Assembly (NCBI GenBank): GCA_032718475.1
Contig: JAUCBJ010007519.1
Span: 1 to 61,916, forward strand
From: Nemertoderma westbladi
Lineage: Eukaryota; Animalia; Xenacoelomorpha
DNA: 61,916 nt
Direction of reading: 5' to 3'
In this document: piece after piece, positions 1-61,916 of the stretch
Numbering within the stretch: the first letter of the stretch is position 1
Layout of the letters: each line of letters starts with the position of its first letter
Program-made: the position numbers and the translations under genes
The notes under the pieces: generated by a model
Databases searched by the model: none
What the model was told of the DNA's origin: nothing
What the model saw: only the letters and a program-made list of their open reading frames with translations

Positions 1-932
1 CTACTCTACCAGAGGAAAACCCAAGGCTCCTCTCTACTGGAGTCAACTCGAAGGCTCTACTCTACCAGAGGAAAACCCAAGGCTCCTCTCTACTGGAGTA
101 AACTCAAAGGCTCTACTCTACCAGAGGAAAACCCAAGGCTCATCTCTACCGGAGTCAACTCGAAGGCTCTACTCTACCAGAGGAAAACCCAAGGCTCCTC
201 TCTACTGGAGTCAACTCGAAGGCTCTACTCTACCAGAGGAAAACCCAAGGCTCCTCTCTACTGGAGTAAACTCAAAGGCTCTACTCTACCAGAGGAAAAC
301 CCAAGGCTCATCTCTACCGGAGTCAACTCGAAGGCTCTACTCTACCAGAGGAAAACCCAAGGCTCCTCTCTACTGGAGTCAACTCGAAGGCTCTACTCTA
401 CCAGAGGAAAACCCAAGGCTCCTCTCTACTGGAGTCAACTCAAAGGCTTTACTCTATCAGAGGAAAACCCAAGGCTCCTCTCTACTGGAGTCAACTCGAA
501 GGCTCTACTCTACAAGAGAAAAACCCAAGGCTCCTCTCTACTGGAGTCAACTCAAAGGCTCTAATCTACCAGAGGAAAACCCAAGGCTCCTCTCTACTGG
601 AGTCAACTCGAAGGCTCTACTCTACCAGAGGAAAACCCAAGGCTCCTCTCTACTGGAGTCAACTCAAAGGCTCTACTCTACCAGAGGAAAACCCAAGGCT
701 CCTCTCTACTGGAGTCAACACGAAGGCTCTACTCTACCAGAGGAAAACCCAGGGCTCATCTCTACCGGAGTCAACTCGAAGGCTCTACTCTACCAGAGGA
801 AAACCCAGGGCCCCTCTCCACTGGAGTCAACTCGAAGGCTCTACTCTACCAGAGAAAAACCCAAGGCTCCTCTCTACTGGAGTCAACTCGAAGGCTCTAC
901 TCTACCAGAGGAAAACCCAAGGCTCCTCTCTA
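1..932. repeat. 56-bp tandem repeat (~16.5 copies, runs off window start)
   Basis: Unit ctactctaccagaggaaaacccaaggctcctctctactggagtcaactcgaaggct repeated with few substitutions. Confidence 0.95.
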
Positions 933-1388
933 CCGAAACCGGAACCGGAGGCCAGGCAACCCAAACTGTGGTGTAACTGGTGCTATAAAACGTTTGCAGA
1001 AATATTGAAAGCATTAATAGGAATTCTGACTCACCCAGTAAGGATGATGGAGGTCAAACTGTTTCAAATTTCGGATGTTTTTATTAAGATTTGTACGAAA
1101 ATTAGGAGTGGGGGTGGGGGTGGGCTGGCCAGGGCACTGAATTAACGGGTATTAATGTGGATAATTAATGTGGATTAATAAGGCACTATGGCGGCAGAAC
1201 CAGGTGTTGGTTGTAACTTGATTACTGTATTCAATTTGTGACTTTGGGATATAAACTATTGTTCATCAGCTATATTGACTTCCTTGTTCTTTGGCGTTAT
1301 GTATTCAACTATTTAAATTAAGTATAGTTTACTTTGTTTCATTAATTATTGTTAATTAGTTTCACTTATTAATCATTTTATTACCAAC

Positions 1389-2333
1389 ATGAATTTGGTG
1401 GAGATAGCTAGTTTGTTAGCCGAGACATTGATCTTATTCATTAAGATCATTATCATATACATTGAGAGCGCAATCAAACACTTCTTCCGCGGTGAACCTG
1501 CCGATGTCACCGGTAAGGTGATCGTTATAACCGGAGCCGGCAGCGGCATAGGCCGTTTGGTGGCGTTGCGTCTAGCGAAACTACGAGCTAGACTGGTCGT
1601 ACTCGATGTGAACGAAACGCCAGCCCAAGAGACCGCGGAACTCATACGGGAAGCGGGCGGGGAGGCCAGCGTGTATGTCTGCGATGTGACCGACAGAGAA
1701 ACCGTTTATAAAGTAGCTGAAAGCATTAGGGATGAGTTTGGGGCTGTCGATGTGTTGATAAACAACGCCGGAATCGCACAGAGTCGACGCATAACAGATC
1801 TAGACGATAAAATGGCTGTTAAAACCATGGAAGTAAACGTGATGGCCCATTTCTGGACCATAAAAGCTTTCCTACCCTCTATGATTAAACTCAAATCGGG
1901 TCATATTGTTACAATAGCGAGCGTCGCTGGATTATTCCCAACGTGCTTCCTCTCGGACTACGTTGCCAGTAAGTTCGCCGCGGTCGGGTTCCATCAGTGC
2001 TTACTGTTGGAATTGTATGAACAGGGTCTCCACGATTCGATTAAGACAACCCTCGTCTGCCCGTATTTCATCAACACGGGAATGTTCGCAGGGTCTGTTG
2101 GGGCCACTCGGTTCCCCATACTGTTTGACTGGTTAACTCAGGAATACGTCGCCGATAAGATATCCCAAGGGATTCTCCACAACTACGCCGTCGTTTTACT
2201 GCCCAGGGTCACCGGTAACCTCTGTCTGCTGCTCAACATTGTAGTTCCGTTGAAAGCGCAGCTGCTTATGAGTAGTTTCCTTGGACTCTTAACTCCAGTG
2301 CGTGGGTTTAAAGGAAGGGCCGCTAATGAATAA
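1389..2333 (+). CDS. Short-chain dehydrogenase/reductase, SDR16C family (RDH10/SDR16C5/HSD17B11-like), single coding exon
   Basis: N-terminal hydrophobic anchor, TGAGSGIG Rossmann motif, NNAG, catalytic S and YVASK, and SDR16C-typical segments VNVMAHFWTIKAFLPSM and CPYFINTGMF. Confidence 0.93.
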   Translation: MNLVEIASLLAETLILFIKIIIIYIESAIKHFFRGEPADVTGKVIVITGAGSGIGRLVALRLAKLRARLVVLDVNETPAQETAELIREAGGEASVYVCDVTDRETVYKVAESIRDEFGAVDVLINNAGIAQSRRITDLDDKMAVKTMEVNVMAHFWTIKAFLPSMIKLKSGHIVTIASVAGLFPTCFLSDYVASKFAAVGFHQCLLLELYEQGLHDSIKTTLVCPYFINTGMFAGSVGATRFPILFDWLTQEYVADKISQGILHNYAVVLLPRVTGNLCLLLNIVVPLKAQLLMSSFLGLLTPVRGFKGRAANE

Positions 2334-2444
2334 ATCATTATTATTATTGTATCGGTGATTCTTGCTGTTGTTAACATTCCCACCTAATTTTATAGCAATT
2401 CGGAAATTAATTCTAACTGATTTAGAAATAATAACATATATTTA

Positions 2445-2552
2445 TTCAAGTCAAATAATCTAGCACTTTATCAGATTACCGTTTTTAAATCTGAGCGCAA
2501 ATGGGGGCGGCAACTGTAATCTTATCAAGTGCTACAGTTTATACGACTTGGA
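2445..2552. repeat. Small imperfect palindrome (MITE-like); its core recurs at ~3121-3163
   Basis: caagtc..tagcactttatcagattac pairs with gtaatcttatcaagtgcta..gacttg; central aaatctgagcgcRaatgggRRcggcaactgtaat is repeated near 3121. Confidence 0.6.
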
Positions 2553-3159
2553 GACTAGGAGAGTATTTTAATACGAAAATTTATATATTATTTATTTACG
2601 GCGAAAATGCGGTAAACTAGTTGTTATATTATTAATCCGAAATTTGGAAATCTCCAAAAGTAAGCATATAGAATAAAGAGTAGAGTAATAATAACCTCGA
2701 ATAATTATTTGTGGTTAACACAAGTATAATAAAAAACGAATGTATCTAAAGATATAGTGGAGATCATTTTTATTCCAAATATAAAATTTAAATTCAGTTT
2801 AGAATAGACTTGATGCTTAAATTGTAAACGGGGAACTGGTTCATTGACCCTAGATCAGATCCTAAGTTATGACACCCGTAGCGTAAAGTTGTATAGGACG
2901 TTCACTTACTGAGTTTGTAATATTTAAATTTTTGAATAATATAAATTTATTTATGTTAAATTACGTTGTTTACGGTAGTGGGGAGCTCTTGGTTAATTAT
3001 ATACTTGATTATTATTTGTCCCGATGTGTTATATGATTTGGTTCTATAATTATGTATTAAAATGAATATATTTATTGCATAATTTATTTATTATTAATTT
3101 ATTGCGAACATTCTGGTATTAAAATCTGAGCGCGAATGGGAACGGCAACTGTAATATTA

Positions 3160-3530
3160 ACAAGAGTGTTAGAGTGTCTTCATGACAAATCCGATGTTCT
3201 TTTATATAGATGCGCAGATGATGTCGGTGTTATATTCCATTGCCAGAGCTACCATGTCACCCTGTTTGCTATTAGCTTTCAGTGTGCTTGCGTTCATTGT
3301 AGCAATCTTTAGTGTCTTTTTACATTTCAACAGGTTGGTTCTTCTTTCTTCTCTGTCTTTTGTTCCAGTAGCCGATTTTTCGATCCCAGCCTGTGTGTAC
3401 CGCTGAGGGACGCGTACCTTTTTTACCCGGGTACAACCGAGCTGGTATTCCTTGTAGGGGTTCACATTCGCTCATCGCTCACTTGCGGAAGCAAACCGCT
3501 TGTGTATGCAGCTCGTACAAGCTGCTTCGC
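3160..3530 (-). pseudogene. 5' leader plus N-terminus of the APE-type endonuclease of an RTE-like non-LTR retrotransposon (frameshifted, truncated)
   Basis: LKIATMNASTL matches APE motif I; DIIC followed (after a frameshift) by EHRICHED matches the DIIxxQEHR motif II. Confidence 0.75.
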
Positions 3531-3790
3531 AGTAGGTTGATTACCTTCCACCAACCTTCTCTGCATGGCTAGCCATTGATTGATTACCGTCCGCCGACCT
3601 TGTCTGTCTGCATGGCTAGCCGTTGGTTGATTACCTTCCACCAACCTTGTCTGCATGTCTAGCCGTTGGTTGACTACCTTCCACCAACCTTGTCTGCATG
3701 TCTAGCCGTTGATTGATTACCTTCCGCCTACCTTGTCTGCATGGCTAGCCGTTGGTTGAATACCTTCTACCAACATTGTCTGCATGGCTA
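3531..3790. repeat. 43-bp satellite, block 1
   Basis: Consensus gctagccgttggttgattaccttccaccaaccttgtctgcatg. Confidence 0.95.
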
Positions 3791-5196
3791 CTACTACTAC
3801 TACTAGGATCGGCATGCTGCATTGCAGCTGCATTTTTAAGAATGCTGTGCCGGCTTGTCAACAAAATTGCACCGCCACAACTCCCTATCACCCATGACAT
3901 TTGCTAGATCATCCGCATCTTTAAGGCCAGTGTCCTTTAAGATGCGTCTCAAGAAAGTCATGGGCTGTCCACCATGCTTATTCACTCCATGAGGCTGCCA
4001 AAGTACAAGATTATGCACTGGCTGGTCCTCACGGCGAAAGCAATGTCCTGCAAAGCGGAGGCGATTTTGTTCTAGTGACAAGCTTGGGGGAACCAATGAG
4101 ACACCTCCAATGTTATATAGTGTCTGGTTGGAGATGTGTGCATTGTACTTGACACAATGTACCCGGCGTAGCATTCTTGTGAATGTGCCATCCAGAGATT
4201 TGGTGTCCTCAGCAGTTAGAGCCCAGCATGGACTCCCGTAGAGGAGTACTGGAACTACTGCTGCTCTAAATAATCGGACCTTAAGTTTCCGATTAATTCT
4301 AGGTGACTTCCAAATCCTGGAAAGCCTATTCAAGGCTGCCCATGCCTTTCCCTTACGTATTCGAAGGTCCTCACCTGACTTCCGGATCCATGATCCCAGG
4401 TAACAGAAGTCGTCCACATGCTCAAGCATACCATCCTTTGAGCTTATGCTCATCCGATCAGAGACTTGCTGAGGACTTTCAAAGTTAACTGTCAGAATTT
4501 TGGTCTTTCTGGAGTTAATAAAAAGACCAACACTAGAAGCAGCATGTTCTAATGAGCTGAGGAGCCGCTGGGCTCCCTCTAATGATTCTGAGAGTACTCC
4601 TAAGTCATCAGCAAAGTCTAGATCAGTTAGGTACTTGGCAGGATTTCCTCGACTTCTGGAGCCAGTAGGTGGAGTTATCATCACCCCATCATCATTATGA
4701 TGATCTAAGGACATGCGTAGAACATAGTCAACCACAATAATGAACAAGAATGGTGCAAGTGTGTCTCCTTGGAGGACGCCCCATAACACTTCAAATGGTT
4801 CTGTGTCACCGTCAACAGTAGACACAAATGTTGTCGAACCATCGTATACTGATCTGATTGCTGCAATAATTTCATCAGGAATCCCATATAATGAAAGTAT
4901 GCTGAACATACGTGAGCGAGAGACTGAATCAAAGGCCTTGAAGAAGTCAACAAAGATAACAGCCAGATGCCTGTCTTTCTTTTTTGATAACTCTTCAATT
5001 ATCCTTCTAAGTGCCAAAATGGGCTCCATGGTCCCACGACCTTTACGGAACCCATTCTGATTTCCACGTAGCAGTCTCTCAATGGGATCCCTGATGCGAT
5101 TTAATAGAATTCTATTGTATAGTTTTGCAGCAATCGAGATCAATGAGATTCCCCGAAAAGAACCATAGAGTGTTAGGTTGCCCTTCTTGGGAACTG
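3791..5196 (-). mobile_element. 5'-truncated RTE-clade non-LTR retrotransposon with (TAG)n 3' tail and 9-bp target-site duplication
   Basis: gcatggcta at 3782-3790 and 5197-5205; (cta)5 at 3791-3805; empty site caacattgtctgcatggctagctattgg seen in other satellite copies (e.g. ~5451). Confidence 0.88.
3836..5196 (-). CDS. Reverse transcriptase (RTE clade), N-terminally truncated, reading frame intact
   Basis: PKKG, RGISL, QNGFR, DFFKAFDSV, GVLQGDTLAPFLF, FADD, FCYLGS and LLYG motifs. The ORF-track ATG at 5200 comes from the target duplication. Confidence 0.92.
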
Positions 5197-6632
5197 GCAT
5201 GGCTAGCTATTGGTTGATTACCTTCCACCAACCTTGTCTGCATGGCTAGCCGTTGGTTGATTACCTTCCGCCGACCTTGTCTGCATGGCTAGCCGTTGGT
5301 TGATTACCTTCCGCCGACCTTGTCTGCATAGCTAGCCATTATTGGTTGATAACCTTCCACCAACCTTGTCTGCTTGGCTAGCCGTTGGTTGATTACCTTC
5401 CGCCGACCTTGTTTGTCCGCAAGGCTAGCCGTTGGTTGAATACCTTCTACCAACATTGTCTGCATGGCTAGCTATTGGTTGATTACCTTCCACCAACCTT
5501 GTCTGCATGGCTAGCCGTTGGTTGATTACCTTCCGCCGACCTTGTCTGCATGGCTAGCCGTTGGTTGATTACCTTCCGCCGACCTTGTCTGCATGGCTAG
5601 CCATTATTGGTTGATAACCTTCCACCAACCTTGTCTGCTTGGCTAGCCGTTGGTTGATTACCTTCCGCCGACCTTGTTTGTCCGCAAGGCTAGCCATTGG
5701 TTGAATACCTTCTACCAACATTGTCTGCATGGCTAGCTATTGGTTGATTACCTTCCACCAACCTTGTCTGCATGTCTAGACGTTGGTTGATTACCTTCCA
5801 CCAACCTTGTCTGCATGTCTAGACGTTGGTTGATTACCTTCCGTTGACCTTGTCTGCATGGCTAGCCGTTGGTTGATTACCTTCCGCTAACCTTGTCTGC
5901 ATGGCTAGCCATTGGTTGATTACCTTCCGCCGAGATTGTTTGTCTGTATGGGTAGCCGTTGGTTGATTACCTCCCCCCAACCTTGTCCACATGTCTAGCT
6001 GTTTTTTGATTACCTTCCGCCGACCTTGTCTGCATGACTACCCGTTGGTTGATTACCTTCCGCCAAACTTGTCTGCATGGCTAGCCGTTGGTTAACTACC
6101 TTCAGCTAACCTTGTCTGCATAGCTAGCTGTTGGTTGATTACCTTCCGCCCATCTTGTATGTCTGCATGGCTAGCCGTTGGTTGATTACCTCCCACCAAC
6201 CTTGTCCGCATGGCTAGCCGTTGGTTGATTACCTTCCACCAACCTTGTCTGCATTTCTGGCCGTTGGTTGATTACCTTCCACCAACCTTGTCTGCATGGC
6301 TAGCCGTTGGTTGAGTACCTTCCGCCGACCTTGTCTGCAGGACTAGCCGTTGGTTGATTACCTTCCACCAACCTTGTCTGCATGGCTAGCTGTTGGTTGA
6401 TTACCTTCCACTAACCTTGTCTGCATGGCTAGCCGTTGGTTGATTACCTCCCACCAACCTTGTCTGCATGTCTAGCCGTTGGTTGATTACCTTCCGCCAC
6501 CTTGTCTGCATGACTACCCGTTGGTTGATTACCTTCCACCACCTTGTCTGCATGGCTAGCCATTGGTTGATTAACTTCCGCTAACCTTGTCTGCATGGCT
6601 AGCCGTTGGTTGATTACCTTCTGCCGACCTTG
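5197..6632. repeat. 43-bp satellite, block 2
   Basis: Same consensus, with 47-bp variants (+tgtt/tgtc). Confidence 0.95.
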
Positions 6633-7822
6633 TGTAAAAGCTTTTGCGTAATTAGCCGGTTATTTTCCCGTAAAGTACTCTGTAGTTGGTTTACCAGGCA
6701 TAAAAAGGCCGTGTCCTTACTGTACTGGTGTTTTAGAGGACATAAAAGCCATTTCTTCTGTATGTGTACTTTAAAGGACATAATCCGTAATTTCGTGACG
6801 CAATAGCTGGATACTCTTGAAAACAGTGTCGCTACCATGACGACGGCTAACAGCTGATATTGCCACGTAGAACATTTCTTTGTTTCTTTGTTCTCTCTTA
6901 GTTCAGTCGGCCAATCAGAGCATTTTTATGGCTCTTGTACAGAAATTTCCGAGAAATCACGTAATGCATTATGGGCAGTGTTATCATTCAGTCCTGAGCC
7001 AAGGAAGAACGGCTTTGGAGTATTTTGTGCTTTTCTGCTTTAGCCTTACACTAGTAGGCTTAATTATAAGGACATATATCCGTTATCTGGGTAACTCAAT
7101 GTTATCTGCACTGGTTAACACTGGTTAACTGGCCCATACTGTGCAACTTAACTTAACATTACTGCTTTGCTGTCGGTTATTCATTATATTTGTTGATGAA
7201 TTATTATATTTGGAATAACGAGAAATAACCCCGAAACCCAATATTCTTGATATACCGAAGGTAAGAGAGAAAGGTTACATATAACGATTGCGACTTATGT
7301 TAAAGTGGTTTGAAGTGAATCTAATGTTATTTGATAGACCCTACATGAGTCGGTCTGTGTTCCTTTTATATGTGACTAAAATCAGTGAAGATCGGCAGAT
7401 TAGTGTGCAGTATTGTGCAGCATTGTGTATGAGTGAGACTGATAACGAAGCATTTCCTAAAGAATGCGCCATATATGTGAATTGTAACTAAGCCATATCG
7501 TTGTGAGTAGTTTAAGTCATAACTCTGTTTATATAGATAGAGCGCCACGTCCTAAAGGAACTGTTAATATTCCCCGAAGGTGAATAATATTGTCAGAGAT
7601 TATATAATACTGTCAGTCGAATAATACATTAGGCTTACATAGCAATACGATTAAGCCCTCGAAGTCAATCTCCCGGGTATATCCAACGGGTGAATGATCG
7701 CGCACAGATTGGTTTCAACTAGTGTAGTGAATCAAATACTTGTTAGAGGCTAAAGCGATTTATTATCTAGAAGACATCCTAATTTGGCGGGTTAAACTGC
7801 CAAGGGTCTGAAAGCGCGAACA
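6633..7822 (+). repeat. 5' LTR of element A
   Basis: tgtaaaagctttt...aagcgcgaaca; about 7 substitutions vs the 3' LTR counted by eye. Confidence 0.95.
7072..7086 (+). promoter_or_regulatory. LTR-internal motif complementary to the PBS position (candidate self-primer), element A
   Basis: acatatatccgttat is the exact reverse complement of 7823-7837. Confidence 0.75.
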
Positions 7823-7837
7823 ATAACGGATATATGT
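7823..7837 (+). promoter_or_regulatory. Non-tRNA primer-binding site candidate, element A
   Basis: ataacggatatatgt starts at the first base after the LTR; no TGG; 15/15 complementary to 7072-7086. Confidence 0.75.
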
Positions 7838-8149
7838 AGTCTGTATTGCAGTGTAGGCATTAAATACAGTTTAATATTGTTCTGGTAAGAACAATAACGG
7901 ATATAGCTTCTGTATTGCAGTAGGCAATAAAGCGGAAGTACCGGCAACCGGTACCCAGTAGGCCTGACTACCTAACCACCCGGACCGGTACCTACAGCTG
8001 TACAGGTACAGCAGTATTATTCGATTTTGATAATTATATACCGGTAGGCCTTAATAATTAATCAGGGAGGGCCCGCCCTGGTTTTTTATTGAGATTTTTA
8101 CTTATTTCTGTCAAGTTTTATTTGTTTGTAGGCCAGTATTGAACAGAAG

Positions 8150-8725
8150 GCGTGTAAGCCTGATCAGATTGTACAGACAATTTGTAGGCTGAGCTGTTGT
8201 CTGATTGTTGTTAAGTCTGAACGGATTGCAGTGTGTGTAGATCACCTGTCCGATAAAGAATGGTTAGGAAGTAGGGGCAGCCAATGCTGTAAGGTAAACC
8301 CCCAACTAAAGAATAAGTCGTACTACTGGGTTAGAACGCATACTACCTAATCATTTCGGAGTCTGCATGTCCTGTAGTTTATTTAGGCTTGAGAGTAGTC
8401 TGCCATCGTTTAGTCTGTACTTTGTTTGTGTAAGTCTGTACTGGTAGCGTATAATATTTATTTAGATAATTTGTAGGCTCGATAGTTGTCTGGCTGTTAT
8501 TAGGTCTGAACGGATTGCAGTGTGTGTAGAGCCTCTGTCCGATAAAGAACGGTTAGGAAGTAGGGGCAGCCAATGCTGTAAGGTAAACCCCCAACTAAAG
8601 AATAAGTCGTACTACTGGGTTAGAACGCATACTACCTAATCATTTCGGAGTCTGCATGTCCTGTAGTTTATTTAGGCTTGATAGTAGTCTGTCAGTGTTT
8701 GGTCTGCATTTTGTTTGAGTGGTTT
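8150..8725. repeat. ~288-bp direct duplication in the 5' leader of A (homologous ~287-bp duplication in B at ~41050-41640)
   Basis: gaacggattgcagtgtgtgtag at ~8220 and ~8508; identical ~150-bp cores. Confidence 0.85.
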
Positions 8726-10066
8726 GTACGCGTAGCGTAATATTTATTATTCAGAGTTTATGCGATTATTCGCAACATTCATTCCCCAAGTTTGTTCCTA
8801 CAATAATTGTGTTTGTTATACATACCGCTATAGTTAAATTAACCCCGGTACTACACGGGCTGCTTGGTGTAGGTAAAGACTGGTGATTTTGTGCACCGGT
8901 CACTCCAGCAGATGCCGTGGTTCTTTTAGCTGTTCAAGTATATTTAACTACTGATTATATGTTGTACAAGTACTCGTACCTAATTTAGGGTTTAGTGTAC
9001 AGTGCTTTCCGAGAGTAATTAGTGTAGGCATTATATTTGTGTTGTAAAGTGGTTGATAGGCACTTTCGATTAGCTCTATTAACTTCTAGGTAGGAACACT
9101 CCGTGATACATAACGTAGTACCTATAGCGATACGGCTATAGGTCGTCAGGCGGTGGTATTTTCCTATCTAGACAACGCAGTGTATTTACTACTACTTATT
9201 ATTTTCAAATACCGTAGTACCCTGTCCGTTGTAATAACCAGATTCTAACCCTTTGTTAGGCTGGTTTGTAGACTTCTTGTAAAATTACCCTGAAAATTCG
9301 TATTTTGTGTTTTTGTAAATTTTTGTGTTTATTTAGATATTGTAATCTCACCCGAATTGTACGTAATTTGTAGTATTAAGTAACTTAGGTAAATTAGAAT
9401 TATTTGTTTTAGTGTCCTATAAGTAACACTTCACTGAAAGCGCACCGCTTTGTGTAGTGATTACTCCCCAGAAATAATAACATTTATTTCAAACATTGAC
9501 AAAACCCATTAAAACGGGTATATATATATTATAAATCAAATCTAACGATTTATAAATAGTAGGCCTACCATCCAACCATTGGGTCTCAATATCAGTTGGA
9601 TTACTGCTCAAATAACGGTAATAAAGTAAGTAAAGTAACCAAGTAACCCCAAAATTCAGAAATTCAATTATTTAAAATAATTGATATACCGGTATTTAAG
9701 ATAGGCCTATTATCTTTATTTCTATAAATTTAGGCTGAAATTATACCGGTACTTTATAATTAATTCTAGTCCAGAATTATAATTATATATACTACAAAAC
9801 TGTAAGCTGTATACCGGTATTCCAGATAGGCCTATTATATATTTATATATATTTGTGCTAAAATTATACCGGTATTCTGTGATAAACCTAGTCTGTAATA
9901 ATAGTTATATATACTATAAGCATACCGGTATTCTAATATATTATATATATCACGCTGCACTGAGTAGCAGTACCGGTAATTAATTACTAGGCTAGCAGTT
10001 AATACTGAGTTACTAGACTTGCTCAGACTGTAATACAGCAGTAGACATTCAACTGTACACATAAAC

Positions 10067-11509
10067 ATGTCTGATACTAAGCAGAACCTGTCAGACAGTT
10101 TATTAGATGTAACTATCTGCGACTCAGATAGAGACGTAGAACCGTCTAGTCGTAAGTTCAGTTCACCTCCCACTGTGAGGAAGGTCATCCCTCCAGTAGT
10201 AATAACGGAACCTAGGCTGGTCCAACATCGTAGGTCTATCATAGGCACTCGAGCTCAGGTAAAGCGGGACCAAGAAGCAGCGGAACAGCAACAACCCGCG
10301 AGCCAAGAACTCATTTCTCAGCGGCCCTACAGCTCCAGTAGTGAAGATACTGTAGAACTGACACCCGAGCGCGGAGCAAGGATGATGGATGCGGTTTATT
10401 CGGATCCCCTTCTCATCCTTCCTGCAGCCGTACTCACTAGGTTATTGATTGCGGTGGAAGAACACCAGACCGATTGGGCGAGAAGTCAGCGATCAACTAG
10501 AGATAGTTATGCGGGATACACGAGGGAAGAACTGAAGTCTATTGTCGAGTCGCAATGGAACTTCCCCGGACCCGGACTCCCGTTTGATTTATCAGAAGCT
10601 GCCTGGGAAGACATACACCGGATGGGAGTAGCCAAGGAAACCATCGATCCAGCTGTGTGGAAGAGGTCCGCAGCCGGATACGCACAGGGATTCTTCAGCT
10701 CTATGGAGCGAGTAGAAAAACAACTGTTACAACAACCTCAAGGACCTCAAGAGCAGGGACAACTGCTTTATCAAGTTAGAGAAAGAATTCTGCGAATCAG
10801 GCTAATATTATCAGCCTTTGAAGAGGCTTCTAAAAGAAGACAAGACACGTCGTTGCAAGTTGCCGTAAAGACTTGGTTTCAACGGGTGAGTCGCCAGGTT
10901 CAAGGAACAGCTCAGTGGAAAGCTCAGCTGGAGGAGCGCTCAACCCATGGAGAATCAACAGACGCTACTTTTTCCCAAGTGGAAAGTGAAGCGACGGCAG
11001 AGAAACCGCATAAGAGGGATGCCATTGACATCTATCTGTCAGACTATCAACGTTTTTTAGGTGATGACGAGTTGAGGAGAAGGTTAGAGGGACTTAGCCC
11101 TAATAGTGAAGGAACCAAGCTTGTGTTGGATGCCATCGATGTGGAAATGAGGGCTGCGAACCAGGCTAAATTTGATGAACAACTCCGCATCACACGAGTC
11201 CAGGAGGAGCAAGTCAAGAAAAAACGTATAGAAGACAGAAAGACAGCGGCAGTGGCAGCAGCAGTAGCAGCGGCAGAAGCAGAAAGAAAAGCGGCAGTGT
11301 CAGCGGCAGAGGCAGAAGCCGAAAGAAAGGCGGCAGAGGCAGAGGCAGAAGCCGAAAGAAAGGCGGCAGAGGCAGAGGCAGAAGCTGAAAGAAAGGTGGC
11401 AGCGGCAGCGGCCGAAGCAGAAAGAAAGGCGGCTGTAACAGCGGATATTGCCCCAAGAAGTTTAATCCAACTGACATCGCTTCCAGAGGAGCAACTCCTC
11501 AAGAACTGA
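10067..11509 (+). CDS. N-terminal part of Gag of element A (480 aa; last ~20 aa read out of frame across a deletion junction)
   Basis: Colinear and highly similar to residues 1-~450 of the 1554-aa ORF of B; ends in an AEAERKAA coiled-coil repeat; lacks capsid domain and zinc knuckles. Confidence 0.85.
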   Translation: MSDTKQNLSDSLLDVTICDSDRDVEPSSRKFSSPPTVRKVIPPVVITEPRLVQHRRSIIGTRAQVKRDQEAAEQQQPASQELISQRPYSSSSEDTVELTPERGARMMDAVYSDPLLILPAAVLTRLLIAVEEHQTDWARSQRSTRDSYAGYTREELKSIVESQWNFPGPGLPFDLSEAAWEDIHRMGVAKETIDPAVWKRSAAGYAQGFFSSMERVEKQLLQQPQGPQEQGQLLYQVRERILRIRLILSAFEEASKRRQDTSLQVAVKTWFQRVSRQVQGTAQWKAQLEERSTHGESTDATFSQVESEATAEKPHKRDAIDIYLSDYQRFLGDDELRRRLEGLSPNSEGTKLVLDAIDVEMRAANQAKFDEQLRITRVQEEQVKKKRIEDRKTAAVAAAVAAAEAERKAAVSAAEAEAERKAAEAEAEAERKAAEAEAEAERKVAAAAAEAERKAAVTADIAPRSLIQLTSLPEEQLLKN

Positions 11510-12069
11510 CAGATACTACAGACCGGTTAGGTGAACCCGACTTCCTGAGTAAGGAGGATGAATGGCCTCCCCATCTTACTCCGACTGAGATTAGACCAGC
11601 CAAGGGAGCGGAGAAAGTCAAACCTAAAACCCGGACGGGTGGATCGGAGTTATTTGAACCCGGGATAGATCTGTCGGTATTACATATTGCCAGGGACGAC
11701 GCCGTGGATCTGGACCTCCCCACCGCGAGTGGATCCTTCATGAAGATCAGAGAGAGCGATTGGAGCTCTGGAACATCAGACGTCTCGCAGGGACTCTCAC
11801 CTCTCCTGCAGGGAGCGACGGACCACTATAGCTCCTGGAATCGGCTTTGTAAGGCCGTCGTGTACCTAGAGCGATGTTTCTATCGTCACTATTCCAGGAC
11901 GAAGAGGAAACCTGGAATTGTATTCGGGATGCAGCGACTCAATCACCCAGTCGGTCGTTTGTGTTTACCGGAAGGGAATGGAGGACTCTCCGGAAACTGT
12001 GGAAGGCAAGATTTTCTTCCCACGACCACCTCCCTAATCCTTCAAACATCTAGGGACTCCATAACGTAA
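11443..12069 (+). pseudogene. BEL/Pao pol remnant: RNase H C-terminal tail, connector and extreme integrase C-terminus
   Basis: Open frame GYCPKKFNPTDIASRGATPQEL..GEPDFLSKEDEWP..YSSWNRLCKAVVYLERCF..NHPVGRLCLPE matches BEL NPADxxSRG, GPxFL..WP, FSSWxxL and RPxxKLC motifs; no DDE core. Confidence 0.8.
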
Positions 12070-13725
12070 CAACATATGGAGTGGGTGTGTGACTCTATTA
12101 TTTTGTATTTGTTTTATTTTTATATTTATGTATGTATTATTATGTAATTTTATTATAATCGTTTTCTTTAATTTCATTTAGTAGAATGTTATTTTAGCGA
12201 TTATTTATTAGATTAGTGCAATATATATTCGCGTTTATTACTTAATTACGTATATATTATATTTAGTGCGACGGCGAGAAATAATTATTTTCCTCCTTCC
12301 TTACTGTCTGTATTACATTACAAATACGTAACTACAGTAAGATGACATACCCGTACTTATTAAAGTACAATAAAGCCACTACTATATTCAAGTATTATTG
12401 GTAGGCAGAGTATTAGGAATGCAAAGTTCAGATCCTCGTGTCTCGGCTAAACCAAGCTCTGGGTAGACCTTGGAAACGACTTGCCTCTTCACACTGACAT
12501 TGCTTCGTGCGATATTGCTCTCATACCATATATTAAATAATACATATAGTAGCGTGATGTCCCTCTAACAGTAGCGTGAAACGCAAATAAATCTGTTAAA
12601 CCTTTTGACCATCTGTAATTCTAGTCGATTAAGATATCGCGGCACCCACCGATATACTTGAAAGACAAATTCTAGAATCAGTGGTTAACGTCCCCAGACA
12701 AGTTCTGGAATAAATCGGTGCCCATCTCAAATATTAATTATTTAATATTTGCTAATCCAATAAATCAAAATCTGTAAAATTCAGATCCTTCAACAATTCT
12801 AGTCAATTAAGACATCGTAGCATTTACCGATATTCTTAAAAAGACAATTTTCATAGAATTAAGGATCTTGTGTCCCCAGACATGTTCTAGAATCAAAACA
12901 TGTCAATTTAATTATCAAATAATAAAATTTCAGGGAATAAATTTAAATTCATGCCTTTTAATGAATTTAATAAATTGCCTTTTTTACGCAATTTATAACA
13001 TTCCCAAAATTCCATTAATTAATAGATCAAGGGAGCGGAGATTTATCTTCTTATGCGTATGAGTGTGCGAAAGTCTCCCAAACATAGTCAATAGCCGATA
13101 AAATTCATAAAGCCATGTATAAAACAGGACATTGACCATTAAAGAATTACTATTAAATAACATCCCAGATCTGGATGCATTGGAATTACCCTAATTCTAC
13201 CGCTAGCTTTACATAATGTCACCATAGCAACAACCACGCTAGAATTAGAATTGAGTTAAAAGAACAATAGAAAGCTTGTCTCATTGAATAGCATAGGGAA
13301 TAAATAGCGCACTGCTAGTATCCAAGGATACATAATAATACAGTGACATTCTGGAAGGCATTGACTAACGGACAAATGGCCCGAGTGTGTGTAATTTGTG
13401 ACAAGTTGTGTGTGTGGTATTTGTGAGTTTATAGGCGAATGTTACTACTAAGGTGTGTTTACAGTAGCGAGTCGCAATTGTGAAAGTAACCCTAACTCTC
13501 CAGTAAGAACCTGAGGTGTATCTAAGCCTTTGGGACGGACAGTCGAGTGACTTGTGCCGGTTGTCGCTGTCGTTGTGCGGCTACGTCGTTGGCGAAAGTA
13601 CAGCGGCGACGACACATCGGCGCTGAGGATCTCGCACTGTCCGGGGGCTGATTGGGGTAGGCAGCGACGCTCGCTAGCCTAAATATAAACTCCTTACAAT
13701 ATGGATAAACTCATATATAGCAGAT

Positions 13726-15116
13726 ATGACGGAGTTGATAGAAGATGGTCTTGGTATCGGGGAGTGATATACTCTACTTTTACAGGCGTTTGTTGATAGC
13801 TTAATACGCGGCGACGTTAGTCCAACTGCTGCGGAGGACGATGGTCGTTATATCGAACCGCCAATGTCCCAAGAGCAGCTCACGCATGAGTTGGACTATA
13901 GAAAATTCGCTGCTCGATATACGCAGCGTAATGGTACGTATATGGGCTTCTTAACTACTGATCATCCTATCGATTTACACAATACGGACTATGTCGACTA
14001 TATATCCTGCCCAGTGGAGTCGGAACCATAAACTGAAATTCGAATGCGAAAATTCTATTCGAAATCGACTCGAAAGAAAAGACACTAAAGAAACAAATGG
14101 ACGCGGTAACTCCAACGTATATTTGGAATTTTTGATAGAAGCATTGTAACAACAAATAAATATCACCCGCGTTTCCCCTACCAGACGTGAGTCTTTGGTA
14201 TTATTACGATAAATGCCCTAGACCCAGCCAATAAACGGAAAGACATAAACATCCACGGAAACGTTGTTTTAAACACAGTTGTGCTCGTTATATTTACTGG
14301 AGTTTCGAGCGAAACTTGTTTGACGTATCACCTATGCTCACTCGGCTCGAACGATCCTGGAGTAAACCTACGATCAGAGTCCCGGAATACTCGGTCAAAC
14401 CTCCTCATTCCTTAGTTGGACCTCAGACCTGCGATCCTGGTGGTGTCGCGGATCCTCGCGGACTGTATTCACTGTTCAAAGATCTAGTGCTACCCTAACA
14501 ATTAATCGGTAACACTCCGACAGTGATTTCTAGCTAGCCGCCCATCTTACCTGGCCGGATTGTGACGCGGACACCTAATATCACTATCCAACCGTATGGT
14601 CGTCCCCGTTTAACGCGATACAACCCCTCATCAAGGTGAAGGAGAGCGTTGTACGAAGCGAGTTAAACGCTATTCTATAAAGATCAAAAAAGAAACCTGC
14701 GTTTGTTCAGATAAACGTAAGTTATAACAGTAAGTCCAATCGATAAACGAATTGGCCTTATCTCAATTCGATTGGGAAATCCAGAATCTCTAAGAAGTTA
14801 TCGAACTTGGACGATCCTATTCTCTGCGAGAGTTTTTGGATGAACGTATCCAGCTACGAGCGGAGGAAAATCAGCTCGAGGGGAAGCATATCGAAATGGC
14901 AGATACCTCGACCATAATCCTACACCTTCTGATGCAATCATATTGCACCCTTCGCCCAGGAGTTATAGCCTTCCTAGTAAAGTGGCTCGCCCCAAAGAGA
15001 AAAAGACTCTTGCTAGCCTCAAAAACTGCGTAAACGCCGTCTGCGTAAGAAAGACTAACTGTTTAGAGTATCTTTATATTTTAGAAACTGTGATTTGTTA
15101 TATTTTATAGACTTAA
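13726..15116 (+). pseudogene. Degenerate extra 3' ORF region of unknown function in A
   Basis: MTELIEDGLGIGE*YTLLLQAFVDSLIRG..IEPPMSQEQLTHELDYRKFAARYTQRNGTYMGFLTT and LLMQSYCTLRPGVIAFLVKWLAPKRK are conserved at peptide level in B. Confidence 0.55.
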
Positions 15117-15127
15117 ATCCCATTTTC

Positions 15128-15136
15128 TGGGAGCGG
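15128..15136 (+). promoter_or_regulatory. Polypurine-tract position of A
   Basis: tgggagcgg directly before the 3' LTR; identical in B (ccgctccca at 32061-32069). Confidence 0.65.
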
Positions 15137-16326
15137 TGTAAAAGCTTTTGCGTAATTAGCCGGTTATTTTCCCGTAAAGTACTCTGTAGTTGGTTTACCA
15201 GGCATAAAAAGGCCGTGTCCTTACTGTACTGGTGTTTTAGAGGACATAAAAGCCATTTCTTCTGTATGTGTACTTTAAAGGACATAATCCGTAATTTCGT
15301 GACGCAATAGCTGGATACTCTTGAAAACAGTGTCGCTACCATGACGATGGCTAACAGCTGATATTGCCACGTAGAACATTTCTTTGTTTCTTTGTTCTCT
15401 CTTAGTTCAGTCGGGCAATCAGAGCATTTTTATGGCTCTTGTACAGAAATTTCCGAGAAATCACGTAATGCATTATGGGCAGTGTTATCATTCAGTCCTG
15501 AGCCAAGGAAGAACGGCTTTGGAGTATTTTGTGCTTTTCTGCTTTAGCCTTACACTAGTAGGCTTAATTATAAGGACATTTATCCGTTATCTGGGTAACT
15601 CAATGTTATCTGCACTGGTTAACACTGGTTAACTGGCCCATACTGTGCAACTTAACTTAACATTACTGCTTTGCTGTCGGTTATTCATTATATTTGTTGA
15701 TGAATTATTATATTTGGAATAACGAGAAATAACCCCGAAACCCAATATTCTTGATATACCGAAGGTAAGAGAGAAAGGTTACATATAACGATTGCGACTT
15801 ATGTTAAAGTGGTTTGAAGTGAATCTAATGTTATTTGATAGACCCTACATGAGTCGGTCTGTGTTCCTTTTATATGTGACTTAAATCAGTGAAGATCGGC
15901 AGATTAGTGTGCAGTATTGTGCAGCATTGTGTATGAGTGAGACTGATAACGAAGCATTTCCTAAAGAATGCGCCATATATGTGAATTGTAACTAAGCCAT
16001 ATCGTTGTGAGTAGTTTAAGTCATAACTCTGTTTATATAGATAGAGCGCCACGTCCTAAAGGAACTGTTAATATTCCCCGAAGGTGAATAATATTGTCAG
16101 AGATTATATAATACTGTCAGTCGAATAATACATTAGGCTTACATAGCAATACGATTAAGCCCTCGAAGTCAATCTCCTGGGTATATCCAACGGGTGAATG
16201 ATCGCGCACAGATTGGTTTCAACTAGTGTAGTGAATCAAATACTTGTTAGAGGCTAAAGCGATTTATTATCTAGGAGACATCCTAATTTGGCGGGTTAAA
16301 CTGCCAAAGGTCTGAAAGCGCGAACA
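15137..16326 (+). repeat. 3' LTR of element A
   Basis: 1190-bp direct repeat of 6633-7822. Confidence 0.95.
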
Positions 16327-19300
16327 CCTTGTTTGTCTGCATGACTAGCTGTTGGTTGATTACCTCCCACCAACCTTGTCCGCATGGCAAGCCGTTGGTT
16401 GATTACCTTCCACCAACCTTGTCTGCATGTCTAGCCGTTGGTTGATTACTTTCCGCTGACCTTGTTTGTCTGCATGGCTAGCCGTTGGTTGATTACCTCC
16501 CACCAACCATGTCCACATGGCTAGCCGTTGGTTGATTACCTTCCACCAACCTTGTCTGTATGTCTAGCCATTGGTTGATTACCTTCCGCCAACCTTGTCT
16601 GCATGGCTAGCCGTTGGTTGATTACCTTCTGCCAACCTTGACTGCAGGACTAGCCGTTGGTTGATTACCTTCTGCCAACCTTGTCTCCATGTCTAGCCGT
16701 TGGTTGAATACCTTCCACCAACCTTGTCTGCATGGCTAGCCGTTGGTTGAGATTACCTTCCACCGACCTTGTCTGCATGGCTAGCCGTTGGTTGATTACC
16801 TTCTGCCGACCTTGTCTGCATGGCTAGCGGTTGGTTGATTACCTTCCGCTAACCTTGTCTGCATGGCTAGCCGTTGGTTGATTACCTTCCGCCGACATTG
16901 TTTGTCTGCATGGCTAGCCATTGGTTGATTACCTCCCCCCAACCTTGTCCACATGTCTAGCCGTTGGTTGATTACCTTCCGCCGACCTTGTCTGCATGAC
17001 TACCCATTGGTTGATTACCTTCCGCCAAACTTGTCTGCATGGCTAGCCGTTGGTTGATTACCTTCAGCTAACCTTGTCTGCATAGCTAGCTGTTGGTTGA
17101 TTACCTTCCGCCGACCTTGTTTGTCTGCATGGCTAGCCATTGGTTGATTACCTCCCACCAACCTTGTCCGCATGGCTAGCCGTTGGTTGATTACCTTCCA
17201 CCAACCTTGTCTGCATTTCTAGCCGTTGGTTGATTACCTTCCGCCAACCTTGTCTGCAGGAGTAGCCGTTGGTTGATTACCTTCCACCAACCTTGTCTGC
17301 ATGGCTAGCTGTTAGTTGATTACCTTCCACTAACCTTGTCTGCATGGCTAGCCGTTGGTTGATTACCTCCCACCACCCTTGTCTGTATGTCTAGCTGTTG
17401 GTTGATTACCTTCCGCTGCCTTGTCTGCATGACTACCCGTTGGTTGATTACCTTCCACCACCTTGTCTGCATGGCTAGCCGTTGGTTGATTACCTTCGGC
17501 TAACCTTGTCTGCATGGCTAGCCGTTGGTTGATTACCTTCCGTCGACCTTGTTTGTCTGCATGGCTAGCCTTTGGTTGATTACCTTCCCCCGACCTTGTC
17601 TGCATGGCTAGCCGTTGGTTGATTACCTCCCACCAACCTTGACCGCATGGCAAGCCGTTGGTTGATTACCTTCCACCAACCTTGTCTGCATGTATATATA
17701 GCCGTTGGTTGATTACCTTCCGCTGACCTTGTTTGTCTGCATGGCTAGCCGTTGGTTGATTACCTCCCACCAACCTTGTCCGCATGGCTAGCCGTTGGTT
17801 GATTACCTTCCACCAACCTTGCCTGCATGTCTAGCCGTTGATTGATTACCTTCCGCCAACCTTGTCTGCATGGCTAGCCGTTGGTTGAATACCTTCTGCC
17901 AACCTTGACTGCAGGACTAACCATTGGTTGATTACCTTCTGCCAACCTTGTCTGCATGTCTAGCCGTTGGTTGAATACCTTCCACCAACCTTGTCTGCAT
18001 GGCTAGCCGTTGGTTGATTAACTTCCACCGACCTTGTCTGCATGGCTAGCCGTTGGTTGATAACCTTCTGCCGACCTTGTCTGCATGGCTAGCGGTTGGT
18101 TGATTACCTTCCGCTAACCTTGTATGCATGGCTAGCCGTTGGTTGATTACCTTCTGCCAACCTTGACTGCATTGCTAGCCGTTGGTTGATTGCCTTCCCC
18201 CGACCTTGTCTGTCTGCATGGCTAGCCTTAGGTTGATTACCTTCCGCCGATCTTGTCTGTCTGCATGGCTAGCCGTTGGTTGATTACCTTCCACCAACCT
18301 TGTCTGCATGTCTAACTGTTGGTTGATTACCTTCCGCCGAACGTGTCTGCATGTCTAGCCATTGGTTGATTAGCTTCCACCAACCTTGTCTGCATGGCTA
18401 GCCGTTGGTTGAATACCTTCCACCAACCTTGTCTGCATGTCTAGTCGTTGGTTGATTACCTTCCGCTAACCTTGTCTGCATGGCTAGCCGTTGGTTGATT
18501 ACCTTCCGCTAACCTTCTCTGCATGGCTAGCCGTTGGTTGATTACCTCCCCCCAACCTTGTCTGTCTGCATTGCTAGCCTTAGGTTGATTACCTTCCGCC
18601 GATCTTGTCTGTCTGCATGACTAGCCGTTGGTTGATTACCTTCCACCAACCTAGTCTGCATGGCTAGCCGTTGGTTGATTACCTTCCGCTAACCTTGTCT
18701 GCATGGCTAGCCGTTGGTTGATTACCTTCCGCTAACCTTGTCTGCATGGCTAGCCGTTGGTTGATTACCTCCCCCCAACCTTGTCTGTATGTCTAGCCGT
18801 TGGTTGATTACCTTCCGCCGACCTTGTCTGCATGACTACCCGTTGGTTGATTACCTTCCGCCAAACTTGTCTGCATGGCTAGCCACCTTCAGCTAACCTT
18901 GTCTGCATAGCTAGCCGTTGGTTGATTACCTTCCGCCAACATTGTCTGCATGGCTAGCTATTGGTTGATTACCTTCCACCAACCTTGTCTGCATGTCTAG
19001 ACGTTGGTTGATTACCTTCCACCAACCTTGTCTGCATGTCTAGACGTTGGTTGATTACCTTCCGTTGACCTTGTCTGCATGGCTAGCCGTTGGATGATTA
19101 CATTCCGCTAACCTTGTCTGCATGGCTAGCCATTGGTTGATTACCTTCCGCCGAGATTGTTTGTCTGTATGGGTATCCGTTGGTTGATTACCTCCCCCTA
19201 ACCTTGTCCACATGTCTAGCTGTTTTTTGATTACCTTCCGCCGACCTTGTCTGCATGACTACCCGTTGGTTAATTACCTTCCGCCAAACTTGTCTGCATG

Positions 19301-22300
19301 GCTAGCCGTTGGTTGACTACCTTCAGCTAACCTTGTCTGCATAGCTAGCTGTTGGTTGATTACCTTCCGCCCACCTTGTATGTCTGCATGGCTAGCCGTT
19401 GGTTGATTACCTTCCACCAACCTTGTCTGCATTTCTGGCCGTTGGTTGATTACCTTCCACCAACCTTGTCTGCATGGCTAGCCGTTGGTTGAGTACCTTC
19501 CGCCGACCTTGTCTGCAGGACTAGCCGTTGGTTGATTACCTTCCACCAACCTTGTCTGCATGGCTAGCTGTTGGTTGATTACCTTCCACTAACCTTGTCT
19601 GCATGGCTAGCCGTTGGTTGATTACCTTCCGCCGACCTTGTTTGTCTGCATGGCTAGCCATTGGTTGATTACCTCCCACCAACCTTGTCCACATGGCTAG
19701 CGGTTGGTTGATTACCTTCTGCTAACCTTGTATGCATGGCTAGCCGTTGGTTGATTACTTTCCACCGACCTTGTCTGCATGGCTAGCCATTATTGGTTGA
19801 TAACCTTCCACCAACCTTGTCTGCTTGGCTAGCCGTTGGTTGATTACCTTCCGCCGACCTTGTTTGTCCGCAAGGCTAGCCGTTGGTTGAATACCTTCTA
19901 CCAACATTGTCTGCATGGCTAGCTATTGGTTGATTACCTTCCACCAACCTTGTCTGCATGTCTAGACGTTGGTTGATTACCTTCCACCAACCTTGTCTGC
20001 ATGTCTAGACGTTGGTTGATTACCTTCCGTTGACCTTGTCTGCATGGCTAGCCGTTGGTTGATTACCTTCCGCTAACCTTGTCTGCATGGCTAGCCATTG
20101 GTTGATTACCTTCCGCCGAGATTGTTTGTCTGTATGGGTAGCCGTTGGTTGATTACCTCCCCCCAACCTTGTCCACATGTCTAGCTGTTTTTTGATTACC
20201 TTCCGCCGACCTTGTCTGCATGACTACCCGTTGGTTGATTACCTTCCGCCAAACTTGTCTGCATGGCTAGCCGTTGGTTGACTACCTTCAGCTAACCTTG
20301 TCTGCATAGCTAGCTGTTGGTTGATTACCTTCCGCCCACCTTGTATGTCTGCATGGCTAGCCGTTGGTTGATTACCTCCCACCAACCTTGTCCGCATGGC
20401 TAGCCGTTGGTTGATTACCTTCCACCAACCTTGTCTGCATTTCTGGCCATTGGTTGATTACCTTCCACCAACCTTGTCTGCATGGCTAGCCGTTGGTTGA
20501 GTACCTTCCGCCGACCTTGTCTGCAGGACTAGCCGTTGGTTGATTACCTTCCACCAACCTTGTCTGCATGGCTAGCTGTTGGTTGATTACCTTCCACTAA
20601 CCTTGTCTGCATGGCTAGCCGTTGGTTGATTACCTCCCACCAACCTTGTCTGCATGTCTAGCCGTTGGTTGATTACCTTCCGCCACCTTGTCTGCATGAC
20701 TACCCGTTGGTTGATTACCTTCCGTTGACCTTGTCTGCATGGCTAGCCGTTGGTTGATTACCTTCCGCTAACCTTGTCTGCATGGCTAGCCATTGGTTGA
20801 TTACCTTCCGCCGAGATTGTTTGTCTGTATGGGTAGCCGTTGGTTGATTACCTCCCCCCAACCTTGTCCACATGTCTAGCTGTTTTTTGATTACCTTCCG
20901 CCGACCTTGTCTGCATGACTACCCGTTGGTTGATTACCTTCCGCCAAACTTGTCTGCATGGCTAGCCGTTGGTTGACTACCTTCAGCTAACCTTGTCTGC
21001 ATAGCTAGCTGTTGGTTGATTACCTTCCGCCCACCTTGTATGTCTGCATGGCTAGCCGTTGGTTGATTACCTCCCACCAACCTTGTCCGCATGGCTAGCC
21101 GTTGGTTGATTACCTTCCACCAACCTTGTCTGCATTTCTGGCCATTGGTTGATTACCTTCCACCAACCTTGTCTGCATGGCTAGCCGTTGGTTGAGTACC
21201 TTCCGCCGACCTTGTCTGCAGGACTAGCCGTTGGTTGATTACCTTCCACCAACCTTGTCTGCATGGCTAGCTGTTGGTTGATTACCTTCCACTAACCTTG
21301 TCTGCATGGCTAGCCGTTGGTTGATTACCTCCCACCAACCTTGTCTGCATGTCTAGCCGTTGGTTGATTACCTTCCGCCACCTTGTCTGCATGACTACCC
21401 GTTGGTTGATTACCTTCCACCACCTTGTCTGCATGGCTAGCCATTGGTTGATTAACTTCCGCTAACCTTGTCTGCATGGCTAGCCGTTGGTTGATTACCT
21501 TCTGCCGACCTTGTTTGTCTGCATGGCTAGCTGTTGGTTGATTACCTCCCACCAACCTTGTCCGCATGGCAAGCCGTTGGTTGATTATCTTCCACCAACC
21601 TTGTCTGCATGTCTAGCCGTTGGTTGATTACCTTCCGCTGACCTTGTTTGTCTGCATGGCTAGCCGTTGGTTGATTACCTCCCACCAACCATGTCCACAT
21701 GGCTAGCCGTTGGTTGATTACCTTCCACCAACCTTGTCTGCATGTCTAGCCATTGGTTGATTACCTTCCGCCAACCTTGTCTGCATGGCTAGCCGTTGGT
21801 TGATTACCTTCTGCCAACCTTGACTGCAGGACTAGCCGTTGGTTGATTACCTTCTGCCAACCTTGTCTGCATGTCTAGCCGTTGGTTGAATACCTTCCAC
21901 CAACCTTGTCTGCATGGCTAGCCGTTGGTTGAGATTACCTTCCACCGACCTTGTCTGCATGGCTAGCCGTTGGTTGATTACCTTCTGCCGACCTTGTCTG
22001 CATGGCTAGCGGTTGGTTGATTACCTTCCGCTAACCTTGTCTGCATGGCTAGCCGTTGGTTGATTACCTCCCCCCAACCTTGTCCACATGTCTAGCCGTT
22101 GGTTGATTACCTTCCGCCGACCTTGTCAGCATGACTACCCATTGGTTGATTACCTTCCGCCAAACTTGTCTGCATGGCTAGCCGTTGGTTGATTACCTTC
22201 AGCTAACCTTGTCTGCATAGCTAGCCGTTGGTTGATTACCTTCCGCCGACCTTGTTTGTCTGCATGGCTAGCCGTTGGTTGATTACCTCCCACCAACCTT

Positions 22301-25300
22301 GTCCGCATGGCTAGCCGTTGGTTGATTACCTTCCACCAACCTTGTCTGCATTTCTAGCCGTTGGTTGATTACCTTCCGCCAACCTTGTCTGCAGGAGTAG
22401 CCGTTGGTTGATTACCTTCCACCAACCTTGTCTGCATGGCTAGCTGTTAGTTGATTACCTTCCACTAACCTTGTCTGCATGGCTAGCCGTTGGTTGATTA
22501 CCTCCCACCACCCTTGTCTGTATGTCTAGCTGTTGGTTGATTACCTTCCGCTGCCTTGTCTGCATGACTACCCGTTGGTTGATTACCTTCCACCACCTTG
22601 TCTGCATGGCTAGCCGTTGGTTGATTACCTTCGGCTAACCTTGTCTGCATGGCTAGCCGTTGGTTGATTACCTTCCACCGACCTTGTTTGTCTGCATGGC
22701 TAGCCGTTGGTTGATTACCTTCCCCCGACCTTGTCTGCATGGCTAGCCGTTGGTTGATTACCTCCCACCAACCTTGTCCGCATGGCAAGCCGTTGGTTGA
22801 TTACCTTCCACCAACCTTGTCTGCATGTATATATAGCCGTTGGTTGATTACCTTCCGCTGACCTTGTTTGTCTGCATGGCTAGCCGTTGGTTGATTACCT
22901 CCCACCAACCTTGTCCACATGGCTAGCCGTTAGTTGATTACCTTCCACCAACCTTGTCTGCATGTCTAGCCGTTGATTGATTACCTTCCGCCAACCTTGT
23001 CTGCATGGCTAGCCGTTGGTTGAATACCTTCTGCCAACCTTGACTGCAGGACTAACCATTGGTTGATCACCTTCCACCAACCTTGTCTGCATGGCTAGCC
23101 GTTGGTTGATTAACTTCCACCGACCTTGTCTGCATGGCTAGCCGTTGGTTGATAACCTTCTGCCGACCTTGACTGCATTGCTAGCCGTTGGTTGATTGCC
23201 TTCCCCCGACCTTGTCTGTCTGCATGGCTAGCCTTAGGTTGATTACCTTCCGCCGATCTTGTCTGTCTGCATGGCTAGCCGTTGGTTGATTACCTTCCAC
23301 CAACCTTGTCTGCATGTCTAACTGTTGGTTGATTACCTTCCGCCGAACGTGTCTGCATGTCTAGCCATTGGTTGATTAGCTTCCACCAACCTTGTCTGCA
23401 TGGCTAGCCGTTGGTTGAATACCTTCCACCAACCTTGTCTGCATGTCTAGTCGTTGGTTGATTACCTTCCGCCGACTTTGTCTGCATGACTAGCCGTTGG
23501 TTGATTACCTTCCACCAACCTAGTCTGCATGGCTAGCCGTTGGTTGATTACCTTCCGCTAACCTTGTCTGCATGGCTAGCCGTTGGTTGATTACCTTCCG
23601 CTAACCTTGTCTGCATGGCTAGCCGTTGGTTGATTACCTCCCCCCAACCTTGTCTGCATGTCTAGCCGTTGGTTGATTACCTTCCGCCGACCTTGTCTGC
23701 ATGACTACCCGTTGGTTGATTACCTTCCGCCAAACTTGTCTGCATGGCTAGCCACCTTCAGCTAACCTTGTCTGCATAGCTAGCCGTTGGTTGATTACCT
23801 TCCGCCGACCTTGTTTGTCTGCATGGCTAGCCATTGGTTGAGTACCTCCCACCAACCTTGTCCACATGGCTAGCCATTGGTTGATCACCTTCCACCAACC
23901 TTGTCTGCATGGCTAGCCGTTGGTTGATTACCTTCTGCCAACCTTGACTTCAGGACTAGCCGTTGGTTGATTACCTTCTGCCAACCTTGTCTGCATGTCT
24001 AGCCGTTGGTTGAATACCTTCCACCAACCTTGTCTGCATGGCTAGCCATTGGTTGATTACCTTCCACCGACCTTGTCTGCATGGCTAGCTGTTGGTTGAT
24101 TACCTTCCAATAACTTTGTCTGCATGACTAGCCGTTGGTTGATTACCTTCCACCAACCTAGTCTGCATGGCTAGCCGTTGGTTGATTACCTTCCGCTAAC
24201 CTTGTCTGCATGGCTAGCCATTGGTTGATTACCTCCCCCCAACCTTGTCTGCATGTCTAGCCGTTAGTTGATTACCTTCCGCCGACCTTGTCTGCATGAC
24301 TACCCGTTGGTTGATTGATTACCTTCCGCCAAACTTGTCTGCATGGCTAGCCATTGGTTGATTACCTTCAGCTAACCTTGTCTGCATAGCTAGCCGTTGG
24401 TTGATTACCTTCCGCCGACCTTGTTTGTCTGCATGGCTAGCCATTGGTTGATTACCTCCCACCAACCTTGTCCACATGGTTAGCGGTTGGTTGATTACCT
24501 TCTGCTAACCTTGTATGCATGGCTAGCCATTGGTTGATTACCTTCTGCCAACCTTGACTGCATTGCTAGCCGTTGGTTGATTGCCTTCCCCCGACCTTGT
24601 CTGTCTGCATTGCTAGCCTTAGGTTGATTACCTTCCGCCGATCTTGTCTGTCTGCATGGCTAGCCGTTGGTTGATTACCTTCCACCAACCTTGTCTGCAT
24701 GTCTAACTGTTGGTTGATTACCTTCCGCCGAACGTGTCTGCATGACTAGCCATTGGTTGATTAGCTTCCACCAACCTTGTCTGCATGGCTAATCGTTGGT
24801 TGAATACCTTCCACCAACCTTGTCTGCATGTCTAGTCGTTGGTTGATTACCTTCCGCCGACTTTGTCTGCATGACTAGCCGTTGGTTGATTACCTTCCAC
24901 CAACCTAGTCTGCATGGCTAGCCGTTTGTTGATTACCTTCCGCTAACCTTGTCTGCATGGCTAGCCATTGGTTGATTACCTCCCCCCAACCTTGTCTGCA
25001 TGTCTAGCCGTTGGTTGATTACCTTCCGCCGACCTTGTCTGCATGACTACCCGTTGGTTGATTACCTTCCGCCAAACTTGTCTGCATTGCTAGCCATTGG
25101 TTGATTACCTTCAGCTAACCTTGTCTGCAAAGCTAGCCGTTGGTTGATTACCTTCCGCCGACCTTGTTTGTCTGCATGGCTAGCCGTTGGTTGATTACCT
25201 CCCACCAACCTTGTCGACATGGCTAGCCGTTGGTTGATTACCTTCCACCAACCTTGTCTGCATGTCTAGCCGTTGATTGATTACCTTCCGCCAACCTTGT

Positions 25301-28300
25301 CTACATGGCTAGCCGTTGGTTGATTACCTTCTGCCAACCTTGACTTCAGGACTAGCCGTTGGGTGATTACCTTCTGCCAACCTTGTCTGCATGTCTAGCC
25401 GTTGGTTGAATACCTTCCACCAACCTTGTCTGCATGGCTAGCCATTGGTTGATTACTTTCCACCGACCTTGTCTGCATGGCTAGCCGTTGGTTGATTACC
25501 TTCTGCCGACCTTGTCTGCATGGCTAGCGGTTGGTTGATTACCTTCCGCTAACCTTGTATGCATGGCTAGCCGTTGGTTGATTACCTTCTGCCAACCTTG
25601 ACTGCAGGACTAGCCGTTGGTTGAGTACCTTGTGCCAACCTTGTCTACATGGCTAGCCATTGGTTGAATACCTTCCACCAACCTTGTCTGCATGGCTAGC
25701 CGTTGGTTGATTACCTTCCACCGACCTTGTCTGCATGGCTAGCCGTTGGTTGATTACCTTCTGCCGAGCTTGTCTGCATGGCTAGCGGTTGGTTGATTAC
25801 CTTCCGCTAACCTTGTCTGCATGTCTAGCCGTTGTTTGATTACCTTCCGCCAACCTTGTCTAGCATGGCTAGCCGTTGGTTGTTTACCCTCCGCCAACCT
25901 TATCTGCATGGCTAGCCGTTGGTTGATCACCTTCTGCCGACCTTGTCTGCATGGCTAGCCGTTGGTTGATTACCTTCTGCTAACCTTGTCTGCATGGCTA
26001 GCCGTTGATTGATTACCTTCCGCCAACCTTGTCTGCATGGCTAGCTGTTGGTTGATTACCTACCGCCAACCTTGTCTGCATGTCTAGCCGTTGGTTGATT
26101 ACCTTCCGCCGACCTTGTCTGCATGGCTAGCTGTAGGTTGATTACCTTCTGCCGACCTTGTCTGCATGGCTAGCCATAGGTTGATTGTCTTCCACCGACC
26201 TAATCTGAATGGCTATCCGTTGGTTGATTACCTTCCGCCAACCTTGTCTACATGGCTATCCATTGGTTGACTACCTTCCGCCAACCTTGTCTGCATGGCT
26301 AGCGGTTGGTTGATTACCTTCCGCCGACCTTGTCTGCATGGCTAGTCGTTGGTTGATTTACCTTCTGCCAACCTCATCTGCAGGAGTAGCCGTTGGTTGA
26401 TTACCTTCCGCCAACCTTGTCTGCATGGCTATCTGTTGGTTGATTACCTTCCGCCGACCATGTCTGCTTTGCTAGCCATTGGTTGATTAGCTTCTGCCGA
26501 CCTTGTCTGCATGGCTAGACATTGGTTGATTATCTTCCACCGACCTCGCCTGCATGGCTAGTCGTTGGTTGATTACCTTCCGCTAACCTTGTCTACATGG
26601 CTATCCGTTGGTTGATTACCTTCTGCTAACCTTGTCTGCATGGCTAGTCGTTGGTTGATTACCTTCCGCTAACCTTGTCTGCATGGCTATCCGTTGGTTG
26701 ATTACCTTGGGCCAAATTTGTCTGCATGTCTAGCCGTTTGTTGATTACCTTCCGCTAACCTTGACTGCATGGCTCGCCGTTGGTTGATTACCTTCCGCCG
26801 ACCTTGTTTGTCTGCATGGCTAGCCGTTGGTTGATTACCTCCCACCAACCTTGTCCGCATGGCTAGCAGTTGGTTGATTACCTTCCACCAACCTTGTCTG
26901 CATTTCTAGCCGTTGGTTGATTTCCTTCCGCCGACCTTGTCTGCATGACTACCCGTTGGTTGATTACCTTCCGCCAACCTTGTCTGCATGGCTAGCCGTT
27001 GGTTGATTATCTTCCGCCAACCTCGTCTGCATGGCTAGCCGTTGGTTGATTACCTTCCACCAACCTTGTCTACATGACTATCCTTTGGTTGATTACCTTA
27101 CACCGACCTTGTCTCCATGGCAAGCCGTTGGTTGATTACCTTCCGCCAACCCTGTCTGCATGTCTAGCCATTGGTTGATTACCTTCCGCCAACCTTGTCT
27201 GCATGGCTAGCCGTTGGTTGACTACCTTCCACCAACCCTGTCTGCATGGCTAGCCGTTGGTTGATTACCTTCCACCAACCTTGTCTGCATGTCTAGCTGT
27301 TGGTTGATTACCTTCCCCCAACCTCGTCTGCATGGCTAGCCATTGGTTGATTACCTTCCGACACCACCTCGTCTGCATGTCTAGCCTTAGGTTGATTTGA
27401 TTACCTTCCGCCAACCTCGTCTGCATGGCTAGCTGTTGGTTGATTACCTTCCGCCAACCTCATCTGCCTGGCTAGCTGTTGGTTGTTTACCTTCTGCCAA
27501 CCTTGTCTGCATGGCTAGCCGTTGGTTGATTACCTTCCACCGACCCTGTCTGCATGGCTAGCCGTTGGTTGATTACCTTCCACCGACCCTGTTTGCATGG
27601 CTAGCCGTTGTTTGTTTACCTTCCGCCAACCCTGTCTGCATGGCTAGCCGTTGGTTGAATACCTTCCACCAACCTTGTCTGCATGTCTAGCCGTTGGTTG
27701 ATTACCTTCCTCCAACCTTGTCTACATGTCTAGCCGTTGGTTGTTTACCTTCCGCCAACCTTGTCTACATGTCTAGCCGTTGGTTGATTACCTTCCACCA
27801 ACCTAGTCTGCATGGCTAGCCGTTGGTTGATTACCTTCCGCTAACCTTGTCTGCATGGCTAGCCATTGGTTGATTACCTCCCCCCAACCTTGTCTGCATG
27901 TCTAGCCGTTAGTTGATTACCTTCCGCCGACCTTGTCTGCATGACTACCCGTTGGTTGATTGATTACCTTCCGCCAAACTTGTCTGCATGGCTAGCCATT
28001 GGTTGATTACCTTCAGCTAACCTTGTCTGCATAGCTAGCCGTTGGTTGATTACCTTCCGCCGACCTTGTTTGTCTGCATGGCTAGCCATTGGTTGATTAC
28101 CTCCCACCAACCTTGTCCACATGGCTAGCGGTTGGTTGATTACCTTCTGCTAACCTTGTATGCATGGCTAGCCATTGGTTGATTACCTTCTGCCAACCTT
28201 GACTGCATTGCTAGCCGTTGGTTGATTGCCTTCCCCCGACCTTGTCTGTCTGCATTGCTAGCCTTAGGTTGATTACCTTCCGCCGATCTTGTCTGTCTGC

Positions 28301-30787
28301 ATGGCTAGCCGTTGGTTGATTACCTTCCACCAACCTTGTCTGCATGTCTAACTGTTGGTTGATTACCTTCCGCCGAACGTGTCTGCATGACTAGCCATTG
28401 GTTGATTAGCTTCCACCAACCTTGTCTGCATGGCTAATCGTTGGTTGAATACCTTCCACCAACCTTGTCTGCATGTCTAGTCGTTGGTTGATTACCTTCC
28501 GCCGACTTTGTCTGCATGACTAGCCGTTGGTTGATTACCTTCCACCAACCTAGTCTGCATGGCTAGCCGTTTGTTGATTACCTTCCGCTAACCTTGTCTG
28601 CATGGCTAGCCATTGGTTGATTACCTCCCCCCAACCTTGTCTGCATGTCTAGCCGTTGGTTGATTACCTTCCGCCGACCTTGTCTGCATGACTACCCGTT
28701 GGTTGATTACCTTCCGCCAAACTTGTCTGCATTGCTAGCCATTGGTTGATTACCTTCAGCTAACCTTGTCTGCAAAGCTAGCCGTTGGTTGATTACCTTC
28801 CGCCGACCTTGTTTGTCTGCATGGCTAGCCGTTGGTTGATTACCTCCCACCAACCTTGTCGACATGGCTAGCCGTTGGTTGATTACCTTCCACCAACCTT
28901 GTCTGCATGTCTAGCCGTTGATTGATTACCTTCCGCCAACCTTGTCTACATGGCTAGCCGTTGGTTGATTACCTTCTGCCAACCTTGACTTCAGGACTAG
29001 CCGTTGGGTGATTACCTTCTGCCAACCTTGTCTGCATGTCTAGCCGTTGGTTGAATACCTTCCACCAACCTTGTCTGCATGGCTAGCCATTGGTTGATTA
29101 CTTTCCACCGACCTTGTCTGCATGGCTAGCCGTTGGTTGATTACCTTCTGCCGACCTTGTCTGCATGGCTAGCGGTTGGTTGATTACCTTCCGCTAACCT
29201 TGTATGCATGGCTAGCCGTTGGTTGATTACCTTCTGCCAACCTTGACTGCAGGACTAGCCGTTGGTTGAGTACCTTGTGCCAACCTTGTCTACATGGCTA
29301 GCCATTGGTTGAATACCTTCCACCAACCTTGTCTGCATGGCTAGCCGTTGGTTGATTACCTTCCACCGACCTTGTCTGCATGGCTAGCCGTTGGTTGATT
29401 ACCTTCTGCCGAGCTTGTCTGCATGGCTAGCGGTTGGTTGATTACCTTCCGCTAACCTTGTCTGCATGTCTAGCCGTTGTTTGATTACCTTCCGCCAACC
29501 TTGTCTACATGGCTAGCCGTTGGTTGTTTACCCTCCGCCAACCTTATCTGCATGGCTAGCCGTTGGTTGATCACCTTCTGCCGACCTTGTCTGCATGGCT
29601 AGCCGTTGGTTGATTACCTTCTGCTAACCTTGTCTGCATGGCTAGCCGTTGATTGATTACCTTCCGCCAACCTTGTCTGCATGGCTAGCTGTTGGTTGAT
29701 TACCTACCGCCAACCTTGTCTGCATGTCTAGCCGTTGGTTGATTACCTTCCGCCGACCTTGTCTGCATGGCTAGCTGTAGGTTGATTACCTTCTGCCGAC
29801 CTTGTCTGCATGGCTAGCCATAGGTTGATTGTCTTCCACCGACCTAATCTGAATGGCTATCCGTTGGTTGATTACCTTCCGCCAACCTTGTCTACATGGC
29901 TATCCATTGGTTGACTACCTTCCGCCAACCTTGTCTGCATGGCTAGCGGTTGGTTGATTACCTTCCGCCGACCTTGTCTGCATGGCTAGTCGTTGGTTGA
30001 TTTACCTTCTGCCAACCTCATCTGCAGGAGTAGCCGTTGGTTGATTACCTTCCGCCAACCTTGTCTGCATGGCTATCTGTTGGTTGATTACCTTCCGCCG
30101 ACCATGTCTGCTTTGCTAGCCATTGGTTGATTAGCTTCTGCCGACCTTGTCTGCATGGCTAGACATTGGTTGATTATCTTCCACCGACCTCGCCTGCATG
30201 GCTAGTCGTTGGTTGATTACCTTCCGCTAACCTTGTCTACATGGCTATCCGTTGGTTGATTACCTTCTGCTAACCTTGTCTGCATGGCTAGTCGTTGGTT
30301 GATTACCTTCCGCTAACCTTGTCTGCATGGCTATCCGTTGGTTGATTACCTTGGGCCAAATTTGTCTGCATGTCTAGCCGTTTGTTGATTACCTTCCGCT
30401 AACCTTGACTGCATGGCTCGCCGTTGGTTGATTACCTTCCGCCGACCTTGTTTGTCTGCATGGCTAGCCGTTGGTTGATTACCTCCCACCAACCTTGTCC
30501 GCATGGCTAGCAGTTGGTTGATTACCTTCCACCAACCTTGTCTGCATTTCTAGCCGTTGGTTGATTTCCTTCCGCCGACCTTGTCTGCATGACTACCCGT
30601 TGGTTGATTACCTTCCGCCAACCTTGTCTGCATGGCTAGCCGTTGGTTGATTATCTTCCGCCAACCTCGTCTGCATGGCTAGCCGTTGGTTGATTACCTT
30701 CCACCAACCTTGTCTACATGACTATCCTTTGGTTGATTACCTTACACCGACCTTGTCTCCATGGCAAGCCGTTGGTTGATTACCTTC
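16327..30787. repeat. 43-bp satellite, main block (14.5 kb, ~330 monomers) with higher-order duplications
   Basis: Diagnostic variants recur at ~5.1-5.2 kb (tgtatatatagcc ~17691/~22826) and 3644 bp (ctaatctgaatgg ~26200/~29844). Confidence 0.97.
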
Positions 30788-32060
30788 TGTTCGCGCTTTC
30801 GAAGACCTTTAGCAGTTTAACCTGCCAAAATTTATATGTCTTTTCGTTAATTAAAACCACTTTAGCATACGACAATAATTTATGCTAATACGCAAAACAT
30901 TAGCCGAAGTCAGCCCATGCGCGATCATTCACCCGATGGATCTACACCCGGGAGACTGAATTCGGATGCTTGAATTGTATTATTACAGTGTAAGGTTGCA
31001 GTGTATACCTAATGTATTATTCGATAGATCGTTAATAATTAATCTCTGACAGATATTATTGGCTTTCGGGAAATATTAACAGTTCCTTTAGGACGTGGCG
31101 CTTTACCTATTTAAACAGAACTAAGACTTATACTAAACGCAACGATACTGCTGCTGATTAAAGTATAAAACGTATTCTTTAGGAAATACTTTGTTACCAA
31201 TCACAATCATACACACTATTCTGCCGACAGTCAGTATATTTGATCACACATAAAGAGAGCAGTAATTGACTCGCGTAGGGTCTGCTAAATAACATTGGAT
31301 TCAATACACACCACATTAATATAAATCGCAATTGTTATATATAGCCGGTCTCTCTAACCTGTAGTGTTATCAAGAAAATTGGGAATTGGGTGATTTATCC
31401 GTATTATCCAAATAGCAATATTTCCATCAACAAATATTTACAATTAATAACTGACGGTAAAATAACAGTACAAACAATATGATTAATGCAATTAAATTAA
31501 GTGAGTATGTTAATTAAGATTGATCAATTAGCGGTGCGAAGATTCGATTCGGTAACAGTTTATACTTTCGATAATTCAAGCAGTTCTGCAGTTCACGGTA
31601 CAGCAGTATCTATCCAAAAATGCCGGTGTTTCTGGCTTAGACAGCAATAACAACAAAAGTAACAACTCTCTCTCTCAGGTAACAACTCTCTCCCTTATGA
31701 TCGGCAGGAAAGCTACACGTCGACAGGAAAAACCGCCCTGATTGGCCCAAGCCAAACAAAGAACCACGCTGCCAATGGCTGTTTCCATGTCAGCAACCAG
31801 CTGCTAGATGTCGTAATATGAATCATCACGGCTAAGCTGTGAAAGGTGGTTTGTGCATTACAAGTTTTTGTCTTACCATGTCCGCTAAAACACGTATATA
31901 GCAGAATGATTTTTATGTCCGTTAAAACACCTGTAAAGGTACCTTGCGGGCGAGGGGAATATATCTACAGTTAGAAAACCTTTTAGAGTATTCCAGCGCC
32001 TGTGGGGAAACTGGATTGCGAAGCAAAAGGGGCCAGTTATATCCCACAGAAGCTTTTACA
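30788..32060 (-). repeat. 3' LTR of element B (1273 bp)
   Basis: tgttcgcgctttc...agcttttaca on +. Confidence 0.93.
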
Positions 32061-32086
32061 CCGCTCCCAGAAAATGGGATTTAAGT

Positions 32087-33444
32087 CTATAAAATATACA
32101 AAATCACAGTTTCTAAAATATAAAAATACTCTAAACAGTTAGTCTTTCTTGCGCGGACGGCGTTTACGCAGTTTTTTAAAGCTAGCAAGAGTCCTTTTCT
32201 CTTTGGGGCGAGCCACTTTACTAGGAGGGCTATAACTCCTGGGTGAAGGGTGCAATATGATTGCATCAGAAGGTATGGGATTGCGATCGGTATATCCGCC
32301 GGTCGAAGTACCGGGTTGATTGACATCAACGTCCGGGGAGAGGGGTCTAACGGCTTTGAGAGCTCGTTTCAAGACAGCCGCTCTTACGGGTCCTTTACGA
32401 GTGGTCTGAACGAGGGCCGTGGGTGGACCATAGGCCGTTAGAAACTTCCTTGGTTTAATGGTTCCTTCTAACTCGCGTTCGCGGGCTCGATACTCGTAAG
32501 GCCGTCGATATACTTCTTGTAACTCAATATGCGTGATTTCTGTTCGACAGAAGCGAATAGATAAGGATGGAACGCATAAATTCCTTCGTAAGCGCGTCCA
32601 GGATAATAGCGATGGCGCGAATCACGATGTAAATCAGCGTTCGCTTCCCAAGCTCTAATGTAACGTAGTGTGATCATTTCATCTACGCTTTCCAAATCGC
32701 GATTAAAAAGGGCAATCGAAACTGGCGTGTCCCTTTAGTTGACAGTGGTGACATTGAGTCATAAATTGAGGGCAAACCGCAAAAATATGCAAATTATTAA
32801 ATCGGCAATACGCGCAATAAATTTCCATCGCCGGTTGTTCGTGGAAATAGGAACAGCGGACGTTTGTGTCCATGGGCGTAACATGGTCTCTCGATGCGCA
32901 TAACCGACAACGTTGCCGAGAAACATAGTTGGCATGGCGATAATCGTACGCAGTGAGACACTGTGGACCTTGATACCATTCTAGGATGTAATCGTTGTCG
33001 CTGTTCCGAGCGCGATAGGCTGAATCTCTTCAGATTCCAGACATATTGGTTCGTCTTCCCAGTCTGTTACGAATAGAATTTTCGTGATCTATTCTCGGTT
33101 TATCGTTACGACGCCGCTGGGTATGATATTTAAATAGAACCATTTCCCTTTCGGTGTCTACATCGTCCGTATCATGTAAATCGATAGGATGGCCGGTAGT
33201 TAAGAAGTCCATATACGTACCATTACGATGCGTATAGCGAGCGGCTAACTCTCGATAGTCCAATTCACGCGTAAGTTGCTCTTGGGACATCGGCGGTTCG
33301 ATATCGTTAATCGATGAATAAACGACCATCGCCCCCCGTAATAGTCGGATCGGCTTCACCGCGTATCAAGCTATCCACAAACGCTTGTAAAGGTAGAGTA
33401 TATCGCTCCCTGATACCAAGGCCATCCTCCATCAATTCCGTCAT
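32087..33444 (-). pseudogene. Degenerate extra 3' ORF region of unknown function in B
   Basis: MTELMEDGLGIRERYTLPLQAFVDSLIRG, frameshift, IEPPMSQEQLTRELDYRELAARYTHRNGTYMDFLTT; short ORFs 32468-32695 and 32087-32329. Confidence 0.55.
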
Positions 33445-35068
33445 ATCTGTTATCTGAGTTTATTAATATCAATATGAGTTAATATTTTAGGCAAGCGGGC
33501 GTCACTGCCTACTAGGCCTTTTGCCCCCGGACAGTGGGTTTCTCAGCGCCGATGTACCGCTGTCGCAGTGTTTACGCCAACATGTAGCAACAGCACGACA
33601 ACGATAACCGACACAAGTCCCACCACTGTCCGTCCCAAAGGCTTGAATCCACTTGAGGTTATCTCGGTAGAGTTAAGGCTATTTTACAATTGCGATTAGC
33701 TACTGTAAACACACTTTAGTAGTAACATTCACCTATAAACGCACAAATTCCATACAATCATTACTTACTACACACATGCATGCCATTTGTCCGTTAGTCA
33801 GTGTCTTCCAGAATGTCACGTTATTACTATGTATCCTTGGATACTAATAGTGCGCTATGTATACTCTTATGCTACGCAATGGGGCAAGCTTTTATTGGTC
33901 CTTTAACTTGTTTCTAATTCTAGCGTGGGTGTTGCCATGGTGACATTATGGAAAACTAGTGGTAGAATTAGGGCAATCCTCATGCATACAGATCTGGGAT
34001 GTTATTTAATAGTAATTCTTTAATTGTCAATATCCTCTTTATGCATGATTTTATAAATTTTATCGGCTATTGACTATATGTTGGAGATTCTCACACTCTA
34101 GCACACTCAATATGAATCTCCGCTCCCATGATCTATTAATTACTGGAATTTTGGGAATGTTATAAATTGCACAAAATGACAATTTATGAAATTCATTCGA
34201 ATATGAATTTAAATTTATTCCCGTGAATTTTATTATTTGATATTAAATTGACATAAATTTTATTCCAGAGCATATCTGGGAACTCAGGATCCTTAATTCT
34301 GTAAAATTTGTCTTTTAAGAGTATCGGTAAGTGTTACGATATCTTAATCGACTAGAATTGTTAACGGATCTGAATTTTACAGATTTTAATAAATATTAAA
34401 TTAATATTTAGGATGGGCACCAATTTATTCCAGAACTTGTCTGGGGACGTTAACCACTGATTCTAGAATTTGTCTTTCAAGTATATCGGTGGGTGCCACG
34501 ATATCTTAATCGACTAGAATTACAGGTGGTCAAAAATTTAACAGATTTATTTGCGATTTACGCTACTGTTAGAGGGACATCACGCTACTATATGGATTAT
34601 TTGTTATAAGGTAGAAGAGCAATATCGCACGAAGCAATGTCAGTGTGAAGAGGCAAGTCGTTTCCAAGGTCTACCCAGAGCTTGGTTTAGCCGAGACACG
34701 AGGATCTGAACTTTGCATTCCTAATACTCTGCCTACCAATAATACTTAAATATAGTAGTGGCTTTACTGTACTTTAAGAAGTACTGACATGTCATCTTAC
34801 TATAGTCTCGCATTTATAATATAATACGGACAGTAAGGAAAGAGAAAATAATTACTTCTTGCCGTCGCACTAAATATATATTATAAGTAATTATGTACGT
34901 AATAAACACTAATATATTGCACTAATCTACTAACATTCTAAAATAACATTTTACTAAATAAAATTAAATAAAACGATTATACTAAAGTACATAATAATCC
35001 ATACCTAAATATAAAATAATAATAAAAAAATATAAAATAATATAGTCACACACCCACTCCATATATAA

Positions 35069-38000
35069 TTACGTTATGGAGTCCCTAGATCTTTGTCGAA
35101 TTAGGGAAGTGGTCGTAGGAAGAGTATCCTGCCTTCCATGGTTTCCGGACAGTTTTCGGTCTCTTTCCAGTAAACCTAAGCGACCAGCTGGGTGATTAGG
35201 CTGTCGTGTTACTTCCGCCGCTCCCTTGGCCTGTCTAATCTCCTCAGTGGTAAGATGAGGAGGCCATTCATCTTCTTCTTTACTTAGGGAGTCGGGTCCA
35301 CCTAACCAGCCGGGAGTATCTATCCGTTCTTGAGGAGTTGCTCTTCTGGAATCGATGTCGGCTGGATTAATCGTCCCAAGGCAATGTCTCCATTGATCTA
35401 CATTGGAGTTAATATCGTCATTATCTGAGGAGTATGGTGTTCCCTCAGTTGGGTCGTCCACATCACTGCTCTCCACTTCCCCCTTTACTTGGTATACCTG
35501 TTGTTGAGGGAATCTCTCTTTGAGAGTTCTACGGGAAGGGCCAGTGAAGTACCAACCTACTCTAGTTCTTACCGCATAGGTTTGTAGTGGCTGTGGTTGA
35601 GCAGGCCGTTTCTCTAATGGCTCGAGCGCCTCATGCGCGTTTTGGCCGATGAGTATTTGCACTCCAGGATAATCGGTTTGGAATCGAGGTATCTCAAGAT
35701 GTTGGATGCACTCGTCCTCGTCCCAGTTATAAGGTTCTGCTTGAGTAGTAGCAAAGTTCTTTATAGCCACCATTTTTACTGACCTTATTCCTTGTGTTCC
35801 TAACTTATCCTGGGGGGTGGACAACACACCTACATAGTAATCTGCCGTTAGGGTAGATTTCCAAACCTGCATAATTCCTGACATATTCAATTTAGTCCGG
35901 AACTTGGGTTGTCCAGCAAAGATATCTTCGGCTAGTTCTTGATCGATGAATGTTCCTGTGCTGCCAGAGTCAAGTAGGGCGTTCACTATGTAACTCTTGT
36001 TGGGACCATGAACTCGAACTTGCACTACAGGAAATTCTCTTATTCCTATGTTGGAAGTTGGAACTTTCCAAGATGGTTGTTTGTCAAAAGGAGTTGGAGT
36101 AAACTCGTCAGTGTTCTTTTCATCCGTAAGTGCTCGATACACTGTGGTATTTATTAGATAACAGGATTCGTTGGCATCGGAGAATTCGTCTGTATAGAAT
36201 CCTTCCCACTCAGAACCTTGGTCAGTGTCGTTCACATCACTGAATTGGACATGTAGTTCGGGCTCACTTACCTGACTCGGGTTGTCTCGTTCGAACTCAC
36301 TGTGTAACAAAATGTGATGTTTCGCGCCACACTTTGCACACTTTGCGTCGGAGTAACAGGTTCGCCGTTGGTGTCCTGATCTGAGGCAATTATAGCATAA
36401 CCGCTTATTCCAAAGGACTGTACGTCTGTCTACAGGGGATTTCTTTAGAAATTCAGCACACGCACTCAAACGGTGGGGCCCGTCGCACAGCGCACATTTT
36501 GGTTTTATGTTACTTACTTTACCTTGGGTAGTTTGCTGCACTCTCGTTCTTTCTTCGGGCTTTCTCCCGCGCGTTCTGTTGGGAGACTGAGGAGGGGTCT
36601 TAGCAACTTGTTCTCTCCTATTATTGGTTCGAGCTTTGTATTTACTTACGTCCTTGGAGGTTTTGTCAATATAATAAGACCGTTCGGTGTCTTTCCCGCT
36701 GTCTTCGTCTTGGGAAACTTGGCTTTCGCCGTCGTCAGTGTAACACACTGGTGTTACTCTTCTCCTGGAAGTGGGTTTCTCACTTACCTTATTTTCTGAT
36801 GTTTTCTCTCTGGCTTGCTTGATGAGTTGTAGTCTGACTTCACCATCCAAGAACGACATGAGATCAGCCATGGTAGGGCTTCGTCGTTGTTGGTCATTCA
36901 TGTACAACACTTTCTTGTCCCAGCGTGTACATACTCCACCCTTTGGTAAAGTAGAGACTACGGCTCCAATAACCATAGAACTCTGGTATTCGTGCGACTT
37001 ACCTAACCAGTCCAGTTGTCTACAGATCTCTTGTATTTCATCTGAAAATTCTATAATCCCACTACTAAGGAAGTGTCGGGGGGCTACCAATTTTGTATAC
37101 AGATACTTAGCGATGTTGTCTTTATTACCATACCTGATGTTTAATGTATCCCAAACTTGTCTTAATCCATCTGGATGTCCAATAAACTTTAACGCCATTG
37201 ACTTGGGAGGTCCTTCCAAACACTTGATGAGGAATCTAAGTTTCTCTCCGTTAGATAGTACAGAGTTCTGTATGCTATCTTTGTAATATTCGTTGAAAGG
37301 TAACCATTTCATCTCATCCCCATTGAATTTGACGATCTCTCCCACTTTGACCGCTTGGCGGGCTTCTGTTCTAGCCATCTGACGCGTAAAGCTTTCTTGG
37401 GCCATCGTGTTATTTAATATCGAATTATCGGTATCCAAATTTCTCGGATCATTATCAGGTCTATAGGGAATATCATTAATAACAGGTCTATAATCACCCT
37501 TAATAGGGTTTGCTATAGGAGTTTCAACTTCACTAGCAGTATAGATGCGTGTAGGCTCCACACCTTGCGCATGTGATACTTCAGACCTAACGGGTTGACT
37601 CAATGTTACCGGGGGCATTGGTATGCCTTTTTGAATATTGACTAATTTGTCGCGTTCTAGCGCGATACTTTGCTGCACTTCTTGCAACTCTGCTCTACTT
37701 TCCCTCACTGTTCCCTTAAGTTGGTGGACAGTCTCCTGCATCTGTCCTAGCAGAAGATTCATCCCCCGCCGTCCCTCTTCCACCCACTCAACCGCCGAAG
37801 CGGGAGTCGCCAACATAGTAGCGGGCTGACGCGGGACGACGGGAGACAAATTATTAATTTCTCTCTCTGCTATCTGGACAGGGGTGTTTGCATGGGCTGT
37901 TCCACCGGGTACAGGCAGTGTAGTGCTATGTAAAGGGAATTTAGAGTTAAGCTCTGGAAGTGTAGGGGTCTCTAGCACAGAATTGACTTTGGGAATTACA

Positions 38001-39733
38001 GGCCTAATTATTTCAGGTTCATCGACTATAGTAGGGAGTCTTTTGACCTGGATAAATTGTTCTATAGGTTCTGCACTACCTAAATTTGTGCTAGTTAGCT
38101 GTCTTTTAACAGCTGGGGGCAAATCAGGCAATTTACGACGGTAATATGTTTTTCTACGCCTACTTAGATGAGATCTATCTCCTCCGCCTTCAGGGTCGGT
38201 AGTATCGCCTTCCTCCGATGATGTGTACCCCTGGCGTTTGGGAGTAGATTTTCTCATCATCTGCATTTGATTAGCAGTGAACTGTTTATTTATACTATCT
38301 TGTGTCTCTTGCAGATTTTCCAACTCCAGTTGGGTAGTCTGCTCAGATGCTCTCCTTTCTGCTTCTGCCACTGCCTTTGCCACCTTTGCTTCTGCTTCTG
38401 CATCTGCCGCCGCTGCCTTTCTTTCTGCTTCTGCATCTGCCGCAGCCGCCGCCTTTGCTGCTTTTCTTTCTGCTTCTACTTCTGCCGCCGCTGCCTTTCT
38501 TTCTACTTCTGCTTCTGCCATAGCCGCCGCCATAGCCGCCGCCTTTTGTTCCTCTATCCTTCTTTTCTTTATTTGTTCTTCTCGGACCCTAGTGAGGCGG
38601 AGTTTTTCATCACATTCAGCTTGGTTTGCAGCTAACATTTCGGCATCGATCGAGTCCAATATAAGCTTGGTTCCTTCACTATTAGGGGAAAGTCCATGCA
38701 GCCGTCTCCTCAACTCTTCGTCTCCTAGGAATCGCTGATAGTCGGACAAATAAATGTCGATAGCGTCTCTAGTTCGCGGTTTCTCGGCGGCCTCTTCGCT
38801 TTCCTCTTGAGCAAGGGTGACATCAGTTGGTTCGGTGACATCAGTTGGTTCTTCATAGGTTGATCTCTCAGCCAGCTGGGATTTCCACGGGGCTGTTTCC
38901 TGTACTTTGAGATCTACTCGATGTAGCCAAGTTTTGACAGCAACCTGCAGCGACGTGTCCTGTCTTCTTTTGGAAGTTTCCTCAAAGGCTGAGAGAATTA
39001 GTCGAATGCGTAGAGTTCTTTCGCGTATTTGATATAGCAGTTCTTCCTGCTCTTGAGGTCCATGAGGTTGTCGAAACAGCTGCCCTTCCAATCGCTCCAA
39101 GGATTCGAAGAATCCCTGCACATATCCTGCTGCCGACCTCTTCCAAACAGCTGGATCCATTGTATCTTGAGCCACTCCCATCCTGTGTATATCTTCCCAA
39201 GTAGCCTCAGACAGGTCCAACGGGAGTCCGAGTCCGGGAAAGTTCCATTGTGATTCAACAATAGATATCAATTCTTCCCTGGCGTATCCCGCGTAATCAT
39301 CTTGGGTCGCTTGCTTATTCTTCGCCCAGTCGGCTTGATGTTCTTCCACCGCAATGAGTATAGTAGTCAGCACTGTAGCAGGAAGAGTAAGAAGGGGGTC
39401 TGAGTAGACTGTATCAGCCATCTGCACTCCATGTTCGGGAGTCAACTCTACAGTGTCCGAACTGCTGGAGCTATCTGGTCTCTGGGAAGTAGGTTCTTGA
39501 CCAAGATGTTGCTGCGATAGGACAGCTGCCTCTTGGTCCCGTTTTACCTGTGCCCGAGTGCCTATGATGGACCTATGGTGGACTAGCCTAGGGTCTGATA
39601 CTACTGGAGGGATGACCTTTTTTACAGTAGGAGGTGAGCCGAACTTCTCTATTATTCGCTCCACTCTCCTATCTGAATCACAGATAGTGGTCTCGATCAG
39701 ACTGTCCGACAGGTTTTGCTGAGTGTCAGACAT
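35069..39733 (-). CDS. BEL/Pao Gag-protease polyprotein (1554 aa) fused in frame to pol remnants
   Basis: DUF1759-like segment (KFNGDEMKWLPF..LSNGEKLRFLIKCLEG), three Cys/His knuckles (CALCDGPHRLSAC, CYNCLRSGHQRRTC, CAKCGAKHHILLH), aspartic protease ALLDSGS, AVRTRVGW, then QWRHCLGTINPADIDSRR; no YxDD or DDE. Confidence 0.92.
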   Translation of the reverse strand: MSDTQQNLSDSLIETTICDSDRRVERIIEKFGSPPTVKKVIPPVVSDPRLVHHRSIIGTRAQVKRDQEAAVLSQQHLGQEPTSQRPDSSSSSDTVELTPEHGVQMADTVYSDPLLTLPATVLTTILIAVEEHQADWAKNKQATQDDYAGYAREELISIVESQWNFPGLGLPLDLSEATWEDIHRMGVAQDTMDPAVWKRSAAGYVQGFFESLERLEGQLFRQPHGPQEQEELLYQIRERTLRIRLILSAFEETSKRRQDTSLQVAVKTWLHRVDLKVQETAPWKSQLAERSTYEEPTDVTEPTDVTLAQEESEEAAEKPRTRDAIDIYLSDYQRFLGDEELRRRLHGLSPNSEGTKLILDSIDAEMLAANQAECDEKLRLTRVREEQIKKRRIEEQKAAAMAAAMAEAEVERKAAAAEVEAERKAAKAAAAADAEAERKAAAADAEAEAKVAKAVAEAERRASEQTTQLELENLQETQDSINKQFTANQMQMMRKSTPKRQGYTSSEEGDTTDPEGGGDRSHLSRRRKTYYRRKLPDLPPAVKRQLTSTNLGSAEPIEQFIQVKRLPTIVDEPEIIRPVIPKVNSVLETPTLPELNSKFPLHSTTLPVPGGTAHANTPVQIAEREINNLSPVVPRQPATMLATPASAVEWVEEGRRGMNLLLGQMQETVHQLKGTVRESRAELQEVQQSIALERDKLVNIQKGIPMPPVTLSQPVRSEVSHAQGVEPTRIYTASEVETPIANPIKGDYRPVINDIPYRPDNDPRNLDTDNSILNNTMAQESFTRQMARTEARQAVKVGEIVKFNGDEMKWLPFNEYYKDSIQNSVLSNGEKLRFLIKCLEGPPKSMALKFIGHPDGLRQVWDTLNIRYGNKDNIAKYLYTKLVAPRHFLSSGIIEFSDEIQEICRQLDWLGKSHEYQSSMVIGAVVSTLPKGGVCTRWDKKVLYMNDQQRRSPTMADLMSFLDGEVRLQLIKQAREKTSENKVSEKPTSRRRVTPVCYTDDGESQVSQDEDSGKDTERSYYIDKTSKDVSKYKARTNNRREQVAKTPPQSPNRTRGRKPEERTRVQQTTQGKVSNIKPKCALCDGPHRLSACAEFLKKSPVDRRTVLWNKRLCYNCLRSGHQRRTCYSDAKCAKCGAKHHILLHSEFERDNPSQVSEPELHVQFSDVNDTDQGSEWEGFYTDEFSDANESCYLINTTVYRALTDEKNTDEFTPTPFDKQPSWKVPTSNIGIREFPVVQVRVHGPNKSYIVNALLDSGSTGTFIDQELAEDIFAGQPKFRTKLNMSGIMQVWKSTLTADYYVGVLSTPQDKLGTQGIRSVKMVAIKNFATTQAEPYNWDEDECIQHLEIPRFQTDYPGVQILIGQNAHEALEPLEKRPAQPQPLQTYAVRTRVGWYFTGPSRRTLKERFPQQQVYQVKGEVESSDVDDPTEGTPYSSDNDDINSNVDQWRHCLGTINPADIDSRRATPQERIDTPGWLGGPDSLSKEEDEWPPHLTTEEIRQAKGAAEVTRQPNHPAGRLGLLERDRKLSGNHGRQDTLPTTTSLIRQRSRDSIT

Positions 39734-41958
39734 GTTTAGTTATACAGTCGAATGTCTACTACTATAGTTTCAGTTAAAGCAAGTCTAGTAATTCAGTATG
39801 ACCGCAAGCCTAGCGATTTATTACCGGTACCGTTACTCAGTGGAACGTGATATATACAATATATTAGAATACCGGTATGCTTATAATATATAAGTATTAT
39901 TACAGACTAGATTTGTCACAGAGTACCGGTATATAATTTTAGCACAAATATATATATATATATAGTAGGCCTATAATGAATACCGGTATACAGCTTACAC
40001 TTATAGTATATAAGTATAATTCTGGATTAGAATTAATTACAGAGTACCGGTATGATTTCAGCTCAAATTTATAGAAATAAATATAATAAGCCTATGGTAA
40101 GTACCGGTATGTCAATTATTTTTAGAATAATTGAATTTCTGAATATTTTAGGGCTACTTGGTTACTTTAACTTACTTTGTTACCGTTATTTAAGCAGTAG
40201 TCCAACTGATAGTGAGACCTAGTTTTGTATGACAGGCCTACTATTTATAAATCGTTTGATTTGATTTATAATATTTATATACCCGTTTATATGGGTTTTG
40301 TCAATATTTGAAATAAATGTTATTATTTCTGGGGGTCACTACACAGAAGCTGAACGCCTCTCAGTGAAGTGCTATTTATTTGACACTAAAACTGATAATT
40401 CTAATTTACCTAAGTTACTTAATACTACAAATTACTTACGATACGGGTGAGATTAATTCTCTAATTAAACACAACAAAATATTACGTACGAATTTTTAGG
40501 GTAATTTTACAGGAAGTCTACAAACCAGCCTAACAAAGGGTTAGATTTCTGGTTATTATCAACAGACAGGGTACTACGGTATTTGAATAATAAGTAGTAG
40601 TAAATATATTGTACTGTCCAGATAGGAAAATACCACCGCCTGACGACCTATAACCGTATCGCTATAGGTACTACGTTATGTATCACGGATTGTTCCTACC
40701 CAGAAGCTAATAGAGCTAACGAATGTGCCTATCAACCACTTTACAACACAAATATACTGCCTACACTAATTACTTCGGAAGGCACTGTACACTAAACCCT
40801 AAATTAGGTACAAGTACCGGTATAACAAATAATCAGTAGTTAAATATACTTGAACAGTTAAAAGAACCACGGCATCTGCTGGAGTGACCGAAGCACAAAG
40901 TCGTCAGTCTTTACCTACGCCAAGCAGCCCTGATGTAGTACCGGGGTTAGTTTAACTATAACGGTATGTATAACAAGCACAATTACTGTAGGAATAAACT
41001 TGGGGACATGAATGTTGCGAATAATCGCATAAACTCTGAATAATAAATATTACGCTACCCGTACAGAATACTCAAACAAATACAAACCAAACGCTGGCGG
41101 ACTACTATCAAGCCTAAACAAACTACTGTATGTGCAGATTCTGAAACTGTTAGTTAGTATGCGTGCTAACACGGTAGTACGACTTACTCTTTAAGAGGGG
41201 ATTGACCTTACAGTGTTGACTGCCCCAACTTACTAACGGCGCTTGATCAGACCAACTCTACACACGCAGCAATCCCTTCAGACCCAAAAATAGCTAGACA
41301 ACAATCCAGCCTACAAAATATTTGAGTAATAACTATTACGGTACCTGAACAGACCACACAAACAAACACAGGCTAAAACACTGGCAGACTACGATCAAGC
41401 CTAAATAAACTACAGTATATGCAGACTCTGAAACTGTTAGTTAGTATGCGTGCTAACACGGTAGTACGACTTACTCTTTAAGAGGGGATTGACCTTACAG
41501 TGTTGACTGCCCCAACTTACTAACGGCACTTTATCAGACAAACTCTACACACGCCGTAATCTCTCCAAACCCAACCACAGTCAGACAGCAGCTCAGCCTA
41601 CAATTATCTGAACAATCTGAGCAGGGTCACACGCCTTCTGCTCAATATTAGCCTACTAGTAAATAAAACCAACAGAAATAAGTAGAATCTCAAATAAAAA
41701 ATCAGGGCGGCCGTTCCCTGATTAAGTACCAAGACCTACCGGTATACAACAATCAAAATCGAATAATACTAATGTACTTGTACAGCAGTACCGGTACCGG
41801 TGATGACAGTTAGGCCTACTGACCTACAAAGTACCGGTTCAGTTTTACCAGTCACTACGGTATTTTGCAACCCTATTGCCTACTGCAATAAGATTGTAAA
41901 CCGTTACTGTTCTCTAGAACAGTATTAAACTGTATTTAATACCTACACTGCAATAAGA

Positions 41959-41972
41959 ACATAAACTGTTAC
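41959..41972 (-). promoter_or_regulatory. Non-tRNA primer-binding site candidate, element B
   Basis: Sense gtaacagtttatgt directly after the LTR; 12 Watson-Crick plus 2 G-U pairs with LTR motif 42707-42720. Confidence 0.75.
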
Positions 41973-43216
41973 TGTTCGCGCTTTCGAAGACCTTTAGCAG
42001 TTTAACCTGCCAAAATTTATATGTCTTTTCGTTAATTAAAACCACTTTAGCATACGACAATAATTTATGCTAATACGCAAAACATTAGCCGAAGTCAGCC
42101 CATGCGCGATCATTCACCCGATGGATCTACACCCGGGAGACTGAATTCGGATGCTTGAATTGTATTATTACAGTGTAAGGTTGTAGTGTATACCTAATGT
42201 ATTATTCGATAGATCGTTAATAATTAATCTCTGACAGATATTATTGGCTTTCGGGAAATATTAACAGTTCCTTTAGGACGTGGCGCTTTACCTATTTAAA
42301 CAGAACTAAGACTTATACTAAACGCAACGATACTGCTGCTGATTAAAGTATAAAACGTATTCTTTAGGAAATACTTTGTTACCAATCACAATCATACACA
42401 CTATTCTGCCGACAGTCAGTATATTTGATCACACATAAAGAGAGCAGTAATTGACTCGCGTAGGGTCTGCTAAATAACATTGGATTCAATACACACCACA
42501 TTAATATAAATCGCAATTGTTATTTATAGCCGGTCTCTCTAACCTGTAGTGTTATCAAGAAAATTGGGAATTGGGTGATTTATCCGTATTATCCAAATAG
42601 CGATATTTCCATCAACAAATATTTACAATTAATAACTGACGGTAAAATAACAGTACAAACAATATGATTAATGAATTAGTGAGTGATTTAAGTCAGGATT
42701 GATGAGGTAACAGTTTATACTTTCGATAATTCAAGCAGTTTACGGTACAGCAGTATTGGTTACAAAATGCCGGTGTTTCTGGCTTAGACAGCAATAACAA
42801 CAAAAGTAACAACTCTCTCTCTCTCTCCAGTCAGCCGAAAAACACTCTCCCTATGATCCGCAGGAAAGCTACACGTCGACAGGAAAAACCGCCCTGATTG
42901 GCCCAAGCCACACAAAGAACCACGCTGCCAATGGCTGTTTCCATGTCAGCAACCAGCTGCTAGATGTCGTAATATGAATCATCACGGCTAAGCTGTGAAA
43001 GGTGGTTTGTGCATTACAAGTTTTTGTCTTACCATGTCCGCTAAAACACGTATATAGCAGAATGATTTTTATGTCCGTTAAAACACCTGTAAAGGTACCT
43101 TGCGGGCGAGGGGAATATATATACAGTTAGAAAACCCTTTTTAGAGTATTCCAGCGCCGGGGGGGGAACTGGCCAGCAAAGGCAAACGTATCAGTTATCC
43201 CACAAAAGCTTTTACA
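41973..43216 (-). repeat. 5' LTR of element B (1244 bp)
   Basis: Near-identical to 30788-32060 except two locally divergent patches. Confidence 0.93.
42707..42720 (-). promoter_or_regulatory. LTR-internal motif complementary to the PBS position (candidate self-primer), element B
   Basis: Sense gtataaactgttac; same motif at 31552-31565 in the other LTR. Confidence 0.75.
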
Positions 43217-44344
43217 GTTCTGGAAATATATTTTGGTCCGGTATGTTAACGACAATTAGTACTTAACATGACACACACACTGCACTGCTGCACACGGCTG
43301 TACATATACACTGTACTGCTGTACGCAGACATACCATACAACTGTACAATGTATCAAAGAGTCTGCCTGTGCGTTGCCAACACTACAGCACAGCTGATCA
43401 GTAACCAGTGTTTTAATGTATTTGTAGGCCTTACTTCTCCTGTTCTCTGCTCGTTGCGCCATCGGCGCTACAGAAATGGAATGCCATAGAACGCAACAGA
43501 ATGTATAAGCCAATGGAATTCGAGTGGAATGTATAAACCGATCTTAGGTTGTTGCGCTGTTGCGCCAATGTTGTTCATTGGTTATAGGGCTGTTGTGCTG
43601 TTGCGCCGTTGCGCCATTGCGCTGTTGTGTGTTTTCCAGGAAGCCTAGGCATAGGGGGTATAATGCCTCTTATACCAAATCTAAAACATCGCCAATATAT
43701 TTGCACAACAGGTGAAATTTATTGCACTTATGCTGCTAGGTGCTAGAATCAAATAATTCGCTTCAAATAGTGAACGCAAGGCCGGAGTTCGCCAGGTTCA
43801 GTGGCGGATTTAGGGGGGATGGAGGACATTGGGTCATTCCCCCCCCCCCCCCGCCCCCCCCCCTTCTCACAACAAGGGCACAGCCACGGACTGACGGCAT
43901 AGGGCTGCATGGGGGGGGGGGGGGGGGGGGGCAAAGGAAAGGAACGTCCCCCTGTCCTGCTACTGTATATCATACATAGTACTATCGGCGTTCTCGACGA
44001 ATAGCAGTGCTCGGAATATTCATCCTTTATACTTAAATCCCTCATGTAACCCCATAATTGCTAATCAAAAGTTACACTGTAAACCAATAAACTTGGCGAA
44101 AATGGAAGAATGCGAAAGAGGAAGTGAAAGAGTCCAAAATTCCACAAAATTTCTTAGTTTAGACCCTCCAAGACTTATGGTTAGATTACACGACAATTTT
44201 AATTAAAGTTTGGGTCTGACCATAAATAACTCTAACCAAAAAAATTAACCAATAAATCCAAGTTAAAGTTGTTCGAAGTTTTAATTCTTGCTTTTCGTGT
44301 TTTTCTTATAAATTTCACTTTCATAATTATGCGGTTTACATTAA

Positions 44345-45808
44345 ACTACACACGAAGTGGGGCCTTCGCGCAGCACGTGACTTAACTATACTTAGTTATA
44401 CATTTCGCCCTCTAACGGCAGACTGGAGGACTCCAGACCGTTTACTGCCCACCAAAGACTCAGGCCGAATTCTACTACATATCTGCTACGTTTCAGCTTG
44501 AACGGATCATAAATAACGAGATGGGAGAAAGATTTCACTTTCAAACATTTCGCCCTCTAGCGGCAGACTGAAGAACTGCACACGGATTAGCCTTCAATTC
44601 AATTCAATTCAATTCCTTCTTTCAAAGTCACAGCTAATGGTCTAGTACATATCTGCCAAATTTCAGCATAAATGGATTAAAAGCAAAGAAATGGGAGGAC
44701 ATTTAACGTTTAGACATGTGGCCCTCTAGCAGGAGACTATTGCTCTGATGGTGTCTGAAAGTCTCTCAAACGTCTCAACTTTAGCTCATATTGATACCTA
44801 CAAATTTTCAACTTGGCAGCTTTAAATCCGACAAAGTTATTAGCATGTCAAAATCGTAACGACGACAACGATTTCACTTTCAGACCTTTGGCCCTCTAGC
44901 GGCAGACTGGAGAACTGCAGATGGATTCGCCTCCTTTGAAAGTCACAGCTAATGGTCTAATACATATCTGCCAAGTTTCAGCTTAAACGGATTAAAAGCA
45001 AAGAAATGGGAGGGCATTTAATGTTTAGACATGTGGCCCTCTAGCGGGAGACCATTGCACTGATGGTGTCTGAAAGTCTCTCAAAAATCTCAACTTTTGC
45101 TCATATTGATACCTACAAATTTTCAACTTGGCAGCTTTAAATCCGACAAAGTTATTAGCATGTCAAAATCGTAACGACGACAACGATTTCACTTTCAGAC
45201 CTTTGGCCCTCTAGCGGCAGACTGGAGAACTGCAGATGGATTCGCCTCCTTTGAAAGTCACAGCTAATGGTCTAATACATATCTGCCAAGTTTCAGCTTA
45301 AACGGATTAAAAGCAAAGAAATGGGAGGGCATTTAATGTTTAGACATGTGGCCCTCTAGCGGGAGACCATTGCACTGATGGTGTCTGAAAGTCTCTCAAA
45401 AATCTCAACTTTTGCTCATATTGATACCTACAAATTTTCAACTTGGCAGCTTTAAATCCGACAAAGTTATTAGCATGTCAAAATCGTAACGACGACAACG
45501 ATTTCACTTTCAGACCTTTGGCCCTCTAGCGGCAGACTGGAGAACTGCAGATGGATTCGCCTCCTTTGAAAGTCACAGCTAATGGTCTAATACATATCTG
45601 CCAAGTTTCAGCTTAAACGGATTAAAAGCAAAGAAATGGGAGGGCATTTAATGTTTAGACATGTGGCCCTCTAGCGGGAGACCATTGCACTGATGGTGTC
45701 TGAAAGTCTCTCAAAAATCTCAACTTTTGCTCATATTGATACCTACAAATTTTCAACTTGGCAGCTTTAAATCCGACAAAGTTATTAGCATGTCAAAATC
45801 GTAACGAC

Positions 45809-45898
<90 letters not shown>

Positions 45899-45990
45899 AA
45901 CGACGACGACGACAACTATTTGCATAAATTGACCCACCCCCTAACAGTGTCAATTCGCTAAGGCTCCGCCAACTTCGTGGCTCGCCCCAC
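44345..45990 (-). mobile_element. Non-autonomous Helentron/HINE (DINE-1-like) element with internal 315-bp tandem array and (GAC)n microsatellite
   Basis: Subterminal inverted repeats cacgaagtggggccttcgcg (44351-44370) / cgctaaggctccgccaacttcgtg (45956-45979); microsatellite ~45805-45915 next to one end; ~4.5 x 315-bp core. Confidence 0.65.
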
Positions 45991-46472
45991 ATACACACAC
46001 ATATCAGTTCATTAGGATACGTTTACTTACATAGGAGAATGGCCTGGACCGTTATGGCCTATTATGGGGACGGGATGGTACTTCGCCATTGAACGACAAG
46101 GAATTCAATATAATTTTTTTCTAAAATCTATAACTTTTTAGACTAATACCTAAAAACCCACGTTAACCAAAAACCTTTGGTTTCGCGTCAGTAGGTCCTT
46201 TGGTGCAATATCCTGGTGTCTTTACGGGAAAGGAGCATGTTACTGTGACATGTTATTCGAACCAAAACAATAAACGAGGCCAATTAATAGTACATGTTAC
46301 AGTTTAATTATTGCTGGGAATAAATAGATTTATGATAAGAAATAGCTTTACTGTCCTGTATTTAAAATTCCGGCCGGAATTGACCCCATTCCGGCAAATC
46401 CGGCCGGAACCGGGCAAAAACCGCCGGAATTCCGGCCGGAACGGAATTCCGGGACATCCCTAGATAACATAC

Positions 46473-48225
46473 CATCGAGGTCTTCGAGAAAATCACGCCA
46501 ATAGGTTAAAACTCGTCTCTCACTTATAATCTTTGTGTTACAAGTGGAAAACACCACATCGAAAAGGGCATCAATGATTGCTGCGGACAATACAGTCGTG
46601 TTATATATAAAGGCCAATTTCCATGGTTCTTTATTAGTGCGAATCTCCTTCAACAATCCAAAGGAACTAAAACCTTCAATGAATCTAGAAAATTAAATGT
46701 AAAAAAAATTAATGAAATTTCCAGGAATGGTAGAATTAGTGTACTCTTGATGCAGTCCACAAAAAATATTTGAGCCACTGACACCGCACCACCACCACCC
46801 CCCCCCCCCCCCCCCCCCCCTCAACCATTTATCCCCTCATCTATTTTGTTGGGCTACAATGCGGTAGGACAAGTCCCAGTTGGTGTTCTGTTTCAGACTT
46901 ACTGATCATGAGCGGCTCGTATTCTATCCAAAAGTATAAACTTTATCAAGGCTGTAACTAGCGTATCCCTTGATTCAAACTTAGTAGCTAGGTTGAAGCA
47001 ACCTGCGATGTCTATAAGGTCTTCAGCGTTACTAACAGTATTTCCAAACTCTTCTGGTGTCGCTTTCGCTATCTGGAATTAAAAGCCATCTAGTACATCA
47101 TCCCTTGTAACATTTACAATGTTTTTATATTCAGCAGATTCAATACGGTTCTCAAGTCGTTCCAGAATGTTTGTCAAACTATCGCTACAACAGAATAAAT
47201 TAATGAAATTACATTAATGTTAATAAAACCAAATTAAATAAATAAATCGAAAACTGGGCAAGAATATCGAAGCACTATAAATAAACATCGCAATGCAAAT
47301 AACTAAACTTATTATAAAGTAATCCTTACCTTAATGGTATGTCATTCATTTGCGGAGTTGGTAAAGACGATGGTGTCTCTGGGTTCCAATCTACAGTGCC
47401 ATTTGGAATAGGATAGGCAGTATTATCATCAGTACCAAGTGACTCGTTTGGAGGGATCTCCGAACTAATAGAGATAACATCAATATCAGACGAGACAACA
47501 TTTTCGTTTATGTGTATATCTAAAGCTGTGTCCTCTTTAGACATAGCAGTACCCAATATACATAAATGTGGAATTCCAACCACGCATTTATCTTTGATAT
47601 AATCCATGATAGTATGGTATGTTTCGATAGATTCATCGCAAGCATCATGTATGGTAAATTCGTAATCAGCGCGTTTATTTGGTTTGCCATTCTTCTTTAA
47701 TATAGGACTTACCCCTCCAGCATCACAAAATAGTTTATCAAGAACTTCACCTTTCACATTATCCAACCCTTCCTCAACGTTGGTGTATAATTTGACTTTA
47801 TTTGATGCGCCAAGAGGCTTTTTAAGTAAAACTTTGCTTCGGCCACGTCCAGCGTAATCGAATTTAATCGTGAAGTTAACAACTCTGCTGTTCTCGCGTG
47901 GTCGACCACGGCCTACATGACGACGTGTAGCAGCCGCTCGAGATGCTATAGCCCTTCGACTATTACTATTCCCAAATGTAACTGATGCTGATTGTCTTCG
48001 TTGAGTATCAGTGTGAGTACCGTCATTACCAGTTTCAGGTCTACCATCTGCAGAAATCATCCTATTGCTGCCAGTGGGAGTACCGGCACTGGTACGTGAT
48101 GGAGTCCATGACGGTGACCCAATACGACCACTTATCTCGTTTAATCTATTGTTAATTCGATGGCGCAGTTCAGCCAGTTCTGATCGAGATAAGTCAGGTG
48201 TATTGTCCTCGTCATCCATTTTCAA
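46473..48225 (-). pseudogene. G2E3-like HECT-domain gene, spliced, internally deleted and lacking the C-lobe
   Basis: GT-AG exons 48225-47330, 47184-~47082 (SDSLTNILERLENRIESAEYKNIVNVTRDDVLDG then stop), 47072-46903 and 46684-46473 (QFIEGFSSFGLLKEI..LFDVVFS..ERRVLTYWRDFLEDLD); splice phases agree at two junctions. Confidence 0.65.
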
Positions 48226-48557
48226 TAGACTATGCCTGCCTATAGGCCTACTTCATATGTCTTACCTGCAGTACAGTACAGTTCTATATTATACAACTAC
48301 GGAACTGAACTAACTAATCTTACGGAATTACCGGTCTTTCTGAAGATTGGTAAGGTAAAGCTGCCGGGTTGGCCGTAGTCAGGTCGTATCGGTCTGTCGG
48401 TAGTCAGTAATGATTAAAAGATTAACAACTAACCACAGAACTAAGTTTACAGAGCTACGGGCAACCGGTACTGCAGTACTGCACTGATAGACTGAAAAGG
48501 GAATGACAATTTGCTGCACTGCACTGAGACAATATTTTAAATTTCCCTCCAAAATGA

Positions 48558-48928
48558 TTGAATTATATTTGATTAATTCCTGTTTTGGGGTGAATTATAT
48601 TTGATTAATTCCTGTTTTGGGTTGAATTATATTTGATTAATTCCTGTTTTGGGTTGAATTATATTTGATTAATTCCTGTTTTGGGTTGAATTATATTTGA
48701 TTAATTCCTGTTTTGGGTTGAATTATATTTGATTAATTCCTGTTTTAGGTTGAATTATATTTGATTAATTCCTGTTTTGGGTTGAATTATATTTGATTAA
48801 TTCCTGTTTTGGGTTGAATTATATTTGATTAATTCCTGTTTTGGGTTGAATTATATTTGATTAATTCCTGTTTTGGGTTGAATTATATTTGATTAATTCC
48901 TGTTTTAAGGAATTATATTTCATTAATT
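48558..48928. repeat. 32-bp minisatellite (~11.5 copies)
   Basis: ttgaattatatttgattaattcctgttttggg. Confidence 0.95.
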
Positions 48929-49732
48929 TCCTTTTATATTTCCCATTTTAAAATTAATTAAATTGGCCACATTCAGCCACCGTAATCTACTGTACTTATG
49001 CAATTTAATTATTGGTTTTACTTATTTTTGTTGGGTACCACAAGCAGCTTAGCTTTCTATGCCCTAAACTATTAATCATTAAAGTGCTGTACGATACCTT
49101 AGCCTACTCATGGGCTTCTAGAATATTAATTTTATACCTATAATTAAATTAAATTATAATTTACGTATAAATAATATTATAGAAGTCCATGGCCTATACT
49201 GCTAGGTCACCCCGGTTACTCATTGGTCAGTCAGTAGCTATTGTAAATGCTGCCTCCTTCCTTGTCCGCGCTTGCAGCTAAACGAAAGTGAAACTAAATA
49301 AATAATATTTTACTTTAATTTAAATACATAATGTAAGTAAATGCATTGTATCTCAACGACAATATCCAGTTCAGCAATTGTGAATTATTGTCTCACAGTG
49401 ACTGACCACACTCAGACACTCTGACACTCAGACACTACTGCACTATTATAGACTAATACAGTACTGCAACTGCGGTACGGATGTACGTACGGGGTAGGGG
49501 TACAGTACACTACTCAGCTACTGCCTGACACCTGACTGTACTGCACAGTGTACAGTAGTCTGGCAGTACCGTACCGAGCTGCCGAGTACAGCAGTATCAC
49601 TACTGCAGTACTGCTCTATTCTATAGCACAGTAGCAGTACCGGTAAGCAGTAGGCCTACCGGTACAGCCTGACAGCGGTATGTCCAGTCGGCACTTTGTC
49701 AATATTGACAGATTGACATGACATGTAGAGGG

Positions 49733-50100
49733 TCCTATATGGAATATTGTCAAAAAGCGCGCCACACGGGCTGACGGGTTCTGGTTAAACGAAAAGTGCG
49801 CCAGCCATGACATTCATTGCGCGCCAACCATTGACAGATTGACCATGAATTTTGCAATTATTGTAATCATTTACCAGTTTATCTGTTTATACTGCAGTAC
49901 CTAGACCTACTCCTACAGTATTTCAGTATTTTAACATGGAAATGCGAGCGTAGCGAGCAAGAAAATTTTGCAGAAATGCTGAAATGTTAAGATTAATACT
50001 GTAATATTCAGATAGTAGGTCAGCCGACTGTTTTCAAATACAGATGTGATTAAATTGCGAGCGTAGCAAGCAAGAAAATTTTAACATTTTTGGTAGGTCA
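49733..50100. mobile_element. Terminal fragment of the same family as the 51203-52140 insertion, inverted
   Basis: cctatatggaatattgtcaaaaagcgcgccacacg..ctggttaaacgaaaa is the inverted homologue of ~52070-52140. Confidence 0.65.
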
Positions 50101-50354
50101 AACTTCTGAACGTATAGTCAAAGAATATTGCGATGTTCAATTGCTGAATTGTACTGGCAGACCGGCGGCACTGGGACTGGGCACTGGGGGAGGACAGGAG
50201 GAGAGGACAGGAGGAAGAATGCCAGTTAGTTTAAATGCCTGGTACGATTTACGATTAGCAGAGATTTGGCGGATGTCATACTGCAGTACTGTCTCCTGTC
50301 ATCTGCAGCCGTCTTTCAGTGGTGGATAAGACAGTAAGACACGGTCTCGGTCCG

Positions 50355-52687
50355 GACAAGTCCCTAAAAGGTGCCACCCTGCTCCATAGCGCGGGAAATT
50401 CAAATGATTGAAAGACATGTAATTTGCACTGGAAAGGGTGGCAGATCAGATCTGCTACCTATATTTTGGCGGTAAATTCAAATCTGTTTTAACATTGAAT
50501 ACATGAATACAGTCTGACAGTAAGACTAAATGTAATTCGTGGAAATCAAAATAAATTATTTCTTATCGGTTTAACTCACTCATCCGTTATTGTTGTTGTT
50601 TTATCTATTCTGGGACTTCGAGCAGCACGTGGACAACTAAACCAGCACGTTAACTAGTTTGGGGCTTCGAGCAGCACGTGAACACCTAAGCTAACTGGTT
50701 AACTATAGTCTGGGACTTCCAGTAGCACGTGAACAACTAAGCTGACTGGTTAACTAGTCTGGGACTTCGAGCAAAATTGCAAATTGAGGGGGAGGGGGGG
50801 GGGGGGGTGATCGGGGGATTTGGCTTAACTTCTATCAGTAAAATGTAAAGAACATTTATTATTTGCTTGTATCAGTTATAATTACATCAGAACATATAAT
50901 TATAACAATATAGCAGGGAACTGATAGTAAAATATATCGCAGGTAGGCCTACTGTAATAACAATAGGTGTATAATGCTTCTGCCTATACTGCTATATCTG
51001 TCTGTCTGTCCCAGACAAGTCCCACACTAGTTAACCAGTCAGCTTAGTTGTTTACGTGCTGCTCGAAGTCCCAGACTTGTTAACCAGTCAGCTTAGTTGT
51101 ACACGTGCTGCTCGAAGCCCCAGACTAGTTAATGTGCTGGTTTAGTTGTTCACGTGCTGCTCGAAGTCCCAGACTAGGTATAACCAGCCACTTTAGTTGT
51201 TCAATTGGAATTTATGTAGAGTTTGCTCAACATGTGTGGCGCGGATTAAGGATCCTGGCGCGTAGTGACAGGGGCGTGTGGCGCGGATTAAGGATCCCGG
51301 CGCGTAGTGACAGGGGCGTGTGGCGCGCATTGAGGATCCTGGCGGTCCTGGCGCGAATATGGATGTAGGGTTAGGTTAGGACAGTAGGAGGTAGCGTAGC
51401 AGTGCACTAGCAACACATCCCACTCTACAGCTCTATTTCAGTATTTGAAATTATTCCATAGGTTTATAAAGATCGAAAAATGTCCGCTCGCTTCGCTCGC
51501 GTTTATACTATAACTGTATAAGTCTACTATTAGCACTGTTTGGCTGTGGACAAATGGAAACGGACAGATTGAGCATGACCATTAAAAACATGACTTGTTT
51601 CAAAAGTTTTTCAATTGTCAGATTCTTCAAACCAATAAAACCATGACAGCCTGCATGATTCAACAGAATTTCCGTGCTCGCTACGCTCGCCAGCTCGCAA
51701 TTTCATGACATCTGCATTTCTGCATTTGAAAACAGTCGGTTTGCCTACTTTAAATGCTGAAATGTTAAAATTTTCGTGCTCGCTACGCTCGCATCTTAAT
51801 CACATCCGCATTTAAAAACAGTCAGTTAGGTTGACCTACTACTACTAACTACTAACTACATCACTATCTGACACTGACTATTACCTGATTACTGTCAGAT
51901 TGTATTTATGTTAACATAATTGGGAAATTTCCTTGCTCGCTACGCTCGCATTTTAATGTTAAAATACTGTAGGGCTACAGCATTATAAACTGATAAATGA
52001 TTACAACTGAGCAATTACTGCAAAATTTCATGGTCAATTGTTGGCTTGGCGCGCATTACAGCATTAGATATCATGGCTGGCGCGATTTTCGTTTAACCAG
52101 AACGCGTGTGGCGCGCTTTTTGTCAGTATTCCATATAGGGTTCACGTGATGCTCGAAGCCCCAGACTACCGGTAGTTAGCGTGCTGGTTTAGTTGTTCAC
52201 GTGCTGCTCGAAGTCCCAGACTAGGTAACCAGCCAGTTTAGTTGTTCACGTGCTGCTCGAAGCCCCAGACTAGTTAATGTGCTGGTTTAGTTGTTCACGT
52301 GCTGCTCGAAGTCCCAGACTAGGTATAACCAGCCACTTTAGTTGTTCACGTGATGCTCGAAGCCCCAGACTACCGGTAGTTAGCGTGCTGGTTTAGTTGT
52401 TCACGTGCTGCTCGAAGTCCCAGAATAGATAAATCAACAACATTAACGGATGAGTGAGTTAAACCGATAATAAATAATTTATTCTGATTCAATGAATTAC
52501 ATTGGCAGATTGGTCTTACTCTATTCATGTATTCAATGTTAAAAACAGGTTTGAATTTACCGCCAATATATAGGTGGCAGATCTGATCTGCCACCCTATA
52601 GCTTTCCAGTACAAAATAATAACATGTCTTTCAATAATTTAAATTTCCCGCGCTATGGAGCAGGGTGGCATCTTTTAGGGACTTGTC
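50355..52687. mobile_element. Foldback/MULE-like non-autonomous DNA element with >300-bp TIRs and internal ~41-bp repeats
   Basis: gacaagtccctaaaaggtgccaccctgctccatagcgcgggaaatt.. is inverted at ..aatttcccgcgctatggagcagggtggcatcttttagggacttgtc; flanking duplication tcggtccg (8 bp, up to 12 bp depending on terminus choice). Confidence 0.8.
51203..52140. mobile_element. Unclassified non-autonomous insertion nested in the foldback element
   Basis: Splits a 41-bp unit (intact version at ~52321-52380) with ttca on both sides; contains gtgtggcgcg repeats, gggttaggttagg and gctcgctacgctcgc repeats. Confidence 0.6.
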
Positions 52688-53463
52688 TCGGTCCGGAAAC
52701 ACCCCCAACCAGCCAACTTGTCTGCTTGTTGTCGTTGCTCGATGGCAATGAAGCGGGTTGGCGAACGAGAAAGTAAAATTGCAATTGTTCCCATAGCTGC
52801 ATAGGTTTAGTTGGAATTGTGGACCATACTTGTTGCATGTATTACTGTATTAGGCCTAATTATAATTTTTAGTTAATTTCGTACTCTTTAAATAATATAG
52901 GCCTATCTTACAATACCGGTATAATTATGTTGAGAATCACGTACCGGTAATTTGTTGTGGCGTTTTATACTAAGTGTTATTCCAGTAGGTATTCATGTAG
53001 GCCTAATTAATAATTAATAAATTTTTAATAATAGTTTTTTTAGTTAATTACCTATGTAATTTATAAGCCTAGTTAAGTATAGGCCTAGGCCTATGTCAGT
53101 ATGTAATTTTTAATTAGCCTAATCAATCATTTTTTAGTACGTTTTTTTAAGTAAGTCTGTAAGGTAAAGTAACGACCAGGTTTTAGGTTATTTAGAGCTA
53201 GAACAGACAGACAAGACAGCTAGATAACTAATTTGTTCACGTCATCAAGCAGTCAAGTCTTTTCAAGTAGCCCCTTCCCCTTCAGCCCTTGCAGGTGCAC
53301 GGTGCCTGGGTGCAGCCCCACACGTTTCTATATTCCCGGTATACTGGTATATACTGTTTAGCTAACTGTTCTGTCTGATCCTCGTCTGCTCATTCTGTAA
53401 TTAGTTTTGTGTTTGTCAGTTTTTTTAATTTTAATACCGGTAATACTGTAATAATATCTTAAT

Positions 53464-53532
53464 ATGGCTGATACACGTTTATATGATGTGCTGGGAGTTT
53501 CACGAAATGCATCCGATTCCGAAATAAAAAGG
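53464..53532 (+). CDS. DNAJA2: DnaJ/Hsp40 subfamily A member 2-like, coding exon 1
   Basis: MADTRLYDVLGVSRNASDSEIKR then gtaag donor, phase 0. Confidence 0.9.
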
Positions 53533-54247
53533 GTAAGATGATTAAACCTCATTTCACTACTACTGTACTACCTACAACATCGTTCCGTCATCCTACATCT
53601 ATGGTACCTGCAGACTGGTAATACACTAATACGGCAGGCAATAGTAGGCCTACCGTTATTTAGTATTCAACCTTGCTTGCAGCTAGGCGTCTAGTGAGCC
53701 AGTGCTCTGGCCTTGCTCATCCAGCAATGACTCGGTAGTTTGATTTGATTTGAATTAAGATGCCCCCTATAAATATAATATTTTATATTATTAACTATTA
53801 GAGGTAGGTGGTGTAAATCTGTAAATGCATGTCACGTCACAACTCACGAGCTCCTACGCTGTCGATATTCTTAGCACGAAATAGGCCTACCGTCTGACCG
53901 TCAGACCGTATTGAAAAACTTTCACCAGCAGCTTCCCAAAAATAGATATAACTCTCAGTTCCACATACTGACATAGGCCTACCCCTACACTTACTGACTG
54001 AGTGACGCATGTAAATGGATTTTGAGGACATACCACATACGGACTTCTGGTAGTAGTTAGGCAGAGGTTATTTTTGACTTTTCTACTCACAGTAATTGAC
54101 TTAGTGGGTGTAGGTAGACACATTCAAATAAATAATTAATGATATATAAACCGTGTATCCCTTGTTTTCTAATGTATACTAGGCCTATAGTTAACCCAAC
54201 CGTATATTTTTGGGTGTTAAGTAAATAAACTTTCTGTTAATTTCCAG

Positions 54248-54422
54248 GCTTATAAAAGATTGGCCAAGGAATTTCATCCTGATAGAAATCCAGAAGCGGG
54301 TGAACGATTTAAAGAAATCAGTTTCGCTCACGAGATTTTAACAAACTCCGAAAAGAAGCAGACTTATGATCGTTATGGTATGGACGGGTTAAAAGAAGGG
54401 GGTGGCGGTGGCGGCATGCATG
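54248..54422 (+). CDS. DNAJA2: DNAJA2-like coding exon 2 (rest of J domain, start of Gly-rich region); gene continues downstream
   Basis: ttccag acceptor; AYKRLAKEFHPDRNPEAGERFKEISFAHEILTNSEKKQTYDRYGMDGLKEGGGGGGMH with HPD motif; gttagt donor. Confidence 0.9.
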
Positions 54423-54932
54423 GTTAGTATATGGAGACTCCTTAGTACAGTACCGTCCAGGTATGTATTTTATGTAAAGGATTTTTATTGTACCGTACCT
54501 ATGGAATGACCTGCGTATATGTGTTTTAAGTGCCATTCAAGATGTCATTTTCTACAAATCTTTATCATAGTGCTTTAAATTAATAACACAACTAGTTCAA
54601 CTCACTGTGGTTGAATTGAATTGAATTGAATTGAATTTAATGACATGACATTATAGATAAACAAATAATAAACGGTTAACACGGATTAAACAAACGTGAC
54701 ATCGTCACTAAAAGTAAAATAAGCACCCAGCCATTTAACACCACTGGGGCTGCACACAGTGAACTGTACATTATATGTGCAATATGCAATGCACAAAAAA
54801 GTGTTTAAAATTTAATTTAAAATAATTACGTACATAGTCATTATGGGTATATAATTAAAACCAAAAGTAAAATATTAAGTTAATGCTAGTTATTGCTAGG
54901 TATCTATGGAGTATTATGAGTTCCATAGTGTA

Positions 54933-55346
54933 TCAGATCAGCCTGGGACTAGGGAGAACCGGAGCAGTTGTGATTGGTGCAGGGGGAGGGCGGATTGTCT
55001 CCATTGTGGTCTTCCAGGATCCCTTGCACGTATGGAGCAGATCAGTCTCATCTAGGTTCTTTTTAAATGCTTTGAGTGATGGTGACATTACAACTACATT
55101 GGGAAGAGAGTTCCAGGTGGGGATATGACGCACAGTGAAATGATGCTGGTGAATAGCTACATTTGAATGGGGGCGTTCTAATTTCCATGGGTGTCCTCTA
55201 GTTCTTGAATTAGAAGCAATGTGAAAGTAAACTCGATCTGATTGCCCACTTCGAATTATTTTATACATTTCAGTGATATCGATTTTGATCCGGCGTTCTT
55301 CTAGAGATTTGCATTTCAATTTAGTTAGTCTGCTGGAATAGCTTAA
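54933..55346 (-). pseudogene. CR1-type ORF2 C-terminus (3' part)
   Basis: Removing the insertion restores PGLSGL-SYSSRLTKLKCKSLEERRIKIDITEMYKII..TRGHPWKL..WNSLP. Confidence 0.88.
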
Positions 55347-57982
55347 GGGGGGGGTACACCCCCCAATACCAACATTTTTATAATGTTATATATCTTCAAA
55401 AATATAGGCGGCACGCCATACCTCTATATATCATCGGATAGAGGAATAAAAACTGGTTTTAACTGAAATAAAAAAAATCAACAATTTTGGCCGCTAGGGG
55501 GCGCCACAGCAATAATCACAAAAATAGAGATACATTTTTTGAAACGAAATTTCTCCACCAATTCCCAATATTTTTCAAAAAATTTTTTTGCGCTATAATC
55601 ACCTTGAGTAACTTTAAAATTCCATAAGAGGATTTTTTGATATCTGCTCTAGGTCGCAGTACACGTGTATATTAATAAATTTTTAGGTGTTGTAGGAGCT
55701 CCAAGTACCATAAAAGACGAAATAGGCCAAATTTTAAAAATTCCTCTTATGGAAAGTTGCGTCTCCGTGGGACCTTTCAGGGAAAAAAAAAATTTTTAAA
55801 TTTCGCCAAGAAATGGCTGAATAAAAGCTATTTTAGTGCAAAATTATAAAGTTGAGAAAAACGCAATTAAACTTTCTGGTGTCTATTTCTGTTTTTCTGT
55901 CTGTCTGTCTGTCAAATTTATGTCTCTAAATAAGGAAGCACGCCGCCTCACTAAAATTTTCGTTATGGGGGTTTTCCAGGTCGCTGATTTCATTTCCAAT
56001 CTCACTTTTTATTTCTGACTTCACATTGTCGGTCTGTCTGTCTGTCCGTCTTTATGTCAGTTTATAGGTCTATATGTCAAAACATAAGAAAGCACGCAAC
56101 CTGGCCAAAATTTTTGTTACAGGGGTTTTCCAGGTCGCCGATTTCATTTCCGATCTCAGTTTTTATTTCTGACTTCACATTGTCGGTTGGTCTGTCTGTC
56201 CGTCTTTATGTCAGTTTATAGGTCTATATGTCAAAACATAAGAAAGCACGCAACCTCGCCAAAATTTTTGTTACAGGGGTTTTCCAGGTCGCCGATTTCA
56301 TTTCCGATCTCAGTTTTTATTTCTGACTTCACATTGTCGGTTGGTCTGTCTGTCCGTCTTTATGTCAGTTTATAGGTCTATATGTCAAAACATAAGAAAG
56401 CACGCAACCTCGCCAAAATTTTTGTTACAGGGGTTTTCCAGGTCGCCGATTTCATTTCCGATCTCAGTTTTTATTTCTGACTTCACATTGTCGGTTGGTC
56501 TGTCTGTCCGTCTTTATGTCAGTTTATAGGTCTATATGTCAAAACATAAGAAAGCACGCAACCTCGCCAAAATTTTTGTTACAGGGGTTTTCCAGGTCGC
56601 CGATTTCATTTCCGATCTCAGTTTTTATTTCTGACTTCACATTGTCGGTTGGTCTGTCTGTCCGTCTTTATGTCAGTTTATAGGTCTATATGTCAAAACA
56701 TAAGAAAGCACGCAACCTCGCCAAAATTTTTGTTACAGGGGTTTTCCAGGTCGCCGATTTCATTTCCGATCTCAGTTTTTATTTCTGACTTCACATTGTC
56801 GGTTGGTCTGTCTGTCCGTCTTTATGTCAGTTTATAGGTCTATATGTCAAAACATAAGAAAGCACGCAACCTCGCCAAAATTTTTGTTACAGGGGTTTTC
56901 CAGGTCGCCGATTTCATTTCCGATCTCAGTTTTTATTTCTGACTTCACATTGTCGGTTGGTCTGTCTGTCCGTCTTTATGTCAGTTTATAGGTCTATATG
57001 TCAAAACATAAGAAAGCACGCAACCTCGCCAAAATTTTTGTTACAGGGGTTTTCCAGGTCGCCGATTTCATTTCCGATCTCAGTTTTTATTTCTGACTTC
57101 ACATTGTCGGTTGGTCTGTCTGTCCGTCTTTATGTCAGTTTATAGGTCTATATGTCAAAACATAAGAAAGCACGCAACCTCGCCAAAATTTTTGTTACAG
57201 GGGTTTTCCAGGTCGCCGATTTCATTTCCGATCTCAGTTTTTATTTCTGACTTCACATTGTCGGTTGGTCTGTCTGTCCGTCTTTATGTCAGTTTACAGG
57301 TCTATATGTCAAAACATAAGAAAGCACGCAACCTCGCCAAAATTTTCTAAAAAAAAGATTCTATCAAACATGAAAACTTGGCTGTTTCATTTCGATGCAT
57401 GGCCTTCTAAACATCAATAACTTGTTTAGAAGGTCATGTTTCGATGGAAATTTTCATATTCGATGGAATCTTGGGAGTCTGCATATCTTTCTGTCGGTTG
57501 TCTGCCCTACCTATCAAACCTACAGACAGACCAACTACATTTCACAAAACATTACAACTGACATTGGAAATGGAATCACTGACTAGGAAAACCCCCATAT
57601 CGAAAACTTCAGCTAGGTGGTGTATTTTATTATAAATTGATGGACAGACTGACACACAAACAGACAGACAGACACACGAACAGACAACCAGGCAGGAAGA
57701 CAGATAGATGGACTTGATTCCACCAAACATCAAAACTAACTTCGGAAATGAAGCCAACGCCAATAACAACTGCCAAAACGAAAATATGAGTACGTCATAT
57801 GGTTTCTTATATATTGTTGGACAGAATGACAGACATATGAACGGACAAACGGCTATAACTCCAGAACTAAAAGAGATATCGCTAAGCCGTTTTCAGATTT
57901 GAAATCCTCATTAAATTCTGCTCTAAGTGAAATAAAAAACAAAATTTTGAAAATTTTGACCCAGGGGGGGTGTACCCCCCCC
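55347..57982. mobile_element. Kolobok-like non-autonomous DNA transposon with TTAA TSD
   Basis: ttaa at 55343-55346 and 57983-57986; TIR ggggggggtacacccccc / ggggggtgtacccccccc; GG..CC termini fit Kolobok rather than piggyBac. Confidence 0.8.
55880..57345. repeat. 154-bp tandem array (~9 copies) inside the Kolobok-like element
   Basis: Identical ORF-track entries spaced 154 bp apart. Confidence 0.95.
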
Positions 57983-59160
57983 TTAAACCAGATAGACCGG
58001 GTAACCACCGCGTAAACTCTCTTTGAACCTGTTCTAACCTGTTTATATCTTTGTCGAGCATTGGAGACCAAATGGGGCTATTATATTCGAGAATTGGTCG
58101 AACAAAAGTGCAAAATAGATAGAATTGAAACTGGCTATTACGGTGGCCGAATGAACGTCTAATTTGAGAGCTCGATTTTCTTGCCTTGGCACAGATGAAA
58201 TCGACATGTTCACTAAAGAGTAAATCATTTGAAATGATAATTCCAAGGTCTTTGTTGCATTCATTAGTGTTCAAGAGAGTTCCATTCATATTATAAGTAT
58301 GAGTAACTGAGGTAGAAGAATTTGGGGCCATAAGTGAGACTAGACAGCACTTTTTAACATTAAACTCCATATTCCAATCAGAAGCCCAACTAAGGAGAGA
58401 ATCGATGTCTTGTTGCAAGTATAACGCATCATCATTGCTTGAAATATGTCGGTAGAGCTTAGTATCATCCGCATATAATTTGATGAATGTTTCCTTCAGA
58501 ATGTTATCACCAATGTCGTTTATGAAAATAATAAAAAGTAGTGGGGCCAGGATACTGCCCTGCGGAACACCACTTGTAACCTTAGCACAGGCAGAGAGAC
58601 ATCCATCAATGATTGTATGTTGATATCTAGTCATGAGAAATACAGAGATCCAATGCAGCAGCAACCCAGAAATTCCTGTAGATTCTAATTTTGAAATAAG
58701 CTTACTGTGGGAAACTTTGTCAAATGCTCTCTTAAAATCCGTATAAATAATGTCTACGCGCCCTCGGAAGTTGCGAATATTTACCCAGTCCAGAGAACAC
58801 TCCAGAAGCTGGGTGAAAGTAGATTTCCCTTTTAGGAACCCATGTTGCCGAGAAGAAATAAATTTTGACTGGTAGAGATGATTCAGAATTTTCCCCCTCA
58901 CAATAGTTTCCATCAGTTTTGCTAATAATGATGTCAGTGAAATTGGCCTGTAATTCAAAGGGTTGGAACGGGAGCCCGATTTTTTAAATACGGGAACGAT
59001 ATGCGATAAAACCCATGAATCCGGAATAATACCTGAGTCCAAAGATTGTTGGAACAGCCTAGTTAGTGGAGTAGCAAGAAACGGAGCCAAATTGCGCAAC
59101 AATATTGATGGAATGTGGTCAGGTCCAGGTGCTTTGCCGGGTTTCAGCTTAGAAAGGTTC
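57983..59160 (-). pseudogene. CR1-type reverse transcriptase, 5' part
   Basis: KAPGPDHI, NYRPISLTS, QHGF, DFKRAFDKVSH, SGVPQGSILAPLLF, YADD, KDLGI, VRPILEY. Confidence 0.92.
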
Positions 59161-60279
59161 TTGAACCATGATGTTGTTTGTTACCATGATGCCGAATTTT
59201 AAATTTAGACTTTAAATTAGACGTTTTAAAAATGTGTCTTTTGCGAAACTACAATCTTCGCATCAGCGCCATTTTCATATCATTAGAGAGCTTACGTTGC
59301 CAGGATTCCAACGTAACAATGTTTGAATTTCTTTTGAGAAACAGCTGAGATAGGCGTTAAAATATTGCAAGAATTATCGTTCGATGGAGACCAATCATTA
59401 CCGGTATATATAGTAAATACACAACATTCTAGAACGTATTATTTATCTCATGAGTAAATGGGCAACCACGGTATGCCTACGCATTACCTCTTGTTACGTA
59501 GCTACTAGCTACACATACATGAGCAAAGTGTGTATTTAGTCTCAGCCGTTTTTCACGAATTTTAAACATTGTTACATATATTTGGAATCCTGGCAACGTA
59601 ATCTTTCTAATGATATAATTAAATCCCGGTTAATGTGAAGATACGATGCGGAGTGTGCAATTTCGCAAAATACACTTTTTTTTAAAACGCTTTTAAAAAA
59701 TTTAAAATTTCGGCTTCATGGTAACATCGACGTTGAGTTGAACTACACCATATTCCTTAACAACAACCATTTTATTTATTTCAAATTTCAATCAAATATT
59801 ACGAAATTCGCTATAAATATAGCTCGATAACTATTCTTACTACTGGCAGGGCCGGATTTTTTGAATTTCTAAGCTATTTTGATTCGACTAACATTTACCC
59901 CCCATTGCTGTTACTACTGACGGTGTTTGGGGCCGCGAAGGGAGTCAAGAGCCACTTTATCCATCATCTGGCGTCACACTTTGCTTCCAAGGAAGGGTGG
60001 AGCGAGAACAACCCCCTGGAATCGTTCTTGGGTGGATCAGGGATCGTTTGTCAATAGCTCTATTGTGGGTAGTTTAGGTCTGTGTCTCAGGGGTGGAAGA
60101 CGGTCCGTTAGCTTAGACTTGAGGATGCAGCCTGGGTTTGGTAGGCGGATTAGGTTAGGTTAGGAACAATGCGATTCTAGGAGGAGCTTTATTTAAATTT
60201 GTTTGTGGACTAAATAACATGGCGTACGTGGTGGTGGGATAGTGATTTGTGCTATAAGAATATATTATATTATTGATTT

Positions 60280-60810
60280 TGATACAACAAGACGTTAAAA
60301 ATCTCTATTTGGCAATATTAACCAACTTCAGTCGGCTTTATTTTTTGCTTCGAATCTGAAAAGCGTCCAAAAAAGAAAAGCGTTCAATTTCAGCAATAAC
60401 ATTTTGACACGTAAATCGCTGTAATTCTATTTATTTTTTACTCAATTCTAGAATATTAATAACGCGTAATGAAGAAACATGTTCGGTGTTTTAAACGTTC
60501 AGCTAAAGAATAATTAATATTCTAGAATAAAGACAAAAAACATTATAATTAAATCGATTTACGTCTCAAAATTTCCAACGTAGTATTTTGATAATTGTAG
60601 CTAAACCAGGGTGCTGCAATAAAAGTTGCAACGTGGGGGGGGGGGGGGGGGGGGGGGGATGCAATAAAATAATATCTGTGCCAATTTTGAGTGAAAATTG
60701 AAGCGGTTTTCAGATTCAGAATCTGCAGATATTACATTCTAAAGCCTAAAGCCAACAGAGATAGTTCAATATTGCGAAACGGTCATTTTTCATCGGCATG
60801 TTGTAGCTAC
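60280..60810. mobile_element. Degenerate palindromic MITE-like element
   Basis: Mirror pairs attctagaatattaat/attaatattctagaat, tttgacacgtaaatcg/cgatttacgtctcaaa, gaatctgaaaa/ttttcagattc. Confidence 0.55.
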
Positions 60811-61359
60811 CGGTACGTTTGTACAAAATTGAAACTATCTTTATACCGAACTTCGTAGCACTTAATAAACTTTAGGGGGGTCCCTGTCATCGGAATATGA
60901 CCCTATATATATCACCGGTCATGGTGTAGCCTAAGTTAAGTAAAAGTTGTACCGGTACGTTTCAAACTTGATAATGCGAGGGGGGGTGGCTATTGGTGCA
61001 AATCTCATCTCGGCAAATAAATTTCTCGTCTCGCTTGTCTTTAATTTTGAATTAGTTAAGATAAAGGAGTAGGTTCAAGTGTTACATAGGGAGTCATAGA
61101 TTACACGAGGGAATTGTAATTGTGTCTTCGCATTTTCGTTGATATGCCGCAATATTATTCTTAATGCGTTGCAGCATGTCGATTGGGGAGGCATTTTCTA
61201 GAAGTGGAATTCTTATATAATTTTATTTCTGAATCCTGTTTCAGGGTTTGAAGACGTCTTAGGTGGTTTATTTGGCGGGCACGGTGGATTAGGTGGCGGT
61301 TTATTTGGATTCCCTTTTGGTGGCGGCCCAAGTAGAAGACGAAAGGGGGAAGATACAAT

Positions 61360-61612
61360 GCATCATTTAAGGTGAGTCCCAATATGGAAGATACATTACA
61401 TCCATTTAGGTGAGTCCCATTATGGAAGATACATTACATCCATTTAGGTGAGTCCCATTATGGAAGATACATTACATCCATTTAGGTGAGTCCCATTATG
61501 GAAGATACATTACATCCATTTAGGTGAGTCCCATTATGGAAGATACATTGCATCCATTAAGGTGAGACCCAATATGGAAGATGCATTGCATCCATTAAGG
61601 TGAGTCCCAATA
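61360..61612. repeat. 38-bp minisatellite (~6.5 copies)
   Basis: ttaggtgagtcccattatggaagatacattacatccat. Confidence 0.9.
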
Positions 61613-61916
61613 TATTGTTTCTTTATTTCACCTAGAGTAGAATTTAATGAGGATTACAAATCTGAAAACCGCTTAGTGAGACCTCTTTCAGTTCTCGAGT
61701 TATCACTGTTTTTCTGTATGACGGTATGTCCGTCAAATTGTAAGAAAGACAGAAGACCGACAGACAGATAGACTAGATTCCACCAAAAATTAAAACTGAC
61801 ATCGGAAATGAAATCAGCGACCCCAAAAACCCCAGTAATGAACATTTTAGCTCGTTGGTGTGCATCCTTCGTGCCAGAAATAATTCACCTACCAGAACAC
61901 AGACAGCCAATTTTGG
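61599..61916. mobile_element. End of a second Kolobok-like element related to 55347-57982, inverted; runs off the window
   Basis: 61615-61720 is the inverted homologue of ~57840-57945; preceded by ttaa-gg. Confidence 0.6.

Follow-up and report, generated by a model that had tools for sequence, protein, structure and literature searches.

Candidate self-priming from the LTR in BEL/Pao retrotransposons of Nemertoderma westbladi

The ICTV profile of the Belpaoviridae gives an 18-nt primer-binding site (PBS) for tRNA-Arg or -Gly and describes the family as replicating by tRNA priming (PMC8742986), as the original prediction for this locus had also stated. The element Achilles has a PBS for tRNA-Tyr in the accessible part of its description (PMC4580426). 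A contig of Nemertoderma westbladi (GCA_032718475.1, JAUCBJ010007519.1), analysed over its whole length of 61,916 nt and referred to here as the window, holds two BEL/Pao elements, A and B, in which no TGG is found within 28 nt after either 5′ LTR. This absence had been noted in the original prediction. The proposal is that the element RNA primes itself, through a stretch of the LTR that is complementary to the PBS.

Elements A and B and their primer-binding sites

Element A spans 6633-16326 on the plus strand and element B spans 43216-30788 on the minus strand (Table 1). The LTR pair of A differs at 7 of 1190 positions. The LTRs of B are 93% identical with clustered differences and no target site duplication (TSD) is present, so B is probably a recombinant of two insertions. 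A has TG...CA LTRs, a TSD and a polypurine tract (PPT), and B has LTRs and a PPT, all of which are structural traits of BEL/Pao. In the B open reading frame (ORF), DUF1759 was matched above the cut-off (E 3e-13) and a BEL/Pao polyprotein profile matched B at 1e-73. A word-based protein search returned 37 matches, all of which carry BEL/Pao Pfam families. Judged by a Ty3/gypsy-type Gag/Pol criterion, the element proteins are of the BEL/Pao type instead. Downstream of the protease, the B ORF holds a short piece that derives from after the RNase H region. Reverse transcriptase (RT) and integrase were not detected in A or B, and the gag core and protease were likewise undetected in A. On their proteins, A and B are filed as non-autonomous BEL/Pao elements of an isolated family. 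The Gag-protease of B shares about 30% identity with the top hits among 150 listed HMMER matches, and in a Gag-protease tree its branch is 2.99 long, lies in no starred set and is unplaced.

Table 1. Positions of the LTRs, putative priming sequences and coding regions of elements A and B in the window
Feature	Position	Strand	Remarks
A: 5′ LTR, TG...CA, 1190 nt	6633..7822	+	self-comparison of window
A: 3′ LTR	15137..16326	+	self-comparison; motif copy 15576-15590
A: TSD, CCTTG, 5 nt	6628..6632, second copy 16327-16331	+	within 43-bp satellite
A: PPT	15129..15136	+	B tract identical
A: Gag ORF, N-terminal part	10034..11509	+	
CCAAT-box-like word	6909..6918	+	common to A and B, 160-180 nt upstream of motif
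A: candidate self-primer motif in 5′ LTR	7072..7086	+	3′ end pairs with first base after LTR
Splice-donor-like site in LTR	7258..7268	+	candidate; GT at 7261, B counterpart at 42543
A: PBS	7823..7837	+	no TGG; 15 Watson-Crick pairs with 7072-7086
A: predicted leader hairpin	7875..7896	+	arm 7875-7882 with 7889-7896; compensatory pair change in B
A: second tandem LTR-end/PBS-like unit	7889..7905	+	12 nt complementary to motif
B: 5′ LTR, 1244 nt	43216-41973	-	
B: candidate self-primer motif	42707..42721	-	
B: PBS	41958..41972	-	no TGG; 12 Watson-Crick pairs, 15 with G-U
B: hairpin arm and second PBS-like unit	41896..41924	-	
B: ORF, 1556 aa	35069..39739	-	DUF1759 gag, three Cys/His knuckles, aspartic protease motif
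B: 3′ LTR	32060-30788	-	motif copy 31566-31552, intact

The original prediction held that the PBS of each element pairs with its own LTR. In A the exact complementarity is borne out over its full length from the first base past the LTR. In B, 41972-41961 pairs with 42718-42707 as had been noted, but the helix continues to 15 pairs, one more than claimed, through two G-U pairs and one A-U pair (42721 with 41958). Both helices begin at the first base after the LTR, the register that had been predicted, and the distance from motif to LTR end is indeed 736 nt in A and 734 nt in B. The claim that the motif changes to match the PBS was also upheld, as crosswise pairing of the A LTR with the B site, or the reverse, reaches only 5. 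The next-best match to the PBS within each LTR is 5-6 nt. From the dinucleotide content of the LTRs, the expected chance counts are 3.0e-6 for A and 2.8e-4 for B. Among 7289 internal start positions of A, the 15-nt match arises from position 1 alone, and the 12-nt match of B is found at 3 of 9887, position 1 included. A published sequence criterion for self-priming requires at least 10 nt of the LTR to be complementary to sequence that begins 0-5 nt past the 5′ LTR (PMC6317226, accessible part); the values here are 15 and 12 nt at offset 0. The motif is kept in both LTRs of B, and the 3′ LTR copy in A has one mismatch to the PBS (15580, T for A), which leaves 10 contiguous pairs.

When the leaders of A and B are aligned, the LTR end and 7844-7888 are nearly identical and the PBS is the most divergent part. 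Such divergence amid conserved flanks is the opposite of what would be expected if a conserved tRNA kept the site constant. A BLAST comparison of A with B gives no alignment over the LTR region surrounding the motif. The original caveat that the motif contains a TATA-like word holds for B; in A the word lies just upstream of the motif, so it is not conserved within it.

The leader carries further structure. The second LTR-end/PBS-like unit follows at a spacing of 71 nt in A and 65 nt in B, and the hairpin arm between the two PBS units shows a further compensatory change between the elements. Between A and B, both tandem units (7818-7925) change in concert. After each PBS unit comes a conserved pyrimidine-rich stretch with CAG at its end (7844-7851 and 7913-7920; B 41955 and 41890), and together with the donor-like site at 7261 these stretches could delimit an intron whose removal would take the PBS out of the mRNA. 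AATAAA is absent from both window LTRs, so R cannot be drawn. ARAGORN found no tRNA genes in the window. A tandem duplication of about 285 bp is present in the long leader of both elements (8179-8717 in A, 41037-41603 in B). A small Cys-rich ORF near the B 3′ LTR (32703-33029, minus strand) has a weak zinc-knuckle match below the cut-off (E 0.003), and the short frames neighbouring it are partly common to A.

Several candidate features of A and B were tried and set aside. A splice-built primer is not needed in either, as the contiguous match is longer than any junction. The primer end as a splice donor is excluded, the next base being C in A, B5 and B3. Extended pairing upstream of the motif gave inconsistent results against shuffles (n=300; A 4, B5 53, B3 149) and is not claimed for the A/B family. 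Self-cleavage by a ribozyme was dropped, as an Rfam search over 6500-16400 returned one weak match far below the cut-off and no ribozyme. The differences between the B5 and B3 LTRs, most before LTR position 544 and 3 after it, might have marked a strand transfer; this idea was given up because near-identity extends to positions 97-357 too.

The family was sampled further in assembled contigs of four runs. Part of the stretch is present in six of the seven listed runs, none of them on record as RNA; X5 may be RNA. Variants of at least 4% in runs X1 and X3 are absent over 7800-7834 and many over 7835-7844, although divergent B-type pieces were possibly not aligned there. The held PBS core is thus 12 nt (7823-7834). 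Loose ends of contigs include sites of the B type and leaders with one or with several units; at an X3 loose end of two contigs the PBS has A at the position equivalent to 7828. In one X3 contig (a joint) the motif has T at the position equivalent to 7081. Motif T and PBS A would form a third matching state, read from different contigs and unphased, in which the match ends at 11 nt. No TGG follows the LTR end in the 19 loose ends shown (of 32). The number of PBS units is one, two or, probably, three. The sequence right after the motif is hypervariable, with joints from 7087. None of the 14 joints listed is of the GT-AG type, and contigs cannot show absence. The A/B family is abundant in these DNA contigs, and A is a young copy on its 7 LTR differences. 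A conserved LTR word of the family had no matches in metagenome and viral contigs, and a protein query found no relatives in viral contigs.

A 43-bp satellite occupies 3535-3790, 5197-6633 and 16333-30787, its largest array counting 333 copies. An RT ORF (3836-5206, minus strand), element A and the 3′ end of B lie in or at the satellite. A single 325-aa short-chain dehydrogenase ORF with no apparent intron (1356-2333; adh_short, E 3e-52) adjoins a 56-bp tandem array at 1-933. The region 49734-52695 has inverted repeats nested within one another, with tandem units of 49 bp and 42 bp, and is possibly a foldback-type element. Tandem arrays of 315 bp and 154 bp, another RT ORF (RVT_1, E 2e-31) and an ORF of 308 aa with no Pfam family above the cut-off lie in the regions 44619-45811, 55930-57346, 57882-59180 and 47326-48252.

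Leader-LTR complementarity in BEL/Pao relatives

Relatives were fetched through an alignment of 23 full-length matches, giving 67 metagenome loci (the best 80 of 617 being kept) and 24 from prokaryote genome bins. In 18 of these 91 loci the 3′ end is marked by the presence of two LTR copies, and a self-complementary leader/LTR site of 10-15 nt is found in 14 of the 18. It is contiguous in three and lies across a canonical GT-AG junction in the LTR in eleven; as these eleven sites need the junction, the pairing would take place at the RNA level. In 13 of the self-complementary loci the match is 10-15 nt at a leader offset of 0-4, with a score reached by none of 150 random leaders for each. Cross-family maxima of the leader-LTR match are 7-10. 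One locus (L091) has a 12-nt junction match with its LTR end set from another (L018), and another (L078) matches its own 3′ LTR over 11 nt and its 5′ LTR over 8. Once near-identical loci are grouped, the self-complementary loci amount to about nine families. Three compensatory pair differences at the junction separate L071 from L074.

Four of the 18 loci (L082, L043, L014 and L026) have no 10-nt match. L082 is of an insect type with TGG. L043 matches over 7 nt and has TGG at +2, so that in both of these loci TGG lies within 2 nt of the apparent LTR end. The match is 6 nt in L014 and 9 nt, in an A-run, in L026; L043, L014 and L026 have no clean CA end. A blind scan, with end rules learned from the first set, covered the 41 of the remaining 73 loci with at least 350 nt upstream and was positive in 13 of them, against 4 of 820 shuffles.

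The PBS starts with purine-T in all 14 tabulated sites. Beyond this start, 9 of 11 positions carry 2-4 different letters among the 14 elements, and in no case does the pairing end more than 4 nt from the LTR edge. Ten of 13 relatives have a polyadenylation signal 1-98 nt downstream of the motif; in L071 and L074 it follows the motif directly. Beyond a bulge of 2-3 nt, 8 of 12 relatives have another short helix. The shuffle test of this extension (n=300) gave values of 8 or less in only 3 of the 12 and was mixed for the window elements.

In a quick RT-RNase H tree of 44 rows, built from loci with no named reference sequence, all self-complementary loci fall in one clade (SH-aLRT 98) together with L014, L026 and L043, and L082 lies outside. 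This clade is presumably Sinbad-like. A marine range is given for Sinbad in the accessible part of its source (PMC8220671). A and B have in common with the clade the purine-T start of the PBS and an offset of 0, as in L078 and L086. Contiguous primers (L009, L016, L068) and intron-split primers (L006, L008, L018, L025, L038, L071, L074, L078, L086) are mixed within the clade, which suggests loss or gain of an intron in the LTR. The 24 BEL/Pao loci L068-L091 come from records labelled bacterial or archaeal and are likely host DNA in bins. Among them, L082, which has two LTRs and is of the TGG type, lies inside a Wolbachia chromosome record of 1.4 Mb.

Models of priming

Taking all its variants together, self-priming is very probably the best reading of A and B. 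The original prediction of tRNA-independent self-priming in BEL/Pao gains from the pairing geometry, the compensatory changes, the third matching state and about nine distant families; the strict model of a Tf1-like primer and start is not established. Somewhat better than even is the chance that the 5′ LTR copy of the motif acts by folding onto the PBS of the same RNA. In this proposal, a 5′ LTR stretch of 12-15 nt would fold onto the PBS and a cut right after the motif would free a 3′-OH, from which minus-strand DNA could start. Transcription would begin at or upstream of 7072-7074, placing the motif in R. By analogy with Tf1, RNase H of an autonomous partner may cut the RNA duplex after its A-pyrimidine end, and Gag may chaperone the long-range helix. 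The motif would be restored from the 3′ LTR copy after strand transfer. Plus-strand copying of the primer could rewrite the PBS, and such copying of primer into cDNA would offer a route by which PBS and motif stay matched.

The cut primer piece may be longer than its paired part. For the intron-bearing relatives, the sequences rule out a primer made of the first 11 nt as in Tf1. Their primer runs across a splice junction and pairing often resumes past a short bulge, giving a paired strand longer than a 5′-terminal 11-mer. Since an exon of only 3-9 nt is unlikely, the junction-type primer is probably longer than its paired part.

Chance, or a one-off inverted duplication without function, is very improbable as a source of these matches. 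The window LTRs are AT-rich (38% GC) and the window holds two full copies, both of which would ease a fortuitous match. Against this stand the low expected counts for A and B, at the same position with different letters, the recurrence in about nine further families and the blind scan of relatives. A host RNA, such as a tRNA half or other fragment, could instead prime, with the motif-PBS helix purely structural, perhaps keeping the site or a polyadenylation signal masked up to packaging. The tRNA-primed description of the family by the ICTV (PMC8742986), the half-tRNA primers of Ty1/copia lineages (PMC6317226, accessible part) and the other covarying structure in the leader all speak for such a role. 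It is nonetheless improbable, as the PBS is more variable than its flanks between A and B, its letters vary at 9 of 11 positions among the 14 elements, and the pairing never stops more than 4 nt from the LTR edge, with no TGG.

The source of an element-derived primer is the closer question. If transcription started downstream of the motif, the motif would lie in U3, and the 3′ region of the RNA would pair with the PBS and be cut there, end to end. The presence of the motif in both LTRs is compatible with this, and the position of the polyadenylation signal downstream of the motif in 10 of 13 relatives would place the 3′ copy, and hence both copies, in the RNA. The TATA-like word within the B motif and the failure of the long 5′ loop to close in predicted folds of B point the same way. 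The TATA-like word is not conserved in A, however, and the CCAAT word would better fit transcription that begins upstream of the motif. Splicing of the 3′ copy in intron-bearing relatives would also tend to erase the intron in the progeny, yet 11 loci keep it. Finally, the 5′ copy in A is perfect and the 3′ copy is not, but this is one of only 7 LTR differences. Priming by the 3′ copy is accordingly rated unlikely. Less likely again, and below even the host-RNA primer, is a separate short RNA derived from the element (an LTR-only transcript, either spliced or ended prematurely, or one from the partner element) that anneals in trans. This would suit the polyadenylation signal directly after the motif in L071 and L074, the abundance of the A/B family in DNA contigs and the poor folding of B in cis. 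Each PBS, however, matches its own LTR and not that of its relative, for which action in cis is the simplest account.

For the 5′ copy as the primer source count the shared CCAAT word, the shared donor-like site (7261/42543) and the lack of a conserved TATA word, and the persistence of introns in relatives would fit splicing of the cap-proximal copy only. Against it are the B helix, which lies outside the predicted fold of the unspliced RNA, the absence of AATAAA from the window LTRs, the 3′ motif mismatch in A, the unphased third state with its 11-nt match, the unplaced B protein, and the four of 18 relatives with no 10-nt match. The folding predictions depend on the RNA modelled. The A helix has a predicted probability of 0.0-1.0 according to the RNA ends chosen, and in RNA starting at 7072-7074 the second PBS-like unit is predicted to compete for the motif. 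In unspliced B RNA the probability is 0.00-0.01 and forcing the helix costs 1.4-6.8 kcal/mol; in one spliced model it rises to as much as 0.47.

A wider reading is offered tentatively, at somewhat under even confidence. A large part of BEL/Pao, including the A/B family, would have dropped tRNA priming for an internal primer from its own RNA, which in many lineages the spliceosome assembles from two LTR exons. The contiguous A/B form would descend by intron loss. This route would be distinct from the first-11-bases primer of Tf1 and would make host splicing a switch for reverse transcription. The predicted independent origin stands in part: judging by phylogeny, self-priming in BEL/Pao likely arose separately from that in Tf1/sushi, but such an origin is not peculiar to the A/B family, and B is unplaced in the clade.

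Comparison with known systems

No report of self-priming in BEL/Pao was found in titles and abstracts of the open literature; supplements, Repbase, GyDB and subscription papers may mention it. Terms for PBS, tRNA and priming had no matches in the main text of three BEL/Pao surveys (PMC3118150, PMC554778, PMC6238403), and the accessible parts of four further papers (PMC3601003, PMC13524379, PMC5445492, PMC5443660) draw no link between BEL/Pao and self-priming. If the self-priming reading is true, the mechanism would extend to all three LTR superfamilies and to an animal clade that is widespread, and would have arisen repeatedly or be older than assumed. The elements would be freed from tRNA supply and from tRNA-fragment defence, and it would be explained why PBS-based annotation misses them. 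The splice-junction forms should then prime only from spliced RNA.

As far as the accessible descriptions of the Belpaoviridae and Achilles go, A and B resemble them in the TG...CA LTRs, the 5-nt TSD (in A), the PPT, the DUF1759 gag, the three Cys/His knuckles and the protease. They differ in having no PBS for a tRNA 3′ end, and in a Gag-protease as distant from its best listed matches as given above. The fungal GalEa copia elements have a conserved hairpin site in place of a PBS (PMC5445492, accessible part), and are similar in that the tRNA PBS is lost and a self-complementary sequence stands instead. The GalEa hairpin, however, is local, conserved and palindromic and has no LTR complement in the text available, whereas the partner in A and B lies in the LTR and the letters vary.

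Self-priming has been described for Tf1/sushi and, in the accessible part of the source, predicted in plants for Tcn1 (gypsy) and TAR/Houba/Osr-1 (copia) lineages (PMC6317226), for which the same sequence criterion holds as for A and B. Unlike these, A and B belong to a third superfamily with animal hosts, and a splice-built primer goes unmentioned in that part of the source.

Self-primed reverse transcription is best known from Tf1 and Tf2 of Schizosaccharomyces pombe and Tj1 of S. japonicus, in the Tf1/sushi group of Ty3/gypsy (PMC7175516, PMC5341516, PMC4600332, PMC11042837, as far as accessible). According to the available text, Tf1 RNA anneals to the PBS through its first 11 bases and is cleaved by RNase H between bases 11 and 12 (PMC7175516), and the primer is found copied into DNA at about half of the cDNA ends (PMC11042837). 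Self-priming is proven experimentally for Tf1 and is predicted from sequence for A and B. From what these sources give, A and B are alike in having no tRNA site and a PBS complementary to an LTR stretch from the LTR edge, over 11-15 pairs. The first five letters of the A PBS, ATAAC, are also those of the Tf1 PBS in the accessible text (PMC11042837), which may be coincidence. A and B differ in being BEL/Pao and not gypsy, with a loop of about 735 nt, no RT and a duplicated PBS unit. Their BEL/Pao relatives depart further from Tf1, in that the putative primer would be built by splicing and extends past a bulge.
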